Shown: in pieces, positions 1-64,000 of the stretch
Layout of the letters: the number at the start of each line of letters is the position of its first letter
Numbering within the stretch: position 1 is the stretch's first letter
Source: Azolla caroliniana
Taxonomy: Eukaryota; Plantae; Polypodiophyta
Length of the DNA stretch: 64,000 nt
Direction: 5' to 3'
NCBI GenBank assembly: GCA_043228905.1
Contig: JBHGNT010000002.1
Coordinates: 21,948,001-22,012,000 of the forward strand
Notes under the pieces: generated by a model
Database searches by the model: none
What the model saw: only the letters and a program-made list of their open reading frames with translations
Told to the model about the DNA's origin: nothing
Made by a program: the position numbers and the translations under genes

Positions 1-169
1 CTAGAGGATACATTGGCTTTGAGAGCGAGTAGAGGAGAAGGAGTTTGCTCTAGTAAAAGTGCATACAATGGAGAACAGGTCAGACATGCTAACGAAGGTG
101 TTGTTGGCTGAAAAGCTGAACAAGTGCCGACAGAGGGTCGGATTGGTGAAGTACCCCATGCTGGAGTGA
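1..169 (+). mobile_element. Ty1/Copia pol RNase H C-terminal remnant (element runs off the left edge)
   Basis: Translates as HWL*ERVEEKEFALVKVHTMENRSDMLTKVL...CRQRVGL, matching the Copia RNase H end (KVHTxxNxADMLTK). It is followed by PPT GAAGGGGGAG at ~168-177. Confidence 0.8.
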
Positions 170-179
170 AGGGGGAGTT

Positions 180-1292
180 TGTTGGGAAAACAGGTCCCTC
201 CGTATGGGAAGAAGAGAACGAACCGAATCGAAGACACATGGGTAATTCGACCAAGGCAGAAATCGAAATCGAGAACCGAAATAAAAAATCAATTCAATAG
301 CCGATTCGGGAGATTATATTTGTAAATAGTCTAAATGTGCCCCATGTGGGCTATACCTGTAAATATCAAGAAAGTTGTATAAGTATAAATACAACTAGGG
401 CAAAGTGTATCAAGTGATTTAGTTGTCATATAATTAGAGAAGGTAGTTGCCTCTGCAACGGTGAGTGAGTGAGAGAGAGAGTGAGAGTAGTAACTCTACA
501 ATTGTCGGTCTGATGAAGGAGAGTTTAAGGTTGTTGCCTTGGAGCTTCTCGTTGTACTCCTCTCCTTATAGTGATTCGTTTGGAGTTCGAGGACTCCCGT
601 GGTTTTTCCCTTTCGGGTTTTCCACCTTAAATATTGAGAGGAATAGTGCTCGGTCACAACCAAGTCTTACTCACTCAATGGAAGAAAACAGAGAATAGAA
701 ATAAGATAGACACGAGATGTTAACGTGGAAAACCCTAAGAGGGAAAAACCACGGGAGCCCACAACTCCAACTATCACTATGAGAGGAGGGTACAATGCGA
801 GACTCAAAGCAACAACCTCGAGCTCTATGTCTTTGCCAACTGGCGGTTACAACAGAAAAGCGTTCTATATCTCACGCTCTCTCTCTCTGTCTATACAAAA
901 ATATCTCTATACACATCATCATTATAAGTGATTGCCCTAAGTCATATTTATACTTATATAACTTTAGGACTATTTACAAATATGGCCATGATAGGCACAC
1001 TAGGAACATATTTACAGATATGTTCCTGGATCCGGCTCACATTGGATCCATCCGGCTACCTTCCGGATCCGTCTAATCCAGCTCCTCCGGTTCTCATCCG
1101 GATCCCAGCTGGAGGGACCGAATTCCCAACATTCGGAGTTCGAGGACTCCCGTGGTTTTTCCCTTTCGGGTTTTCCACGTTAAATATTTGAGTCTCTTTT
1201 TTGTTCTTTTCTGTCTGTGCACTGTCATTATCGATTCTTTGCACCCAAACATACGTACTAGAAACCGGTTGTGGCCGGTCATGATCCTAACA
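180..1292 (+). mobile_element. 3' LTR of a Copia element (TG...CA, ~560 bp net), interrupted by an inverted related LTR
   Basis: Starts TGTTGGGAAAACAGGTCCCTCC directly after the PPT and ends ...GATCCTAACA at 1292, where an older minus-strand RT resumes. 635-1187 is the insert plus a duplication. Confidence 0.75.
635..1131 (-). mobile_element. Solo LTR (497 bp) related to its host LTR, inverted
   Basis: TG...CA ends. The minus-strand start TGTTGGGAATTCGGTCCCTCC and the motif CCGTGGTTTTTCCC..GGTTTTCCACG are shared with the LTRs at 180 and 38829. Confidence 0.8.
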
Positions 1293-1850
1293 TCTTCATA
1301 TAGCAAGAGAATCACGAAGTCACCTTCATTATACCTTTTGACGAACACATAGTGATCAACTTGTGTTTTATGGAACCCATGTTCCACCATGAAGGATTCA
1401 AACTTCTTATACCATTGGCATGGAGCTTGTTTCAGACCATAGAAGCTTTTCCTTAGTTGACACACCAAATTCTCTTTTCCTTTCTCCACAAAGCCTTCGA
1501 GCTCCTGCATATAGATCTCTTAATCTAATTCCCCATGCAAGAATGTTGTCTTCACATCCAATTGCTCTATCTCCATATTCATACTGGTAGCAATAGCTGG
1601 TACTGTTCGAATGGATGTCATCTTTACGACTGGTGCAAAAATCTCATCAAAATCGACCCCTTTCTTCTGTTGAAACCCCTTTACTATGATTCAGGCCTTG
1701 TATTTGGGTGAGTTGCCATCGTCCCCATTTTACTTCTGTTGTTTCCAGTCCTCGATTGTCTTGTCTTCCAAGAACACAATGTCCCGACTCCTCACCACCT
1801 TCTTGTCAAGTAAGTCCCACAGCCTCTAGCTAAATTCATCCTTTGAAATC
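1293..1850 (-). mobile_element. Decayed Copia (Tork/Tnt1-like) integrase-tail and RT fragment
   Basis: KGFQQKKGVDFDEIFAPVVKMTSIR..EQLDVKTTFLHGEL..YGLKQAP..LLLYED. It is cut at the YxDD motif by the plus-strand LTR, and VVRSRDIVFLE lies upstream with an internal deletion. Confidence 0.85.
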
Positions 1851-4175
1851 CAATAGATACACGATGGAAATCATAACCACTTTGTATATTGGTTTGCATG
1901 GGGGAACATTTTGAGGTATAAAGGATTCGTATGTATAAGAGGGAACTTTGTGAGGAAGTTTCTATCTTCACTTTTGACCTTTGGCATCATACAAGATAGA
2001 TACAAAGTATATCTAGCAAGTCGTAAACATTTGTTCTACACAATTTCTATAAACAACTTTATTGCAAAGTTTTGGGTAGACAAGAATGGCATGAGGATTA
2101 TAGGTCTCCAATCCATTAATGATTCACACAATGCCTCCTTTAATGAAAGTTTTCATAGACCATCTTTTCATGCATGTATGCAAGTACTTGACAATGATTA
2201 TTTTTGTACCTTGAACCTAGCACTTTGATCTCAAACAATGGTGAACAATAACACAAGGCTTTCCAAGCAAAGTGAAATTGCCTTTACACATAATATAACA
2301 TATCTTCGACATCATATGCTAAAGCACAAAGTGAAATTGATTATAATTTCATGAGTTTTTATAAGTTTTCTTAACTTTTAAATATGTTGACATCAATGTA
2401 ACACAAAATTTGGGTTTTTTTAACATAACATGAATATAACATATGACAAAGTTAACTAGTCAACAATTTGAAACATAGTTGACAACTAAAATGAGCTTCA
2501 ATTTACTTAGAATATAAAAATGAAGATGACAATACTATTCAATTTTTAGGTATAATAAATAATATACTATACTAAAAAATGAATTATTTGACTATTTAAG
2601 GATTCTGGGGATAAATATGTCAATTACAAAAGTTCAATCAATGCATGTCACATTTCTGTCATAAAAGAACTATTCGATGATGTAGGACCCAATTACATGC
2701 TCTGATACATGGATAATTGCAAAACATGTTATCCTACTTCACAACGAGACCATGATTCACATCTTCAATCAGAGGGTGTTGACCTTTTGACCATGTGCAT
2801 TCCATACTCAACACCAAATTGCAAAAAAAGTTTCATTGATGTCGACTTTTGTAGTGAAATGTAAAAACTGGAAGATTTACTTTACGATATATTTTGCTAA
2901 ACTTTGAATTGTTTCATTTTCATTAAGAGTTAGGGTACTATCAAAAACAGCCTAGAATAACAAGTAACATCAACTCTACTTCAACTCATTATTCTTGCTC
3001 CCTTGTGCATTGTATGTTCAACATCAAATTGAGAAAAGGACCATTACCTTTTATGTCCACAAGCATATAAAAATATCAAACCCATGATATTAAATTAGAA
3101 CAGCATTGCTCATTTATTCTTCATACTTGGGGCATTATAAAAAACACCCATAATACCAAGTTCACCAATTCCAGTCCCCATGCTGTTAAATATATCAACA
3201 ATAGATTATAAAACTGTGTCATACGTTAAATTTCTATTGCTTAGCAAAGTGTGACAGTTCAAATACTATGATTTAACATATTTAACTTTTCATGAACAGA
3301 TAAATTTGGTAAATAATTTGCAGCCTGATTACTAAATTGAGCTACCAAATCAATTAGAATCATTATTCAAAACAAATTGATATTCCTTTAAGATCAACAA
3401 TGTCAACAAGTACAGCTCAAAAGAAGTACAGTATTTGCCAACATCTTCCACAATTAATTTATTTGCATTCAGCATGATTTAATAGCACAAACAGGATTAA
3501 CAATGTCCGAATACAATATCAAAACATTAATACAAGTGCGCGTGTGGCAACCTGTCTGTACATTTTTCAAAATTGTTTTTACAAGAATTATAAAATCATT
3601 TTAAAAAACAATGTTTTACCTTGACGTTTACTCCATAATCACAACTTTAAATTTAGATCATTTATAAAGTAGATATTTTAAAATTATATCACAGTATGGG
3701 ATAGTCCTTAACCAGTAGTTGCAGTTAGGTCGACAAACAATGGGTTTATGTCACTAAAGAATGGGGTTATGCCGACAATATATTGTCCTCTTTGACCCAG
3801 GGGTTGTGTGAGTAGAAAACAAAGGAAATGACAGCGATACCTTCGAAGGTTTTTTGTTCCTTCTAGAATTGTAGTCATATCTATTGTTTTTAAATGCATG
3901 CATTATTGGCACATTCTGTTCAGTATGCAGGTTAATTAACCATTGATGACAAGAATCTGTGCCTATATTTTGGTTATTTACAAAGAGAGACCTTGGAAAG
4001 AAACAACATATAAACAAAAAACTCACTAGATCTTGCTCCGTTCAGCACATTCTACTTTTGGTGCCTATGTATGTAGTCATTGAATTAATGCTCTATTAGA
4101 AATCCAGCAACCACATCCAAACAAGAATGAATACACCCTTTAAAGGTGTTATATGCTCTCATGTTTCTCCCAGTT

Positions 4176-4325
4176 TTACAAAGGAGTAACATTCCTGCAA
4201 GAGTTAAGAAAAAGACAGCCAAACACATCATCAAAGAACTCAGAAGCCTTGATCAATTCACCATTTCCAAGCACATTTTTGACGTCATATTTGCATGCCC
4301 TAGTACAGTCCGGACAGTAAGTAAC
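4176..4325 (-). CDS. TTLL12: TTLL12 exon 15 (terminal)
   Basis: VTYCPDCTRACKYD...FFDDVFGCLFLNSCRNVTPL, stop TAA at 4176-4178. Confidence 0.92.
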   Translation of the reverse strand, partial: VTYCPDCTRACKYDVKNVLGNGELIKASEFFDDVFGCLFLNSCRNVTPL

Positions 4326-7300
4326 CTGAACCAAGTAAAGAAAATATATTGTTTGTTAACTCCATGATTGACATATATGTGTAAACTCTAAAGATTGCTG
4401 TTTCTACCTCCAAAAGTTTGGGTTCAAAGTCACTCGTGAGTAAAACATCGACTCCATAAATTGCCCTAGCTGTCGTGGAATGCATTTCGGGATGCAGAGC
4501 AATGGCCCCTTCAAATATCAACCGCAACATACTCCGAACCTTTTCATGTATAATCTTCCAGCTCACTGCAGTTAAAGAATAAAGAATACAGGTTTGTGGC
4601 AATACACATCCTTCTCAAACAGACTCAAAAAACCTCGGCTGCCATGCACCAGAGACCATTAACCAACTCATCAAATCAGTTATTCGTTGGTTACAATTAG
4701 CACTCTGTCAAACAATACAAATCAAGCCTCACAGTACATCCTACGGTGAAATTTTGAAAGATGCAGATAGGCCTGCTCCAAAATTGCAGAATGCATGGCT
4801 GGCAAACAGGTGTATATTCATTATGGGGAGAACGTGCACACTGAAATATCAGTAATTTGCAGCTGCTTTTGGACCAAAAAGGCATTTGAATGGTATATTA
4901 ATTAACCATCCTACCAGTTACGATCAGATCTTGGTTGCCTTCTGAAAATCCTGTTACTCACACCTATTATAGTCAGGCTGGTCATGAGCAGAACCCATAT
5001 GCAAACTATGTAACTAACATCGCACGGAACGCCCACTCAGGAGCAAACAACAAACGCACCTTAAACTGCTTAAATGTAGCCATTGAATATATCAGGGAAT
5101 GCAGTAATAAGATGGAACATACAATAGTCACTTGGGGCCAGTTACTGAAACTCCTAGATAACTTAGATATATTGAATCAGCACTCCTGTGTCTAAGAGGG
5201 GGCTTAATAACCATGAATGATGATCTAAACCTGCATCCTTCCAGAAAATCTTCTCAGTTGGGTACAATTTACCAAACGAGGTCTCTATTCAAAGAGCTAC
5301 CTAAAACATCCAACTAGGTTCACTCTCAAATACATATTATGTCTCTCCATTCTTACTAGAACATGAAGGAAGGAAGATTCATGACCAATCTAACAAGTGT
5401 GAAAAAACTTCAAAATAAATGGCCGCTCTCTCCCATCTTACTAGAGTATCAAGGAAACCATGATCAATGAAATGAAAAGCATTAAAAAACTTCGAAGTGG
5501 CATAGTTGCAGGTACAATTCATCTATGCTCAGATGCTAAACTGAACTGGCCCAGGAGCTTCACACTCATCTCACTGGAAAATGAAGGAAAAAATACCTAC
5601 AACCAATGTAATGTTAAGTGTGAAAAAACTTTAAAATTGCAAGGCTGCAGCTACAATTTACATATGCTGAGATTATATAACGGAATGGTCCAATGGCTAA
5701 AGAGTGAACGCATGCAATACCAAAACAGGCAATAGCACAATGTAATTGTTGATATTGGCAAGATAATTGGATCAAGACATTATACAGAGGAGAGAATACA
5801 AATCAGCTCACGAAATATCAAAAGGTTTAAGAAGGCTTTCAACACAAACACAAGGGCAAAGTTATGGGAAAGAGTGGAAAAATGTTGCCAAACACCAGTG
5901 AAAGCAACAACGGCTATATTATACTCAAAGTAAGATGCAGGTTAAGGATAAATCAAGGGTTTTTAGAGAGTTCATGAGCACCATGGAAATGAAAACAGGA
6001 TGCCTATTATTACATACTTGGTTTGGTTGATGCATTGATCAACTAGAAAGAAAGAAAGATATACTAATGTCTTTTGCGAAGCTAAAATAGCCTAGAAGAT
6101 CAAGCAAGAGATTGCATCTTTGAGAAGAAAGAACCGAAATAAATATAATTAACAATAGGATACAAAGAATCTAGTTACCTAAGCACTAAAGATTCTAAAT
6201 TTATATTGACTGAAACTTTTGTCTTCTCCAACATGGGCCATTACATGATAGAGAGATCTCAGAAGTGCCTGCAGGAAGCACCTTTGGTAGTACTGGGTAA
6301 TAATGACCTTTGTCTGTCGATGATGAGAGAGCTCATCCGTAGTGTACAGGGAGAACATCAAGAAAAACCAGCTATTGGTTTCATTGTATTGCTTCTGATT
6401 ATGCAGATAATGTTGTGCTTTTGGCATAATCTCAGGTGAGACTGCAAAAGCTTTTAAACATGATCCATAGATTTTATGAACAGTGGCCTACAAGTTAACG
6501 TGGCTGGAATTTTTTTTGAGATGGTTTATAAGCTTGAAGTGCATAGTTAGTACATATGAAAATAGTGTGTGACTAAACCTCGTACTGAGGTTGGTTGGTG
6601 CAGAGAAACAACGCTATGGCAATGTTAAACAAGTGCATCCACGTGTTCCCATATGGATCAGATATGGTGAGAAATAATATCCATGATCTGGTGATGGTAT
6701 GGCCCATGTGCCTTACATCTTGGTAGTTGCAATCTCTATTGTCATTGCCATTGTTTTTCTCACTCTATGGTGAATTCTCAGCACATTGTTAGTGAAGGTA
6801 AGGAGCTGTAGCAGAAATCAGTCATGTGTGATACTCTAGTTGGTGGGAGGAAACTTGAGTTGGCCTACTGCTGTCTGAGCCATTCATGAAACTATCGCCT
6901 GAAACATTCATGAAATTATCTTCGTAGTAGCCATTTTTGGGGAAATGGCTCCCTTGTGTGACCCAAGTCCTTTTTGGGTAAAAAGTTGCCATATATCTCG
7001 TTGCAGTGCCTAATTCCTTTCATCATTTTGGAGAGGTGTACGATATTGGAAGGGTGGTAAATTTTCTATGTCAACGTCTACCATCATAGGGGATGCTGCC
7101 AGTTCAGCACAGTGTCTCATAAAGTTTGATAAGTGTATGACCAATCATCATAGTCCAATAGTTCACTGGTAGGAGGAGAGTCCCCTGAGCTATGAATAGG
7201 TACAATCATGTGCATGATCCATGTGTTGGGACGACCTTCTTCCATGGCCCTAAAAACATGTGCGGAAAGGACAGGCCACTGTGCTCACCACATATATGAG

Positions 7301-10300
7301 ACTGAAGTGGATCGCTGATAGTTGGCATTTTCTTTTACTGCTCATGCTAGTAATGACTTAAGACAATCCAATTGGAGTGCATCTGACACTGATCAATATA
7401 ATCCATAGATTCCCCATTGCATATCTATTGGGACTCTGAGGTCTTTTATTCACTATATGATACTGAGAACATAGTACAATGTTGAAGACTTTCCAGGAAT
7501 CCACAAAGTTGCAAAAGATCCTCTCCACCATCATGTGGGGATTAAAAGCACAATCCCATACTCCACGTATGCATCTAAAGACCTGAATAAAGCCAATCAA
7601 GTTTAATGTCCCTTCAAAGGTAAGTGCATAATGAAAGTAACGAAAATGCCTCAAAATCACCTTCTGAGGCAGCATGTGAAACTGAATGCTTACCAAAAAG
7701 AAACCACAAATAAGCAAGTACAGCATACAAGTTATTACATTAGGCCTATACATGCATGGTGCCTCTTCTTTTGCATTAAGAGTTTTGTATCACAAAACCC
7801 TATAAATACATATTCATAAGATCACTGTCAAACATCATTATACTACATCTGTTGCAAATGTCCCAATAAGGAACATATACGCCAGATATGTGTTACCACT
7901 AAATGACAAACAGACATTTCTGGTGATGGATACTGCAATGAGAACTGCTTACAAAGATATTCAAACAAGAAAAAAACCTAATTACCGATGCCCAAAAGGC
8001 TTGCACATGCCCAAAAAAGAGAGTAGGTGTTGGTTATTTTTAACATAACAAGAACTATGATACCCTATTTCTCACTAATAAATAAAAACGGAATGCTACT
8101 GCAATTTGAGCTCAGAAAAATTTCTGACATGCATCAGAACGATAAAACAAGGGGATCCAAACACTCTATAATAGATATACAAACATGATAAAGAATATAA
8201 ATATTTCCCTTTACTAACCATTATGTTCCTTCTCAAATGCTGGGATGAAGTCGTGTGTGTCGACATGCACTAATTTTCTGCCATAGTTCTATCAATAACC
8301 CAGGAAACATTAGCCACCAGAAGCAAATGGCTAAGAACTTTAATGATATGATACTCACCATCACTGTAAAGTGTGTTTCATAATCTGTTAAACTGCTGCC
8401 TTCCAGTGTGTACTTGTTATTCGATATTCTTGCCTGTGAAACAGCAACAAAACCTTGATGTAAATAGGAATCATGGCCCAGAGAAATACAAATTTATCTA
8501 GATGCAAAAGCACTACATTATTTCACAACAGTCTATGATTATGAATTTTGTAAAAACTACAAAAATTGAGATGCATCATAAGAAGAATATTATGATGAGC
8601 TGGTCAAAAAGGCTTACTCAGGCATCAGCATGTAAGTTAGAAGCATGACTTTAGAATACATGATAAACGTATATTGTAAGAGAGAATTTAAGGTCTAGCC
8701 ATCCTAAACCAGAGTCTGTGCAAAAGTCAAAAGTACATTAGAGTGCAGGGCAAGAAATATCCTTGCAATGCTTAGAGCTCAAATAAACTAGAGTTAGATG
8801 AGACCTACCCTTAGTTCAAACATGTACATATTGTAAAATCTGCAAGCAAGAAAGAAAGAAAGAAAGATATATTAACGTCTTTTAAGAGGCCAAAATGGCC
8901 TATAAGACCAAATAAGAGATTACATCTTAAGTGTTGTCTCGTCTTTGAGAACAAATCAAAATAAAATAAATATTACACAGTAAATATAAAAGTAAATAGC
9001 ATGAAAAGAAAAGAAAAGAGGGAATCTGGTTTTTGGCACATGTGAGATCCTCAACTTAGGTATATTGTAGCTTTTGTCTTCGAAAGATCTCTAGCATAGG
9101 TCGATCCAGGATGGAAATGTCTCCGAAGCGAGGGAAGCACCTACGATGGCGGGAGATAATGGCTTTTATCTATCGATGACAAGGGTGTCGAGGTCGTGGT
9201 CCATGGGGCCAGGGCCTACGTGCACGGCAAATTGCCATTGCCAAGAGAGCCTGTTAGTGTTTCAAATCCACCTCTGAGACAAACCATGATTACAAAATGG
9301 ATAGCGCCAGATTCTTTATAGTGAAAGAATAGTCTAGGTTTCCTCAGGATCCATAATAATATTCTTAATTATACTAAGAGGTGTCTTTAAATTTAGTAAT
9401 GACTCTTGATGCTCTTTTACAAGCAAGAATCGCAAAACTACTATCTGAAGGACGAATTCTGTGAGGAGATACCATGTCAGGTAAGGATTGGTATAGCAGA
9501 GCAAAGCAACGAAGAAGTGCATTGATTAAACCTGGGTGTCCTCAGGCAGTTCAGACATGATAAGCAATGATGTTCAGAATCTGGTTCTAGTATGACATAC
9601 ATGCCGTAGCTCAGGACTTACAGTCCCTATCATCTGTATTGCTTTGTGTGCTCAATGTTGACATCTCAACACATTGTTGGTGGAGCACTGGCCTAGGGAA
9701 GAAGTCAGTGATGTGTAACTGCCTCTGCCCCATGTACTAATCTCCAGTAAGCTTGGGCCAAAGTCTCACAGATCAGCCTTCTCCGTCATGTATCCGAAGG
9801 TGATGTATTTGGCAAAGAGTGTCACATACTTCTGTAGGTCGGATAACTCAAAATGAAGTTTTACTCACTCTCAACCTCTTCTTGACATAGTTTTTAAAAT
9901 GCTCTCCTTTTTTTATCTGTAGCTGGTGAAGGAAACTCTGAGTTGCCTATTGCTTTTTAAGAAATACAGAGCAAGTAGATGTTTGTGTACCTTGGTCTTT
10001 ATATGAATTCATCCTTTGAGACCTCACAGAATTATCTTTATAGCAGACCATCCTTATGAAAAAAGGCTCTTTTGGGTGGGTGAATCAAGATTTTTGGGTC
10101 AAGAGTTTCCATAATTCTTGCCCCATTACCTTGTTCTTTTTACCATCTCGAGACAGTGTTGAGTACGGGAAAGATGGCAGATTCCCACTGTGAAGGCCAT
10201 TGCTGTTGAATGGCTTTGTCACATGTGAACACCATAATCTACCTCCCTCTTTTGTTCCAACCATTTTCTTTAATTTTTTAAACTCCTTATCTGTGATTCT

Positions 10301-13300
10301 TTGAGGTGGCACGGTTTGGATCTGGCTGATCAGTTTCTCTGTTTTGAATAATACTTCTACCATAAGAGGGACGCAACCAATCCAGCTTGAATGATATCAT
10401 GTAGGAGGATATACCACATATGTAAACTCTTGTGCATCAGTCCGATGCAAGGACCGGTTAGAATCATCAATTAAAAAAGCCAGCACATAAGAAGAATTCT
10501 CTGCGGCATTAATTAAAGGACAAGGTGTTTGCCTTAACCATTAGCAACTGGTTACACCAAGATTCGGGAGCCATTATGCCTCAAATCATAACACAGATAG
10601 ATTAATTACTTGTGTGACTAAGTTCACTTTTTTGTACACAACAAAGATGGAAGCAATCCACAGATCACTCATTGGAATGAACCAAGTCATCTTTTTATAT
10701 TCTTGGCAGACTGAGAGATAAGGCTCTTCAAAAGCAGTCATCTTACTGAAAGACTTTTGTTCTAGCAATGTGATGTAGTCTCAGTACTAACTTGTATCAC
10801 AAGTGACTGGGAGGGTCCTGTAAGGGAAACACTATTTATGTTTTAAATTTGGTTCATAAAGAGAACCAAGAAATACATGAAACAACAGGATCCAACGATA
10901 CAAACAGTGGCCTGAGCCCTTGGTCTTGGCTTGCTGTGGGCTGTAGGGGATTCTTGCTGTAGGTGTGCTTTTAAAGACGAAATATGAGATTTATGTGTGT
11001 GTGTGTGTGTTAAAGAACCTCAATAACATAAGATGGTAAGCATACCCTAAGCAAATAAAAAAACTGTTAACTTTTCATCACAACTCTCTTGTTTCTGTTG
11101 CTTAATATTGGAACATTTAGAATTCACAGCCATGAACCATCCATTCAGGATATTTTTGACAATGGGGATGTTTTTTAAGAACACATCCATAGGTTCCAAT
11201 TCAAAGTTTAATGTTTCGAAAGTTTACCCTTCTATCTAGAAAAAGGATAAAGATGTTACCCAAAAGACATTGCTAAGGAAAATTTTGAGTGGCTTCAAGC
11301 TTCGAACCAGCACAATGTATCGCAAGTCAAACTTCTTTCCTTGAAAAAGTGCTGGATGTTCAACATACTTTTGACATATTTTAGGTCCAGTTTCTGCCAG
11401 CCTGATTAAAGCAGGTAAGTAATCGGTTATCGAAGTATCAATTGTGCGTGCCATATTCCAAGGTTTCATAATCCAAAGGTTGTTTCTTTCTTCTTTTTGC
11501 CTAACAAGGTAGTCACCAATAAAAGCAGCCATTTCTGTCTCCATATCATATGTACTTTGAATCCATGCAGGAGCTCCATAGACCTGCACAGTAAATAGTA
11601 GTCCTTATATTAAGAGAAAAACAATTGTTCTAATTTCTGGGCGAATGAAACATCAAAAAATTACAAGCAGTGCAGCCTTATACAGAGAGTGTACAGTCAA
11701 ACATATTTAACCAAATCACAAAATATATAATATTGGGATATATACTTCAAGATTGATATTTCAAGGCTGCACCACATTTTATTTCCTTTCAGATGCACTC
11801 CTAATTTAGCATTAACTTACTTGCTGGATGGTTTTGGCAAGATGATGTTTCATAACAATGCAGGCTTCAAATGGAAACTGGTTTACATACTGCTCATCCC
11901 TTAAACCAATTGTTTTCTTAATTTCATCATCGATTTGTGAGCTGGCCCATAGGATGTCAGCTTCCGAAGGATCATCGCCTAAATCAGCATTAACATTGTA
12001 GCACAATCATAAAGTTACTCATAAATAACAAGATGGGCGTCAACAGCTAGTTCTTCAATAGTGACACAAAGAGATAGCTTTACAAAAGTCAATCTGGAAC
12101 AGTTTATTTTTTACACCATGGACAGTTTCCTCTTCACGCGTTGGAAATGTACAAAGCTAAACATGAGAATACTTACAGAATGTAAACTCTGGCCGTTTCA
12201 ATGTTTCTAACACTTGAGGCAAATCTGTATAAACTAAATAAACACTGCGCTCAAGCACTGGCGTGCTTTCCTCTATAGGTGCAATACTGACAGTATTTGT
12301 TTTAATACGTGCTCTTTGGAGTTTGCGTTGATGATTATTATACACCTACAACAATTCAATCATATTGCACTGTTAGCTCCTTTAAAAACCATCCAACTAT
12401 ACACTCATCCAATTTTATTAAAAACTTGTTTCTCCTTTAAAAACCATCCAACTATACACTCGTCCAATTTTATTAAAAACTTGTAACACCCCATTTGCCA
12501 CTGGTGAAAGTATAAAGTCCATACATAACATAGTATTTACAGACTTTCATACAGCGAATTTAATGTTAGAGGGTGGCAGCTCCAGACCTGCACTCTCTTT
12601 CATCTTTATTATCTCTCTTCTACATTCTCTCTCTTCCTAGATTCTTCTCTCTCTAGACTCTGCAACTCTTTAAATGCCTTCTCTTTCTAGAATCTGCAAC
12701 ACTTTAAATGCCTTCTCTCTTCCACTTGTTCCAAGATATTCCCTCTTATTCCTAGTTTATTGTACCTGTTTGGTAGTACAAGAGTCACTTAACTACCAAA
12801 CAACCATTTCATCCTTGGGGCCACGTTCTGTAATTTTGTATAAATAGGCTGGTGCCTCTTTTGTAAAAACTTTATTTTTGCTGCTACTTGCAAACAAGCT
12901 CTACTCTTTGGCTATGTCTCTACGCTTTGCAACCATTTTTGCTACTGCTGTCTGACAGCCTTCTCACAGCTTGGTTGTGTCTATTTTGTTCTAACAACTA
13001 TTCCGCTGCTGCTATTACCAGCTTTTCTCACATTTAAAGCTGAATTGGAATGGGATCATAGAAAATCATAGATCAAATTTCCTTTTAGACGATCACAAAT
13101 GGTATCCTACAACAGGGTCATTCATCAATCCATGCATTCCATTGAATTTGGACACAAAATAATACATAACTAGAAAGTCCACTGCATAAAAATCACCACA
13201 TTCCATGTTGCAAAAGACAATCAAACAAGGGTCAAATTGTGTTGGAATGCCGTAAACTTCCTTTTTTTAACCAATGGCTTGAAAGTTCTCAATAAAAACA

Positions 13301-16300
13301 AATGCCACATGATCTATATTTCGAATTCATGTTCAATCTATCAACTCAAGCCATACACAAAGATGAGAGCGTTGGCATGCCAATGCAAAGCATTATTGAA
13401 TCTCATCAGTCATGAGCCCTACAAGTGTTGTTGCCATTTAAATTGGATACTGCAGTCATTGTTTTTTAGGACTCAATTTCATGAATATACAGTTTTATGA
13501 ATTTTCATGTTCACGTTCACAATAGCAAGCATTTTCTTTTATGTTAAAAGTTTTATGTTCTTATGCTGTTATGCCTTTATTCTTTTATGAGTTTATGAGT
13601 TTATGAGTTTATGCTTTTATGCTCTTATGCTCTTATGTTCTTATGCTCATATGCTCTTATGCTCTTATGCTCTTATGCTCTTATGCTCTTATGCTCTTAC
13701 GCTCTTATGACTTTATGACTTCATAAGATCAAAGCCATCAACGAACTCAGAAATGCCCTCATTGTCCCACCAAACTTTCCATATTGGATCATTCTTGATA
13801 CATATATTCAGGGGGCAGCAATTTCAGATCCAAAAATCAGAGATCAAATCTTTTTGTTCGTTATCCATATTTACATTTCAAGATCAGAAAGATAGTCAGT
13901 CCCATTGGTAAGTTAAACACATTTAACATTTGTCAGTTCTCGTAGGCCACTGTGGACTTTAGAAACATTAATATTTCTTTCTAACAAGGTATTTGGTTAA
14001 AGGGGCATGGTATTTTCATCATGTGCATGGTTCCTTTTATATACCACCAATGACAATTCCATTTTACTGGAAATTGATCTCTTCCACTGCTTGACTTGTA
14101 CTGAAAACTAAATTTCAAATATTTCTTAATTCTAAACAAAATAAAGTTTCACTTGTGAAAATATATGTTTGCATTTATTTGTCAAGAAAGTGAATTAAAA
14201 ACCAAACTTCCTCGTCCAATGCATATTTCTAACCTCTTCAAAATAGTACTTAGGAGTGTGGAACCATGCTGTCAGCCGTGCAGATCGTTGTTTCTCCTCT
14301 CCAAAGCCAAACAAAAAGTCACGAGTGCATTCATCTCCATTAAGGACATCTTTTACTGGCCATAACAATGAGTAACTACATCCAAAGATACCTCCCTTAA
14401 TTTATGTTACAAAAGGAAATATTTCCCAAGAAAAATATTTATTTATTCTATACACAATTGGATGACATATTCACATCATCCAATAATTCTAACTCTAGTG
14501 CGTTTGGGGTTTTCAGATGTACAGTCAAGTATAGTTTGATGATAACATGTATATTGACAGTCTTGCAGTTAAACATTGTTACATATTCAATATGAAAAGA
14601 TACCTGATAGCAGACTGTAAAGTTCCATCTGGCATGTACATAAATGGAGCCACTCTAAAATTTGGTTCATCGTTGTGCCTGATAGCAGAGCCCAGTTCGT
14701 CCATTACATACCTGAAATACAGATCAAGGTATATTAATTTTTTAAGTTTTTGCAAAAAAGTGCATTACTGAGACAATGATCTACATAACTATGTAAGAAC
14801 ATCAGATTCCATATCACTCAATCTTTTCCTTGGTGAAAGTTTATAGCTCCAGCTTACAGCATTGAGACAGTGATATACAATCCATACTAATGAGACAGTG
14901 AATAATTTATGCCTTCACAACATCTGCCTATCACATGGCCATCATTGGTTCCAATATAATTTACTCTGACACTAGACATATCTTCCCAGTAAACAAAACA
15001 AGGAAGCTTCTTTGCATGCCCATTAAATGGATCCTTCCATTCCTCAATTTATAAACTTCTTTATACTGAAAAGGCTTCACACAATAATATCTAGAATTGG
15101 AATCAAACTGTCTCCCATTGCAATTTGTCGATGACTATGTAGGCATAATAAGAGAAGACAAATTGAGCTCTCTGCAGCTAAAGGTTTTCGGACGTCCCTC
15201 ATACCTCTCCAACATCTCCTCTACCCATAAATTAAACCATCCTTAAAGTAATGCATTTATGAAACTTTTAATCATTTTGAAACAATGATTTGCAATAGCT
15301 ACTACCTGCATACAATGAAACATCTTTCAGGCAGCTAATTTTTATAAATTACTGCTGATATATTTTTAGGAATCATCATATGTATACCATATTGGGGTCT
15401 CATCAAGCTTCTCTTCGTCACAAAGCCGATATGTCATTACAAATGCCCACATTGCCCGAAGTATCCTTTCCACCACAGGCTCTTTGCTAGACCAGTGAGG
15501 GAAACTTGGAATAAGTTTACCTTCTACAACACTCTCTCCTCTTTCAAGAACCTTTGCAGCTTCTACACCATTTAGTTCAGAGATGTTGGGTAAGCTTTCT
15601 AAAATTTCTATCCCGTTTCTTCCAAGAGGTCCTGGTATATTTACCTGCACAAATATGACTAAATGTGTTTTTAAATTAAATCGGTCCACCAGAGCATTTG
15701 AACGAAAAAATCCTGATAATGCATTTATTTTGCGAGCTGTCTGTTAAAAAGATACAAAAGAACTACTATTTTGTATAAAGGAAGTGATCAAGTTAAAGTG
15801 TTTCATAAAACAGTTAGTTTTTGCCAAGTTTATATTATCTGTAGAAATATCCATCCAATTAGCCTGTTTTTATATTCTCTTTTCACCCTTCTGTTGACAT
15901 GACTTAAGTTTGAACAAATGTTTATGCAAGAAAACATTTATATAAAAACATGACTGGATCTTAAAGGAGAATACTTGGGAGAAGTTTCAAAATGATTATG
16001 ACTGCTGTGAGATATCTAAATAAACATGACTTGTCAAATATATAGTTCCATTTAGATGCCCTGTTTTTGTACAGTTTTCATATGATCAATAAATTCGATG
16101 CCAAGCTCTGGCACTATAATAACGCTAGATATTTTATGTCATCCTCTTTTTGGCATTAATTTCTCAGACAACAGGTACTGTCCTTAAAACTTTTCGAATA
16201 ATTACATTTAAGTCCTGCGGAAGCTAAATATGTTAATGTCCAGAGAAACGTGAAATTACCTCAAGTGACTGTAGACTGGAAAAACTCCTTAATGTCTCAA

Positions 16301-19300
16301 CCAGAGTTGCTTTCAAATCATTATCTAAAGGGTTGTCCCGTAGGTTTAAAGAGCTTAGTAAAGGCATCTCCACAGGATTAAAAACCTGCAGGATTCAAAT
16401 ATAATTATATAGAAAATATAAATATAAATGCATGTGTGTAAGTGTATGCATGTTCGCATACGTAACATGTAAATGCCTACTATGTGTAACATGTGTATGC
16501 CTCCTATGTGTAACATGTGTATGACTCCCAAATGTAACCTTGTATGCATAATAAGTGTATGTGTATGCATATGTGCAGTAAGTGTATGTTTATGCCTATG
16601 CCTATGCCTATGTGTACGTGGACGTGGACGTGTACGTGGTACACATAAAACAAATTTAATTTTTATGTTTGCCCATGCAAATTAGTAAATCTGAAAACGA
16701 AGAATGATATACAAGCAAACCTTAGGGTGAAGACTACAAATATTCCGATTGGATAGATCCAGTGTTTTGACAGCCCTTAACTCATCACCAATGTTAAGTG
16801 ATTTGGCTGAAGGTATCCCAGCACAAAATTCTATCGCCCACTTACCATAGTTCTCTGTGAATTTGCTGTTGTAAATTTCTAACTGGGGTACTGACAAAAG
16901 CAAGGCAGATTCAAATTGATCGCTCCTAAAGCAAAAAAGGAACAAAACATGATGTGTTTCAAATTGGCATATTAATGTCCCATTCATAACTTACGTGTAT
17001 ATCATGTGAGGTGCCATTCATATTACACATGCAAACCACATGGCTAATTAATTAACCCACACAAATGTAAATCAGTTCAGTGTAACATAAGATGCATTCA
17101 AAGAAAAAAACCATTACACCAGCGCATGGCACCACATTATATTCATAAATAAATATAAAACAACATATGTACAGTGACTAAAAGCACCAGTAAAATAATA
17201 GACTATAGGGAGTAGAAATACAATGGCAATTAACATATGACATGTGCGCACATTGGTCTTCTTAAAAGTATGTACTTATCCTTGTTGGTTCTGTAAATAT
17301 TTACATATGTATCTGTTGTTAACTGTTACTCCCAATTTATAAGTGAGGAGAATATTTTTAGCCTCTCAAAGATTATCAGCTATATAGTATTACTGGTAAG
17401 GCCTTATCATAGAACGGTCCAAGGGGTCAAAGAAACCAACAATTCAGCACCACATGTGACAGGTTCGGGTAAGTTATATACTTTTTTCCATATCCTCAGG
17501 CAACAGAAATTATATCAACAAATACCAATAAAAGAAAAAACACTCCTCATTGAGTGGTAACATGCAATTCACAGCGGAAATCTTATTTGAAGCATAATTC
17601 AATAGATAAGTTGGCATGCATTGATTGTAGTACTTGTTCAAGGGGACAAAGAAACACTTATATACTTTTTTCTATATCCCTATAAACAGGCTCATACAAT
17701 AAAAACTATATCAATCAATACCAATGATAAAACAATCCTCATTGGGTGGTAAAATGCATTTCAATGCTTTAATGTTATTTCAAGCATATTAATAGAAAAG
17801 AAAGAGCTATTCCTCAATAAGATAATATTACCCCTCCACTAGAATAGGGTTTTCGTTAATCCAAAACGCCTTTAAATGCTTCAATCCAGCAACTGCTTCT
17901 AATACTGCACCCTGAGAACTGACATTATTTCCCCATAAGCTAAGGCCCACCAAATTCTGTATGAAGAAAGATGATTCTCTCAAATCCATATTATTAGATC
18001 AGCATCCAAATATCCAGCAACTGATATGGAAAGTACTCACAGGAAAATTGGATGAAAGTTCCAATGACTTCAATTTTTCATCATTAATTGCGGTCTCATC
18101 AAGCTCCAGCCAGTATAAATCATCCCCGGCAGCAGTTGCTTGATTTTTTGCTTCTATAATAGCATCTTCTACTGTACGTACCACACTGCATAGCTCCTCT
18201 ATTTCCTCCGGATCATCAGAGACACACATCATTGCACTTAGCCTTTCAACCAAGCTAGGGTGTTGCTCAAGCTACATGAACAACCACATAAACCAGAAGG
18301 TGGGAGTATTTATTATAAAACAACTACTTAAAAATAAGAAACTACAAAAAACAAGGAAACTGTACAAGTGACTGCGCGTGAACACATCATGTAACGACGA
18401 CATCATGGACATCAGAACTAGCAAACCTATAAGGAAATTAAAAGCAAAATACATACTAAATTTATGACAAAAAACAAAACCAAAAAAGGCTGTATTATTA
18501 AAAAACCTTGTCACGAAATATTTCATCCTCAAAACACCCCATTTCAGTCCTCGAAGGATTTACATACATTTTTTTATAGTTATATATCTATATGTGTGTA
18601 AGTATACGTGTGTGAAAATACTATTATACATATGAACAATAAGCCTTCCAAGAGAGCTCATAGCTATTCTACCTTCTTGAATAGATTGTAGGGAAAAGAA
18701 AAAAGAAAGATAATTGATGCACCTTTTCAATTATTGGATCTCTATGAATGTTGGCTGTCCCATTTCACCCATTTCACTGACTTCCTATCAAAGCTAAGTT
18801 GCTACATAGAAGACAGGAAGGCTTATACACCATAACCAGTCTTCTTGAGAAGAAGTCAAGCCAGCCAATGCTGCCCAGAGCCAACCATGGACAGCCTAAT
18901 GAAGACCCTACCAGCTTGATGGCCAGCCTGAAATAGACTCGTATGCAGCCTTGTGGATTTCCGAAAGGCCTTTGACACTGTGCCACGTGCTCGGCTTATG
19001 CAGCGGCTAGAAGCCCTTGGTGTTCCTATAGATATGCAATGGGGAATCTATGCACTCTATGAATCCATGTCAGGAAAAGTGTGGTCTTCCAAGGGCTAGT
19101 CAGAGGCGGTGGCTAGCACAATCGGCGTGAAGCAAGGATGCCCACTATCCCCCACTCTTCTCGGTCTCTATATAGGATGAGGTATCACAATACATAGAGA
19201 GATTTGGAGGTTCCAGACCACGCCTAGCAGGTATAGCTATACAAATATTACTATATGTTGATGATATTGTGCTGATTTCTGACTCTCCGAAGGGACTACA

Positions 19301-22300
19301 AAGACATCTAAATGCCTTAAAACTATTTTGTACGGACAAAGGTTTGTCAATCAACATGAATAAAACTGAAGTGATGGTGTTTAACACCACCCAAGCATGG
19401 GTAACAAGATCAGAACCAGAATTCTTCTTGGGAGAGGAAAAGGTGGAATACACACACTCCTACACATACCTAGGAGTAACATTTACAGGACCTAGGTTCT
19501 CCTTACAGGAGGCTGCTTGTGCCCAGCTTTCTTGTGGATATGCAGCCCTTGGTGCTCTCGAGAGACAATGTGCACATTTGCAGTTCCAAGAGCCACGGAC
19601 TAAGCTATGGTTATTTGATACACTTGTCACACCAACACTTCTCTATGGAGTAGAGACATGGGGACTGAATCTTAACAAGACAAATCATTGGAAAGATTTA
19701 GAGAGACCTTTAGTGTCAATGATTGCTCGCATGATCAGGAGCAAAGCATCGGTGCCCCACGATATAATCCGGGCAAAGATGGGAGCAGCACCTATAATAA
19801 CCGAGGCATTGTTCCGATCAATGACATTTATCCAACATCTTTGGGAGCTCCCTAAACGAAGGTACCCAAGGTTGGCACTTATGTCATCAAGACAACTGGC
19901 TGAAAATGGAGACACTCATTGTTGGTATGCTGAAATGCAGCAATGATTCGAGTCACATGACATGAGTATAAATGCAATACCCCCATTCCAATATAGCTTG
20001 GACTGTCCCCATTTAAATATAACCAAAGTGGAAAAGAATAGAGTGATCCGAACTGATATTATTAACTTGGAAAACAAGATAACATGGATCAGCCCCAAAA
20101 TACCACTTGGTACAAAGATGGCCCACTATAAGACACACTTCTTACATACATCGGAGGATGGTGTCATGAGGCCACCTTACATAGAAATACATCTATCCTA
20201 TGCGATGCGTAGTGTGATAGGGCAGTTGCAAACTTCATCACATCAGCTACGGATTGAGGTAGGCAGATATACACGACTACCTCTAGAAGAGAGAATTTGC
20301 CAATTGTGTCATCAAGGAGTGGAATCTGAAGAACACTATGTTTGTCATTGTAGTGTCTTCTATGAAATCAGAGGGAGATACCATTGCCTCTTTAAACAAG
20401 GCTTTGGCCCACTACGCAAGGTAATGGAATATGAGGACCAACGATGCCTAGGACTTTTCTTGCTAGAGCTCAAGAGACATCGAGAAAAGTTGTTGAAGAA
20501 TACAGCCACACAAGCTTATGCACAAAGAACAATCACAACTTTCTTTAGCCCCATCACTCCTACTAACACTACAAGTCAATCACGGGATACACAAATGGGC
20601 TTCAGACCAGGACATAACAAACGGGTTATAATTGATCGGGCAATGGCAATTTGCCGTGCACGTAGGCCCCGGCCCCATGGACCACAACCTCGACACCCTT
20701 GTCATCGACAGATAAAAGCCATTATCTCCCGCCAACGTAGGTGCTTCCCTCACTTCGGAGACATTTCCATTCTAGATCGACCTATGCTAGAGATCTTTCG
20801 AAGACAAAAGCTGCAATATACCTAACTTGAGGATCTCACATGTACCAAAAACCAGATTCCCTCATTTCTTTTCTTTTTATGTTATTTTCTTTTATATTTA
20901 CTGTGTAATATTTATTTTATTTTGATTTGTTCTCAAAGACGAGACAACACTTAAGATGTAATCTCTTATTTGGTCTTATATGCCATTTTGGCCTCTTAAA
21001 AAACGTTAATATATCTTTCTTTCTTTGCACTCTCAATTAACCCTCACACTTTTATCCTTGTGTGTAGAATACTAAGGTATAGACTACCATGTGATAAATT
21101 ATGGTCATGCCCATAACATTCTCCCTCTCTTTACAACATTGCATTCTTGCGATGAGAGATTAGGTAAGTTAGTTTTAATGGTGTTTTCTTGTTTCATGTA
21201 GCATCTTTTATAGACTTACTCAAATTGTTTTAGAACACAAATGCTTTGTGGTACATGTTTAGAAACTAAATCTTCAGAAGTAACCAGAGTTTTAGTTGTA
21301 ACTATATTATCATTAGAACCAATAAATTTTTTTAGACAACTTACATGAAAAACCGGATGGATTTTAACACCATCAAGATGAGCAAAACGATGGTTGATGA
21401 ACCAATGCGTTTGATAACTGTGAAGGTCCACAAAACCGTGGGGCTAACTTAGCGCATTACTTGTGGTAGTTTGTACCGTAGTATTCTACACACGAGATAA
21501 ATTATGGTCATGCCTGTAACAATTACCGTAGTATCAAGATGAGCAAGACGATAGGCTGATGAACTAATGCATTTGATAACTGTGAAAGATCCACAAAACC
21601 GTGGGGTAACTTAGCACACTTCTTGTAGTAGTTTTTACCGTAATATTTTACACATGGGATAAATTACTATCATGCCCGTAATAGTTACCTTGGACACAAC
21701 AAAAGAGTTTGTCTAAAAAAGGAGAACTAACGCCATAACATGTAGTACAAGGATGGTTTGCAAAGAATAAAAGAGGGCTAACTACATGACAAGCTTGGTG
21801 GATAGACCACATGAGTGGAAATAGTCACCTACACATCCATCTACATTGACTAAACTAATCGCAGACATGTACGGTCTACCCTATGTAATCCATTGATCAA
21901 GGATGCCCATCAATCACACGGCCCAAATATTCAAGGAAACAATGCTAGGAAATACCATCAATGGCTACGAAACTTGCTAAATCTATCTTTGAAATGCATA
22001 ATACAACCCCTTGGAGAATGGCTATCCAAGGAACTCTCACAGAGTTGGCGTAACAATAGGATGCAAGATAGATGACATGGATTGTTTAGTCTCTATAATC
22101 TCAAGTGTTAAGGGCTCAATGATGTATAAAGAAGAAAGAAAGAAAGAGAGATATATTAACCTCTTTTAAGATGCCAAAATGGCCTATAAGAACAAACAAG
22201 AGATTACAAGAACAAGAAACCAAAATAAATGTAACTAAGTAAAAGAGTAAACGTGACTTAAAGAATCCAGTTATCTATACATGTAAAATTCTCAATTTAG

Positions 22301-25300
22301 ATTGATCTAGTGAGGAGCATTCTAGATGTTGATTTCAACATCATTAAGATCTCACAAAGGTACACCTGACCAGATTGCAATATTTTGCAATAAAACGAAC
22401 GCATTGTATTGACAAAAACTTGCAACGTAGTGGATGATGACAGAGCAAGAAGCAATATATATTTCTAGCAGAATGCCAACACATGATTAAATAGTAGAGT
22501 TTGATACAATGAGAGTTATAGCTTGTGTGCTCCTAAGTAAGCAAATATAAAGCAACTTAAGAAGTGAAGCACGGACTAACTCTAGCATACATTGTAGTGT
22601 CCCCTTCATAAAGATAGGTTGTTAGTACCAACAACTAACCCATCTACCATAATCAATGAGCCTCCTTTCACCATTGACCACAAATATATGAGGGTTGTTC
22701 GCACTTGTTCACCCTCAACACTCCTCTTTCAAGAGCTTCACCTACACCGACCAATCATCTGATCTCATTCAGAATTATTTTTTATTCGTTACATAGCAAA
22801 CTCCCACATCATCCATTACAAACTCTACATCCACTAGACATATCCAAAATGTGCCCAATGTGAGAAATCCTCTAATGTTTTCAGATTCTGAATTGGATAG
22901 CTCAAAACCTGGTGGATCTCCACATATAACACCTTGAGAACTCCATTCAAAAAATTGGAATTTTGACTTTTCTAGCATGCTTGTCAGTTCTTCTCAGTTG
23001 ATACTACTAGATCTCTAAGGATCCCAGCTTTGCACCTCTTCCACCTTTTATTTCCAGTTCATAATATAGTCACCATTTGAGTTCTTAGATATCACATCTG
23101 AGGTATGTGGATCCACATCCTGACAATGCGTCATCTTCTTCCAGTCAAATCATAGACTCTACAAACCTAAGACTCTGAGTTGTGTCTAACAAATATGCCT
23201 CCCCTACTCTGCGCGTCCTGCCTATAACCAAACAATTGTCAAACCTTTTCAAGATATTTAGACGACTATGTCAATTAAAAACCTGATTGAGTAGCCAAAA
23301 TCATGATTGTTAGCAAATAGTAAATCTTGTATCGCCATTGGGCAAGAATTTGTTAGAACAGGGCCCTTCATTGAGCAAGAAGTAGACCAAAAAAACAAAT
23401 AGTGGAGGAATACCTCCAAGGATGGAGAACATAAAACCGAAGAGATTGTTAGAACAGGGCCCTTCATATATATGCTATGGCCAGTAATTAGGCAAGTTAT
23501 GAGCGTACATGTCACTTTGAATCTTACCTTCTACCTCTGGGTGCTCGACGATTCCTTGACAAAGCTAGGACGAATAGAAACAAGGCCTACTGCTGATCCA
23601 ACAGAAATTATAGGGTCCATGTTAGTCTCATCCTAATTCATTACATCAATCAATCTTGTCAGGTAATGTCTCTTCCTTCACTCAGACTTATGTGGGGCCC
23701 TACTCCCCGGTTATTATAAAACTACAGATGAATATGTAGACCATAGTATTACCCACATCCAATCAGAAAGAATTGTGCAGCTCCACTCAATGATGATCAA
23801 CATTTTTTTTTCCACTAACTTGTAGCGCCATCAACTACATTGGGCTTCATCTGATCATTCATATTCCTCAACTCGAAGATCCTCCTTTCTGGAAATATAC
23901 CCCATCATACTGCTTCGATCAGGGAATAGGACAATCCACCTTATTTTGTTGTCATTCTTCCCCAGAAGTCTATGTGGACTAACTCCAGAGAAGACTTTGC
24001 TCGCTTGACCTTCTCCAAGAAAGACTTTCAATTCCACTTACCAACTTTACATGTCTCGTACTTTTCAGCATGTTCAGCCAATCCAGTCAAGACATTATGT
24101 ATTGGTGGACTGTCTCCCCATGCCTCTGCACTTGTTGAACTCTTTGGTTGCACTGCCCAAGCAACCACAGAACCTCTTTTAATCATTGTCATCAGTGCAA
24201 CTATTTCTTCCCCATAGCTCTATTTAATTAACAAACATAGAACCTCAAAGCTTTGCAACCATGTTATATTCAGGAGAAACATAAGGATTGAACAAACAGA
24301 TGCTTGCAATGGATCAGAAAATGAAAGTGTAAGAAGCAATGTATATTACTAGCAGAGAGTTGAAGCATGATTACAACAAGAGTTGTAGCTCATGTGCTTC
24401 TAACCAAGAAAATTGGAAAACAAGGCAAGAAGTGAAGTGTGGACTAACCCTAGAATGAATTGTAATGTTCCATTTATACAATAGGATGATAGTCCCAACA
24501 ATAACCATCTACCATATTCAATGTCGGTGGCACTTGTTCACACCCAGCACATATAACTTTGTTCATCTTAAATCAACATGTGATGCAATGTGACATGAGT
24601 TCTTTGAATATCAAAAAGTTCAGTTCAAGCTACACATTAGGATGACTGAAACTGTGTCAAGAGTCGAGATAATGAAAACCAAACAATTATCCGGGCGTTT
24701 CCCAAGTTCATCAACATAATGATCATCGTGTTTGTTGGGGTAGAAAAAAAAAAGCGGGTACTTTCAGACCCATCCTTGTGCAGTAAAACAAGAAAATTTG
24801 ATGGCATTAGTAACCCCCCCTTTCTCATTAAGAATAATGTAAGACAAAGAATTTTGATCTAATGAAAAGGTCAGATTAAGGGATTTGAACTCAATCGTAT
24901 TCTTTTTCTAGTCCAACTGCACCAAAACAGTATCTTGGAAATTTGGATGAGTTTTCAGCTTTATCAACAGTTCGATGTATTCAAACGATTGTCAAGAATG
25001 TATTGATCTAACAACGACCCCATAATGAGCAATGTGGTTCATGGATTGTTGTAGTTAAGAAAAACAATGCAATGGTATGAACAATATAGAAGTAATGAAT
25101 GCAACTTCAGAAGACGATTCAAGAGACTGAAAGGAAATGAAAACCCCACATGTCAATGCCAGTCCAAAAGATGATGATATGGCTCATGGAGCAAATTTGG
25201 GCCATTTGAAACAGATGATGAGTTACAAAACGACAGGTCAAACTTACCTAGACTTTGGTGAGTTTTGCATATAAGGTTGTGCAACCTTATGTGCAAATAC

Positions 25301-25758
25301 AACACTCGCCTTTAGAATTATTTTCCTCTTCTACATTCCCATAATTTATTGCATACCGGTGCCACAACTGATGGGTAATTCCCAAATTCACAGATTCGCG
25401 TGGGTTTGTGAAAATAATTGCATCATAAATATGAGGAACATACCTGGCTCCGAGCATCAGGCAGACGGAACGACCACGCATGATCAATGAGGAAGACCTG
25501 AGAATGCCGGGGCAGATGCGGGTGTGCGGAGGACGAGAGCAAAAGGCGGCGTTGCTTCGGCCGCCTACTGGCGGCGACGACAGCGACATCATCATCATCT
25601 TCTTCTTCGTGTTCTTCGATGCTGAAGAAATTACCAGCATCAAGGGTGTCATTGGTGAGCTTGTGGAAGAGCTGTCTGTGGAGGGAGGGGGGCAGGCCAG
25701 AGGAGGCCAAAAGGACGCCATGCACCTGCAGGAACTCGTCGAAGCTGGTCATCCTGCC

Positions 25759-25761
<3 letters not shown>
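4176..25761 (-). CDS. TTLL12: Tubulin-tyrosine ligase-like protein 12 (plant type: split SET-like region with LRR insert plus TTL domain); 15 exons, 2616-nt CDS, 871 aa
   Basis: Exons join in frame through GT-AG introns: 25444-25761, 18041-18271, 17832-17956, 16721-16925, 16260-16385, 15388-15644, 14604-14711, 14234-14375, 12177-12345, 11821-11978, 11260-11583, 8359-8433, 8219-8288, 4408-4565, 4176-4325. Motifs: VFLIDHAWSF, WYVMDELGSAIRH, NQFPFE, WIMKPWNMAR, KFDLRY, YGVDV, LLEVTYCPDC, ending FGCLFL..VTPL*. Confidence 0.95.
4408..4565 (-). CDS. TTLL12: TTLL12 exon 14
   Basis: SWKIIH...ARAIYGVDVLLTSDFEPKLLE. Confidence 0.92.
6046..6240 (-). mobile_element. Old 3'-end fragment of a (TTTC)n-tailed RTE-X-like LINE (intron 13)
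   Basis: (GAAA)n GATATACTAATGTC..GCTAAAATAGCC..AAGAGATTGCATC is homologous to the 8848 and 21026 tails. The 5' boundary is approximate. Confidence 0.6.
6300..7620 (-). mobile_element. Heavily decayed LTR-retrotransposon (Gypsy-like) pol remnant
   Basis: Only scattered integrase- and RNase H-like peptide traces; no intact ORF. Confidence 0.3.
8219..8288 (-). CDS. TTLL12: TTLL12 exon 13
   Basis: NYGRKLVHVDTHDFIPAFEKEHN|GTTAGT. Confidence 0.9.
8359..8433 (-). CDS. TTLL12: TTLL12 exon 12
   Basis: CAG|ARISNNKY...YETHFTVM|GTGAGT. Confidence 0.92.
8848..9242 (-). mobile_element. 5'-truncated (TTTC)n-tailed RTE-X-like LINE (intron 11)
   Basis: Gapless reverse complement of 20638-21026, about 16 mismatches in about 385 nt by eye. 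Confidence 0.9.
11260..11583 (-). CDS. TTLL12: TTLL12 exon 11 (TTL ATP-grasp core)
   Basis: WIMKPWNMARTID...ICQKYVEHP..KFDLRYIVLV. Confidence 0.95.
11821..11978 (-). CDS. TTLL12: TTLL12 exon 10
   Basis: ADILW...YVNQFPFEACIVMKHHLA|GTAAGT. Confidence 0.92.
12177..12345 (-). CDS. TTLL12: TTLL12 exon 9
   Basis: VYNNHQ...VYTDLPQVLETLKRPEF|GTAAGT. Confidence 0.9.
12377..12484. repeat. 55-bp tandem duplication beside the branch point of intron 8
   Basis: CTCCTTTAAAAACCATCCAACTATACACTC..AAAAACTTGT occurs twice, at 12377 and 12432. Confidence 0.85.
12564..13032 (+). mobile_element. Solo LTR (469 bp) in intron 8
   Basis: TGTTAGA...TCTCACA ends, TSD TTTAA on both sides, internal TATAAATAGG. Confidence 0.85.
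13545..13722. repeat. Degenerate 8-bp minisatellite (TTATGCTC)n
   Basis: About 20 units of TTATGNNN, with a homogeneous core at ~13610-13705. Confidence 0.85.
14234..14375 (-). CDS. TTLL12: TTLL12 exon 8
   Basis: YSLLWPVKDV..ECTRDFLFG..RSARLTAWF. Confidence 0.92.
14604..14711 (-). CDS. TTLL12: TTLL12 exon 7
   Basis: YVMDELGSAIRHNDEPNFRVAPFMYMP. Confidence 0.92.
15388..15644 (-). CDS. TTLL12: TTLL12 exon 6
   Basis: VNIPGPLG...TYRLCDEEKLDETPIW, phase-2 donor. Confidence 0.92.
16260..16385 (-). CDS. TTLL12: TTLL12 exon 5 (LRR)
   Basis: CAG|VFNPVEMPLLSSLNLRDNPLD...LQSLE|GTAAT. Confidence 0.9.
16721..16925 (-). CDS. TTLL12: TTLL12 exon 4
   Basis: SDQFES...LEIYNSKFT...TLDLSNRNICSLHPK|GT. Confidence 0.9.
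17422..17790. repeat. Diverged ~200-bp tandem duplication in intron 3
   Basis: AGGGG.CAAAGAAAC, TTATATACTTTTTT and CCTCATTG.GTGGTAA.ATGCA each recur. Confidence 0.55.
17832..17956 (-). CDS. TTLL12: TTLL12 exon 3 (LRR)
   Basis: CAG|NLVGLSLWGN...LKAFWINENPIL|GTAAT. Confidence 0.9.
18041..18271 (-). CDS. TTLL12: TTLL12 exon 2
   Basis: TAG|LEQHPSLVERLSAMMCV...LELSSNFP|GTGAGT. Confidence 0.9.
18940..21026 (+). mobile_element. 5'-truncated non-LTR retrotransposon (RTE/RTE-X-like ORF2), antisense to the gene in intron 1
   Basis: VDFRKAFDTV, GVKQGCPLSP, LLYVDD, YTYLGV, and C-terminal ICQLC..ESEEHYVCHC. Has a frameshift near 19175, a stop at 19944, a 3' hairpin and a (TTTC)n tail. Confidence 0.9.
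21090..21690 (-). mobile_element. Gypsy integrase C-terminal remnant with local duplications
   Basis: KLAPRFCGP...IHPVFHVSCLKK (GPY/F module); GATAAATTATGGTCATGCC-like block occurs three times. Confidence 0.6.
22128..22300 (-). mobile_element. 3'-end fragment of a (TTTC)n-tailed LINE (intron 1)
   Basis: (GAAA)n GATATATTAACCTCTTTTAAGATGCCAAAATGGCCTATAAG is homologous to 8860-8925. Confidence 0.7.
22390..24549 (-). mobile_element. Old internally deleted LTR retrotransposon with two diverged LTRs (intron 1)
   Basis: ~22390-22720 and 24262-24549 are homologous (AAGAAGCAAT, AAGAAGTGAAG..GGACTAAC, CCATCTACCATA, CACTTGTTCAC). PPT-like sequence at 22721-22733 and degenerate PBS TGGTTGCAAAGC at 24250-24261. 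Confidence 0.65.
25444..25761 (-). CDS. TTLL12: TTLL12 exon 1
   Basis: MGRMTSFDEF...LIDHAWSFRLPDARSQ, donor GTATGT, phase 0. Confidence 0.92.

Positions 25762-25812
<51 letters not shown>
25762..25812 (-). promoter_or_regulatory. (GA)~25 microsatellite abutting the TTLL12 start codon (GAGA/BPC-type element)
   Basis: Pure (TC)n on the plus strand directly next to the ATG; function is inferred. Confidence 0.55.
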
Positions 25813-25814
<2 letters not shown>

Positions 25815-26139
25815 GTCCCCTTCTTCTGTGGGTCTCTCTCTATCTCTGTCCAGGTAGGTAGGTGTCTGGACTCTGAAGAGAGCTGGGAATACAATGATAT
25901 ATATATATACATATATATCATATATGTATGTATATATAAGCTTTGGGTGAGGAAGGATATGGAAAACTACTTAGGGTAAAATCTATCTACCTATGAACTT
26001 CTTTAATTCTTATGCTCTTCTCATTCATGACTTCGCCATATAGAGGGCCCTCGGACCCGCTCGCTTCCTTCCCTCCGGCTTTCGGTTTCTTTTTCGAAGA
26101 ACAATCGCATACCATGTTTAAAAACAACACGACAGTTCA

Positions 26140-26300
26140 TCAAACCTTTGTCTGATGTTGTTACAACCTTTTTGTATGTTGTTGTTAAATCTTTGTCTGC
26201 TATTAAAACCTCGTATGTTGTTGTTAAATCTTTGTCTGTTGTTAAAACCTCGTTTGTTGTTGTTGCTTAAACCTTGTTTGTTGTTGTTTGTTGTTGATGA
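26140..26300. repeat. GTT-rich degenerate minisatellite
   Basis: Repeated GTTGTTAAATCTTTGTCTG and AAAACCTCGT units. Confidence 0.6.
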
Positions 26301-27174
26301 TGATATCCTCCTCCTCCTCCCGTGATACTTCAACAACCTTGAGGCCATGTAAACCTTGCCGAATGTTAACGTAGTTGTGCTACACCTAAGCTTTAATGTA
26401 GCTCCTCCTCCGACAAGGTGCATGTCATTGTATCAAATCTTATTTGTAACGATTGGTGCTTCAATTTGCCGAATACACATATATTTGGGTTCTATTCATA
26501 TTGGACGCTATTATATTACTTATGTGTGCTTCATTCACATCTCTAAAAGTTAGCTTGACATTTTAACATTGATATTTAGTTATAATTGTGTAGTAAAGTT
26601 GTGAAGGAGGATATATGGTTTTACACGACAAACTGCACACTATGGAAACTTAAACTTTTCATCGTGTTGGAGTTATACAAGCTCCTTGATAACATATGCA
26701 AACATTATGTTGAGCCATTGGGAGTAGTTTTGTAGTAGATCAACATAATCTAGTAAATATTATTCCCCATCATGAGTGAAGGTAATGAATGTTTGGAAAA
26801 CAAGGTTACCTATAAACATATGGAAAAAGCAAGAAGATAATTATTTCCATCACAAGGATCAAATGGCAATAGTCGAATTGGTGAACGTAAGCATCAATGT
26901 TAGCACAAAAGTATACTTGCATCTTGCTTGCAACATGTGATGACATGGTCACAACATTTATCACTTATGTGACAAATCATTTGGTTCTCTCCAAGGAGTT
27001 TTCAACATTATTGTAAGAGGAAGAGTTGCATATGGGGGTAAGTCGACAGGTGAATACAAATTTTAGTAGGTTGACTTTTCAAATTCCATGCTTAAATACT
27101 CTCATTATTTTTGGTATTATAGATGATATCATGGAAATTGGTTATTGGTCATTGCCAATGTTCATGTTGGATGG

Positions 27175-27756
27175 TGTTACTGGTGGGACTAGTGTGACAG
27201 GTGTGAAACGTATCAAAAGGAGCCGAGCACTAACAATCGAACAAAGAAAGCCGAATATCAAGGAAGGAATGGGTGGAAAGTGCCGAGCAAAAGGGAGCTA
27301 TATATATCGGGATTAGCAAACACAAAAGGGGGAGATCTAGAGGACTAAGGATAAGGATAGAAAATTTGAGATTGAGTGAGTGTAACTGAGAGTACTCAGT
27401 GCTTGTATGTGCATATTACACTTTAATCGAATATATATACGTTTTGTGGGTAACTTCTGTGTCCTGTCTTGTCTGTATTCCGATCTCTATCGATCTATCT
27501 ATGTAAGTTCGGTTTCTGTAAGGAACGTATCCAAGAATTGGTTGTGGCCGTTTTCGTAGCTTATCCTTCGTGTTTCCCCCGGTCGTAAATCCCTCCCCAA
27601 CTGGGACAATCTAAATAACGATCACGAGCCCCAGGAAGTCATATAACCATGACGATCTCGGTTGGACGTCGTGTCCCACTCTCCTTCGCACCACAATACC
27701 TTGACCCGATTACTCAGGAGGAGTAATCGAAGGTGTTCTCTAGGGAGGGAGTAACA
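27175..27756 (+). mobile_element. Solo LTR (582 bp)
   Basis: 7-bp terminal inverted repeats TGTTACT...AGTAACA; near-perfect TSD GATGG/GATGC. Confidence 0.75.
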
Positions 27757-28959
27757 GATGCGAAGTGGTTTGAGGTAATTTCCTAAGGACACAATGTTAT
27801 ATCATGAATTAATGCTAATGGTTTATTTACAATTGACTTCATTGAACATCATACGGACATGAATGTGTTTTCAAAAGGTATTATAGATGAGGCATTTCCT
27901 TCATCACCACATGATCAAGGTGCAAATGGTGATGTTGTTCAAGTGGCCCCAAGGGTGCAAATACCTTTTGAAAAGCAAGATTTAATCAAAAGTGCAATGC
28001 TTATGGTGCGCCAAATGACGAGTTAGATCAATAGATGAGTTTGACAATATAGGTGTCAATTGGAATTTTAACAAAAAGGATGACATAATTGATGAGGATG
28101 AAGAAGACCAATTTAAATTCTATTGTGAGGTTGATTTTGATATTGACCTAAACGACAAATGCAAGATACTTGTTCTCAGTTTCTCCATTCTAGCAAGCTT
28201 ATTGTACACTGCTTAGGATTTAGGGTTTATTGTAAAATTTCCCCCATTCCCATCACTATTTTCTCTTACATGTTTTTGTGCATTTCCTTACATCCATTCA
28301 TTTAACATGCGTCAATGCCTTCTATAATAATGTCTAATTCCTTTTGTATTTATACTCCCTCTTTCTTCAATGCCATTTTCTTGTATACATTTCATCGAGT
28401 TAATGGTGATTCTAAATTGCTTATAGTTGGCTCCTTCGTTTTCAAAGATAATTTCAATCTTTTGATTGAATTACATTATCCTAACTTCTAAGGTACATAT
28501 GTTTTAATTGTTTTTTCTTTGTCTCGCATGTTATATGTTGTATGATGTATCAATATGTTTCCATTCTTTCTCTTACATGTTTCTTTTTTTTTGGTATACA
28601 CCCCCTTCTCTTGGAATGCCCCCTTTTTTGTGCACATATCCATTTTCTCCTACAAGACAATGAAAAGTAAGAAATAAGGGTTAGTGGTGGCTATGCTAAT
28701 GGTCATATGTTCTTCTTTTCTTTTGTTATGTTCACAATAATTGTTTTCTTCAAAACTCTACAATAAAATGTGCCCATCTTAAAATGGTGTATGCATTAGA
28801 TCCTTTATATTGTCGTATATGTATACAAATGGAAAAAATACTTTTTGGTTGTGTTTCATTGAGTTGGGCTTATATGTATTTTCATCAAGGTCCAAGGAGG
28901 TGATGGAAAGTCATGCATGCTTACATATTTTAAATAATATATATATATATATATTATTA

Positions 28960-29990
28960 TAAAATATTTTCTTCAACAATATTAAGAAAACAACGCATGA
29001 AGGCTACAACTTGAACCTAACTGCCTAGGAGGTTACAACTTTTTATAATGATGTAGAATAACCTAGGACCAAATATCAAACTTTGTAGAATGTGTTGAAA
29101 TTTGTTGATATTCAAGAAAGATTCCATGGAAGTCGATAGTGCCATTGAGGCTCTTGAGTTGACATTGTAAACAGGGGCAACTTTTTCCATCACTGAAGAA
29201 GCTTTTTCCTTCTCTTGTTCACAGTGTCTGGGGAACCGTGCATATGATCATACTGGCCACGGACAACTGCCAACAAGTTCTCCCATATCTCAAGCAACAC
29301 GTCTCATAGATTAATGTCTGCTGCATCATAAAGTCGGTTACATTGACATTTCCATAATGCCCATAACGTTACTATGGTCATTGTTTTCCAAATTTGGATA
29401 GATCGCACCTGCTTTTGAGGTTGCTAAAAGGGACTAACTAATATCAATATTCTATTATGTATTGTCATTGTCTCCTGAACATCGTTTGCCTCATACAACA
29501 TCAAGCTGGAATGTGACACTCCCTACATCGCTGACCCCCAAGAGAATAGGCAACTGACATTGATTGTTAGGAATAAAGTCATGACTTTATTCCATACTTG
29601 TTGAGCGAAGGGACAAGACCATAGGACATGCTTGGTAGTCTCCTGAGCCTCATGACAAAATCCACATTGCCTGCAAATTGGGTGTTGCATTCCCTTTCAA
29701 TGAATGACTGACCGGTAGTGCCATATGCACTAATAGCCATCGAAAGAGAATAAATTTAGTTGGCCCTTTAAATGACCAAATCCATCTCCAATAGGTTCTC
29801 AAATGCCAAGTTGAGACACCCAGTTGGTCCAATGTTTTTAAGTTGTTGGTATCGTTACATTCCGAGAGAGCAGTAATGATCTTCCAAGTTTTACTGAGTA
29901 CTGAAAGAAGGGGACCTTTACGATCTTTTCACCGAAGGAGTGTGACCAAAGCCAACCCCCCGGATCCCATCTTAATCTTGCAACAAGGTC
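28960..29990 (-). mobile_element. Decayed L1 3' fragment (zf-RVT region)
   Basis: WRWIWSFKGPTKFILFRWLLVHMALPV...ETTKHVLWSCPFAQQVW...TLWALWKCQCN. Confidence 0.75.
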
Positions 29991-32267
29991 TTTTGCGTAT
30001 AACTACAATATATCACACATATGAGCAATTGAAGGATAAGGATCAAGCATCCATTTCTTTCTAGTTTTAGATAATATTTATATTTTAAATATTTTAAATA
30101 ATATTTATATTGATAAATAACTTTTTACATTCAATCAATGAAAAGAATTTGATAAAAAAGTGTCCAAAAATTTGGTCCAACCTAATGACAAAATTTTCTC
30201 AACAAAAGTTTTGATAATAAGGGATAAGGGGGTCCATCTTGCCATTATTAGTTAGGGACATTGTGTCAATTTTTCTATGTAATGACAGTTTCAAAATTTT
30301 GAACTATAGAACAAATTTATTAGTATAATCGTAAAAAACAACCCTTTTTGTTGTCTAGTGTGCATAGGACTTCCTTCATTCCAAAATATGTTACTATGTT
30401 ACATTATCTTGCAAATTATTGTAGTTGAATTATTGAATATATCTTTGGAAGCACTTGGGATACAAGTTTATGTAGCAAAAATTAAATAAAAGGTTAATGT
30501 GCTATAACTTATAAGTATCATAAAAGTTGAGAGTTTCATAAATAAATAAAAATCAACATGCAAAAATACTGGAAGACCTGACTTCCAAAGACCAAATGGA
30601 TACTGAAAAAACATAATCAAAACTTTTTTTGCATATAGAAACACTATAAGCCTATAAAAGAAAAGAACATATTCAAGAGCTTTTTCAACACAAACGACTC
30701 TTATGAGGAAAGTTTTAGCTATTCAGAAGGCTACATATCTTCAAATAAGATTGTTGATTGTGTTCTTTGGTGTACATCCTTAGTCATGATACATGCACAA
30801 CACAAATGCACATGGATAAGCACGCACTAAGTGTATGGTCGAGGAGAGGCCAACACAATTAATTATAATTAGACAAGATAACATCAAATATTTTCTCTAT
30901 TATTTTGCAAGGTATGAGATTGAACCCTTAACACTATGGAAAGATTACATTAGATAATACAATTGGACTTGATGATGCACCTTGATTGGATTATAGGACA
31001 AGAAAAATTAGAACATAGCACAATGTAAGAGTAAAAAACAAGAGCACTTCACTCTTGATTAACGCTTAATACATCGGGAAAACATAGCAATAACTGCAAA
31101 AGAGAAAAACAATTTTGCATGCTTGTGGGATACTATCTCCAATATAGTTAAACCCAATATATGTCACTTGGCCACCATCAAATATAAAGAGAGTTGTTCA
31201 AATGGCCAATATGCTAGTTCTAGCCAACAATCTTCGAAGTCATCTTTGATTTCCAACCCTTGGGCTAGCTTCGCTACCCACTTCTTTCTCTGCTACCAAC
31301 ATGGATGATGCAATGAGTTCTATTCATAATATAGCCTTTGATATTTTCCATTGTGGTTTTTGTACCTTCTCCACATTAATCTTTGTTGGGGAGTTTCTAA
31401 TGACTTCTATCACAATGTTGTTTGCTTGTGTGGTTGGCATTGAATCGTATGTTATTAGGACTCAAATACATTCTTCATTCCACAGATAGTCCTTTGCTCG
31501 CCACTTTTGTTGCATGTTGTGCCTCTTACTTAGTAGGGATTTGTTTGTGATGTTGGTTTGGAGTGTCAGGACGATTGATCAACATAGTCAATGTTATCCT
31601 TAGCAATGCCTACAAATATTGTTAAAGAACATCAATTCCAAACAGGAGAACTACTAGATATTGATCAAGTTTCTCATCGGATTCCTCCAAGCCTTTGAGC
31701 ATGTTAATATCATCCACATGAGCACATTCATCTTTGATTCACAATCTATTTTGTTTGAACATGGAGATCTTATGTTGGGCTTGACAAAATGTCATGACAT
31801 TTATGACTACTTGGGTTTGATCTAGGTGGTACGTAGCCATGGTCATCCTAAGAGCATTTAATTTGCATTTTTTTTCTCACATATCAAATGATTACATATA
31901 TATTGGAGGCCCAATATCCACCCAAATCTAGTGTAAGTTGGTTAAGGAGCACTAAAAAAGGGAGGGATTGTGCAAGCGTTGGCGCTAAATCCACATTGTG
32001 CATTTCTTCCCTCTTTTTGTCCAATGCAAAGGCACTTTTTTCATTAAGAACATTGACTCAAAATCCTTCATTGAAGATCATGCCAAACAAGCTATAGGTG
32101 TGGATTTGGATGGTGATGATTGAATCTAGTTCATTGATGATGGTTTAGTTTGTAGATAACCTTACTAAATTGATGTGTGTCGTGTTCTCCCTTTCTATCA
32201 AAACATTCGTAATCACTCATTGCCATACATTGTTTGAAACAAGGTAGACTCAAATGGTTCTCAATTA

Positions 32268-32555
32268 ATAAAGCCACCTTGTATTCTAAGAGGGCCAACA
32301 TACCATGTCAAGTATCGTAGTGGTATTTCTTAACGTAGGTCAAAAGTTGGTTTGACCATAGCTTACTTTTGAGTCATTGAACCTCGAGGGTTCTTGATTA
32401 ATAAAGCCACCTTGTAGTGTAAGAGGGCCAATGTACCATGTCAAGTATCATAGTGGTGTTTCTTCACTTAGGGTGGGTCAAAAGTCTCTAAGGGGGCTAA
32501 CATACCATTTCAAGTACTGTAGTGGTGTTTATTCACTTAGGTTGAGTCAAAAGTT
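32268..32555. repeat. Degenerate tandem repeat, ~2.5 units
   Basis: A TAAGAGGGCCAA..TACCATGTCAAGTATC.TAGTGGT-like block recurs three times. Confidence 0.7.
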
Positions 32556-33481
32556 GATTTGATGGTAGCTTTCTTTTGGATGGGTGGACTTATGGATTAC
32601 TCCTTTATTTTCAAAACCATCCATTGCATGTCTATTCTTCTTGTTAGTGGATTAGAGACAAAAGTTGGATTCTCTTGTCTTGGTGGACTGACACAAAGGG
32701 TCGAACGACTTACTTACCGAGTCATTCTATCAATGGAATTGTGGTCGGAGATTGGAGTCAGACGACTCTACTCAATGCTTGCTTACACACCATTAAACAG
32801 AACACATACATCGAATTACCATATACTATTATGATCGACTGTTAACTATCTTTATTCCAAGTAAGATAATTCTGAATTGTAGAGACACAGAATATACTCT
32901 AACTAACAAAATTCTATTAACTTATAACAATAAAGACCAATGATGTTACAATGCTCTCGGTCCCTTTTTATAGGCGACTTGAGAGACTTTACCAAGATGA
33001 TACAATTGTCATTCGGCAAGAACCTACAGTGACAACTAATTGTCCTATTTTCCTACTTGGCGATTCGACTATTCCCTTTCACACTTGTCCTATTACGACT
33101 ACGACTTTGACTCCTATTTTGACTATCCTTCACTAATTTGTTGACGTATGTACTTGGCTAGCTTAGTCTGTCTATCCGACCAGCTAACACATGGCACACT
33201 CATGGGACGGTGCCTTGCACGGTCAAACCCCAAAAATTTGCCACTTAGTCATCGTCATTCCCATTTACATCCTCCCGTTTGTCCTCATTTAGAATGTCCA
33301 GCAAATTGGGCTCCTTCTCGCCTTGACCTTCATTCTGGTCCGTTGTCCGTGGCTTGTTGACTTTCTATTTGTAGTTGTTCGGCATGTGGAGTCGAATCTG
33401 AACCATTAAAAATATGGGTTGTCTGTTGACTTTGGGTTTGCTCTTGTTGCTCTCTGTTGACTTGTTGTGAAGTCGACCAAC

Positions 33482-36400
33482 TTAGAATTTAGAATTATAA
33501 TTTTTTATCGTCCATAAAGAGGCCAATTTTGACCTATGGGACCATAGTATACATGTGTTCTTGATATGCGTCTCCTTCCTAAGAAGGGGTATTCATACAT
33601 TGAAGCACAAAGTCTCTATGTGTGACTAAAGCATACACATATGAGCTCAACCTTCTCGGTGGTGTCTTAAGTATGACACTTAAGTTATCACTCCCTTTTA
33701 GTATGTCAACATATCTTGAATGAATTGCACTATATGTCGAGCATGTGAAGAGCAAGTGACATTCATCCTCTACCATGCCTTCATTGCGTACTTTGCATAT
33801 CTTCAAGTCCGTTACATTTTGATACCATGATGCAACTTCAATACCTAACTTGTGAGGTTGAGTGCGAAGCAGTGTAAGGGCTCTATGAGCATTACTACTC
33901 ATATTGGTAATGAGATAAGGTTGGATATGATCAATAGGCATTCTTGCTTTATATTGAGACCAACATTCAGGGTTGACATTTGCAATGTAGTATTCTAGCT
34001 TTGTCCTCTTAGCATCTTCCCACTTCATCCTTAATGATTCCACCAACCTTTTCTCAATCATTACATACTACATAGCATTGCCCGAAAGCTCTAAAAGATC
34101 ATCCACACCCCATCTTCTAAACCATTTCCTTATGTCAAAAACCCAACCGGATTCTTTTGTAGCTCACTTTTATGATTCTTTTGTAGCTTACATCCAACTT
34201 CCAATGTGGTAATTGATGATTCGACATATTCTCAACTTTTGTAATGTATTTATATACTCTTTGGAGTGCCAATAGTTCTATGGGTCGAACACCTATTTCC
34301 AAGAGCATAACCTGGTAAGAGGTAGTGCATTTAACTCCTAATTGCCTCCTGAAAAACATCTTTTGAATTTTCTCTATCTCATTCCATGCATTAAGAGAGA
34401 TGGTGCCACCCCATACTTCTACTCCATAAAGCAATACTTGAGTTACCATGGCATTGAACAACATTAGTTTTACTTCCCATCCACAAGTATCACTTTGGTT
34501 GCATTGGTTGCATTGGTTCTCCAAAAGATCATACGATTTCCAACCGCCTTGGAGCCTAGAATCAAAGCATGCACTCCATTTATTTGTGGCAGGTACGTCA
34601 ATACCAAGATATTTAAAGCATTGAACAAATTGTATATGTTCTCCTCTATATGTGAGCATAGGGTAATGATGAGGTTGGATGGTTTGCACTACCATCATTT
34701 TTGTTTTCTCCACATTCACTGCTAGTCCACTACTATGGCAAAATTCTTCTAAGTAAATGTTGCATACTATCAACATCATATGAGAAGAGTACCACATCAT
34801 CTGCATATAGAAGCAATAAGATGACGTGTTGCATCAATTTGGGGGCATTCAATCCTTCTTCTCTTGCAACCTTATTCACCACTTCTTCTAATTTACCAAT
34901 ACATAAGCCAAAGAGTGTGGGTGATAGTGGACATCCTTGCTTGACCCCCATGTTACTTAAAAAGTGCTTTGAGAATCCACTATCCATTTTTAGTTGGCAT
35001 TTAACTTGCTCATATAGACATGCAATAGCAACTCGGTACTCTAATGGCATGTCAATCTCTACCATTCTATTCCAAAGCTCACTTCGTGGTACGGTATCAA
35101 AAGCTTTCTTGAAATCAACAAAACAACAATAAAGTTTTTTTCCTTGCAGTAGACTCTCTTCCATGATTACTCTCAATGTGACCAAATGATCCACAATGGA
35201 ATGTTTTGGTCTAAATCCTACTTGCCCAAGTGCTCTTTTGCTTGTACTTTCAGCCCATGTGCGTATCTTTTGCCCCATAATAGTGCTATATAATTTAGCA
35301 ATAGTTGAGCTCACCATTATTGTATGATAATTTGATACTTGATTCTTATCTCTGGTTTTAAATATTGGTTTAATCCAATTCATAAGCCAATAATTTGGAA
35401 ATCCTTGTTTTATAGCTTGCTCTATAATTGTCATTATCCAATGACGAGTATGTGGCATTGTCCATTTTAAAAGCTCACTTGAGATGTATGTTGCATCTGT
35501 TGCTTTCCCACTCGCCATCTTCTTTATTGCCTTATTGACATCATCAATATCAATACATGTAGTGCATGGTGTTTCAATTTTCTCAACCATAGGCGCCACA
35601 CCTTCATGCATATATAGCCTTTGTACATAGTCTAACATCTCTTCATTTGTAAAGTGACCTTTCACATCTTCTTTCTTACCCTTGAGTTGTCCCCATGCTA
35701 ATTTTCGTTTGAGCTTAAACCAGTTTTTCTTTTTCATCTCTTGCATTTGGAAATATCTTCTTTTCTTTCTCCTCACTACTTTCTTATATAGGTGCCATGC
35801 AACAATCTTTTCATTTTCCCCTTCTATGGACTTAAACCATTTGAGATACATCTTACATTCATCGTCGAACCAAGAATTATGTGGAAAACTACACATCTTA
35901 TGCCCACCCACATGCCTTTTAAAGTATTGATATCCAACCTTAAGGATGATATCCTTCAAATGTAACCAATTTTCTTTAACATCGTTGCTTAGAGAAAAAT
36001 TTAACAAAATTTGGTTCTCCACTTCATTTGCATACATCTTAGCTTTTTCGTAGCAAGGTCAGATGATACATCTATTTTCCTCTTTCACTCCATGGCATCT
36101 ATTGGTGAAATGTGGAATTGCAAGCTCTAAGTACAATGGCTTGTGGTATAAGTCTGGAGATAGAGAACCAACTTTAAACACATTCACCAATGATAGATCA
36201 CATGCCAACATTAATGCATAATCAACCACACTTCCTCCACCCGAGGATGGTAAACATGTGAACACATTTGTCAATGGGAATGCCTTTATACCATTTAGGA
36301 TAATCAAGTTTGTGCAATTTAGCATATGTATCAAAAGTTTTCCATAATCTGACATGACACAATCCTCTAAGTCACGCGTGCAATAGATAATGTTCTACTA

Positions 36401-37960
36401 CATTTTCTTTAAATGTCGTCACATTTTGGAAATTTCCAACCCTTGCATTGAAGTCTCCCATAATTAAAACTTTATCAATCTTCTCAAATGAAAGTATATC
36501 ATGGCATAATTCTGTAAAAGGATCATCACAATCTAACCCAAACCTACTATAGTAGTTTGAGTCTTTGTGAGGAATGTAACATGCAACTATATACAACTTC
36601 TCTTTCCCCAAATTAGCCTCTATCCATATGTATCTCTTATAGTCATCTTATTTGCATATTTTGATAGAATTATCTAAGCACTCATGGTAGATACATGCTA
36701 TCTCTGCACGCCCAATATTCCCTTTGGAGTGAGGCCATATCCATTTTATGAGGTATCCGTCTATCTTAGTGTACGTTTTGCCTCATGTTCCCATGTTTCA
36801 ACCAAAAATATAATATTCATACCTTGAGCTACACCATTGAGTCCTAAACCCTTATTCCATGGATATCCTCTACAATTCCAAAACATTACTTTTAATCGTG
36901 AAGCACTTTTAGTCCCATAGGTCATTGTTTGCTATGCATTTTGATTTTTCTACAATCTTGCTCTTGTGGAGTTCTATCATCTGTTACAAAAAAACTTGTC
37001 CCTTTTAAGTACACCTTACTACTATCTAGAATCATTGCCCTTTTACGTTCATCAAGGATTGTACAAACAATAGCTCGAGATGACTTTCCCTCTAGTTGCT
37101 TTTTGCCAACCCTATGTGTGGCATATACAATAACATCTCCCATAACAAAGTGATCTTCAAAGAATTTTGTAATATTCTCTCTGAGAGATAATGCATTCTC
37201 TATTTTATTCTCTTGCATACCTCTAATCACAATATTATTCTTTCTTCTTTTGATTTCATATTGCTCCTTTGCATCTAACACATCCATGGTATTAGAATGC
37301 CTTTGCGCGATTTTTGGTGTTTCTTTCAAGAGAACATCATTCCACCTTGTCATGATCACATCTTCCTTCCCTTCAATTGTAGATTTTATTTCGGCATTTT
37401 CCTTCACTAAAATCTCTTTTTCTGCTTCAAGACTCAACAATTTTCTTTCTATTTCAGGCATCCAATTATCTTGCATTTGAATATTCATGTTCTTCATTGC
37501 ATGTAGTTCTTCATGCAAAACTTTAATCTCTAACTTTTGCATTTCCATTGTATGTTGAAGAGTTAATTCTCTCTCCTTACAAGCATACATTTCGCTTTGC
37601 ATATGCATCACTATCTCTTGCAATGAGATATACATAGCTCCCATCTTTTCCATTGATAAAGTATGCATTTGATTGTTTGGTCTTTCAATCACATCATCAT
37701 TGACTTTTACTCCTCTTTGCCTATTTGTTATTAATAAAATGATAGAAAAAGTAGAACGCACCTTTTCAATCGATTTAGGGTTTCAAAATCTACCTTGAGT
37801 TTGAGGAACCGCGGGGCAAAGAGGGTTGTAGAAGAAAATACTCATAAATTCTCACCATGGTAATGGAATTCAGCAAATAAACATTCATTAGAAAGCTCTC
37901 TGAAAGAGCTTTCCAATGAGGTATAGAATGCCGAAAACGATGGTGGGAGAGAGATGGGCA
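33482..37960 (-). mobile_element. Full-length but decayed two-ORF non-LTR retrotransposon (RTE-X-like, tentative clade)
   Basis: ORF1 36922-37761. ORF2 from ATG 36925 to stop 33579, broken by stops and frameshifts: FWNCRG, GDFNAR, SVVDY (APE); VDFKKAFD, QGCPLSP, YADD (RT); EDECHLLFTC. 3' hairpin and (ATTCTAA)-like tail. The 5' boundary is approximate. Confidence 0.88.
36922..37761 (-). CDS. LINE ORF1: coiled coil plus RRM-like domain
   Basis: Heptad-rich N-terminal half, then RRKNNIVIRGMQE..HRVG..RAIVCT..LKGTSFFVTDD, the pattern of L2/Crack/RTE-X-type ORF1. Confidence 0.75.
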   Translation of the reverse strand: MRSTFSIILLITNRQRGVKVNDDVIERPNNQMHTLSMEKMGAMYISLQEIVMHMQSEMYACKERELTLQHTMEMQKLEIKVLHEELHAMKNMNIQMQDNWMPEIERKLLSLEAEKEILVKENAEIKSTIEGKEDVIMTRWNDVLLKETPKIAQRHSNTMDVLDAKEQYEIKRRKNNIVIRGMQENKIENALSLRENITKFFEDHFVMGDVIVYATHRVGKKQLEGKSSRAIVCTILDERKRAMILDSSKVYLKGTSFFVTDDRTPQEQDCRKIKMHSKQ

Positions 37961-37963
37961 CAC

Positions 37964-38003
<40 letters not shown>

Positions 38004-38828
38004 TTGGATCGCAATCGTGTTTTCTTATGGTCGACTCTCTTCTTGTTGTCTCCTGGAAGCTTGTTCCTCGACCCCCGGTTTTTGGCTTTCTGTTGTTGGC
38101 TGGCCTTCTTGCCACTCGTCATGTGGCCCCATCAATAGTTGTCATCTTGACGACTGGTTGGGCAATGACATCAATGATTGCCCCTTCTCCTTCTCCGGGG
38201 TCTTACATCCTCTGATGGGCAATGACATTGGGCATAACAGAGTCAATTATTGTGCAATGATCAGAATCATGGCTTTCCCACCTTTAATCACCACTAGATG
38301 CACTCGAAGCATTGTTGCAATGTATCTCTAGTCGATTTTTTCTCCCTCATAGGTTGCTATGATGAATCCTGCCTTATTCTTTGGCCTTCAATAAGTTTTC
38401 AGGTTCATATACGCTACCTCTAATAAAAAATTTGTAACTTCTCTAAAGAAAACATCAGGGCATCCTTGAGTTCTATATGCTTTTGTTGAAGTTGAATACA
38501 CACCAAAATAAGATTGAAGAATGTCCTCTACAACCGCGTCCATTTGATTATCCCCTCATTTTTTAGATTTAAAATCTATCGTACCTATTTGTTGGTGAGT
38601 TTGTCGACGTTGATCTTGTTGACAACTTCCATAGCATGTTGATGTGGTGGGGCTTCAGCCACCCTGATAAATCCATCCAACCCATTGGTCTGCAACCAGT
38701 TCCTAAGATGTACTAAGATCTCGATCAACATTTCTCTTGTTGATTTGTCGTCTGAGGTGAGAGTATTGTTCTCTGTGCAAGAATGTGAGGGTCTGAGTAG
38801 TTTAGGAGCTCTATTGAAATGAAAGTTT

Positions 38829-39561
38829 TGTCGGGAACTCAACGCTCCTTATGTCCAACACTCGGCCACAACCGAGCTTCTTTTCATACGCAGAAAACGG
38901 GAAACAAATGCACAACACGAAGTGAGAGAAGATACACACAATACACAGGAGGTTTATGTGGAAAACCCCAAACTAGGGGGAAAAACCACGGCAGCCCACA
39001 GGCTGCAAACTGTCACTATGTAAGAATGAACAAACAGTGAGTTCACGGAGGCAACGACCTCGTGCTCATGATCTTCGCCACAGGCGGCGGTTACAACAGA
39101 GGCAACAACCTCGTTCTCTCTCTCTCTCTCTCTCTCTCTGTACAGTTACGCGCTCTCCCTTCTTCTTGCAGCAACAAGAAAATCACAACAACAACAGTAA
39201 CAAAAGGTTTGCCCTAAGTCATATTTATACTAATATGACTTTTCGGCTATTTACAAATATACCCTCGATGGGCTCTCAGAAACATATTTACGAATATGTC
39301 TCTTCCTCCGGTTCTCCCCGGGTCTGCGTCCTCCGGCTCTCCGTAGCCGGGTACTCCTCATCCGGTTCACACCGGGCCTGCACCATCTGGCTCTCCGTAG
39401 CCGGGTACTCCTCATCCGGTTCATATCGGGTCTGTATCATCCGGCTCTCCGTAGCCGGGTACTCCTCATCCGGTTTCGGCCGAGGCCTATCGGCCTTGGC
39501 CGAGTTTGTTCATCGGCACTGTTCTTCTCCCTTCCCATCCGGAGGGACCTGTTTCCCAACA
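38829..39561 (-). mobile_element. Solo LTR (733 bp) of the Copia family seen at 180 and 635, with three internal ~57-bp tandem units
   Basis: TG...CA ends with perfect TSD AGTTT; minus-strand start TGTTGGGAAACAGGTCCCTCC; GGCTCTCCGTAGCCGGGTACTCCTCATCCGGTT occurs three times at ~39335-39476. Confidence 0.9.
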
Positions 39562-39837
39562 AGTTTGCCTCTCTGTGCTTTTCTGTGTGAGGACAATGGG
39601 AAAAATAAGGTTTTGTATCGGTGCAGAAGTGGTCCATATCTCAAGATGAAAACGGCTTCAAGAATAGAATCTTCTATTAATGACATCTTTAAGAACCACT
39701 CATTATAAATGATTCTAATGATTGATGTGCCCTTCCATAAATAGGCGTGAAAGAGATAGTGACAAGAAAGTATATATGCCAAGAAAACTTTTTTTTTTTT
39801 TTACTACTGGACTAACCCCTTAATACAAAGTGTTTAC

Positions 39838-42800
39838 TGAAAAGAATGGCGTGTGGAAGCAATATAGGAAAACTGAACAACAGAAAACGCAAGTTTAATG
39901 GAGAGCTTAGGTTTTCACAGTACGCACAGGAGAGACAGAGAGAGAATAACACAAGAACTTAAATTTAAGAAATAATACTCACACTGTACATAGGATGTGC
40001 TCAGTGAGCACTTTTATACAAGCCCTGACAATGGGCTGACACAAGTACTGACAGTACTTGACTGCTCATAAATGAGCCTTGACACTTACTCCCAAAACTA
40101 TTCCTTACGAGGAATATCTTTCTAACGGCCTTTCGGTCTACGCACCGATACGGCCTTTCTACGCACCGGTCTGCGTACCGGTTTTGTGCACCCAGTCTAC
40201 GCACTGGTTACACATCGTATTACGCACAAATGTTGAGCTTGTCTCTCAACACTCCCCCTCAAGCTCAACTTGAGATTCCGCCTGCTTTGCCGGACCTACG
40301 CTCCGGCTTCTCCTAGCTCCACGCCTCGCTCGCACTCCTCGGCCTGGTCGACTCCGTGCGCTTCGACCCTTATCTGAATCAAACATCCGAACCGACTCGG
40401 CTACCTCCGATCGGTTTTCGCTCTCGTCTGAGTTGGCTGTTTCCAACTCGTCTCCGGTCTTCTCGCCTCCCCCATGCCTGGTTGGCTTTGGCTCTTTCTT
40501 TCGGCTGCTCCCCTTGTGTCCGCTTTCAGACTCTTCCGTGGATCCGCTCTCGGCTTCTTCAGCCGATCCGAGGTCTTTTCCGCTCCTTTCCTGCTCCCTT
40601 TCGTGGTCATCTGGGACATTTCTCCCCCTCAAGTTCGGCACGTCGAAGTGACGCAACCCAAGCGCACCCGAAAATTACCACAACTTGTCCAGACCAAGAG
40701 GCTTGGTGAAGATGTCAGCGGTTTGCCGATCCGTCGGAACATATTGAAGTTCGACTTCACCAGAAAGGACACGCTCACGGACAAAATGGTAGTGCAACTC
40801 AATGTGCTTGGTCCGTGCATGGAAGTCGGGGTTCTTCGCGAATTGGATGTTGCTGAGGTTGTCGCAATAGATCGTCGTTGGATCGGACACCTCCACCTGC
40901 AAATCCTAAAGTAGCCGCTTCAACCATATGGCTTTGCATGTTGCGACAACCGCTCCTCTATACTCGGCTTTGGTGCTCGACAGTGCAACTGTTGGCTGCT
41001 TCTTGCTACTCCACGCTATCGCGGCACTCCCAAGAGAGAATGCATGTCCGGACATGGATCGGCGATCGACGACATTGCCGGCCCAGTCGGCATCAGTGTA
41101 GCCGACCAACTACGGGGTTGTATCGGTCCGATATAACAGTCCGCGGTCCTTAGTGCCGCTTACGTACCGCAGTACACGTTGCGCACACTGAAGGTGCTCC
41201 TCGGTAGGTCGCGCCATGAACTGACTGATCACCCCGACCGGATAACTGAGATCGGGTTGGGTGATGGTCAAGTAGATAAGGCTTCCGACAACTTGTCGGA
41301 ACCTTGTCGGATCGCAAACCTTGCCGGAATTGGGGCGAAGCTTGACAGTTCTGTCCAGAGGAGTTGAGACGGACTTACAGTCTGCCATCCCAAATTTGAA
41401 GAGCATATTCAGCGCGTAATGACGTTGGCTGATTAGTATGCCTTCGGGGGTGCGAATCACTTCGATCCCTAGGAAGTAATGAAGGTCCCCCAGATCCTTC
41501 ATGTCGAATGATGCTGCAAGCTGGAGCTTCACGCGGTTGATCTCACCTAGGTCGGCGCCGGTGATGACCAAGTCATCAACATAGAGTAAAATACTGACCA
41601 GCCTGAGTCGACCTTTCCGAATGAACAACGAGGAGTCCAATTTTGACGTCGCAAAGCCCATATGACGCAGCCAATGTGTGATTTTTGCATTCCAGGCACG
41701 CGGGGCTTGCTTCAATCCGTAAAGGGACTTCTTCAATCGGCATACTGCCGACGTATTCGGTCCGGAGTGAAATCCGGGGGGCTGTATTATGTACACTTGG
41801 TCCTCAAGCTCACCTTGCAGGAATGCATTCTTTACATCCATCTGATGTAGGTGCCACCCCTTGGCCGAAGCTACTGCGAGCAAAACACGGACGGTCGTCA
41901 TCTTTGCGACCGGCGCAAACGTCTCATCGTAGTCGATGCCATGTTTTTGCGCGTAGCCTTGTGCCACTAACCGGGCCTTGTATCGGTTGACCGAGCTGTC
42001 GGTGTTGTACTTGACCTTGTACACCCACCTACATCCGATCGGCTTCACACCCTTCGGTGCGTCAACCAGGTCCCAGGTCTCGTTTTCCGCCAACGCGTGC
42101 ATCTCTTTCTCAATCGCGGCGCGCCAATTCGCGTCCTTCGCCGCTTCTGCGTAGCTCCCCGGCTCACGCACTTCCGCTTCACGGGTCATGTATGTATAGT
42201 GATGCGCCATGTACTTGTTGTATCCAAACCGCACAATTGGGTTCTTTTGGCGGGTAGATCGGCGTAAACGGTCATTTGCCGATGTCGAGGTCTTCTCGGC
42301 CGACCCGGACTTCGTTCCTGAAGGCCCATCGCCACTTCCCTCGGAGTCGGACTCGCGTCGGTCTGACTTGTTCCTATCCGTGCCGGAATCCGACATCTTC
42401 TTCTTCCCTTTCTCTTCATGCGTAAGCCCTCTCCTCGGCTTCCTACGCGGGGAATGCACGGCCGAGTCTCCACTACTCGTCGGCTCTTCATCGGACTGGT
42501 CGTACCAACTCAGTCGTCCATTCGGTCCACTTAACCGAAATGAAATCGAACTCTCTTCGGGGGTCCCGATTTCAGGCTTAGCCGGAGGCACCTCGGCCTC
42601 GCTGTCCTCATCGTCAGAACTCAGATTGGAGGTGAGATCCGGTGTCGGAGGCAAGTACCAGGATGCAGACTCATCAAACACAACGTCACGGCTCACACGC
42701 GGTTGTTTGGTACGTGGGTTATAGCACTTATAACCCTTTTGCTCATCCGAATAGCCGACCAAGATACACTTCTTGGCTTTTGCGTCCAACTTCCTCCTTT

Positions 42801-45407
42801 TCTCCTTCGGCACATATACATACGCAATGCTACGAAAAACTCGTAAATGTCGCAAGTTCGGCTTTGTTCCAAAGTATAGCTCGTGCGCCGACACTTTTTC
42901 TCCGATCCGGTTCTAGATGTATACTGCAGTTCTTACCGCCTCGGCCCAATAGAACTTGGGCAAGCTCTTCTCCTCCAGCATTGCGCGTTCAGCTTCCACA
43001 ATCGATCAATTTTTTCTCTCGGCCACGTCGTTTTGCTCTGGCGTGTATCTACAACTGAATTCGCGCCGAATTCCCATTTGTTGTAGATAACCGTTGAATT
43101 GACCAGAAAAGTATTCTTTTCCGCCATCTGACCGCAGGCACTTGATCTTTCTTCCTGTTTCCGTTTCCACGAACCTTTTGAGGTCCCGGAAACAGTCGAA
43201 GACTTCGCTTTTCCTCTCAATGAGGTAGATCCACGTGTGTCGCGTGTAGTCGTCTATGAAGGAGACAAAATATCGGCTCCCGCCAAGACTAACGTTTTGT
43301 GCCGGCCCCCACACGTCATAGTGTATCAAGTCTAGCTTGTTCCGGCTCCGGTTACGCTCGTTTGGGAAAGGAAGTCGGTGTTGCTTCCCAAGCTGGCAGG
43401 CTTCACAAATTTGTGCCTTCCGGCCACTAAATTTGGGCAATCCAAACACCACTTGTTTTGATTGCAGGTCTTGAAGCCGTTGGTAGTTGACGTGGCCTAT
43501 CCGTTTGTACCATAAGTCGATGTCCGACTCGACTTTTTGTCCCTTCGCGAACATTGCGGTGCCACCGTCAGTAGAGTCAAGGATAAACATCCTCCCATCT
43601 CTGCGCCCTTGCGCAATAATACGGCCTTCTTCCTCAATGAAGCACCCAAGATGCGTAAACCGAACCTGCATCCCCTAGTTGACGATCTGTCCGACCGACA
43701 CCAGATTCTTCGTGATGGTCGGGACGTGTAACACGTTCATAAGTTTCCCTTTCTGCCCTACATGGCTCAAGGGAACTTCACCGACATTCGCGATCGGATG
43801 CGAAGGGTCGTCTCTAGTTGCGACTACTCCTGGTTGCGTCGGTTTCTCAAGGTATGAGAACCACTCCTTGTGGCACGTCATGTGGTTTGACGCACCGGAG
43901 TCGACATACCACACCTCGTCTGATTTCGGGGCGGACTGTTTCATTGAGTTTGCTTCGTGTCTCGTCACGAAGACTGACCCTTTTCCGGCTTTTCCGGATC
44001 CTTCAGCGTAGTGCGATCGCTGCCGATTTCCTTTGTCGGTATGTCCGGAACCAGACCTCTCCGACTCGGTGCGCTTCTTCCAGCACTCGCTCTCCCTGTG
44101 GCCTTTCTTGCCATAGTAATAGCATTCCGAGGCGGATTTCCCTTTCTGGTTCTCGTCACCTCGACTCCCCATGTTTCCGGAGGGTCTGGAATTGCTGTCG
44201 GCATCACTTCGATGCGTTCTTCCTTGATCCCATCAGCCGCTTCCATTGCGTACCGACTCACCTCGTCCACCATGACCACGGGGCCTTTCTCCCTCTGTGT
44301 ACAACATCTTGTTGTCGGTGTGCGTGCTCGTCGACGCACCCACGTGGTTCTCCTCTACCAAGAGCATCGACTGTAAGTCGAAAAAGGACGGCGTATTCTC
44401 CCAGGTACACACTGCAGTTCGGAACGCCCCGAACTTCGACGCCAAACCTTCGAGACCGACCTGGACCATCTCACTTTCCTTCGATGTTCACATCGATGGA
44501 AGCTAAGGAGTCGCATATGTCCTTAATCCTCGAGGTATAGTTAGCCACCGACAAATCGCGTTGTCGTAGGTTGCTCAACTCCTGTTGAAGCTGAAGCTTC
44601 CTGGCTGTGGTGCTCGTGGCGAAAATCTTCTTTAGATTTTCCCATGCACCCTTGGGCATTTTTGCATCCCGAATGTAGCTTAGTAGCTGTTCACCCACAC
44701 AAGACGCGAAGTAGTATAGCACTCTGCTCGCCGATTGTTCCCACGCTGGGAAGTCTTTGTGTGTCGAATTGGGTGTTGTGTCATTTGCTCCATCGACATA
44801 ACTCTAGTAACCATGTCCGAGCAGGTACTGGTGCATCTTGTAGGAACAAGATGCGTAGTTGGTTCTGTCGAGCTTCTCCGTTGGAAGCGAGCTAGCCATT
44901 CCTCTGTCCATCGGTTTTCTTGTTCTTCTTCGTTGGTTTTTCCTTCAAGCAAATTCAGCTGCAGAGGTTCTCAACCCTCTCGCTCTGATACCATGAAAAG
45001 AATGGTGTGCGGAAGCAATATAGGAAAACTGAACAACAGAAAATGCAGGTTTAATGGAGAGCTTAGGTTTTCACAGTATGCACAGGAGAGGCAGAGAGAG
45101 AGTAACACAAGAACTTAAATTTAAGAAATAATACTCACACTGTACATAGGATGTGCTCAGTGAGCACTTTTATACAAGCCCTGACAATGGGCTGACACAA
45201 GTATTGACAGTACTTGACTGCTCATAAATGAGCCTCGACACTTACTCCCAAAACTATTCCTTACGAGGAATATCTTTCTAACGGCCTTTCGGTCTACACA
45301 CAGATACAGCCTTTCTACGCACCGGTTTGCGTACCGGTTTTGTGCACCCAGTCTACGCACTGGTTACGCATTGTATTACGCACAAATGTTGAGCTTGTCT
45401 CTCAACA
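39838..45407 (-). mobile_element. Full-length Ty1/Copia LTR retrotransposon (5570 bp), pseudogenised
   Basis: LTRs 39838-40251 and 44994-45407 (414 bp, about 15 differences), TSD TTTAC, PBS TGGTATCAGAGC (tRNA-iMet) at 44982-44993, PPT TTGAGGGGGAG. Domain order gag, degenerate zinc knuckle, protease (WYVDSGAS), integrase, RT (YVDD), RNase H. Confidence 0.97.
40246..44925 (-). pseudogene. Copia gag-pol with at least five premature in-frame stops and frameshifts in gag
   Basis: ORF pieces 43675-44172, 43006-43671, 41110-42894, 40906-41109, 40675-40902 and 40246-40656 all share one frame. Confidence 0.9.
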
Positions 45408-45889
45408 TTTACAAACATAACCCTTTTAATTGATTATGGTTGATCGACCATCATTGGGTTGGTCGATCGACTACCCATAGTAGTGTTGATTGTTAGGTCG
45501 GCTTGGTCATTCAACTCTTTAGGTAGAAATGGATTGGTCGGAGTTAGCCCATAGTATGGTTTAAGCCGAAAACCGTTAACCCACTTTGGCATTACTAGAT
45601 TGGTTGTAAAGTATTGTTACTTGAGATATTTCCTAAAGCAATAATTGTTGCATGGGAGCAGGATATTTGAATGAATATAGGGACTTGGTAAGGTCACATG
45701 ACCCAGAGGTCAAAAGCAAGGCATCCTATTGTTGGTAGCGGCACAAGAACCATACTATCAATGATCTAAAGGAAGCTTTTTGGCTCGTATTGTTCATCGG
45801 TTGTGCTTATGATATTCAATGAATTTCCACAATGTTTGATAATAACAAACTGGAGTGAGTCAACAAGCACACCAAGCTTGTAAGTCGCA

Positions 45890-46333
45890 ATTGGGCAACA
45901 GTTTGGTTTGAACGACTTGAACTGCGAAACCTCAGTTTAACAACTTAACTGTTTGGCTCAAGTTCAAGTCTTTGTAACGGTTTAGTTTAGCTCGATTTGA
46001 ACCTTTATCAACTTAACGGTTTCTAGTCTAAACGGTTTAGAATTGACATTTTCTTGATTGATAATTTATTTTCTTAATTATTTTTTTGAACAACCTTTTA
46101 ATTTCAACGCCTAATTTTCGGAGAAATCTTTAACATTTTGAAAATTCAAAAATTGAAGTTTGACCTAACTTAAACCAACACCGAAGTGTAGTTGTAATAG
46201 TTTGAAAATATCTAAAGCCAGTGGTTTGAGCTTAAATTTTTTGTAGTGGTTCAGTTTGAACGACTTCATGTTTTAGTTCAGTTTAGTTCAGTTTTAGTTT
46301 CAAAATTTTAAAACAATTTGAGTTTGCCACTCT
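45890..46333. mobile_element. Possible non-autonomous DNA element (MITE/Helitron-like)
   Basis: GGCAAC...GTTTGCCAC ends with internal GTTTA/GTTCA/TTGAAC subrepeats; no TSD found. Confidence 0.25.
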
Positions 46334-48078
46334 CACATTGAATCAAACCATTTTCGATTGCAACTCTTAAAGTTGTAATTCTTGTACATGACTTGCCATA
46401 CTTGGAGCCAAAGTTTAATATTTGTTGTTTATAGGCTTTGATAATGCTCATTAATCCTTGAACACACACATACACATCAACATGTTGTCAATAGTATAGC
46501 TTTTTGTACATATCACAGTTATGTGTGTGTAGATGTAACAATCCCTTGGCCTCTACTCTAAGTAAAGAATTTGTAGCACGTTATCAACACATGGTCCGGT
46601 CATGAGGAGAAACTCACGAAAGCCTCTAGATCGAGACAAGTTAAGGAAAGCTAAGGAGTTTGTAAGAAAATTTTAAAAAGGGTCAAAACATCCTATTGCT
46701 AATGGGAAGATGTAGGCTCAAGTCTTGTATGAAAGAGAAACCAACATTTGTAATATGTTTTGTTGATACATGCAAACCCAAAAATAGTAATATTTCAACT
46801 ATAAAAAAGAAGGGTTGCCTCATTTGTGCGCTCATTTGTGTGGGTCTAGACTTTAGACTGGGGACTCAGATAAAGGGAGCAAGAAAAGGGAAAAATCGCT
46901 CACTCAATTTGCACTCAATGCATTTTATCTGGCGAGACAAGAGCAAGGAGTGAAGAGATTGAAGGTGAGACAAGAGTTTAGAAGCGGGGAGGGATCTAGT
47001 GTTGAAAAGGGAGCGAGGAGTGCAATGAGACTAAGAGCAAGAAAGGAACATAAAATTGAGAAGGCTAGCTAGGAATGAAGCCAAACTACTAAATGCTAGA
47101 TACCTCTCTTGGCTCAAAGCTCACGTGGTTCCATCACACATGTATGTGCATTTTCATGATGACATGCGTTCAAAGCCCATATTCCTATGTTTTTAGTGTT
47201 TTAGAGACCTTTTTTGTAGAAAACAATTGATAAAAATATCATACATGATATAGCTTTGGAGGTTTTAGGGAATTGAAATTATGGATTCATGTGCTCATGG
47301 ATTATATGGTGTATGGATCATACACAATTTACTTTTTTGGAGATTTTGGGAAAGTGGACATAGGTATTCACGTCTTCTTGGACCCTAAAGGGTGACATTT
47401 AACAAACAAACACATAGTCCAAAATCGTTGAAATGCATAAACCTCTCTCGCACTTTGCAACTCAAGGTTGCATGAATACTTAGTTCCAATTCCCAAAGCC
47501 TCTAAATCTATGTTATGCATGAACCAACAAATTGGATGCCCTAGAGACTAGGAACGAACGCATGCACACTTTTACAGTTCCAAGAAACCTACAAGATTCT
47601 CACACTCTCAACCTATGAAAGAACATTGAACATTATAGCAAGGTCCTACCAATACTTAAAAAGTGCCACATTAATTGAAATGGCAAAGTCTAGTGCATAA
47701 ACGATTACACATACATCAAGAAAACCCTAAAACCCACACTAATTTTTATATTCTATTATCACATGGCAAGAATGTAAGGCAATTATCATGAGTCTTGAAG
47801 TTGGCATGTAGAATAATCACCTCAAGTCAATGACCATCACTAGAGTTTTAACACAACACATCAAAGTTCAAAAGACAACCACCCAACTATTCATAGAGTG
47901 GCAACCCAAATGATGTGTATCAATATGTACAATATTTTTTTATTTTTTTTTTTGAAAAATATCCTTTCATTAGTTATGAACAACATTACAAAAAATTGAC
48001 CTACCATCAAGCTACCATTGATCTGGTGCATTCTTCCTTAGGTCCCATCCCTCAACACTCCACCACTCCTTAACCAAG

Positions 48079-51000
48079 TTATGTGATTGGTGGTGGGAAC
48101 AACCATACTGGTGGCGCTAAGCACCATTTAGGTCTTGAATTTTGTATTGTGAGAAAAGGGGTCTTCTTCCAATAGACAATAAATTCGAGACGTTGCAACA
48201 CTGCAACATCTGTCTCACCTTTAATATCCTCATACTGTCCTTTCAAGGTATGTACCATCTCCATCCAGACATTCCGTGTACTTTCCACTGGATGAATAGT
48301 AGTATTACCAAACACCTTAGAACACCTAGCAGTCCAAATAAACCACATTGTGGTGGTGCATAGTAGCTCCCATACCTCTTGCATTGTCTTTAACATGTAA
48401 GGAGCCTCCATTTGACTTTGTTGCACCGCCATTATCCTTCCTCTTTGAATTCTAATAATCGTGTCATTTGGGCATGCATCATATGGCCACACCACTTGTG
48501 CCACTGTGGCCCATACTACCATACCCCACGAAAAACTGCAATCCCTAAACATAAAGGCAAGAACTCGGAACACTCGCCTCCAAACTTGCTGTGCAGCATG
48601 ACATTCCCACAAGCAATGTTTCAATGTCTCCATCTGACAACAACAATAGATGCATGCGGTCGGTGCAGCTGATTGTTGCAACCATTGGCCAATTGGCAAT
48701 GCTCTATGTATTACTAACCATTGGAAGACATTTATTTTCATATCTTGCTTCCTTTTCCATAATGTTCCCCAAAACTTTGTTAGGAATTCCGATGTGATCC
48801 CTTGGTGGTTCCAAAATTGACTAGCTCGTGGTGTAGTCCTACGTTGAGCTGCCAAAATGTGTCGTCCCATCTTAACTGAATACTGAAAAAAACCATACCT
48901 TTTTCCCATACGATCAAACGGATCTTTCCACCAAAATTCTCCCGGATCCCATTGCAACCTTATCAAAGGTTTCTTTTCAAAAACTCTCAGTTTCCAATGC
49001 TCCTTGACCGCCTCAACTTGTGGGTCGATGAGCCACTTAGATCCGTCATAAGCAAGGACCCTTATTTTAGAAAATGTAGCATATTGCAAGATCTCTGTTT
49101 GTATCGTTGCACTACTTATACTGCCATCTTCCTCCACCTCATAGTCTTGACATCGTCCGCAAGACAAATGTCCCCTTACCCCCACTAGCACTTGAAGCCT
49201 CGTAAATGCTCCTTCCCACTTGGGAGGGTTAAAGGATCATATCGTAACGTCAGAGTGCCCCAAAACTGACTGCACTTGGTCCCACATAATCAGCCCCCCT
49301 CTCAAGGAAGACAAGAATTCTGATCTGTCATTTATATTCAGAGTATGAAATGATTTCCATGCATCAACGGACACTCTTGGCCCTACATCGAGCTTGGCCC
49401 AATCCAATCGCGTTCGGGACCCCAACATGTGCCCTGATGGCAAACGCATATTCGGATTCCACACTAAGTTTTGTCTCAAGTATTCGTCCTCACATGTTGG
49501 TACACCATGTTCCAACCCTTTATGTACATGCTCCCATGCTCGTAGAAGACCATTAAAAAATTTGTCTTCCCAATTCCTAGACATAACATGTTTCTTGTCT
49601 GGTATAAAAATCCACCTTATGCTATCAGCCCATAATCCACCCATCGACGGAGCACAACTATACAATCTTTGCATAAGTAATTGCTTCCAAGGAGCATGTC
49701 CTGGTAAAAGGCCACGAATTATTAGTTTTGCTAACAAGGCCATGCATTGGTCTAATGGATCTATAATCCCCAAACCACCGTATTGTTTTGGGGTTATCAA
49801 TGTACTCCAAGCCACCTTCGCTCTTACATGACTCTTATCTTCCCCAGCCCATATAAAATTCCTAACCAGCCTTCGAATTTGTCCAATGCACGATTTTGAA
49901 AAGATCCAAGATGAGGCTATATACCACACCGTAGATAGTAGCACATGGTTGGCAACTATCACTCTACCGGCCAAAGATAGTTTAGCATGACTCCACAAGA
50001 ATAATTTTTTCCTCAAAGTTAATAGTAATGGTGCAGCATGTAATTCTGGAACCAAATCAATCCCAACCTACACTCCAAGATATCGAACCGCAACTCCTCT
50101 TTGAGTCCATTGGAAAGTATGATGCGGTGCCCAACAAGGCGGCAGCTCCTTGCTTACCCAAAATGCAACAGTTTTCTCCCAATTTAGCTTAGCTCTAGAC
50201 GCTATACAAAACTGTGACAAAGCCCCTTGTACTTGTTGCAAATTCGTTAGAGTCCCATCCACATATAATGCAGTGTCATCTGCAAATTCCGAGTCCAATA
50301 TATCTTGTCCATGCATTGGCATTGCCAAACCACGCAAGCCTATAGATTGTGATGATATAAATGCATGCATTGCTTCCGCAAACAGAAGGAACAAAAATGG
50401 TGCAAGTGGACATCCTTGGCGAACTGATCGAGTAATGTTAAAACGAGGTCCTACTCCACCTGCCAACAACACCTGACTGTGTGCATTTCTATAAAGACAA
50501 GAAACACCTTTAATCCATGCCGTGTTGAAGCCCAAGTGATGCATAGTACCTTCCAAAAAATTCCAGTCAACCCTATCATACGCTTTCTCAAAATCTAAAA
50601 GCAACACGGCTAGATTTTGTTTGTTTTTTACCGCTACTGCAGTAGCCTCCCAAAATGTAAAAACATTATCCATAATACTCCTTTCCCTCATAAAACCAGT
50701 TTGCGATACATGAATTATCTTTGGTAATACCTCTTGTAACCGAGAACTAAGCAACTTTGCAAATAGCTTATAACTAGTATTCAAGAGGGTGATTGGCCTC
50801 CACTTACGAATATCTTCTGAAACTCCTTCTGTTTTAGGTATAAGATAAATAAGCCCCTCAGATAACGACATGGGCATCTCTCCACTTTCAAACATATGTT
50901 GGTAAGCATCTTTTAAGTCTTTCTTCAGTATCCCCCAATATTTCTTGTAGAATTTAGGTGTAAGTCCATCCACTCCAGGACAACTATTGTCCGATAAAGA

Positions 51001-52425
51001 GTGTAGCGCTTGTTCCAACTCCAATTCTGTAATAGGTGACAACAATGAATCTTGCATTGCTTGAGTAACCTTGGGTTGAATTTCCGCCCAGACCTTCATT
51101 CTATTTTGGCTTATCTCCTCAGAGATAGGCTCTTCTGACAAAAGGGTAGCGTAGAATTTCGTGGCAATTACCCGCACAACATTTGGATCCATTTCAAGTT
51201 CGCCATTTTCATTCCGCAAACAACAGGTTACATTAGAGACTCTTTTGGGGCCTTTAATATTAAAAAATTGTTTTGTACATCTATCCCCAATTTGCGTCCA
51301 TCTTGAAGCAGAATTGTGATACCTAAATTGACTACGACATTCTTCCATATGTTGAACTTGTTTTCGGGCTTCTTCAAGATGTGAAGCTATCCACACACAC
51401 TCTGGTCGACCCTGTTGCAATCTTTGCAAAGATAGCAATCTTGCCCTCATCCTTCTTTCCTTCTCCAGATATTCCATATATTCAGATCTTGATTTTAACG
51501 CAAAATATTGTGATATCTCCGTCAAAGCACAAGCCACTTTGATTGTAATGGGAGCATCCATATTATCTTTGTTCTGCCAAATATCTGTCACTTGATTATA
51601 CCATCTATCATGTAACATTACTTTTTCGGGTATCCTAAATCGTATGGACTCCCTTTTCGATTGCCCAAAGGTTCTCAATATAACAGGAGCATGATCAGAG
51701 AAAGTTGTGCCTGGCATAATAGTGATATTTCCCCCATTTAAGACAAAGGCCTCCCCCACATAAAATCTATCCAATCTTGAAAGATTGGTTCCAGCTATTC
51801 TCCTATCCGAACGTGAGAAACTCAAGGAATTCTGAGATCTATAAACATTAGGCATATGCCATGCATCCAAAATACTCAATTTCAAACACATCCGTTCCCA
51901 TACTGCTAATTCCTCCCCATGAATTGTTGAAACACTCCCACCTTTCCTATCCTCTGGGTCCTCAAGCATATTAAAATCCCCTGCAACACACCAATGAGAC
52001 ACATTTGGTAATGCATTTGTAATTTCACACCAAAAGTGTTTCCTAGCCGATGCATGATTTGGCGCGTAGATATTCAAGTAACCCCAAGTTGTATGTAAAT
52101 CTTGTAATACAATATATTGTGCTCTTCCTGGCACAATGATCTCTTTGCATATAATACTTGATTTCCAATGATGTGCAATTGCCATACACACCCCGCCTTG
52201 TGTACCACTAGTGCCAATAGCCGGGGACCAAAACATCTCCCAACTACCAGGTAATATAGTGCCATAGTTCCTTATTCTTTGCTCATTCAAATGATGTTCT
52301 TGAAACATCATAATGTCCAATGATCCATTCGTGAGACACTTTTGTAATTCCTGCCTTAACCTACCTCTATATCTTCGGTATAAGGGACCTCCCAAGCCCT
52401 GAACATTCCATGTGAGGAGCCTCAT
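48079..52425 (-). pseudogene. L1 ORF2 (APE endonuclease, RT, zf-RVT), 1449 codons with two premature stops
   Basis: LLTWNVQG, GDFN, RLDRFY, SDH; DFEKAYD, RQGCPLAP, FADD; ETLKHCLWEC. One frame with stops at 50068 and 49237. Confidence 0.92.
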
Positions 52426-54170
52426 CAACAATTGTTAGAGGCCGAACCGGACCCGATCCTACGAGTCTTAGAGGATGGTTCCAGGGAGCTTACTCCACCC
52501 CCATCTCCCATAATCACCATTTGGCTTTTGAGTATGTCACAACCTTCTTTAATGAATCTCCAATGATGATGGGCCCGAGCCTTGGCTTGGCTTTCCGGCA
52601 CATCATCTTCATGAATATAAACATATCCAAAATCAAACAATATATCGGAAGGGACATCCAATACAACATGCTTGCGGTTCATTGCATCCAAATACGGAAC
52701 CACTAAACAACTTGCATTCTCTAACCCCCTCAATATTGTTTCCCCCAATTGAGGATTTTGCACGTATTTGGCAAAATACAAAACTTGTCCTCTCATGGCC
52801 AACATAACATTCGGTTGATTCCATATGTCATTTCTCTCATAACCACATAATGGAAAGGAATAACCGACCAATGAGTTTTCCACTTGTTTTTGTCTAAATA
52901 AAACATGGACCCTTATTGCATTGGGTTCATGAACATCTTTAACACCCAAATGTTTTGTGAACTCATGCCCAAAGGGGGCTGCATAATCAAGTATGGAAAA
53001 GCCACCATTTCCGGTATCCTCCTTCAACATCCCACATGTTCTTATTGTGATCGCATTATCCAATTTTTGTGATTGTATTGTTCTTTTTGAACGAAATGTT
53101 TTTGCCTTGACACATCCATCATTTGGTTGGATGGTACTAACAATTTTCCCCCTTATCTCAGTAGTGGATGTTGGTTGTTCTTGTGTATCAATTTCTATGT
53201 CCAATGCATTATACGCATTAGGGGTGAGACACGTCTCTTGCATAGGCACCGTACGTGTCTTGCATCCATGCTTAGCCTTTACATTTATCCATTGAGTGTC
53301 TCTTGTTTCCCCTTGTGCCCGTACACCCATACAATCTGAGGCTAGTTTCTCTTGACATTTATCTGCCTCATGCCCTTCTTGTTTACAATATTCGCAACAA
53401 CGTTTTTTTTCCCCCAATTTAATATTTCTCCTTGGGCAATTCTTGGCTAAATGTCCCATTTGCCGACAATAGAAGCATTGTCCAGGGAGCCCGGCAAACT
53501 CCACCTTTTGTTCTATAAAATCCCCTTCTTCATTTGGTAGCCTTACCTTTGTCGGTAAGTTTTCGAGTGATTCTACCAAGATTCGGGCTGACGGAAATCC
53601 TGACATTTTACTTAATCGCATAGCCATACTTTCTTGGACCCTCACTACAGTTCCGATCCTTGAAGCTATTGCTTCAAGCATCGGTAAATACTCCTTACGT
53701 AATCCCGGGAAGACAATCGTTAACGGAAATATCCGATCTCCTTTCCGTATTGCCTCCACCGGATTAAAACCTTGTTTCCAAGGCATCACAAATGCACGGG
53801 CACCTCTTACATCAAGAGGACTATGCTCCAACATTATTCCCACTGATTCGATTGTATCCAATTCCACATGATAAAATCCTCGTCCCATGAATTGGACATC
53901 TATTATTCTACCAATTAATCCATGCATAGATGCTTGTAATAAATCTTTACACTCACCTCTATTCGGCCGAGCTCCCACCACTCTGCAGATCACCGAGAGT
54001 TGAGTTAGGCGCTGAATCTCTGATTTGAATTCAGCCTCTTCTTCTGTCGAGAATACGATCGGTAGAGGCCGCTCCTCAGATTCTGTTGGCGGGGCTGCTT
54101 CTTTAGAGTGCCCCTGTTGTGTCGTTGAGGTGGCTCTCTGCTGCGTTCTCTCTCTTCCCTGTTCCTCCAT
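52425..54170 (-). CDS. L1 ORF1 (581 aa): DUF4283/RRM-like region, two CCHC knuckles, extra C-terminal domain
   Basis: The true ATG is 54170, because the longer ORF call crosses the TSD. CFYCRQMGHLAKNC and CEYCKQEGHEADKC; frame is intact. Confidence 0.9.
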   Translation of the reverse strand: MEEQGRERTQQRATSTTQQGHSKEAAPPTESEERPLPIVFSTEEEAEFKSEIQRLTQLSVICRVVGARPNRGECKDLLQASMHGLIGRIIDVQFMGRGFYHVELDTIESVGIMLEHSPLDVRGARAFVMPWKQGFNPVEAIRKGDRIFPLTIVFPGLRKEYLPMLEAIASRIGTVVRVQESMAMRLSKMSGFPSARILVESLENLPTKVRLPNEEGDFIEQKVEFAGLPGQCFYCRQMGHLAKNCPRRNIKLGEKKRCCEYCKQEGHEADKCQEKLASDCMGVRAQGETRDTQWINVKAKHGCKTRTVPMQETCLTPNAYNALDIEIDTQEQPTSTTEIRGKIVSTIQPNDGCVKAKTFRSKRTIQSQKLDNAITIRTCGMLKEDTGNGGFSILDYAAPFGHEFTKHLGVKDVHEPNAIRVHVLFRQKQVENSLVGYSFPLCGYERNDIWNQPNVMLAMRGQVLYFAKYVQNPQLGETILRGLENASCLVVPYLDAMNRKHVVLDVPSDILFDFGYVYIHEDDVPESQAKARAHHHWRFIKEGCDILKSQMVIMGDGGGVSSLEPSSKTRRIGSGSASNNC

Positions 54171-55025
54171 CTCGTTTTTAACTTTTTCGCCCCAATATGT
54201 ACAATATTTATGTAATATATGTACATTTTTTATGTTTATTAAGTATGTATTTGTATACATACTATAATGTATATAATATGTATGTATATATGTTTAACAT
54301 GCATGCACCGGGTTCATATATGCATGTATTTATATATATCTAGTGTATTTTGTATATGTGTTCGTATTTAGTCAGTATGCATGGATGCAATGTTTATGCC
54401 ATATGTATGTGATGCCCATGTTATGCATGTATGTATGCTCCTACAAATTTAGGTAATGTTTGAATGCATCATCTTTTGGGCTTTTGTACCTTTTAGTCCT
54501 TGGTTAAATATATATTCACATAATACCCAAATCCCTTGACTATAATTACATTCATTGCCCCCATGATTTATCTACACCCTTTCTTATGAGTTCATGTGAT
54601 AGCATACAAGTTTAGGTAGTGGAGGCCTTAGGGGTAACAACCATGTTGAGGAGGCCTTGACAAGCTTATTTATAGTTTAACAAGTACACTAGCGTTTCTT
54701 AGAAGATTGTGAAAGAAATCTCGCATGCTGGTTGCAATATGAAACATGGTTTACTAGCTAAAGGACAAACAATGTGGTTGTAAAAGTCACATGAAGAGCA
54801 AGTGTTTTGTGATTGCAAGTTGTTGTTTTGTTTGTAGCATGCTTTTTTTATAAAGAGTTTTTAACTAAGATGATTGGCGATTTAAATACAAAACTTTTGG
54901 GATGTGAAAAGTCAAAAAAGCAAGAGACATAAGAGTTAAGCATAAAGAAAGGATGCAAAAAATGGAAGTCAAATTGCAAGCATCGATCACGTTAAAAATT
55001 GTACAAAAAAAAGATTACGTGTTAC

Positions 55026-55056
<31 letters not shown>

Positions 55057-55298
55057 TAAAGAGCCACAAAGAAAGTCGGGTTTAAAGAAGGGAACATTAG
55101 AGAAGGGGGAGGGGGGGGGGGGGGACTAGAGACAAGACGAGAGGGAGGTCGGAACCCACGAATTCCGTGGCGTGACCAAAGAAGATGAGAGCAAGTATAG
55201 TAGGAGTAGTAGTAGGAGTGGTTGGCAGGTCGGTTTGTCCGCATTGGAAGAGGCCGGGGACGGGGACAAGTGTCTCCCTCCCATAGCGCAAAGAGAGA

Positions 55299-55349
55299 GA
55301 AAGAAAGAAAGAAAGATATATTAACGTCTTCCAAGACCAAATTTGGCCC

Positions 55350-55355
<6 letters not shown>
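55299..55355 (-). mobile_element. 57-bp extreme 3' fragment of the 61.6-kb LINE, inserted in a (GA)n tract
   Basis: (GAAA)n GATATATTAACGTCTTCCAAGACCAAATTTGGCCCATGAGA matches 61599-61655 with 2 mismatches. Confidence 0.85.
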
Positions 55356-55383
<28 letters not shown>

Positions 55384-55469
55384 ACTTGAGAGACGTTTTT
55401 GTTGACAAAGTGGTATGTATGTACCGGAACCCCACCCTCTCACACACACACAAACTACTGATTTCTTCT

Positions 55470-55700
55470 ACATACATACATACATACATACATACGTGTG
55501 GTTGGTTGCATATACACATACATATACATACACAGACGTACACATACATACATATGTATATACGTACGTACGTGTGGTTGGTTGCACATACACAGACGTA
55601 CGCACACATACATACATGACATACACAGACATATACATACATACAAAGATGTATGACATACATACATACATACTATATACGTACGTGCGGTTGGTTGCGT
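55470..55700. repeat. Degenerate (TACA)n region with three GTGGTTGGTTGC-like units
   Basis: Low-complexity sequence upstream of the transporter. Confidence 0.65.
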
Positions 55701-55931
55701 TTCCTGATGCTGCCTGCTTTTTGCGTTCACACTAGGAAACCTTTTGAAAAAGCCAACGCCCACACCACAGCAGAGACAGACACGCAGAGACACAGGAGGC
55801 ACACACAACTAAGACACTGACACTCACACTTGAGAGAGAGAGAGAGAGGGGGGGGGGGGGGGGGAGATAAAAGAGCCCATTTTGGATTGAATTGGACGGA
55901 ACATTGAAGAAGAAGCAGCACCAGCAGCACC

Positions 55932-57563
55932 GTGATGATGATAGGTGATGACCATTCGGGCCAGCAGCAGAAGGCCATGATGGGCGGCACCTCCGTGGTG
56001 GTGGCCCCTCGCCGCCTTGGGCTGTTCACATGGTGTTGCGTCCTGCTGAGCACGGTGAGCGCCATGCTCATGGGCTACGACATCGGCATCATGAGCGGCG
56101 CCATCCTGTTCATCCGGGACGACCTCCACCTCAGCCTGCTCCAGGAGGAGGTGACCGTCGGCTCCTTGAACCTCTTCGCCGCCTTCGGCTCCCTCTGCGC
56201 CGGCTTCGTGGCGAACCGCCTGGGCCGCCGCCGCGCCCTCCTGGTGGCCTCCGCCCTTTTCTTCCTGGGCGCCGCCCTGCTGGCGGCCTCCCTGTCCTTC
56301 GCCTGGCTTCTGGCCGGCCGCCTCCTCACCGGCCTCGGCGTCGGCTTCGCCATGATGATCGCGCCCCTCTACTCCGCTGAGATCTCCCCCGCCTCCGTCC
56401 GCGGCTTCTTGGTCTCCTTCACCGAGGTCTTCGTCAACGTCGGCATCCTGCTCGGCTACCTCATCGGCTTCGCCTTCCAGTTCCTCAGCCCTTCCTTCAA
56501 CTGGCGCCTCATGCTCGGCGCTGGCGCCCTCCCTGCGATCCTCCTCGCCGCCGGGACCATCTTCGTCTTGCCTGAATCCCCGCGCTGGCTCGTCATCGTA
56601 GGCCACCTGGACCTCGCCCGCACCGTCCTCAAAGACGTCGTCTGCGGCGGGGACGCCATTGAAGCAGAGCAGCGCCTCGCAGAAATCATGGAAGCCAACG
56701 AAGCGGAAGGAGGATCTACCACTTCCGGCTGTTTCTCCTGCGCCTGCGCCTGCGCCTGCACCACCAGCCACACAGGAGGATCTCGGCGCCTCAGCGGCGT
56801 CTTGTCGCCATTAACCAGGATGTATATCGTGGCCATAGGGATCAACTTCTTCCAGCAAGCATCGGGCATCGACGCGCTGGTGTATTACAGCCCGGTGGTC
56901 TTCAAGCAAGCCGGCGTGACGACGAAGATGGGGATGCTGGGGGCGACGGTGGGGATGGGGGTGGTGAAGCTAGGGTTTGTGTTCGTGGCGACATATCTGC
57001 TGGACAGGGCGGGGAGGAAGAAGCTGCTGTACATAAGCGCGGGGGGTGTGATCGTATGCCTGACCACAGTGGCGGCGACATTCGTGCTGCTGGGATTGAA
57101 CTCTGCGGAGGGAGATTCGTTGCTGTCGGTGGCGGACAAGAAGGCGGCGGCGGGCGGACATGGGGCGGCAGCGGGCGTGGCCGTGACTATAGTGGCGGTC
57201 TTCGCCTACGTCGCCTTCTTCTCGGTCGGGTTCGGGCCAATCAGCTACGTCCTCACCTCCGAGATCTTCCCCCTCAAGCATCGGTCCGCCGCCGTGGGGC
57301 TCTCGGTCTTCGTGAACCGGGCGGTCAGCGGCACCGTTGCCCTCACTTTCCTCAGCATTGCCAAGGCCTTGACCCCCGCCGGTACGTTCGGCCTCTTCGC
57401 CGGCTTCACACTCTTGTCCCTCGTGTTCGTCGCGCTCCTCGTACCCGAAACCAAAGGCAAGACATTGGAAGAAATCAGCCTCCTCTTCGGCTCGGACTCG
57501 GGCTCCGGTGCCAATGATCAAACCGAGTCGGCCAACTCTGTACAGCTGGCTCACAAGCTCTGA
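55932..57563 (+). CDS. PLT: Polyol/monosaccharide transporter (PLT/PMT subfamily, MFS sugar porter), single exon, 543 aa
   Basis: GYDIGIMSGAILFI, NRLGRRR, YSAEISPASVRGFL, PESPRWL, FFQQASGIDALVYYSP, DRAGRK, SEIFPL, VPETKGKTLEEI; about 12 hydrophobic segments. Confidence 0.93.
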   Translation: MMMIGDDHSGQQQKAMMGGTSVVVAPRRLGLFTWCCVLLSTVSAMLMGYDIGIMSGAILFIRDDLHLSLLQEEVTVGSLNLFAAFGSLCAGFVANRLGRRRALLVASALFFLGAALLAASLSFAWLLAGRLLTGLGVGFAMMIAPLYSAEISPASVRGFLVSFTEVFVNVGILLGYLIGFAFQFLSPSFNWRLMLGAGALPAILLAAGTIFVLPESPRWLVIVGHLDLARTVLKDVVCGGDAIEAEQRLAEIMEANEAEGGSTTSGCFSCACACACTTSHTGGSRRLSGVLSPLTRMYIVAIGINFFQQASGIDALVYYSPVVFKQAGVTTKMGMLGATVGMGVVKLGFVFVATYLLDRAGRKKLLYISAGGVIVCLTTVAATFVLLGLNSAEGDSLLSVADKKAAAGGHGAAAGVAVTIVAVFAYVAFFSVGFGPISYVLTSEIFPLKHRSAAVGLSVFVNRAVSGTVALTFLSIAKALTPAGTFGLFAGFTLLSLVFVALLVPETKGKTLEEISLLFGSDSGSGANDQTESANSVQLAHKL

Positions 57564-58600
57564 TCTCTTGCCATGGCTACTCAACTCAGTTAGGAAGCTC
57601 ACATTTGGACCCAAGACTTTGCCTCTTTTCCCTTTTGCTCAAGTGGGCAATGTTACGCATATGGTTCCTCCTCTTGATTTCACATGACTCGGTTGTTAAA
57701 ACAAACTCTATAGAGTCAGTCTACCTATCCCAAAGTTCTTTCTTTCCTGTGTCCACCCCACTCATGGTCATTGCCATATGTATGTAAATGATAATGAGGA
57801 GCCCATGTGTCCATCTGTCCGTCCATTATGTATGTATGTAATGATAATGAGGCGCCCATGTGTCTGTCCGTCCATCCGTCCGTCTATGTGTGTGTCTCCC
57901 CACGACACCCATCAACTTGTACTACATATCGACACACTAGCCACGTGGGCCTGCCTATAGTATGTGTTGCCTGTCATGTCGATCATATCCCTTCGACTCA
58001 GTGTATTGTAATGCCTCACATTCTATTGTTTATAACGAAAAATAAGTGCTTTTCGAGCTTTGTATGTAAATATATTCTTGATGCATTCAAATGTTGCTAT
58101 ATATCTAATGCTCTATGTGTGCATTGTTGGTTCTAGACCATCAATTTATAGATGAAAGCCAGCGAGAATGGGGCTTGTGCACATGGTTTTGTGCTCCCTC
58201 ACATTCGCTCTAGTATTCAACATGCACATTGGCTAAGGTATAAATAGAAAGGTTCTTCCTGGCTTTGTACAATCAATATATGAAGCGTTTTCATATTGCA
58301 TGCATGTTGACACCTTGAACACTTGAGTTTAATGTTCATAACATGCTTGTACGTCGTGCCCTCCATCCCAATCACTTCATGAATCTATGTCTTCTCTCAT
58401 AAACATGGTGGTGCTTTATATACCTTCTAGTTGTGACTAGAATTTTTTTTTCAAAATGCCTGTTGTAGTGCAAAGGTCCAATTCATGAAAAGTGTTGTTG
58501 TAGAGTCTAGACTTAAAAATCTGAGATGAGCAAGCAAGCAAATAAGATCATCACTTGTCCGTGAAAGGATTACACTATCCCTATTGCATTCATTATGTAA

Positions 58601-58758
58601 TTAGGAATCTGTGATATGATAGGATCTATAGCACTGGGCATTGCAAATCCTTCCTTGAGCATTTGAGAGCCCTAACCATATGTTAGGAATCCGTGATATG
58701 ATAGGATCTATAGCACTGGGTATTGTAAATCCTTCCTTGAGCCCTAACCATATGTTAG
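58601..58758. repeat. 82-bp tandem duplication
   Basis: TTAGGAATC.GTGATATGATAGGATCTATAGCACTGGG occurs twice, at 58601 and 58683. Confidence 0.8.
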
Positions 58759-58899
58759 GTTGAAGAGCATCAGCCCTAACAAAATAGGTTATGCCAGTAT
58801 TGTTTTTTATATGTTGTTGGGCTAATTTAAAAGAAAATCCACTATTTTAAAGTTATGGTAAAGAGCATAAATGTTATATACAAGCCACATATTATTTAC

Positions 58900-61050
58900 T
58901 CTATAAGGCAACAAGATCTCAATGAATGGTTCACTACATTTGACGATGATAGGAAATCTATATCTTGGGGTTTTTCATAAAATATAAGTAATACGTTAAA
59001 TATAATGAAGATAAGTTAATGGATTCATCCTATCCACAAAAAACACCACGTTATCATTTTCAAAGGGGAAATTATTCGTCATTGAAATTGACACGAAATT
59101 GACAAAGAAAAGCATTGAATAGAATCCGATTCATGTTTGACAATGCCCCAATTTTGTTATGCTTCTTGTAAAGTTTCGACACATGTCGTAGTGATTCATT
59201 TTGAACTTCATTTATTTAATGAAAGAATCGTTTCAACTTTATTAACTATTGTGAACTTTTCAATTTCTTGCCTTTTGCCAATAACGTACACCTATGGGTT
59301 TAGTTTTAGTTTATTTTTATAATGTGTGACTCAACGATATGTTTCAATCACAGCAAATGAAGTCCAAATTCTTCATCTCATACAAAAATAGGGTGCGTCC
59401 AATTCCAATAATGTAAGCCATTTGATACATTTCCAATGATACTTTATAATATAATGGCCTTTGCAACAACATAAAAAGGGAGCAAAGAATTCATCATCAC
59501 TAACTAATGGCCACAGGATTTAGAGGAAAAACATTGTGCCCTATCTTAAGCACATCCAACAACATTCATGATTGCTAAAATTATTCTGCATATCACATAT
59601 GTATATAATGCTATTCCTTCCTATAATGTTCAACCATCCTGCAAAATATCTGCATTTTTGTATAGGATTTAAAGTAAAAACTTTGTATGCCAAGATGGTT
59701 GAGTGGATGTTACAAAACAAAAATCTCCAAAATGATGCAAATGTAAATGGGAAGCTTTCAAGCAAGTCCAACGTCAAAATGATTTTCTGTGAAATGATTG
59801 CCTTGTAAAACCACTGCTAAAAGTAGGTCAAAGATCACATATGTATATAATGCTATTCCTTCCTATAATGTTCAACCATCCTGCAAAATATCTGCATTTT
59901 TGTATAGGATTTAAAGTAAAAACTTTGTATGCCAAGATGGTTGAGTGGATGTTACAAAACAAAAATCTCCAAAATGATGCAAATGTAAATGGGAAGCTTT
60001 CAAGCAAGTCCAACGTCAAAATGATTTTCTGTGAAATGATTGCCTTGTAAAACCACTGCTAAAAGTAGGTCAAAGATCACATATGTATATAATGCTATTC
60101 CTTCCTATAATGTTCAACCATCCTGCAAAATATCTGCATTTTTGTATAGGATTTAAAGTAAAAACTTTGTATGCCAAGATGGTTGAGTGGATGTTCACAA
60201 AACAAAAATCTCCAAAATGATGCAAATGTAAATGGGAAGCTTTCAAGCAAGTCCAACGTCAAAATGATTTTCTGTGAAGTGATTGCCTTGTAAAGCCACT
60301 GCTAACAGTAGGTCAAAGAAAAATATTTGATAGGAAATGCACACGAGAAGCCCAATAAGTTCTTCAGGAGTTTTAAAATGGCCCAAGATAAGGAGAAAAG
60401 CATAAAAATATCAACATGCATAGAAAAGATTCATAAAAAAAGAAAAAGCGAAAATATGGGAATGCAATCCACAATTTCTTGAAAAGCTGACATGTCATTG
60501 CATGCATGTGGTAATCATAGTGAAAACTAAAGGGGAACCCACATTGAGAATTATGGCAACTTAATTCCTACAAACTTCTTTATGCATTCTAAAAAATCAT
60601 ATGGAAAATATGATGTATTATAGTTTCACTTTCATAGCATGTCCTTTATTATTGAGGATGTCTGTGGAGGAGGAAAGGGAAGGGGAAAAAGAAAACAAGA
60701 AAGAGCAAGAGAGCGACTTAATCAGAAATAGGGAAAATAACGTATAGATGACGAGAAGAGATTTTATGCCTACACCGTCGTCGTTAATGCCCAGGGAACG
60801 ATCCAACGAATTGGCTCCTGCTTCTCCTACGATTGACGGTACTATCGATGTTCAGTTGGCATCGAAGGATGAGCTCATTACATTGGGGAAGTTGGGTTTG
60901 ATTCTTAACATTTCTCAAATTTGGCAAGCTTTCTCACAGTTTTATTTGATGCCTAGGCACAATGGGTGTTTGCACAGTTTACACATTTTGACCCAAAATT
61001 AGAGATGAGATCGTTTCCTATTTTTGAGGTATTGGGAATTGCGTATTAAT
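58900..61050 (-). mobile_element. Decayed hAT-like transposase remnant
   Basis: Traces resembling a BED finger (KCKLC..GI) and a DUF659-like IG..SI..IC..NN.SN segment; many stops. Confidence 0.35.
59592..60318. repeat. 242-bp tandem triplication
   Basis: Units start at 59592, 59834 and 60076. Units 1 and 2 look identical; unit 3 has 1 insertion and about 3 substitutions. Confidence 0.95.
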
Positions 61051-61305
61051 TGGAATATGTGCAATGCTTTTCTATTTGATGGTAGACATGGAGTCAAAGC
61101 ATTTCTACGAAAGTTGGAGTACTAATGTGGCAATTTTCTTTATTGGAGCAAGTGAAAATTCTTTCATCAATGGAGTGTTCATCTTTCCTATTGGCAATTC
61201 AACATGTTCCACTACCCATGTTGTTACTGGGTGACCATACTCCATTGTGATACCCATTGTAAGTAGTGTTTTTGACACACATTTATTAATATAATTGCGT
61301 GTTTT

Positions 61306-61310
<5 letters not shown>

Positions 61311-61378
<68 letters not shown>
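61311..61378. repeat. (AG)~34 microsatellite
   Basis: Pure dinucleotide run. Confidence 0.9.
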
Positions 61379-61380
<2 letters not shown>

Positions 61381-61594
61381 ATTATTTACGGAGGTCAAAT
61401 ATGACCTATAAGACTAGAAATATTATGTTTCACGTAATACATGTGAAAATGAGTAGTGACTCTCAATGTTCAAGAACGTTACCAATGAATATTGCAATCA
61501 AGAGTACATATTGCTATTGTGAGAGAAATTTGTGCAAGTATCGAGTTTGTCGAAGATGTGTGAAAGGCATTGTTGAATGTGATCAAAGGTATGA

Positions 61595-64000
61595 GAAAGA
61601 AAGAAAGAAAGAAAGATATATTAACGTCTTCTAAGGCCAAATTTGGCCCATGAGACAAATAGGTTACAACAAAAAATGAGTGTTTATCCAATCATCAAAA
61701 CTAAAAATAAAAGAAAATAGCTTAAGCTAAGAAAGTTCTAGTACTGTACAAAACTTTGCACCAAGCCTAATCTCATTTCCACCCAAGTCTCTCAAAAAGA
61801 AGTGGGAGGTCAAAAGTTTTTGGTGTGGGTGTGACCCATGGTCCCGATGCATAGAGTGCCCTAGCCATGGCTTCTAGGCGGTGTAGTTCACGTTCCCTTA
61901 TTTTCTTTATTGCTTCTACATCTCGTCGAGTTGCTTTGAAACCCGACATCCGAGGGCGTTTGGTTCTTCTTTGATTTTCTGCTTCATCAAGGAGAAGTCC
62001 GAGTGGTGCAGGTGTGTCGACATTCATTGTCTCCCCCTGTTCCTGAAAAACTTCATTTGTTATATGTTGGTAAACATTAGCAACATTATTATCAACGTTT
62101 TGTAATTTGTTCTCTCTGTGGTGTTTCAATTCTAAGATGTATCTACCTAATTTCTTTATATCTAGTGTATTTAATAGTTTAGGGAGGGTGGGAGAGGAAC
62201 CAAGTATGTCTTGGTATTTTGCCCTTATCTCGGCATAGGTGGGGCATTTGCATGTAAAATGGTACTCATCCTCTATCTCTATGTGGCATAACCTACATAT
62301 CCTTTCCTCCCTAGGGACTCCATTAGTACGTCCATTCTCAATCTCAAGTTGGTGAGATGATATTCTAAGGTGACCAATGGCAACCCTTAGTGCATGTGGT
62401 AAGAATACATCTAGATATTTTGGGCGCGTGATAAAACCTAACTCAGAGAAGTGCATAAAGTGTTCCTTATAGTACGACATTTTAGATGGGAGTGGCTCTA
62501 GTGGGGTGATCCATTTATACCGGGTATAAATTTGCCATATTTCTTGGCGTATTACTTTATTACGGTCCTCATGAGAGAGTAAAGTGTTATCATTCGTGTG
62601 GTCGTACTTAAGGGGGGGGAGGTTAGTAATGTCTAGACCGTTGGCAAGAAGCCAACTCACCATCATGCCATACCATGAGCTAGTATAGCCGGACTCATAC
62701 AATGCTCGAGAAGCCTTAAAGGCTTGGTGGGATATTCTATCAAGTGGTTGGTTATGTATCCTGTGTATAAAGACTACCATTTGAAAAAGTGCTTCTACTA
62801 ACATAGGGGGTAGGGTGAACTCAACCCTAATAATGTCATGTGGGACCGACGATTTGCTTCGGAGTTGGCGTGATAACATCATCACCAATGGTCTCTCTAA
62901 TTGCGTCCACATGAAAGATGGTAGTCCTGGGGCCCAAACCGCTGATGCATACATGAGAGAGGGAGTCACTAATGAGTCAAAGAGCCACCCTTTAGTTCGT
63001 GGCTCTTGGAAGTATGCTTGGTGGCATTGTCTCTCGAGGAGTGAGAGGGATGCATGTCCTCTTGTAAGTCTATCCTTCGCTGCTTGTGTCATCGAAAATT
63101 TACCTGAGCGGGCACTGAAAGTGACTCCGAGATAGACATATGATCCAACCACCTCAACTGGGCTATGGGAGATAGTTAGGTGACACTTAGCTCTAACTTG
63201 GGCCGACGTGTGGAAGATAAGGACTTTAGTTTTCCCTAGATTCACTACCAATCCTCGTTGTGTGCAAAAATCATCTAAGGCATTAAGGTGCCTTTGTAGG
63301 TCGTGTTCGGATTCAGAGAGCAAAACTATGTCATCTGCATAGAGCAAGATACGCACCTGCGTATCTCCAAGGACTACTCCATTGCCTCCCTTACGAGCAA
63401 TAAAATCTGTGATCTCATCAATGTAGGTCCCAAAAAGAGTCGGAGATAAGGGGCAACCTTGTTTTACACCAATAGTGCTAGTGAAACTATCGGATATGCC
63501 GCCTGGGCATCGAACACACCCGGACACTTGTTCATATAGTGCGTAGATGGCCCAAACCATGTCATCTGGTATCCTCAAGCTCTTAAGCCTATCAAACAAC
63601 CGCTCTCTAGGGACCGTGTCAAAGGCTTTGCGAAAGTCCACAAAACAACAATATAGTTTCTTCTTGCGAGCCTTAGTCTGGTCAATTAAGCATCTAAGTG
63701 TGAAGATATGGTCAATAGTGGAGAAGGCTCGTCTAAAGCCAGCCTGTTCAGGTGCACGAAGATTTAAGGTCTCCATATACTCGCTAAGCTCTGCCTCCAT
63801 TACTGCACCATATAATTTAGCAAGGGTATGACCTATCATAATGGTCCTATAAGTATTTGGGTCCATGGGGTCCCCCCCCTTATGTATGGGGGCCACTGTG
63901 TTCATGGTCCATTGTGATGGAAAACCCTCTGCAAGGGCACGATTGAAGATTAGAGTTAGTAAGGGAGCTAGGCACTCTCTCGCGTATATGATGTGTTCTG
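61595..64000 (-). mobile_element. Young (TTTC)n-tailed RTE-X-like LINE; ORF2 uninterrupted from the window edge to 61773
   Basis: QAGFR, VDFRKAFD, QGCPLSP, YADD, ICRLC..EDEYHF..C. The frame is open from 63998 to 61773, with a 3' hairpin at 61626-61656 and a (TTTC)n tail. Confidence 0.93.

What the first reader, a model, noticed from the sequence alone, without database searches (positions are those of the whole stretch)
33510..36925. LINE 3' hairpin arm is exactly complementary to the ORF1-stop/ORF2-start junction 3.4 kb upstream: candidate long-range RNA switch
Seen: 33530-33542 (TGACCTATGGGAC) is the exact reverse complement of 36912-36924 (GTCCCATAGGTCA). In the element RNA the junction reads CA-AUGA-CCUAUGGGACUA, where ORF1 ends at UGA and ORF2 starts at the overlapping AUG. 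The 5' arm of the terminal hairpin reads UGGUCCCAUAGGUCA. Together these give 15 contiguous pairs including one G-U. Known: 3' stem-loops are RT recognition signals in stringent LINEs, and ORF2 of bicistronic LINEs is made by reinitiation. Inference: the arm can either fold locally (RT loading) or cover the stop-start site (RNA circularisation or translational control), so the two states exclude each other and could couple ORF2 synthesis to cis template capture. A 13-mer inverted match somewhere in 4.4 kb is not very improbable; the signal is that both halves hit the two key functional sites.
Basis: partly seen in the sequence, partly recalled or inferred. Interest (0 to 1): 0.8.

Follow-up and report, generated by a model that had tools for sequence, protein, structure and literature searches.

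The report
LINE stop codon pairs with 3' hairpin
In a clade of plant LINE retrotransposons, the RNA just after the ORF1 stop codon is complementary to the 3'-terminal hairpin 3.4 kb away, and the pairing is kept by compensatory changes, so these elements probably gate reverse-transcriptase synthesis by stop-codon readthrough, as some plant RNA viruses do.

Summary
In the minus-strand LINE, 36910-36924 pairs with 33530-33544: 15 bp including one G-U. In this copy alone that is not beyond chance. A second perfect 13-nt inverted pair lies in the same 5 kb and is not kept in relatives.

The junction/3'-arm pairing is kept. In 11 further full-length relatives (ORF2 identity down to about 25%) the stretch after the ORF1 stop finds its best downstream partner at the 3' end; two more are moderate. 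Five helix columns show compensatory double changes. Three lineages carry unrelated helix sequences at the same two places.

In intact relatives:
- ORF1 ends at an in-frame UAG (or UGA) 6-9 nt before the helix.
- The contexts are UAG-CAA, UAG-GGA and UGA-CGG.
- Eight of fourteen elements have no in-frame AUG before the endonuclease domain.

Best reading: a long-range helix stimulates readthrough to give an ORF1-ORF2 fusion and competes with the local 3' hairpin. The closest analogue is the tombusvirus PRTE-DRTE switch. I found no prior description for LINEs. All evidence is computational. A first-reader note elsewhere in this genome (s1-501346) also proposed readthrough at a LINE UGA-CGG junction.

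The parts
33503..37761 (-). Decayed L1-type LINE copy: ORF1, broken ORF2, 3' UTR. The 5' end was not determined.
   Evidence: ORF list and Pfam RVT_1 / Exo_endo_phos_2 hits. The full-length relative L009 carries Exo_endo_phos + RVT_1. Contigs diverge into tail repeats at 33502/33503.
36922..37761 (-). ORF1 as it reads in this copy. Its last roughly 12 codons are out of the family frame.
   Evidence: Alignment A1 shows a 25-nt gap relative to L001, L002 and L003.
36946..36947 (-). Site of the copy-specific 25-nt deletion that shifts the ORF1 frame
   Evidence: alignment A1. Position read.
36932..36934 (-). The family's ORF1 stop codon UAG, in frame with ORF2, in a UAG-CAA context
   Evidence: L001/L009, L002 and L003 end ORF1 here.
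36925..36931 (-). 7-nt spacer between the stop codon and the helix
   Evidence: The spacer is 6-9 nt in all elements that show the pairing.
36910..36924 (-). Junction strand of the long-range helix (UGACCUAUGGGACUA). It is an island of nucleotide conservation with no local partner.
33579..36925 (-). ORF2 remnants (endonuclease and reverse transcriptase), broken into at least five pieces
33530..33544 (-). 3' strand of the long-range helix, which is also the 5' arm of the terminal hairpin (UGGUCCCAUAGGUCA)
33510..33543 (-). Local 3' hairpin: basal stem GUCC/GGAC and apical stem GGUCA/UGGCC
   Evidence: Covariation on alignment A3.
33480..33509 (-). Conserved GAUAA box followed by a short AATTCT-like repeat tail
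   Evidence: Tail repeats appear as loose ends at 33502/33503.

Best explanation
SHOWN BY COMPARISON

The window holds a decayed copy of a very abundant L1-type LINE with a 'stringent'-type 3' end: a hairpin, a GGACGWUAA box and a microsatellite tail.

In this family and its sister families, a 12-17-nt stretch starting 6-9 nt after the ORF1 stop codon is complementary to the 5' strand of the 3'-terminal hairpin about 3.4 kb downstream. The complementarity is maintained by compensatory substitutions. In three lineages it is maintained by entirely different sequences. ORF1 and ORF2 are in the same frame, separated by a single UAG or UGA. Most members have no AUG from which a complete endonuclease domain could be started.

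INFERRED

1. The long-range helix sits at the ribosome's mRNA entrance when the stop codon is in the A site.
2. There it stimulates stop-codon readthrough, so ORF2 (endonuclease and reverse transcriptase) is made as a minor ORF1-ORF2 fusion.
3. Only RNAs whose 3' end is intact can therefore make reverse transcriptase.
4. A ribosome that reads through melts the helix. That frees the arm to refold into the local hairpin, the presumed reverse-transcriptase recognition element.
5. Reverse-transcriptase synthesis is thus coupled in cis to presentation of the template's 3' end.

The helix is the same kind of device as the PRTE-DRTE interaction of tombusviruses.
For: The helix is specific to these two places.
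- Forward scan, every 22-nt window of each element against its own 3' UTR: the window just after the ORF1 stop is the single best of about 1,900-2,400 windows in WIN, L009, L004, L005, L007, L008, L010 and L018 (z -4.5 to -7.4).
- Reverse scan, 30 nt after the stop against all downstream sequence: the best partner lies at the 3' end in those elements and also in L006, L053, L022, L035 and L091.
- Cognate junction/UTR duplexes beat shuffled pairings. 0 of 20,000 permutations were as low. Among six representatives, only the identity permutation of 720 was as low.

The helix co-varies.
- Register table of nine elements: 94% of cells paired against 17-45% when slid.
- Five columns show changes on both sides. 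Two of them lie at arm positions that are unpaired in the local hairpin.
- The junction changes are non-synonymous (T>A, Y>H, G>E), so peptide constraint does not explain them.
- L018, L053 and the L019 group carry unrelated helix sequences at the same positions.
- There is no conserved local structure at the junction.
- The control 13-mer inverted pair from the same copy is not kept in sister families: 2-6 of 13 paired.

Readthrough fits the coding layout.
- ORF1 and ORF2 are in frame in all elements.
- Linker indels are multiples of three.
- No in-frame AUG occurs before the WN...ETW endonuclease motifs in L005, L006, L007, L010, L053, L019, L022 and L035.
- The Pfam endonuclease match starts at residue 16 after the stop.
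- The stop contexts UAG-CAA, UAG-GGA and UGA-CGG, with the helix starting at +10 to +13, match the TMV, MoMLV and VEEV/CTFV signals listed in PMC13517186.

A switch is plausible.
- The local hairpin is supported by covariation.
- It shares its 5' strand with the helix. Local hairpin energy is -10.5 to -17.5 kcal/mol; the duplex is -22.7 to -38 kcal/mol.

A precedent exists.
- CIRV readthrough needs a pairing over about 3.5 kb to a 3' replication element that also has an alternative structure (PMC3234231).
Against: - Nothing here is experimental. There is no readthrough product, no structure probing and no ribosome profiling.
- Whole-RNA minimum-free-energy folds contain the helix in L005 and L009 but not in L007, L010 or L018.
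- L006 has an A.C mismatch in the middle of the helix.
- L090, which is nested in the clade, has a UAA stop and no complementarity. L057 shows none either.
- WIN, L002, L003, L004 and L008 do have an in-frame AUG 6-36 nt after the stop, so initiation or reinitiation is possible in them.
- The G-rich junctions of L019, L022 and L035 pair promiscuously.
- The related contigs are metagenome or Logan assemblies of multicopy repeats. They may be chimeric between copies, and their source organisms are unknown.
- Read laying did not resolve per-site variation at the two 13-mers.
Confidence: 0.6

Rival explanations
1. Chance. A 13-15-nt inverted match in one decayed copy happens to fall on two notable sites.
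For: A second perfect 13-nt inverted pair lies in the same 5 kb.
Against: The pairing recurs at the same two places in 11 further full-length elements, with compensatory changes, and in three unrelated sequence versions. The control pair is not conserved.
Confidence: 0.02
2. The long-range helix controls termination-reinitiation or (non-)AUG initiation of ORF2, by covering or exposing the start site. ORF2 is then made as a separate protein.
For: WIN, L002 and L003 carry an in-frame AUG at the 5' edge of the helix, 6 nt after the UAG. L004 and L008 carry AUGs at +36 and +27. From my own knowledge, not checked here: ORF2 of human L1 and of SART1 is made by unconventional reinitiation.
Against: There is no stop/start overlap in the family. 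Eight of fourteen elements lack any in-frame AUG before the catalytic endonuclease residues. Strict conservation of the ORF1/ORF2 frame and three-nucleotide indels in the linker are not needed for reinitiation. The stop contexts and spacer match readthrough signals.
Confidence: 0.13
3. The helix serves RNA circularisation, packaging, stability or template selection only, for example by hiding the 3' hairpin until translation has passed. It has no effect on decoding of the stop codon.
For: The arm is shared with the presumed reverse-transcriptase recognition hairpin. Long-range 5'-3' contacts with such roles are common in RNA viruses (PMC5893793, listed but not read).
Against: It does not explain why the partner always sits 6-9 nt after an in-frame leaky stop, nor why the register relative to the stop is fixed in nine elements.
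Confidence: 0.2
4. Both sites are conserved for reasons other than pairing: a conserved linker peptide (TYGT), or a shared protein-binding motif.
For: The junction motif is coding, and TYGT-like peptides recur in nine elements.
Against: The junction changes are non-synonymous and are matched by changes in the non-coding 3' arm. L018, L053 and the L019 group encode unrelated peptides, yet each is complementary to its own 3' end.
Confidence: 0.03

Closest known systems
Tombusvirus (CIRV) PRTE-DRTE long-range readthrough switch (Cimino et al. 2011, PMC3234231)
   Same: An in-frame leaky stop lies ahead of the polymerase ORF. Base pairing spans about 3.5 kb, from just 3' of the stop to an element at the 3' end that is used to start copying of the RNA. 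The distal partner also has a mutually exclusive local structure. The same benefits are proposed: quality control of 3'-intact RNAs, cis-preference, and coordination of translation with copying.
   Different: That is an RNA virus replicated by an RdRp; this is a nuclear LINE copied by target-primed reverse transcription. In CIRV the proximal element is part of a large local stem-loop. Here no conserved local structure exists, and the long-range helix itself starts 6-9 nt after the stop. Nothing has been tested experimentally here.
MoMLV gag-pol UAG-GGA readthrough with a pseudoknot at +12; alphavirus and coltivirus UGA-CGG with stem-loops at +12 (review PMC13517186)
   Same: The immediate stop contexts are identical: UAG-GGA in L004, L005, L007, L008 and L091, and UGA-CGG in L010 and L012. 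The spacer is about 8 nt before the stimulatory structure. A retroelement makes its reverse transcriptase as a readthrough fusion.
   Different: In those viruses the stimulator is a local pseudoknot or stem-loop. Here it is a helix closed over about 3.4 kb.
Stringent-type LINE 3' stem-loops with microsatellite tails (plant LINE1-1_ZM lineage and green-algal L1, PMC3472496; zebrafish L2, PMC4176376)
   Same: There is a conserved 3' hairpin with compensatory changes, followed by family-specific short tandem repeats rather than poly(A).
   Different: In what I could find, no pairing of that hairpin to the ORF1/ORF2 junction has been described.
Termination-reinitiation of LINE ORF2 (human L1; SART1 UAAUG). 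From my own knowledge, not checked here.
   Same: A bicistronic LINE RNA whose ORF2 is made by a non-canonical event at the ORF1 stop.
   Different: Here the ORFs are in frame, there is no stop/start overlap, and most members lack an AUG.

Membership tests
L1-type (APE + RT) non-LTR retrotransposon | ORF2 has an N-terminal apurinic-like endonuclease domain and a reverse-transcriptase domain | tested here: met
   Window pieces hit RVT_1 (E 4e-22) and, weakly, Exo_endo_phos_2. The intact relative L009 hits Exo_endo_phos, Exo_endo_phos_2 and RVT_1.
L1-type (APE + RT) non-LTR retrotransposon | An ORF1 lies upstream of ORF2, and the genomic copies are 5'-truncated | tested here: met
   ORF1 is 266-385 aa in relatives. 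Contig depth rises about 75-fold from the junction to the 3' end in two DNA runs.
L1-type (APE + RT) non-LTR retrotransposon | Placement in the L1 clade by RT phylogeny with reference elements | not tested
   No reference LINE set was available. The nearest named proteins are hypothetical proteins of a fern (Adiantum) and a liverwort (Riccia).
Relaxed (poly-A-dependent) L1 | A 3' poly(A) tail and no conserved 3' structure | tested here: not met
   The tails are (AATTCT)n, (ATCT)n(CT)n, (TTC)n, (AAATC)n, (TGTAA)n or (GTAA)n, placed after a conserved hairpin.
Stringent-type LINE 3' end | A conserved 3' stem-loop supported by compensatory changes, followed by short tandem repeats | tested here: met
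   Alignment A3: 94% of cells paired against 25-55% when slid, and three pairs with changes on both sides. Tails as.
Stringent-type LINE 3' end | The element's own ORF2 protein binds the stem-loop, and the stem-loop is required for retrotransposition | not testable with these tools
   Needs retrotransposition or binding assays.
Programmed stop-codon readthrough with a 3' stimulatory structure | A single in-frame stop lies between two long ORFs, with the frame conserved across relatives | tested here: met
Programmed stop-codon readthrough with a 3' stimulatory structure | A leaky stop context and a structure starting about 8 nt after the stop | tested here: met
   Contexts are UAG-CAA, UAG-GGA/GAA and UGA-CGG, with a 6-9-nt spacer. 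Compared with the table in PMC13517186.
Programmed stop-codon readthrough with a 3' stimulatory structure | The readthrough product is demonstrated | not testable with these tools
   No proteomic or ribosome-profiling data were examined.
Long-range (PRTE-DRTE-like) readthrough element | The proximal element pairs with a distal element in the 3'-terminal copying signal, with covariation | tested here: met
Long-range (PRTE-DRTE-like) readthrough element | The distal element has a mutually exclusive alternative structure | tested here: met
   Prediction only. The arm is the 5' strand of the local hairpin in every lineage, including L018 and L053.
Termination-reinitiation at overlapping stop/start (AUGA, UAAUG) | The ORF1 stop overlaps or abuts an ORF2 AUG across the family | tested here: not met
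   An overlap is seen only in the window copy, after its 25-nt deletion. Eight of fourteen elements have no in-frame AUG before the endonuclease domain.

The most novel reading that the evidence does not exclude
A widespread clade of plant LINEs, seen in fern- and bryophyte-like sources, makes its reverse transcriptase only as a readthrough ORF1-ORF2 fusion. The readthrough is switched on by a 3.4-kb-range helix to the element's own RT-recognition hairpin. This would give LINEs a built-in RNA switch for 3'-end quality control and for cis-preference, evolved convergently with, or shared with, the one in Tombusviridae.
Probability: 0.5. Interest if true: 0.9.

Novelty: new variant of a known kind. 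Interest (0 to 1): 0.8.

Why it matters
Two questions in LINE biology are long-standing. How is ORF2 protein made in tiny amounts from a bicistronic RNA? How does it come to act preferentially on the RNA that encoded it (cis-preference)?

A conserved, co-varying helix links the ORF1 stop codon to the 3' recognition hairpin. It offers a concrete RNA-based answer for one clade, and that answer can be tested directly with reporters and compensatory mutants.

It would also be the first case known to me of a virus-style long-range recoding switch in a cellular retrotransposon. That extends a mechanism known from Tombusviridae and luteo-like viruses to nuclear mobile elements.

Annotation pipelines that require an ORF2 AUG would misjudge these elements as inactive.

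Tried and rejected
- Other copies in the window: blastn of the element against the window found no second copy of this family, only microsatellite hits and a distant RT match at 63.6 kb.
- Read laying on two DNA and two RNA runs showed abundance, the 5'-truncation gradient and the tail repeats. It did not list per-site variants at the two 13-mers, so it does not settle the family consensus.
- Whole-RNA minimum-free-energy folding gave mixed results: the helix was present in 2 of 5 elements. I treat this as weak evidence either way.
- Riccia locus L089: the gene model did not translate to the query and the junction could not be placed, so I left it out.
- The Adiantum locus returned no DNA.
- L012's 3' end is replaced, so its own pairing could not be scored.
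- Rfam holds nothing relevant. Pfam finds no domain in ORF1.
- I rejected the chance reading and the peptide-constraint reading (see the rival explanations).
Only natural copies were compared.
Full report
WHAT IS IN THE WINDOW

The finding lies in a minus-strand LINE. ORF1 reads from 37761 to 36922. ORF2 (endonuclease and reverse transcriptase) runs from 36925 down to the stop at 33579-33581, but is broken into at least five pieces. The unique sequence ends at about 33503. Beyond that, contigs from public runs diverge into (AATTCT)n-like tails.

In the RNA sense it extends to 15 pairs with one G-U, 36910-36924 against 33530-33544. The 3' partner is the 5' strand of a local hairpin at 33510-33543.

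In this copy alone the match proves little. A second perfect 13-nt inverted pair lies in the same 5 kb.

CORRECTION OF THE JUNCTION

ORF1 homologues led to three related contigs, L001 to L003, at 91%, 62% and 65% ORF1 identity. Aligned to them, the window copy lacks 25 nt just upstream of the junction. This shifts the ORF1 frame.

In the intact relatives ORF1 ends at the TAG corresponding to window 36932-36934. That codon is in the same frame as ORF2. The 'AUGA' overlap therefore exists only in this decayed copy.

The motif GACCTATGGGACTA was invariant in all four sequences, while its flanks varied.

RELATIVES WITH BOTH ENDS

Full-length elements came from two sources:
- ORF2 homologues: L004-L008 and L091.
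- One scan of metagenome contigs: L009-L088.

L009 is a full-length close relative of the window element. In L004-L007 the stretch after the ORF1 TAG is complementary to the 3' hairpin arm, with visible compensatory differences.

UNBIASED SCANS

Forward scan. I compared every 22-nt window of each element with the first 120 nt of its own 3' UTR using RNA.duplexfold.
- The window just after the ORF1 stop is the single best of about 1,900-2,400 windows in WIN, L009, L004, L005, L007, L008, L010 and L018 (z -4.5 to -7.4).
- L006 is weaker (z -3.5).
- L019, L022 and L035 fall in the top 0.3%.
- More distant elements with other layouts show nothing.

Reverse scan. I compared the 30 nt after the stop with all downstream sequence.
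- The best partner again lies at the 3' end in WIN, L009, L004-L008, L010 and L018, and also in L022 and L035.
- L053 joins them: its partner straddles the ORF2 stop, at -37 kcal/mol.
- L091 joins them too: 14 of 14 paired, 228 nt after the stop.
- L019's best partner in this direction lies far downstream of its 3' UTR, so L019 rests on the forward scan only.

Cognate against non-cognate pairings. Cognate junction/UTR duplexes average -30.7 kcal/mol against -24.1 for permuted pairings. None of 20,000 permutations was as low. With one representative per sequence type, only the identity permutation of 720 was as low.

COVARIATION

I placed nine elements of the GACCUAUGGGAC type in register.
- 94% of cells pair, against 17-45% when the partner is slid.
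- The distance from the stop is identical in all nine.
- Five columns carry changes on both sides: U-A/C-G, A-U/G-C, U-A/C-G, G-C/A-U and C-G/A-U.

On a quick ORF2 tree, by my own reading, these changes need at least seven separate events.

Two of the five columns involve arm positions that are unpaired in the local hairpin. Only the long-range helix explains those.

The junction substitutions change amino acids (T>A, Y>H, G>E), so a peptide constraint does not account for the conservation.

L018, L053 and the L019 group have unrelated sequences and unrelated linker peptides at the same two places. Each is complementary to its own 3' end.

The junction has no conserved local structure.

As an internal control, I followed the other 13-nt inverted pair of the window copy into sister families by codon position. 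There it pairs at only 2-6 of 13 positions.

THE LOCAL 3' HAIRPIN

Fourteen 3' ends, including three further ones in this window, align to a common plan:
- a basal stem GUCC/GGAC (or GUCU/AGAC);
- an apical stem GGYCR/YGRCC;
- a GGACGWUAA-like box;
- a family-specific microsatellite.

94% of cells pair against 25-55% when slid, and three pairs change on both sides. This fits the 'stringent' LINE 3' ends described for a monocot L1 lineage and for green algae (PMC3472496).

The local hairpin is predicted at -10.5 to -17.5 kcal/mol. The intermolecular-style duplex with the junction is predicted at -22.7 to -38 kcal/mol. The two share a strand, so they exclude each other.

WHY READTHROUGH

- ORF1 and ORF2 are in the same frame in every element of the clade.
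- Indels in the linker are multiples of three.
- In L005, L006, L007, L010, L053, L019, L022 and L035 the first in-frame AUG is at least 183 nt downstream or absent. That is beyond the WN and ETW motifs of the endonuclease. By my recollection of human L1 endonuclease, these motifs correspond to catalytic N14 and E43.
- The Pfam endonuclease match in L009 begins 16 residues after the stop.
- The stops are UAG, or UGA in L010, L012 and L013. The contexts are UAG-CAA, UAG-GGA/GAA and UGA-CGG.
- The helix begins 6-9 nt after the stop, that is at +10 to +13.
- The review PMC13517186 lists UAG-CAA (TMV), UAG-GGA with a pseudoknot at +12 (MoMLV) and UGA-CGG with stem-loops at +12 (VEEV, CTFV). It explains the spacer of about 8 nt by the length of the ribosomal mRNA channel.

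The closest analogue is the tombusvirus CIRV. Its readthrough to the polymerase needs a pairing over about 3.5 kb between a stop-proximal element and a 3' replication structure that itself has exclusive alternative folds. The proposed roles are quality control, cis-preference and coordination (PMC3234231).

LIMITS

- Everything is inferred from sequence.
- Whole-RNA minimum-free-energy folds hold the helix in L005 and L009 but not in L007, L010 or L018.
- L006 has a central A.C mismatch.
- L090 (UAA stop) and L057 lack the pairing.
- Five elements have an in-frame AUG near the junction, so initiation there cannot be excluded for them.
- The related contigs are assemblies of multicopy repeats from unnamed sources.
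- Read laying shows that the family is extremely abundant and 5'-truncated in two coded organisms, and that many contigs share only the hairpin. It did not resolve variation at the two sites.

The second LINE in the window (ORF2 at 61773-63905, hairpin at about 61628-61660) is 73.6% identical in ORF2 to L012. L012 has an in-frame UGA-CGG, an 8-nt spacer and then GGCCCAUGUGACAAA. This pairs with the 61.6-kb arm at 16 of 17 positions, with one U.U mismatch. The prediction is nearly met, although the stop is upstream and in frame, not an AUGA overlap.

PRIOR WORK

Nine full-text searches and five papers turned up no description of pairing between a junction and a 3' hairpin in a LINE, and no description of readthrough expression of LINE ORF2. 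The library lacks most subscription journals, so this is not proof of novelty.

Another first-reader note in this genome (s1-501346) independently flagged an in-frame UGA-CGG LINE junction without an AUG. I saw the same context in L010 and L012.

VERDICT

It is wrong about the AUGA reinitiation site.

The best mechanism is helix-stimulated stop-codon readthrough, coupled to presentation of the 3' hairpin. I put about 0.9 on the helix being real and selected, and about 0.55-0.6 on this function.

Noticed in passing
window 61610-63905 (-): A second LINE. Its ORF2 C-terminal 710 aa are open and run off toward the window end. Its 3' hairpin starts GTCTCATGGGCCA and is followed by AGACGTTAATATAT and a (CTTT)n tail. 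It is 73.6% identical in ORF2 to L012 and L014. The junction lies outside the window.
   Followed up: partly
window 61378-61428 (-): An isolated LINE 3' end: a hairpin starting GTCTTATAGGTCA directly followed by a long (CT)n array. It looks like a severely 5'-truncated copy of the L005/L006-type family.
   Followed up: no
window 8826-8933 (-), 20948-21055 (+), 22110-22217 (-): Three copies of one short repeat. Each ends in the same kind of hairpin (GGTCTTATAGGCCA, a TTTT loop, then GGCC), then AAGACGTTAATATAT and (CTTT)n. They are either a SINE that borrows the LINE 3' end or truncated LINE tails. The hairpin motif occurs 10 times in the window against 1.3 expected.
   Followed up: partly
window 55274-55381 (-): Another hairpin + AGACGTTAATATAT + (CTTT)n 3' end, sitting directly after a (CT)n array. 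It looks like one LINE tail inserted into, or next to, another's microsatellite tail.
   Followed up: no
window 33544 and 33502/33503 (loose ends): Dozens of contigs in two DNA runs share only the hairpin (33503-33544). They diverge both upstream and into different tail repeats, (AATTCT)n or (ATTCT)n. Several subfamilies or non-autonomous elements therefore use the same 3' module.
   Followed up: no
window 33916-33928 / 35930-35942: A second perfect 13-nt inverted pair inside ORF2. It is kept in the close relative L009 but not in sister families (2-6 of 13 paired), so it is best read as chance. It served as an internal control.
   Followed up: yes
window 48079-54260 (-): A run of long ORFs (370, 272, 787 and 611 aa) on the minus strand. 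It may be another transposable element. I did not examine it.
   Followed up: no
L090 (ERZ22827526 contig), 1-60 and 3330-3400: This element is nested in the pairing clade but has a UAA stop and no junction complementarity. Its very short 3' UTR has a hairpin that overlaps the ORF2 stop. It may be a lineage that lost the switch, or a chimeric contig.
   Followed up: partly
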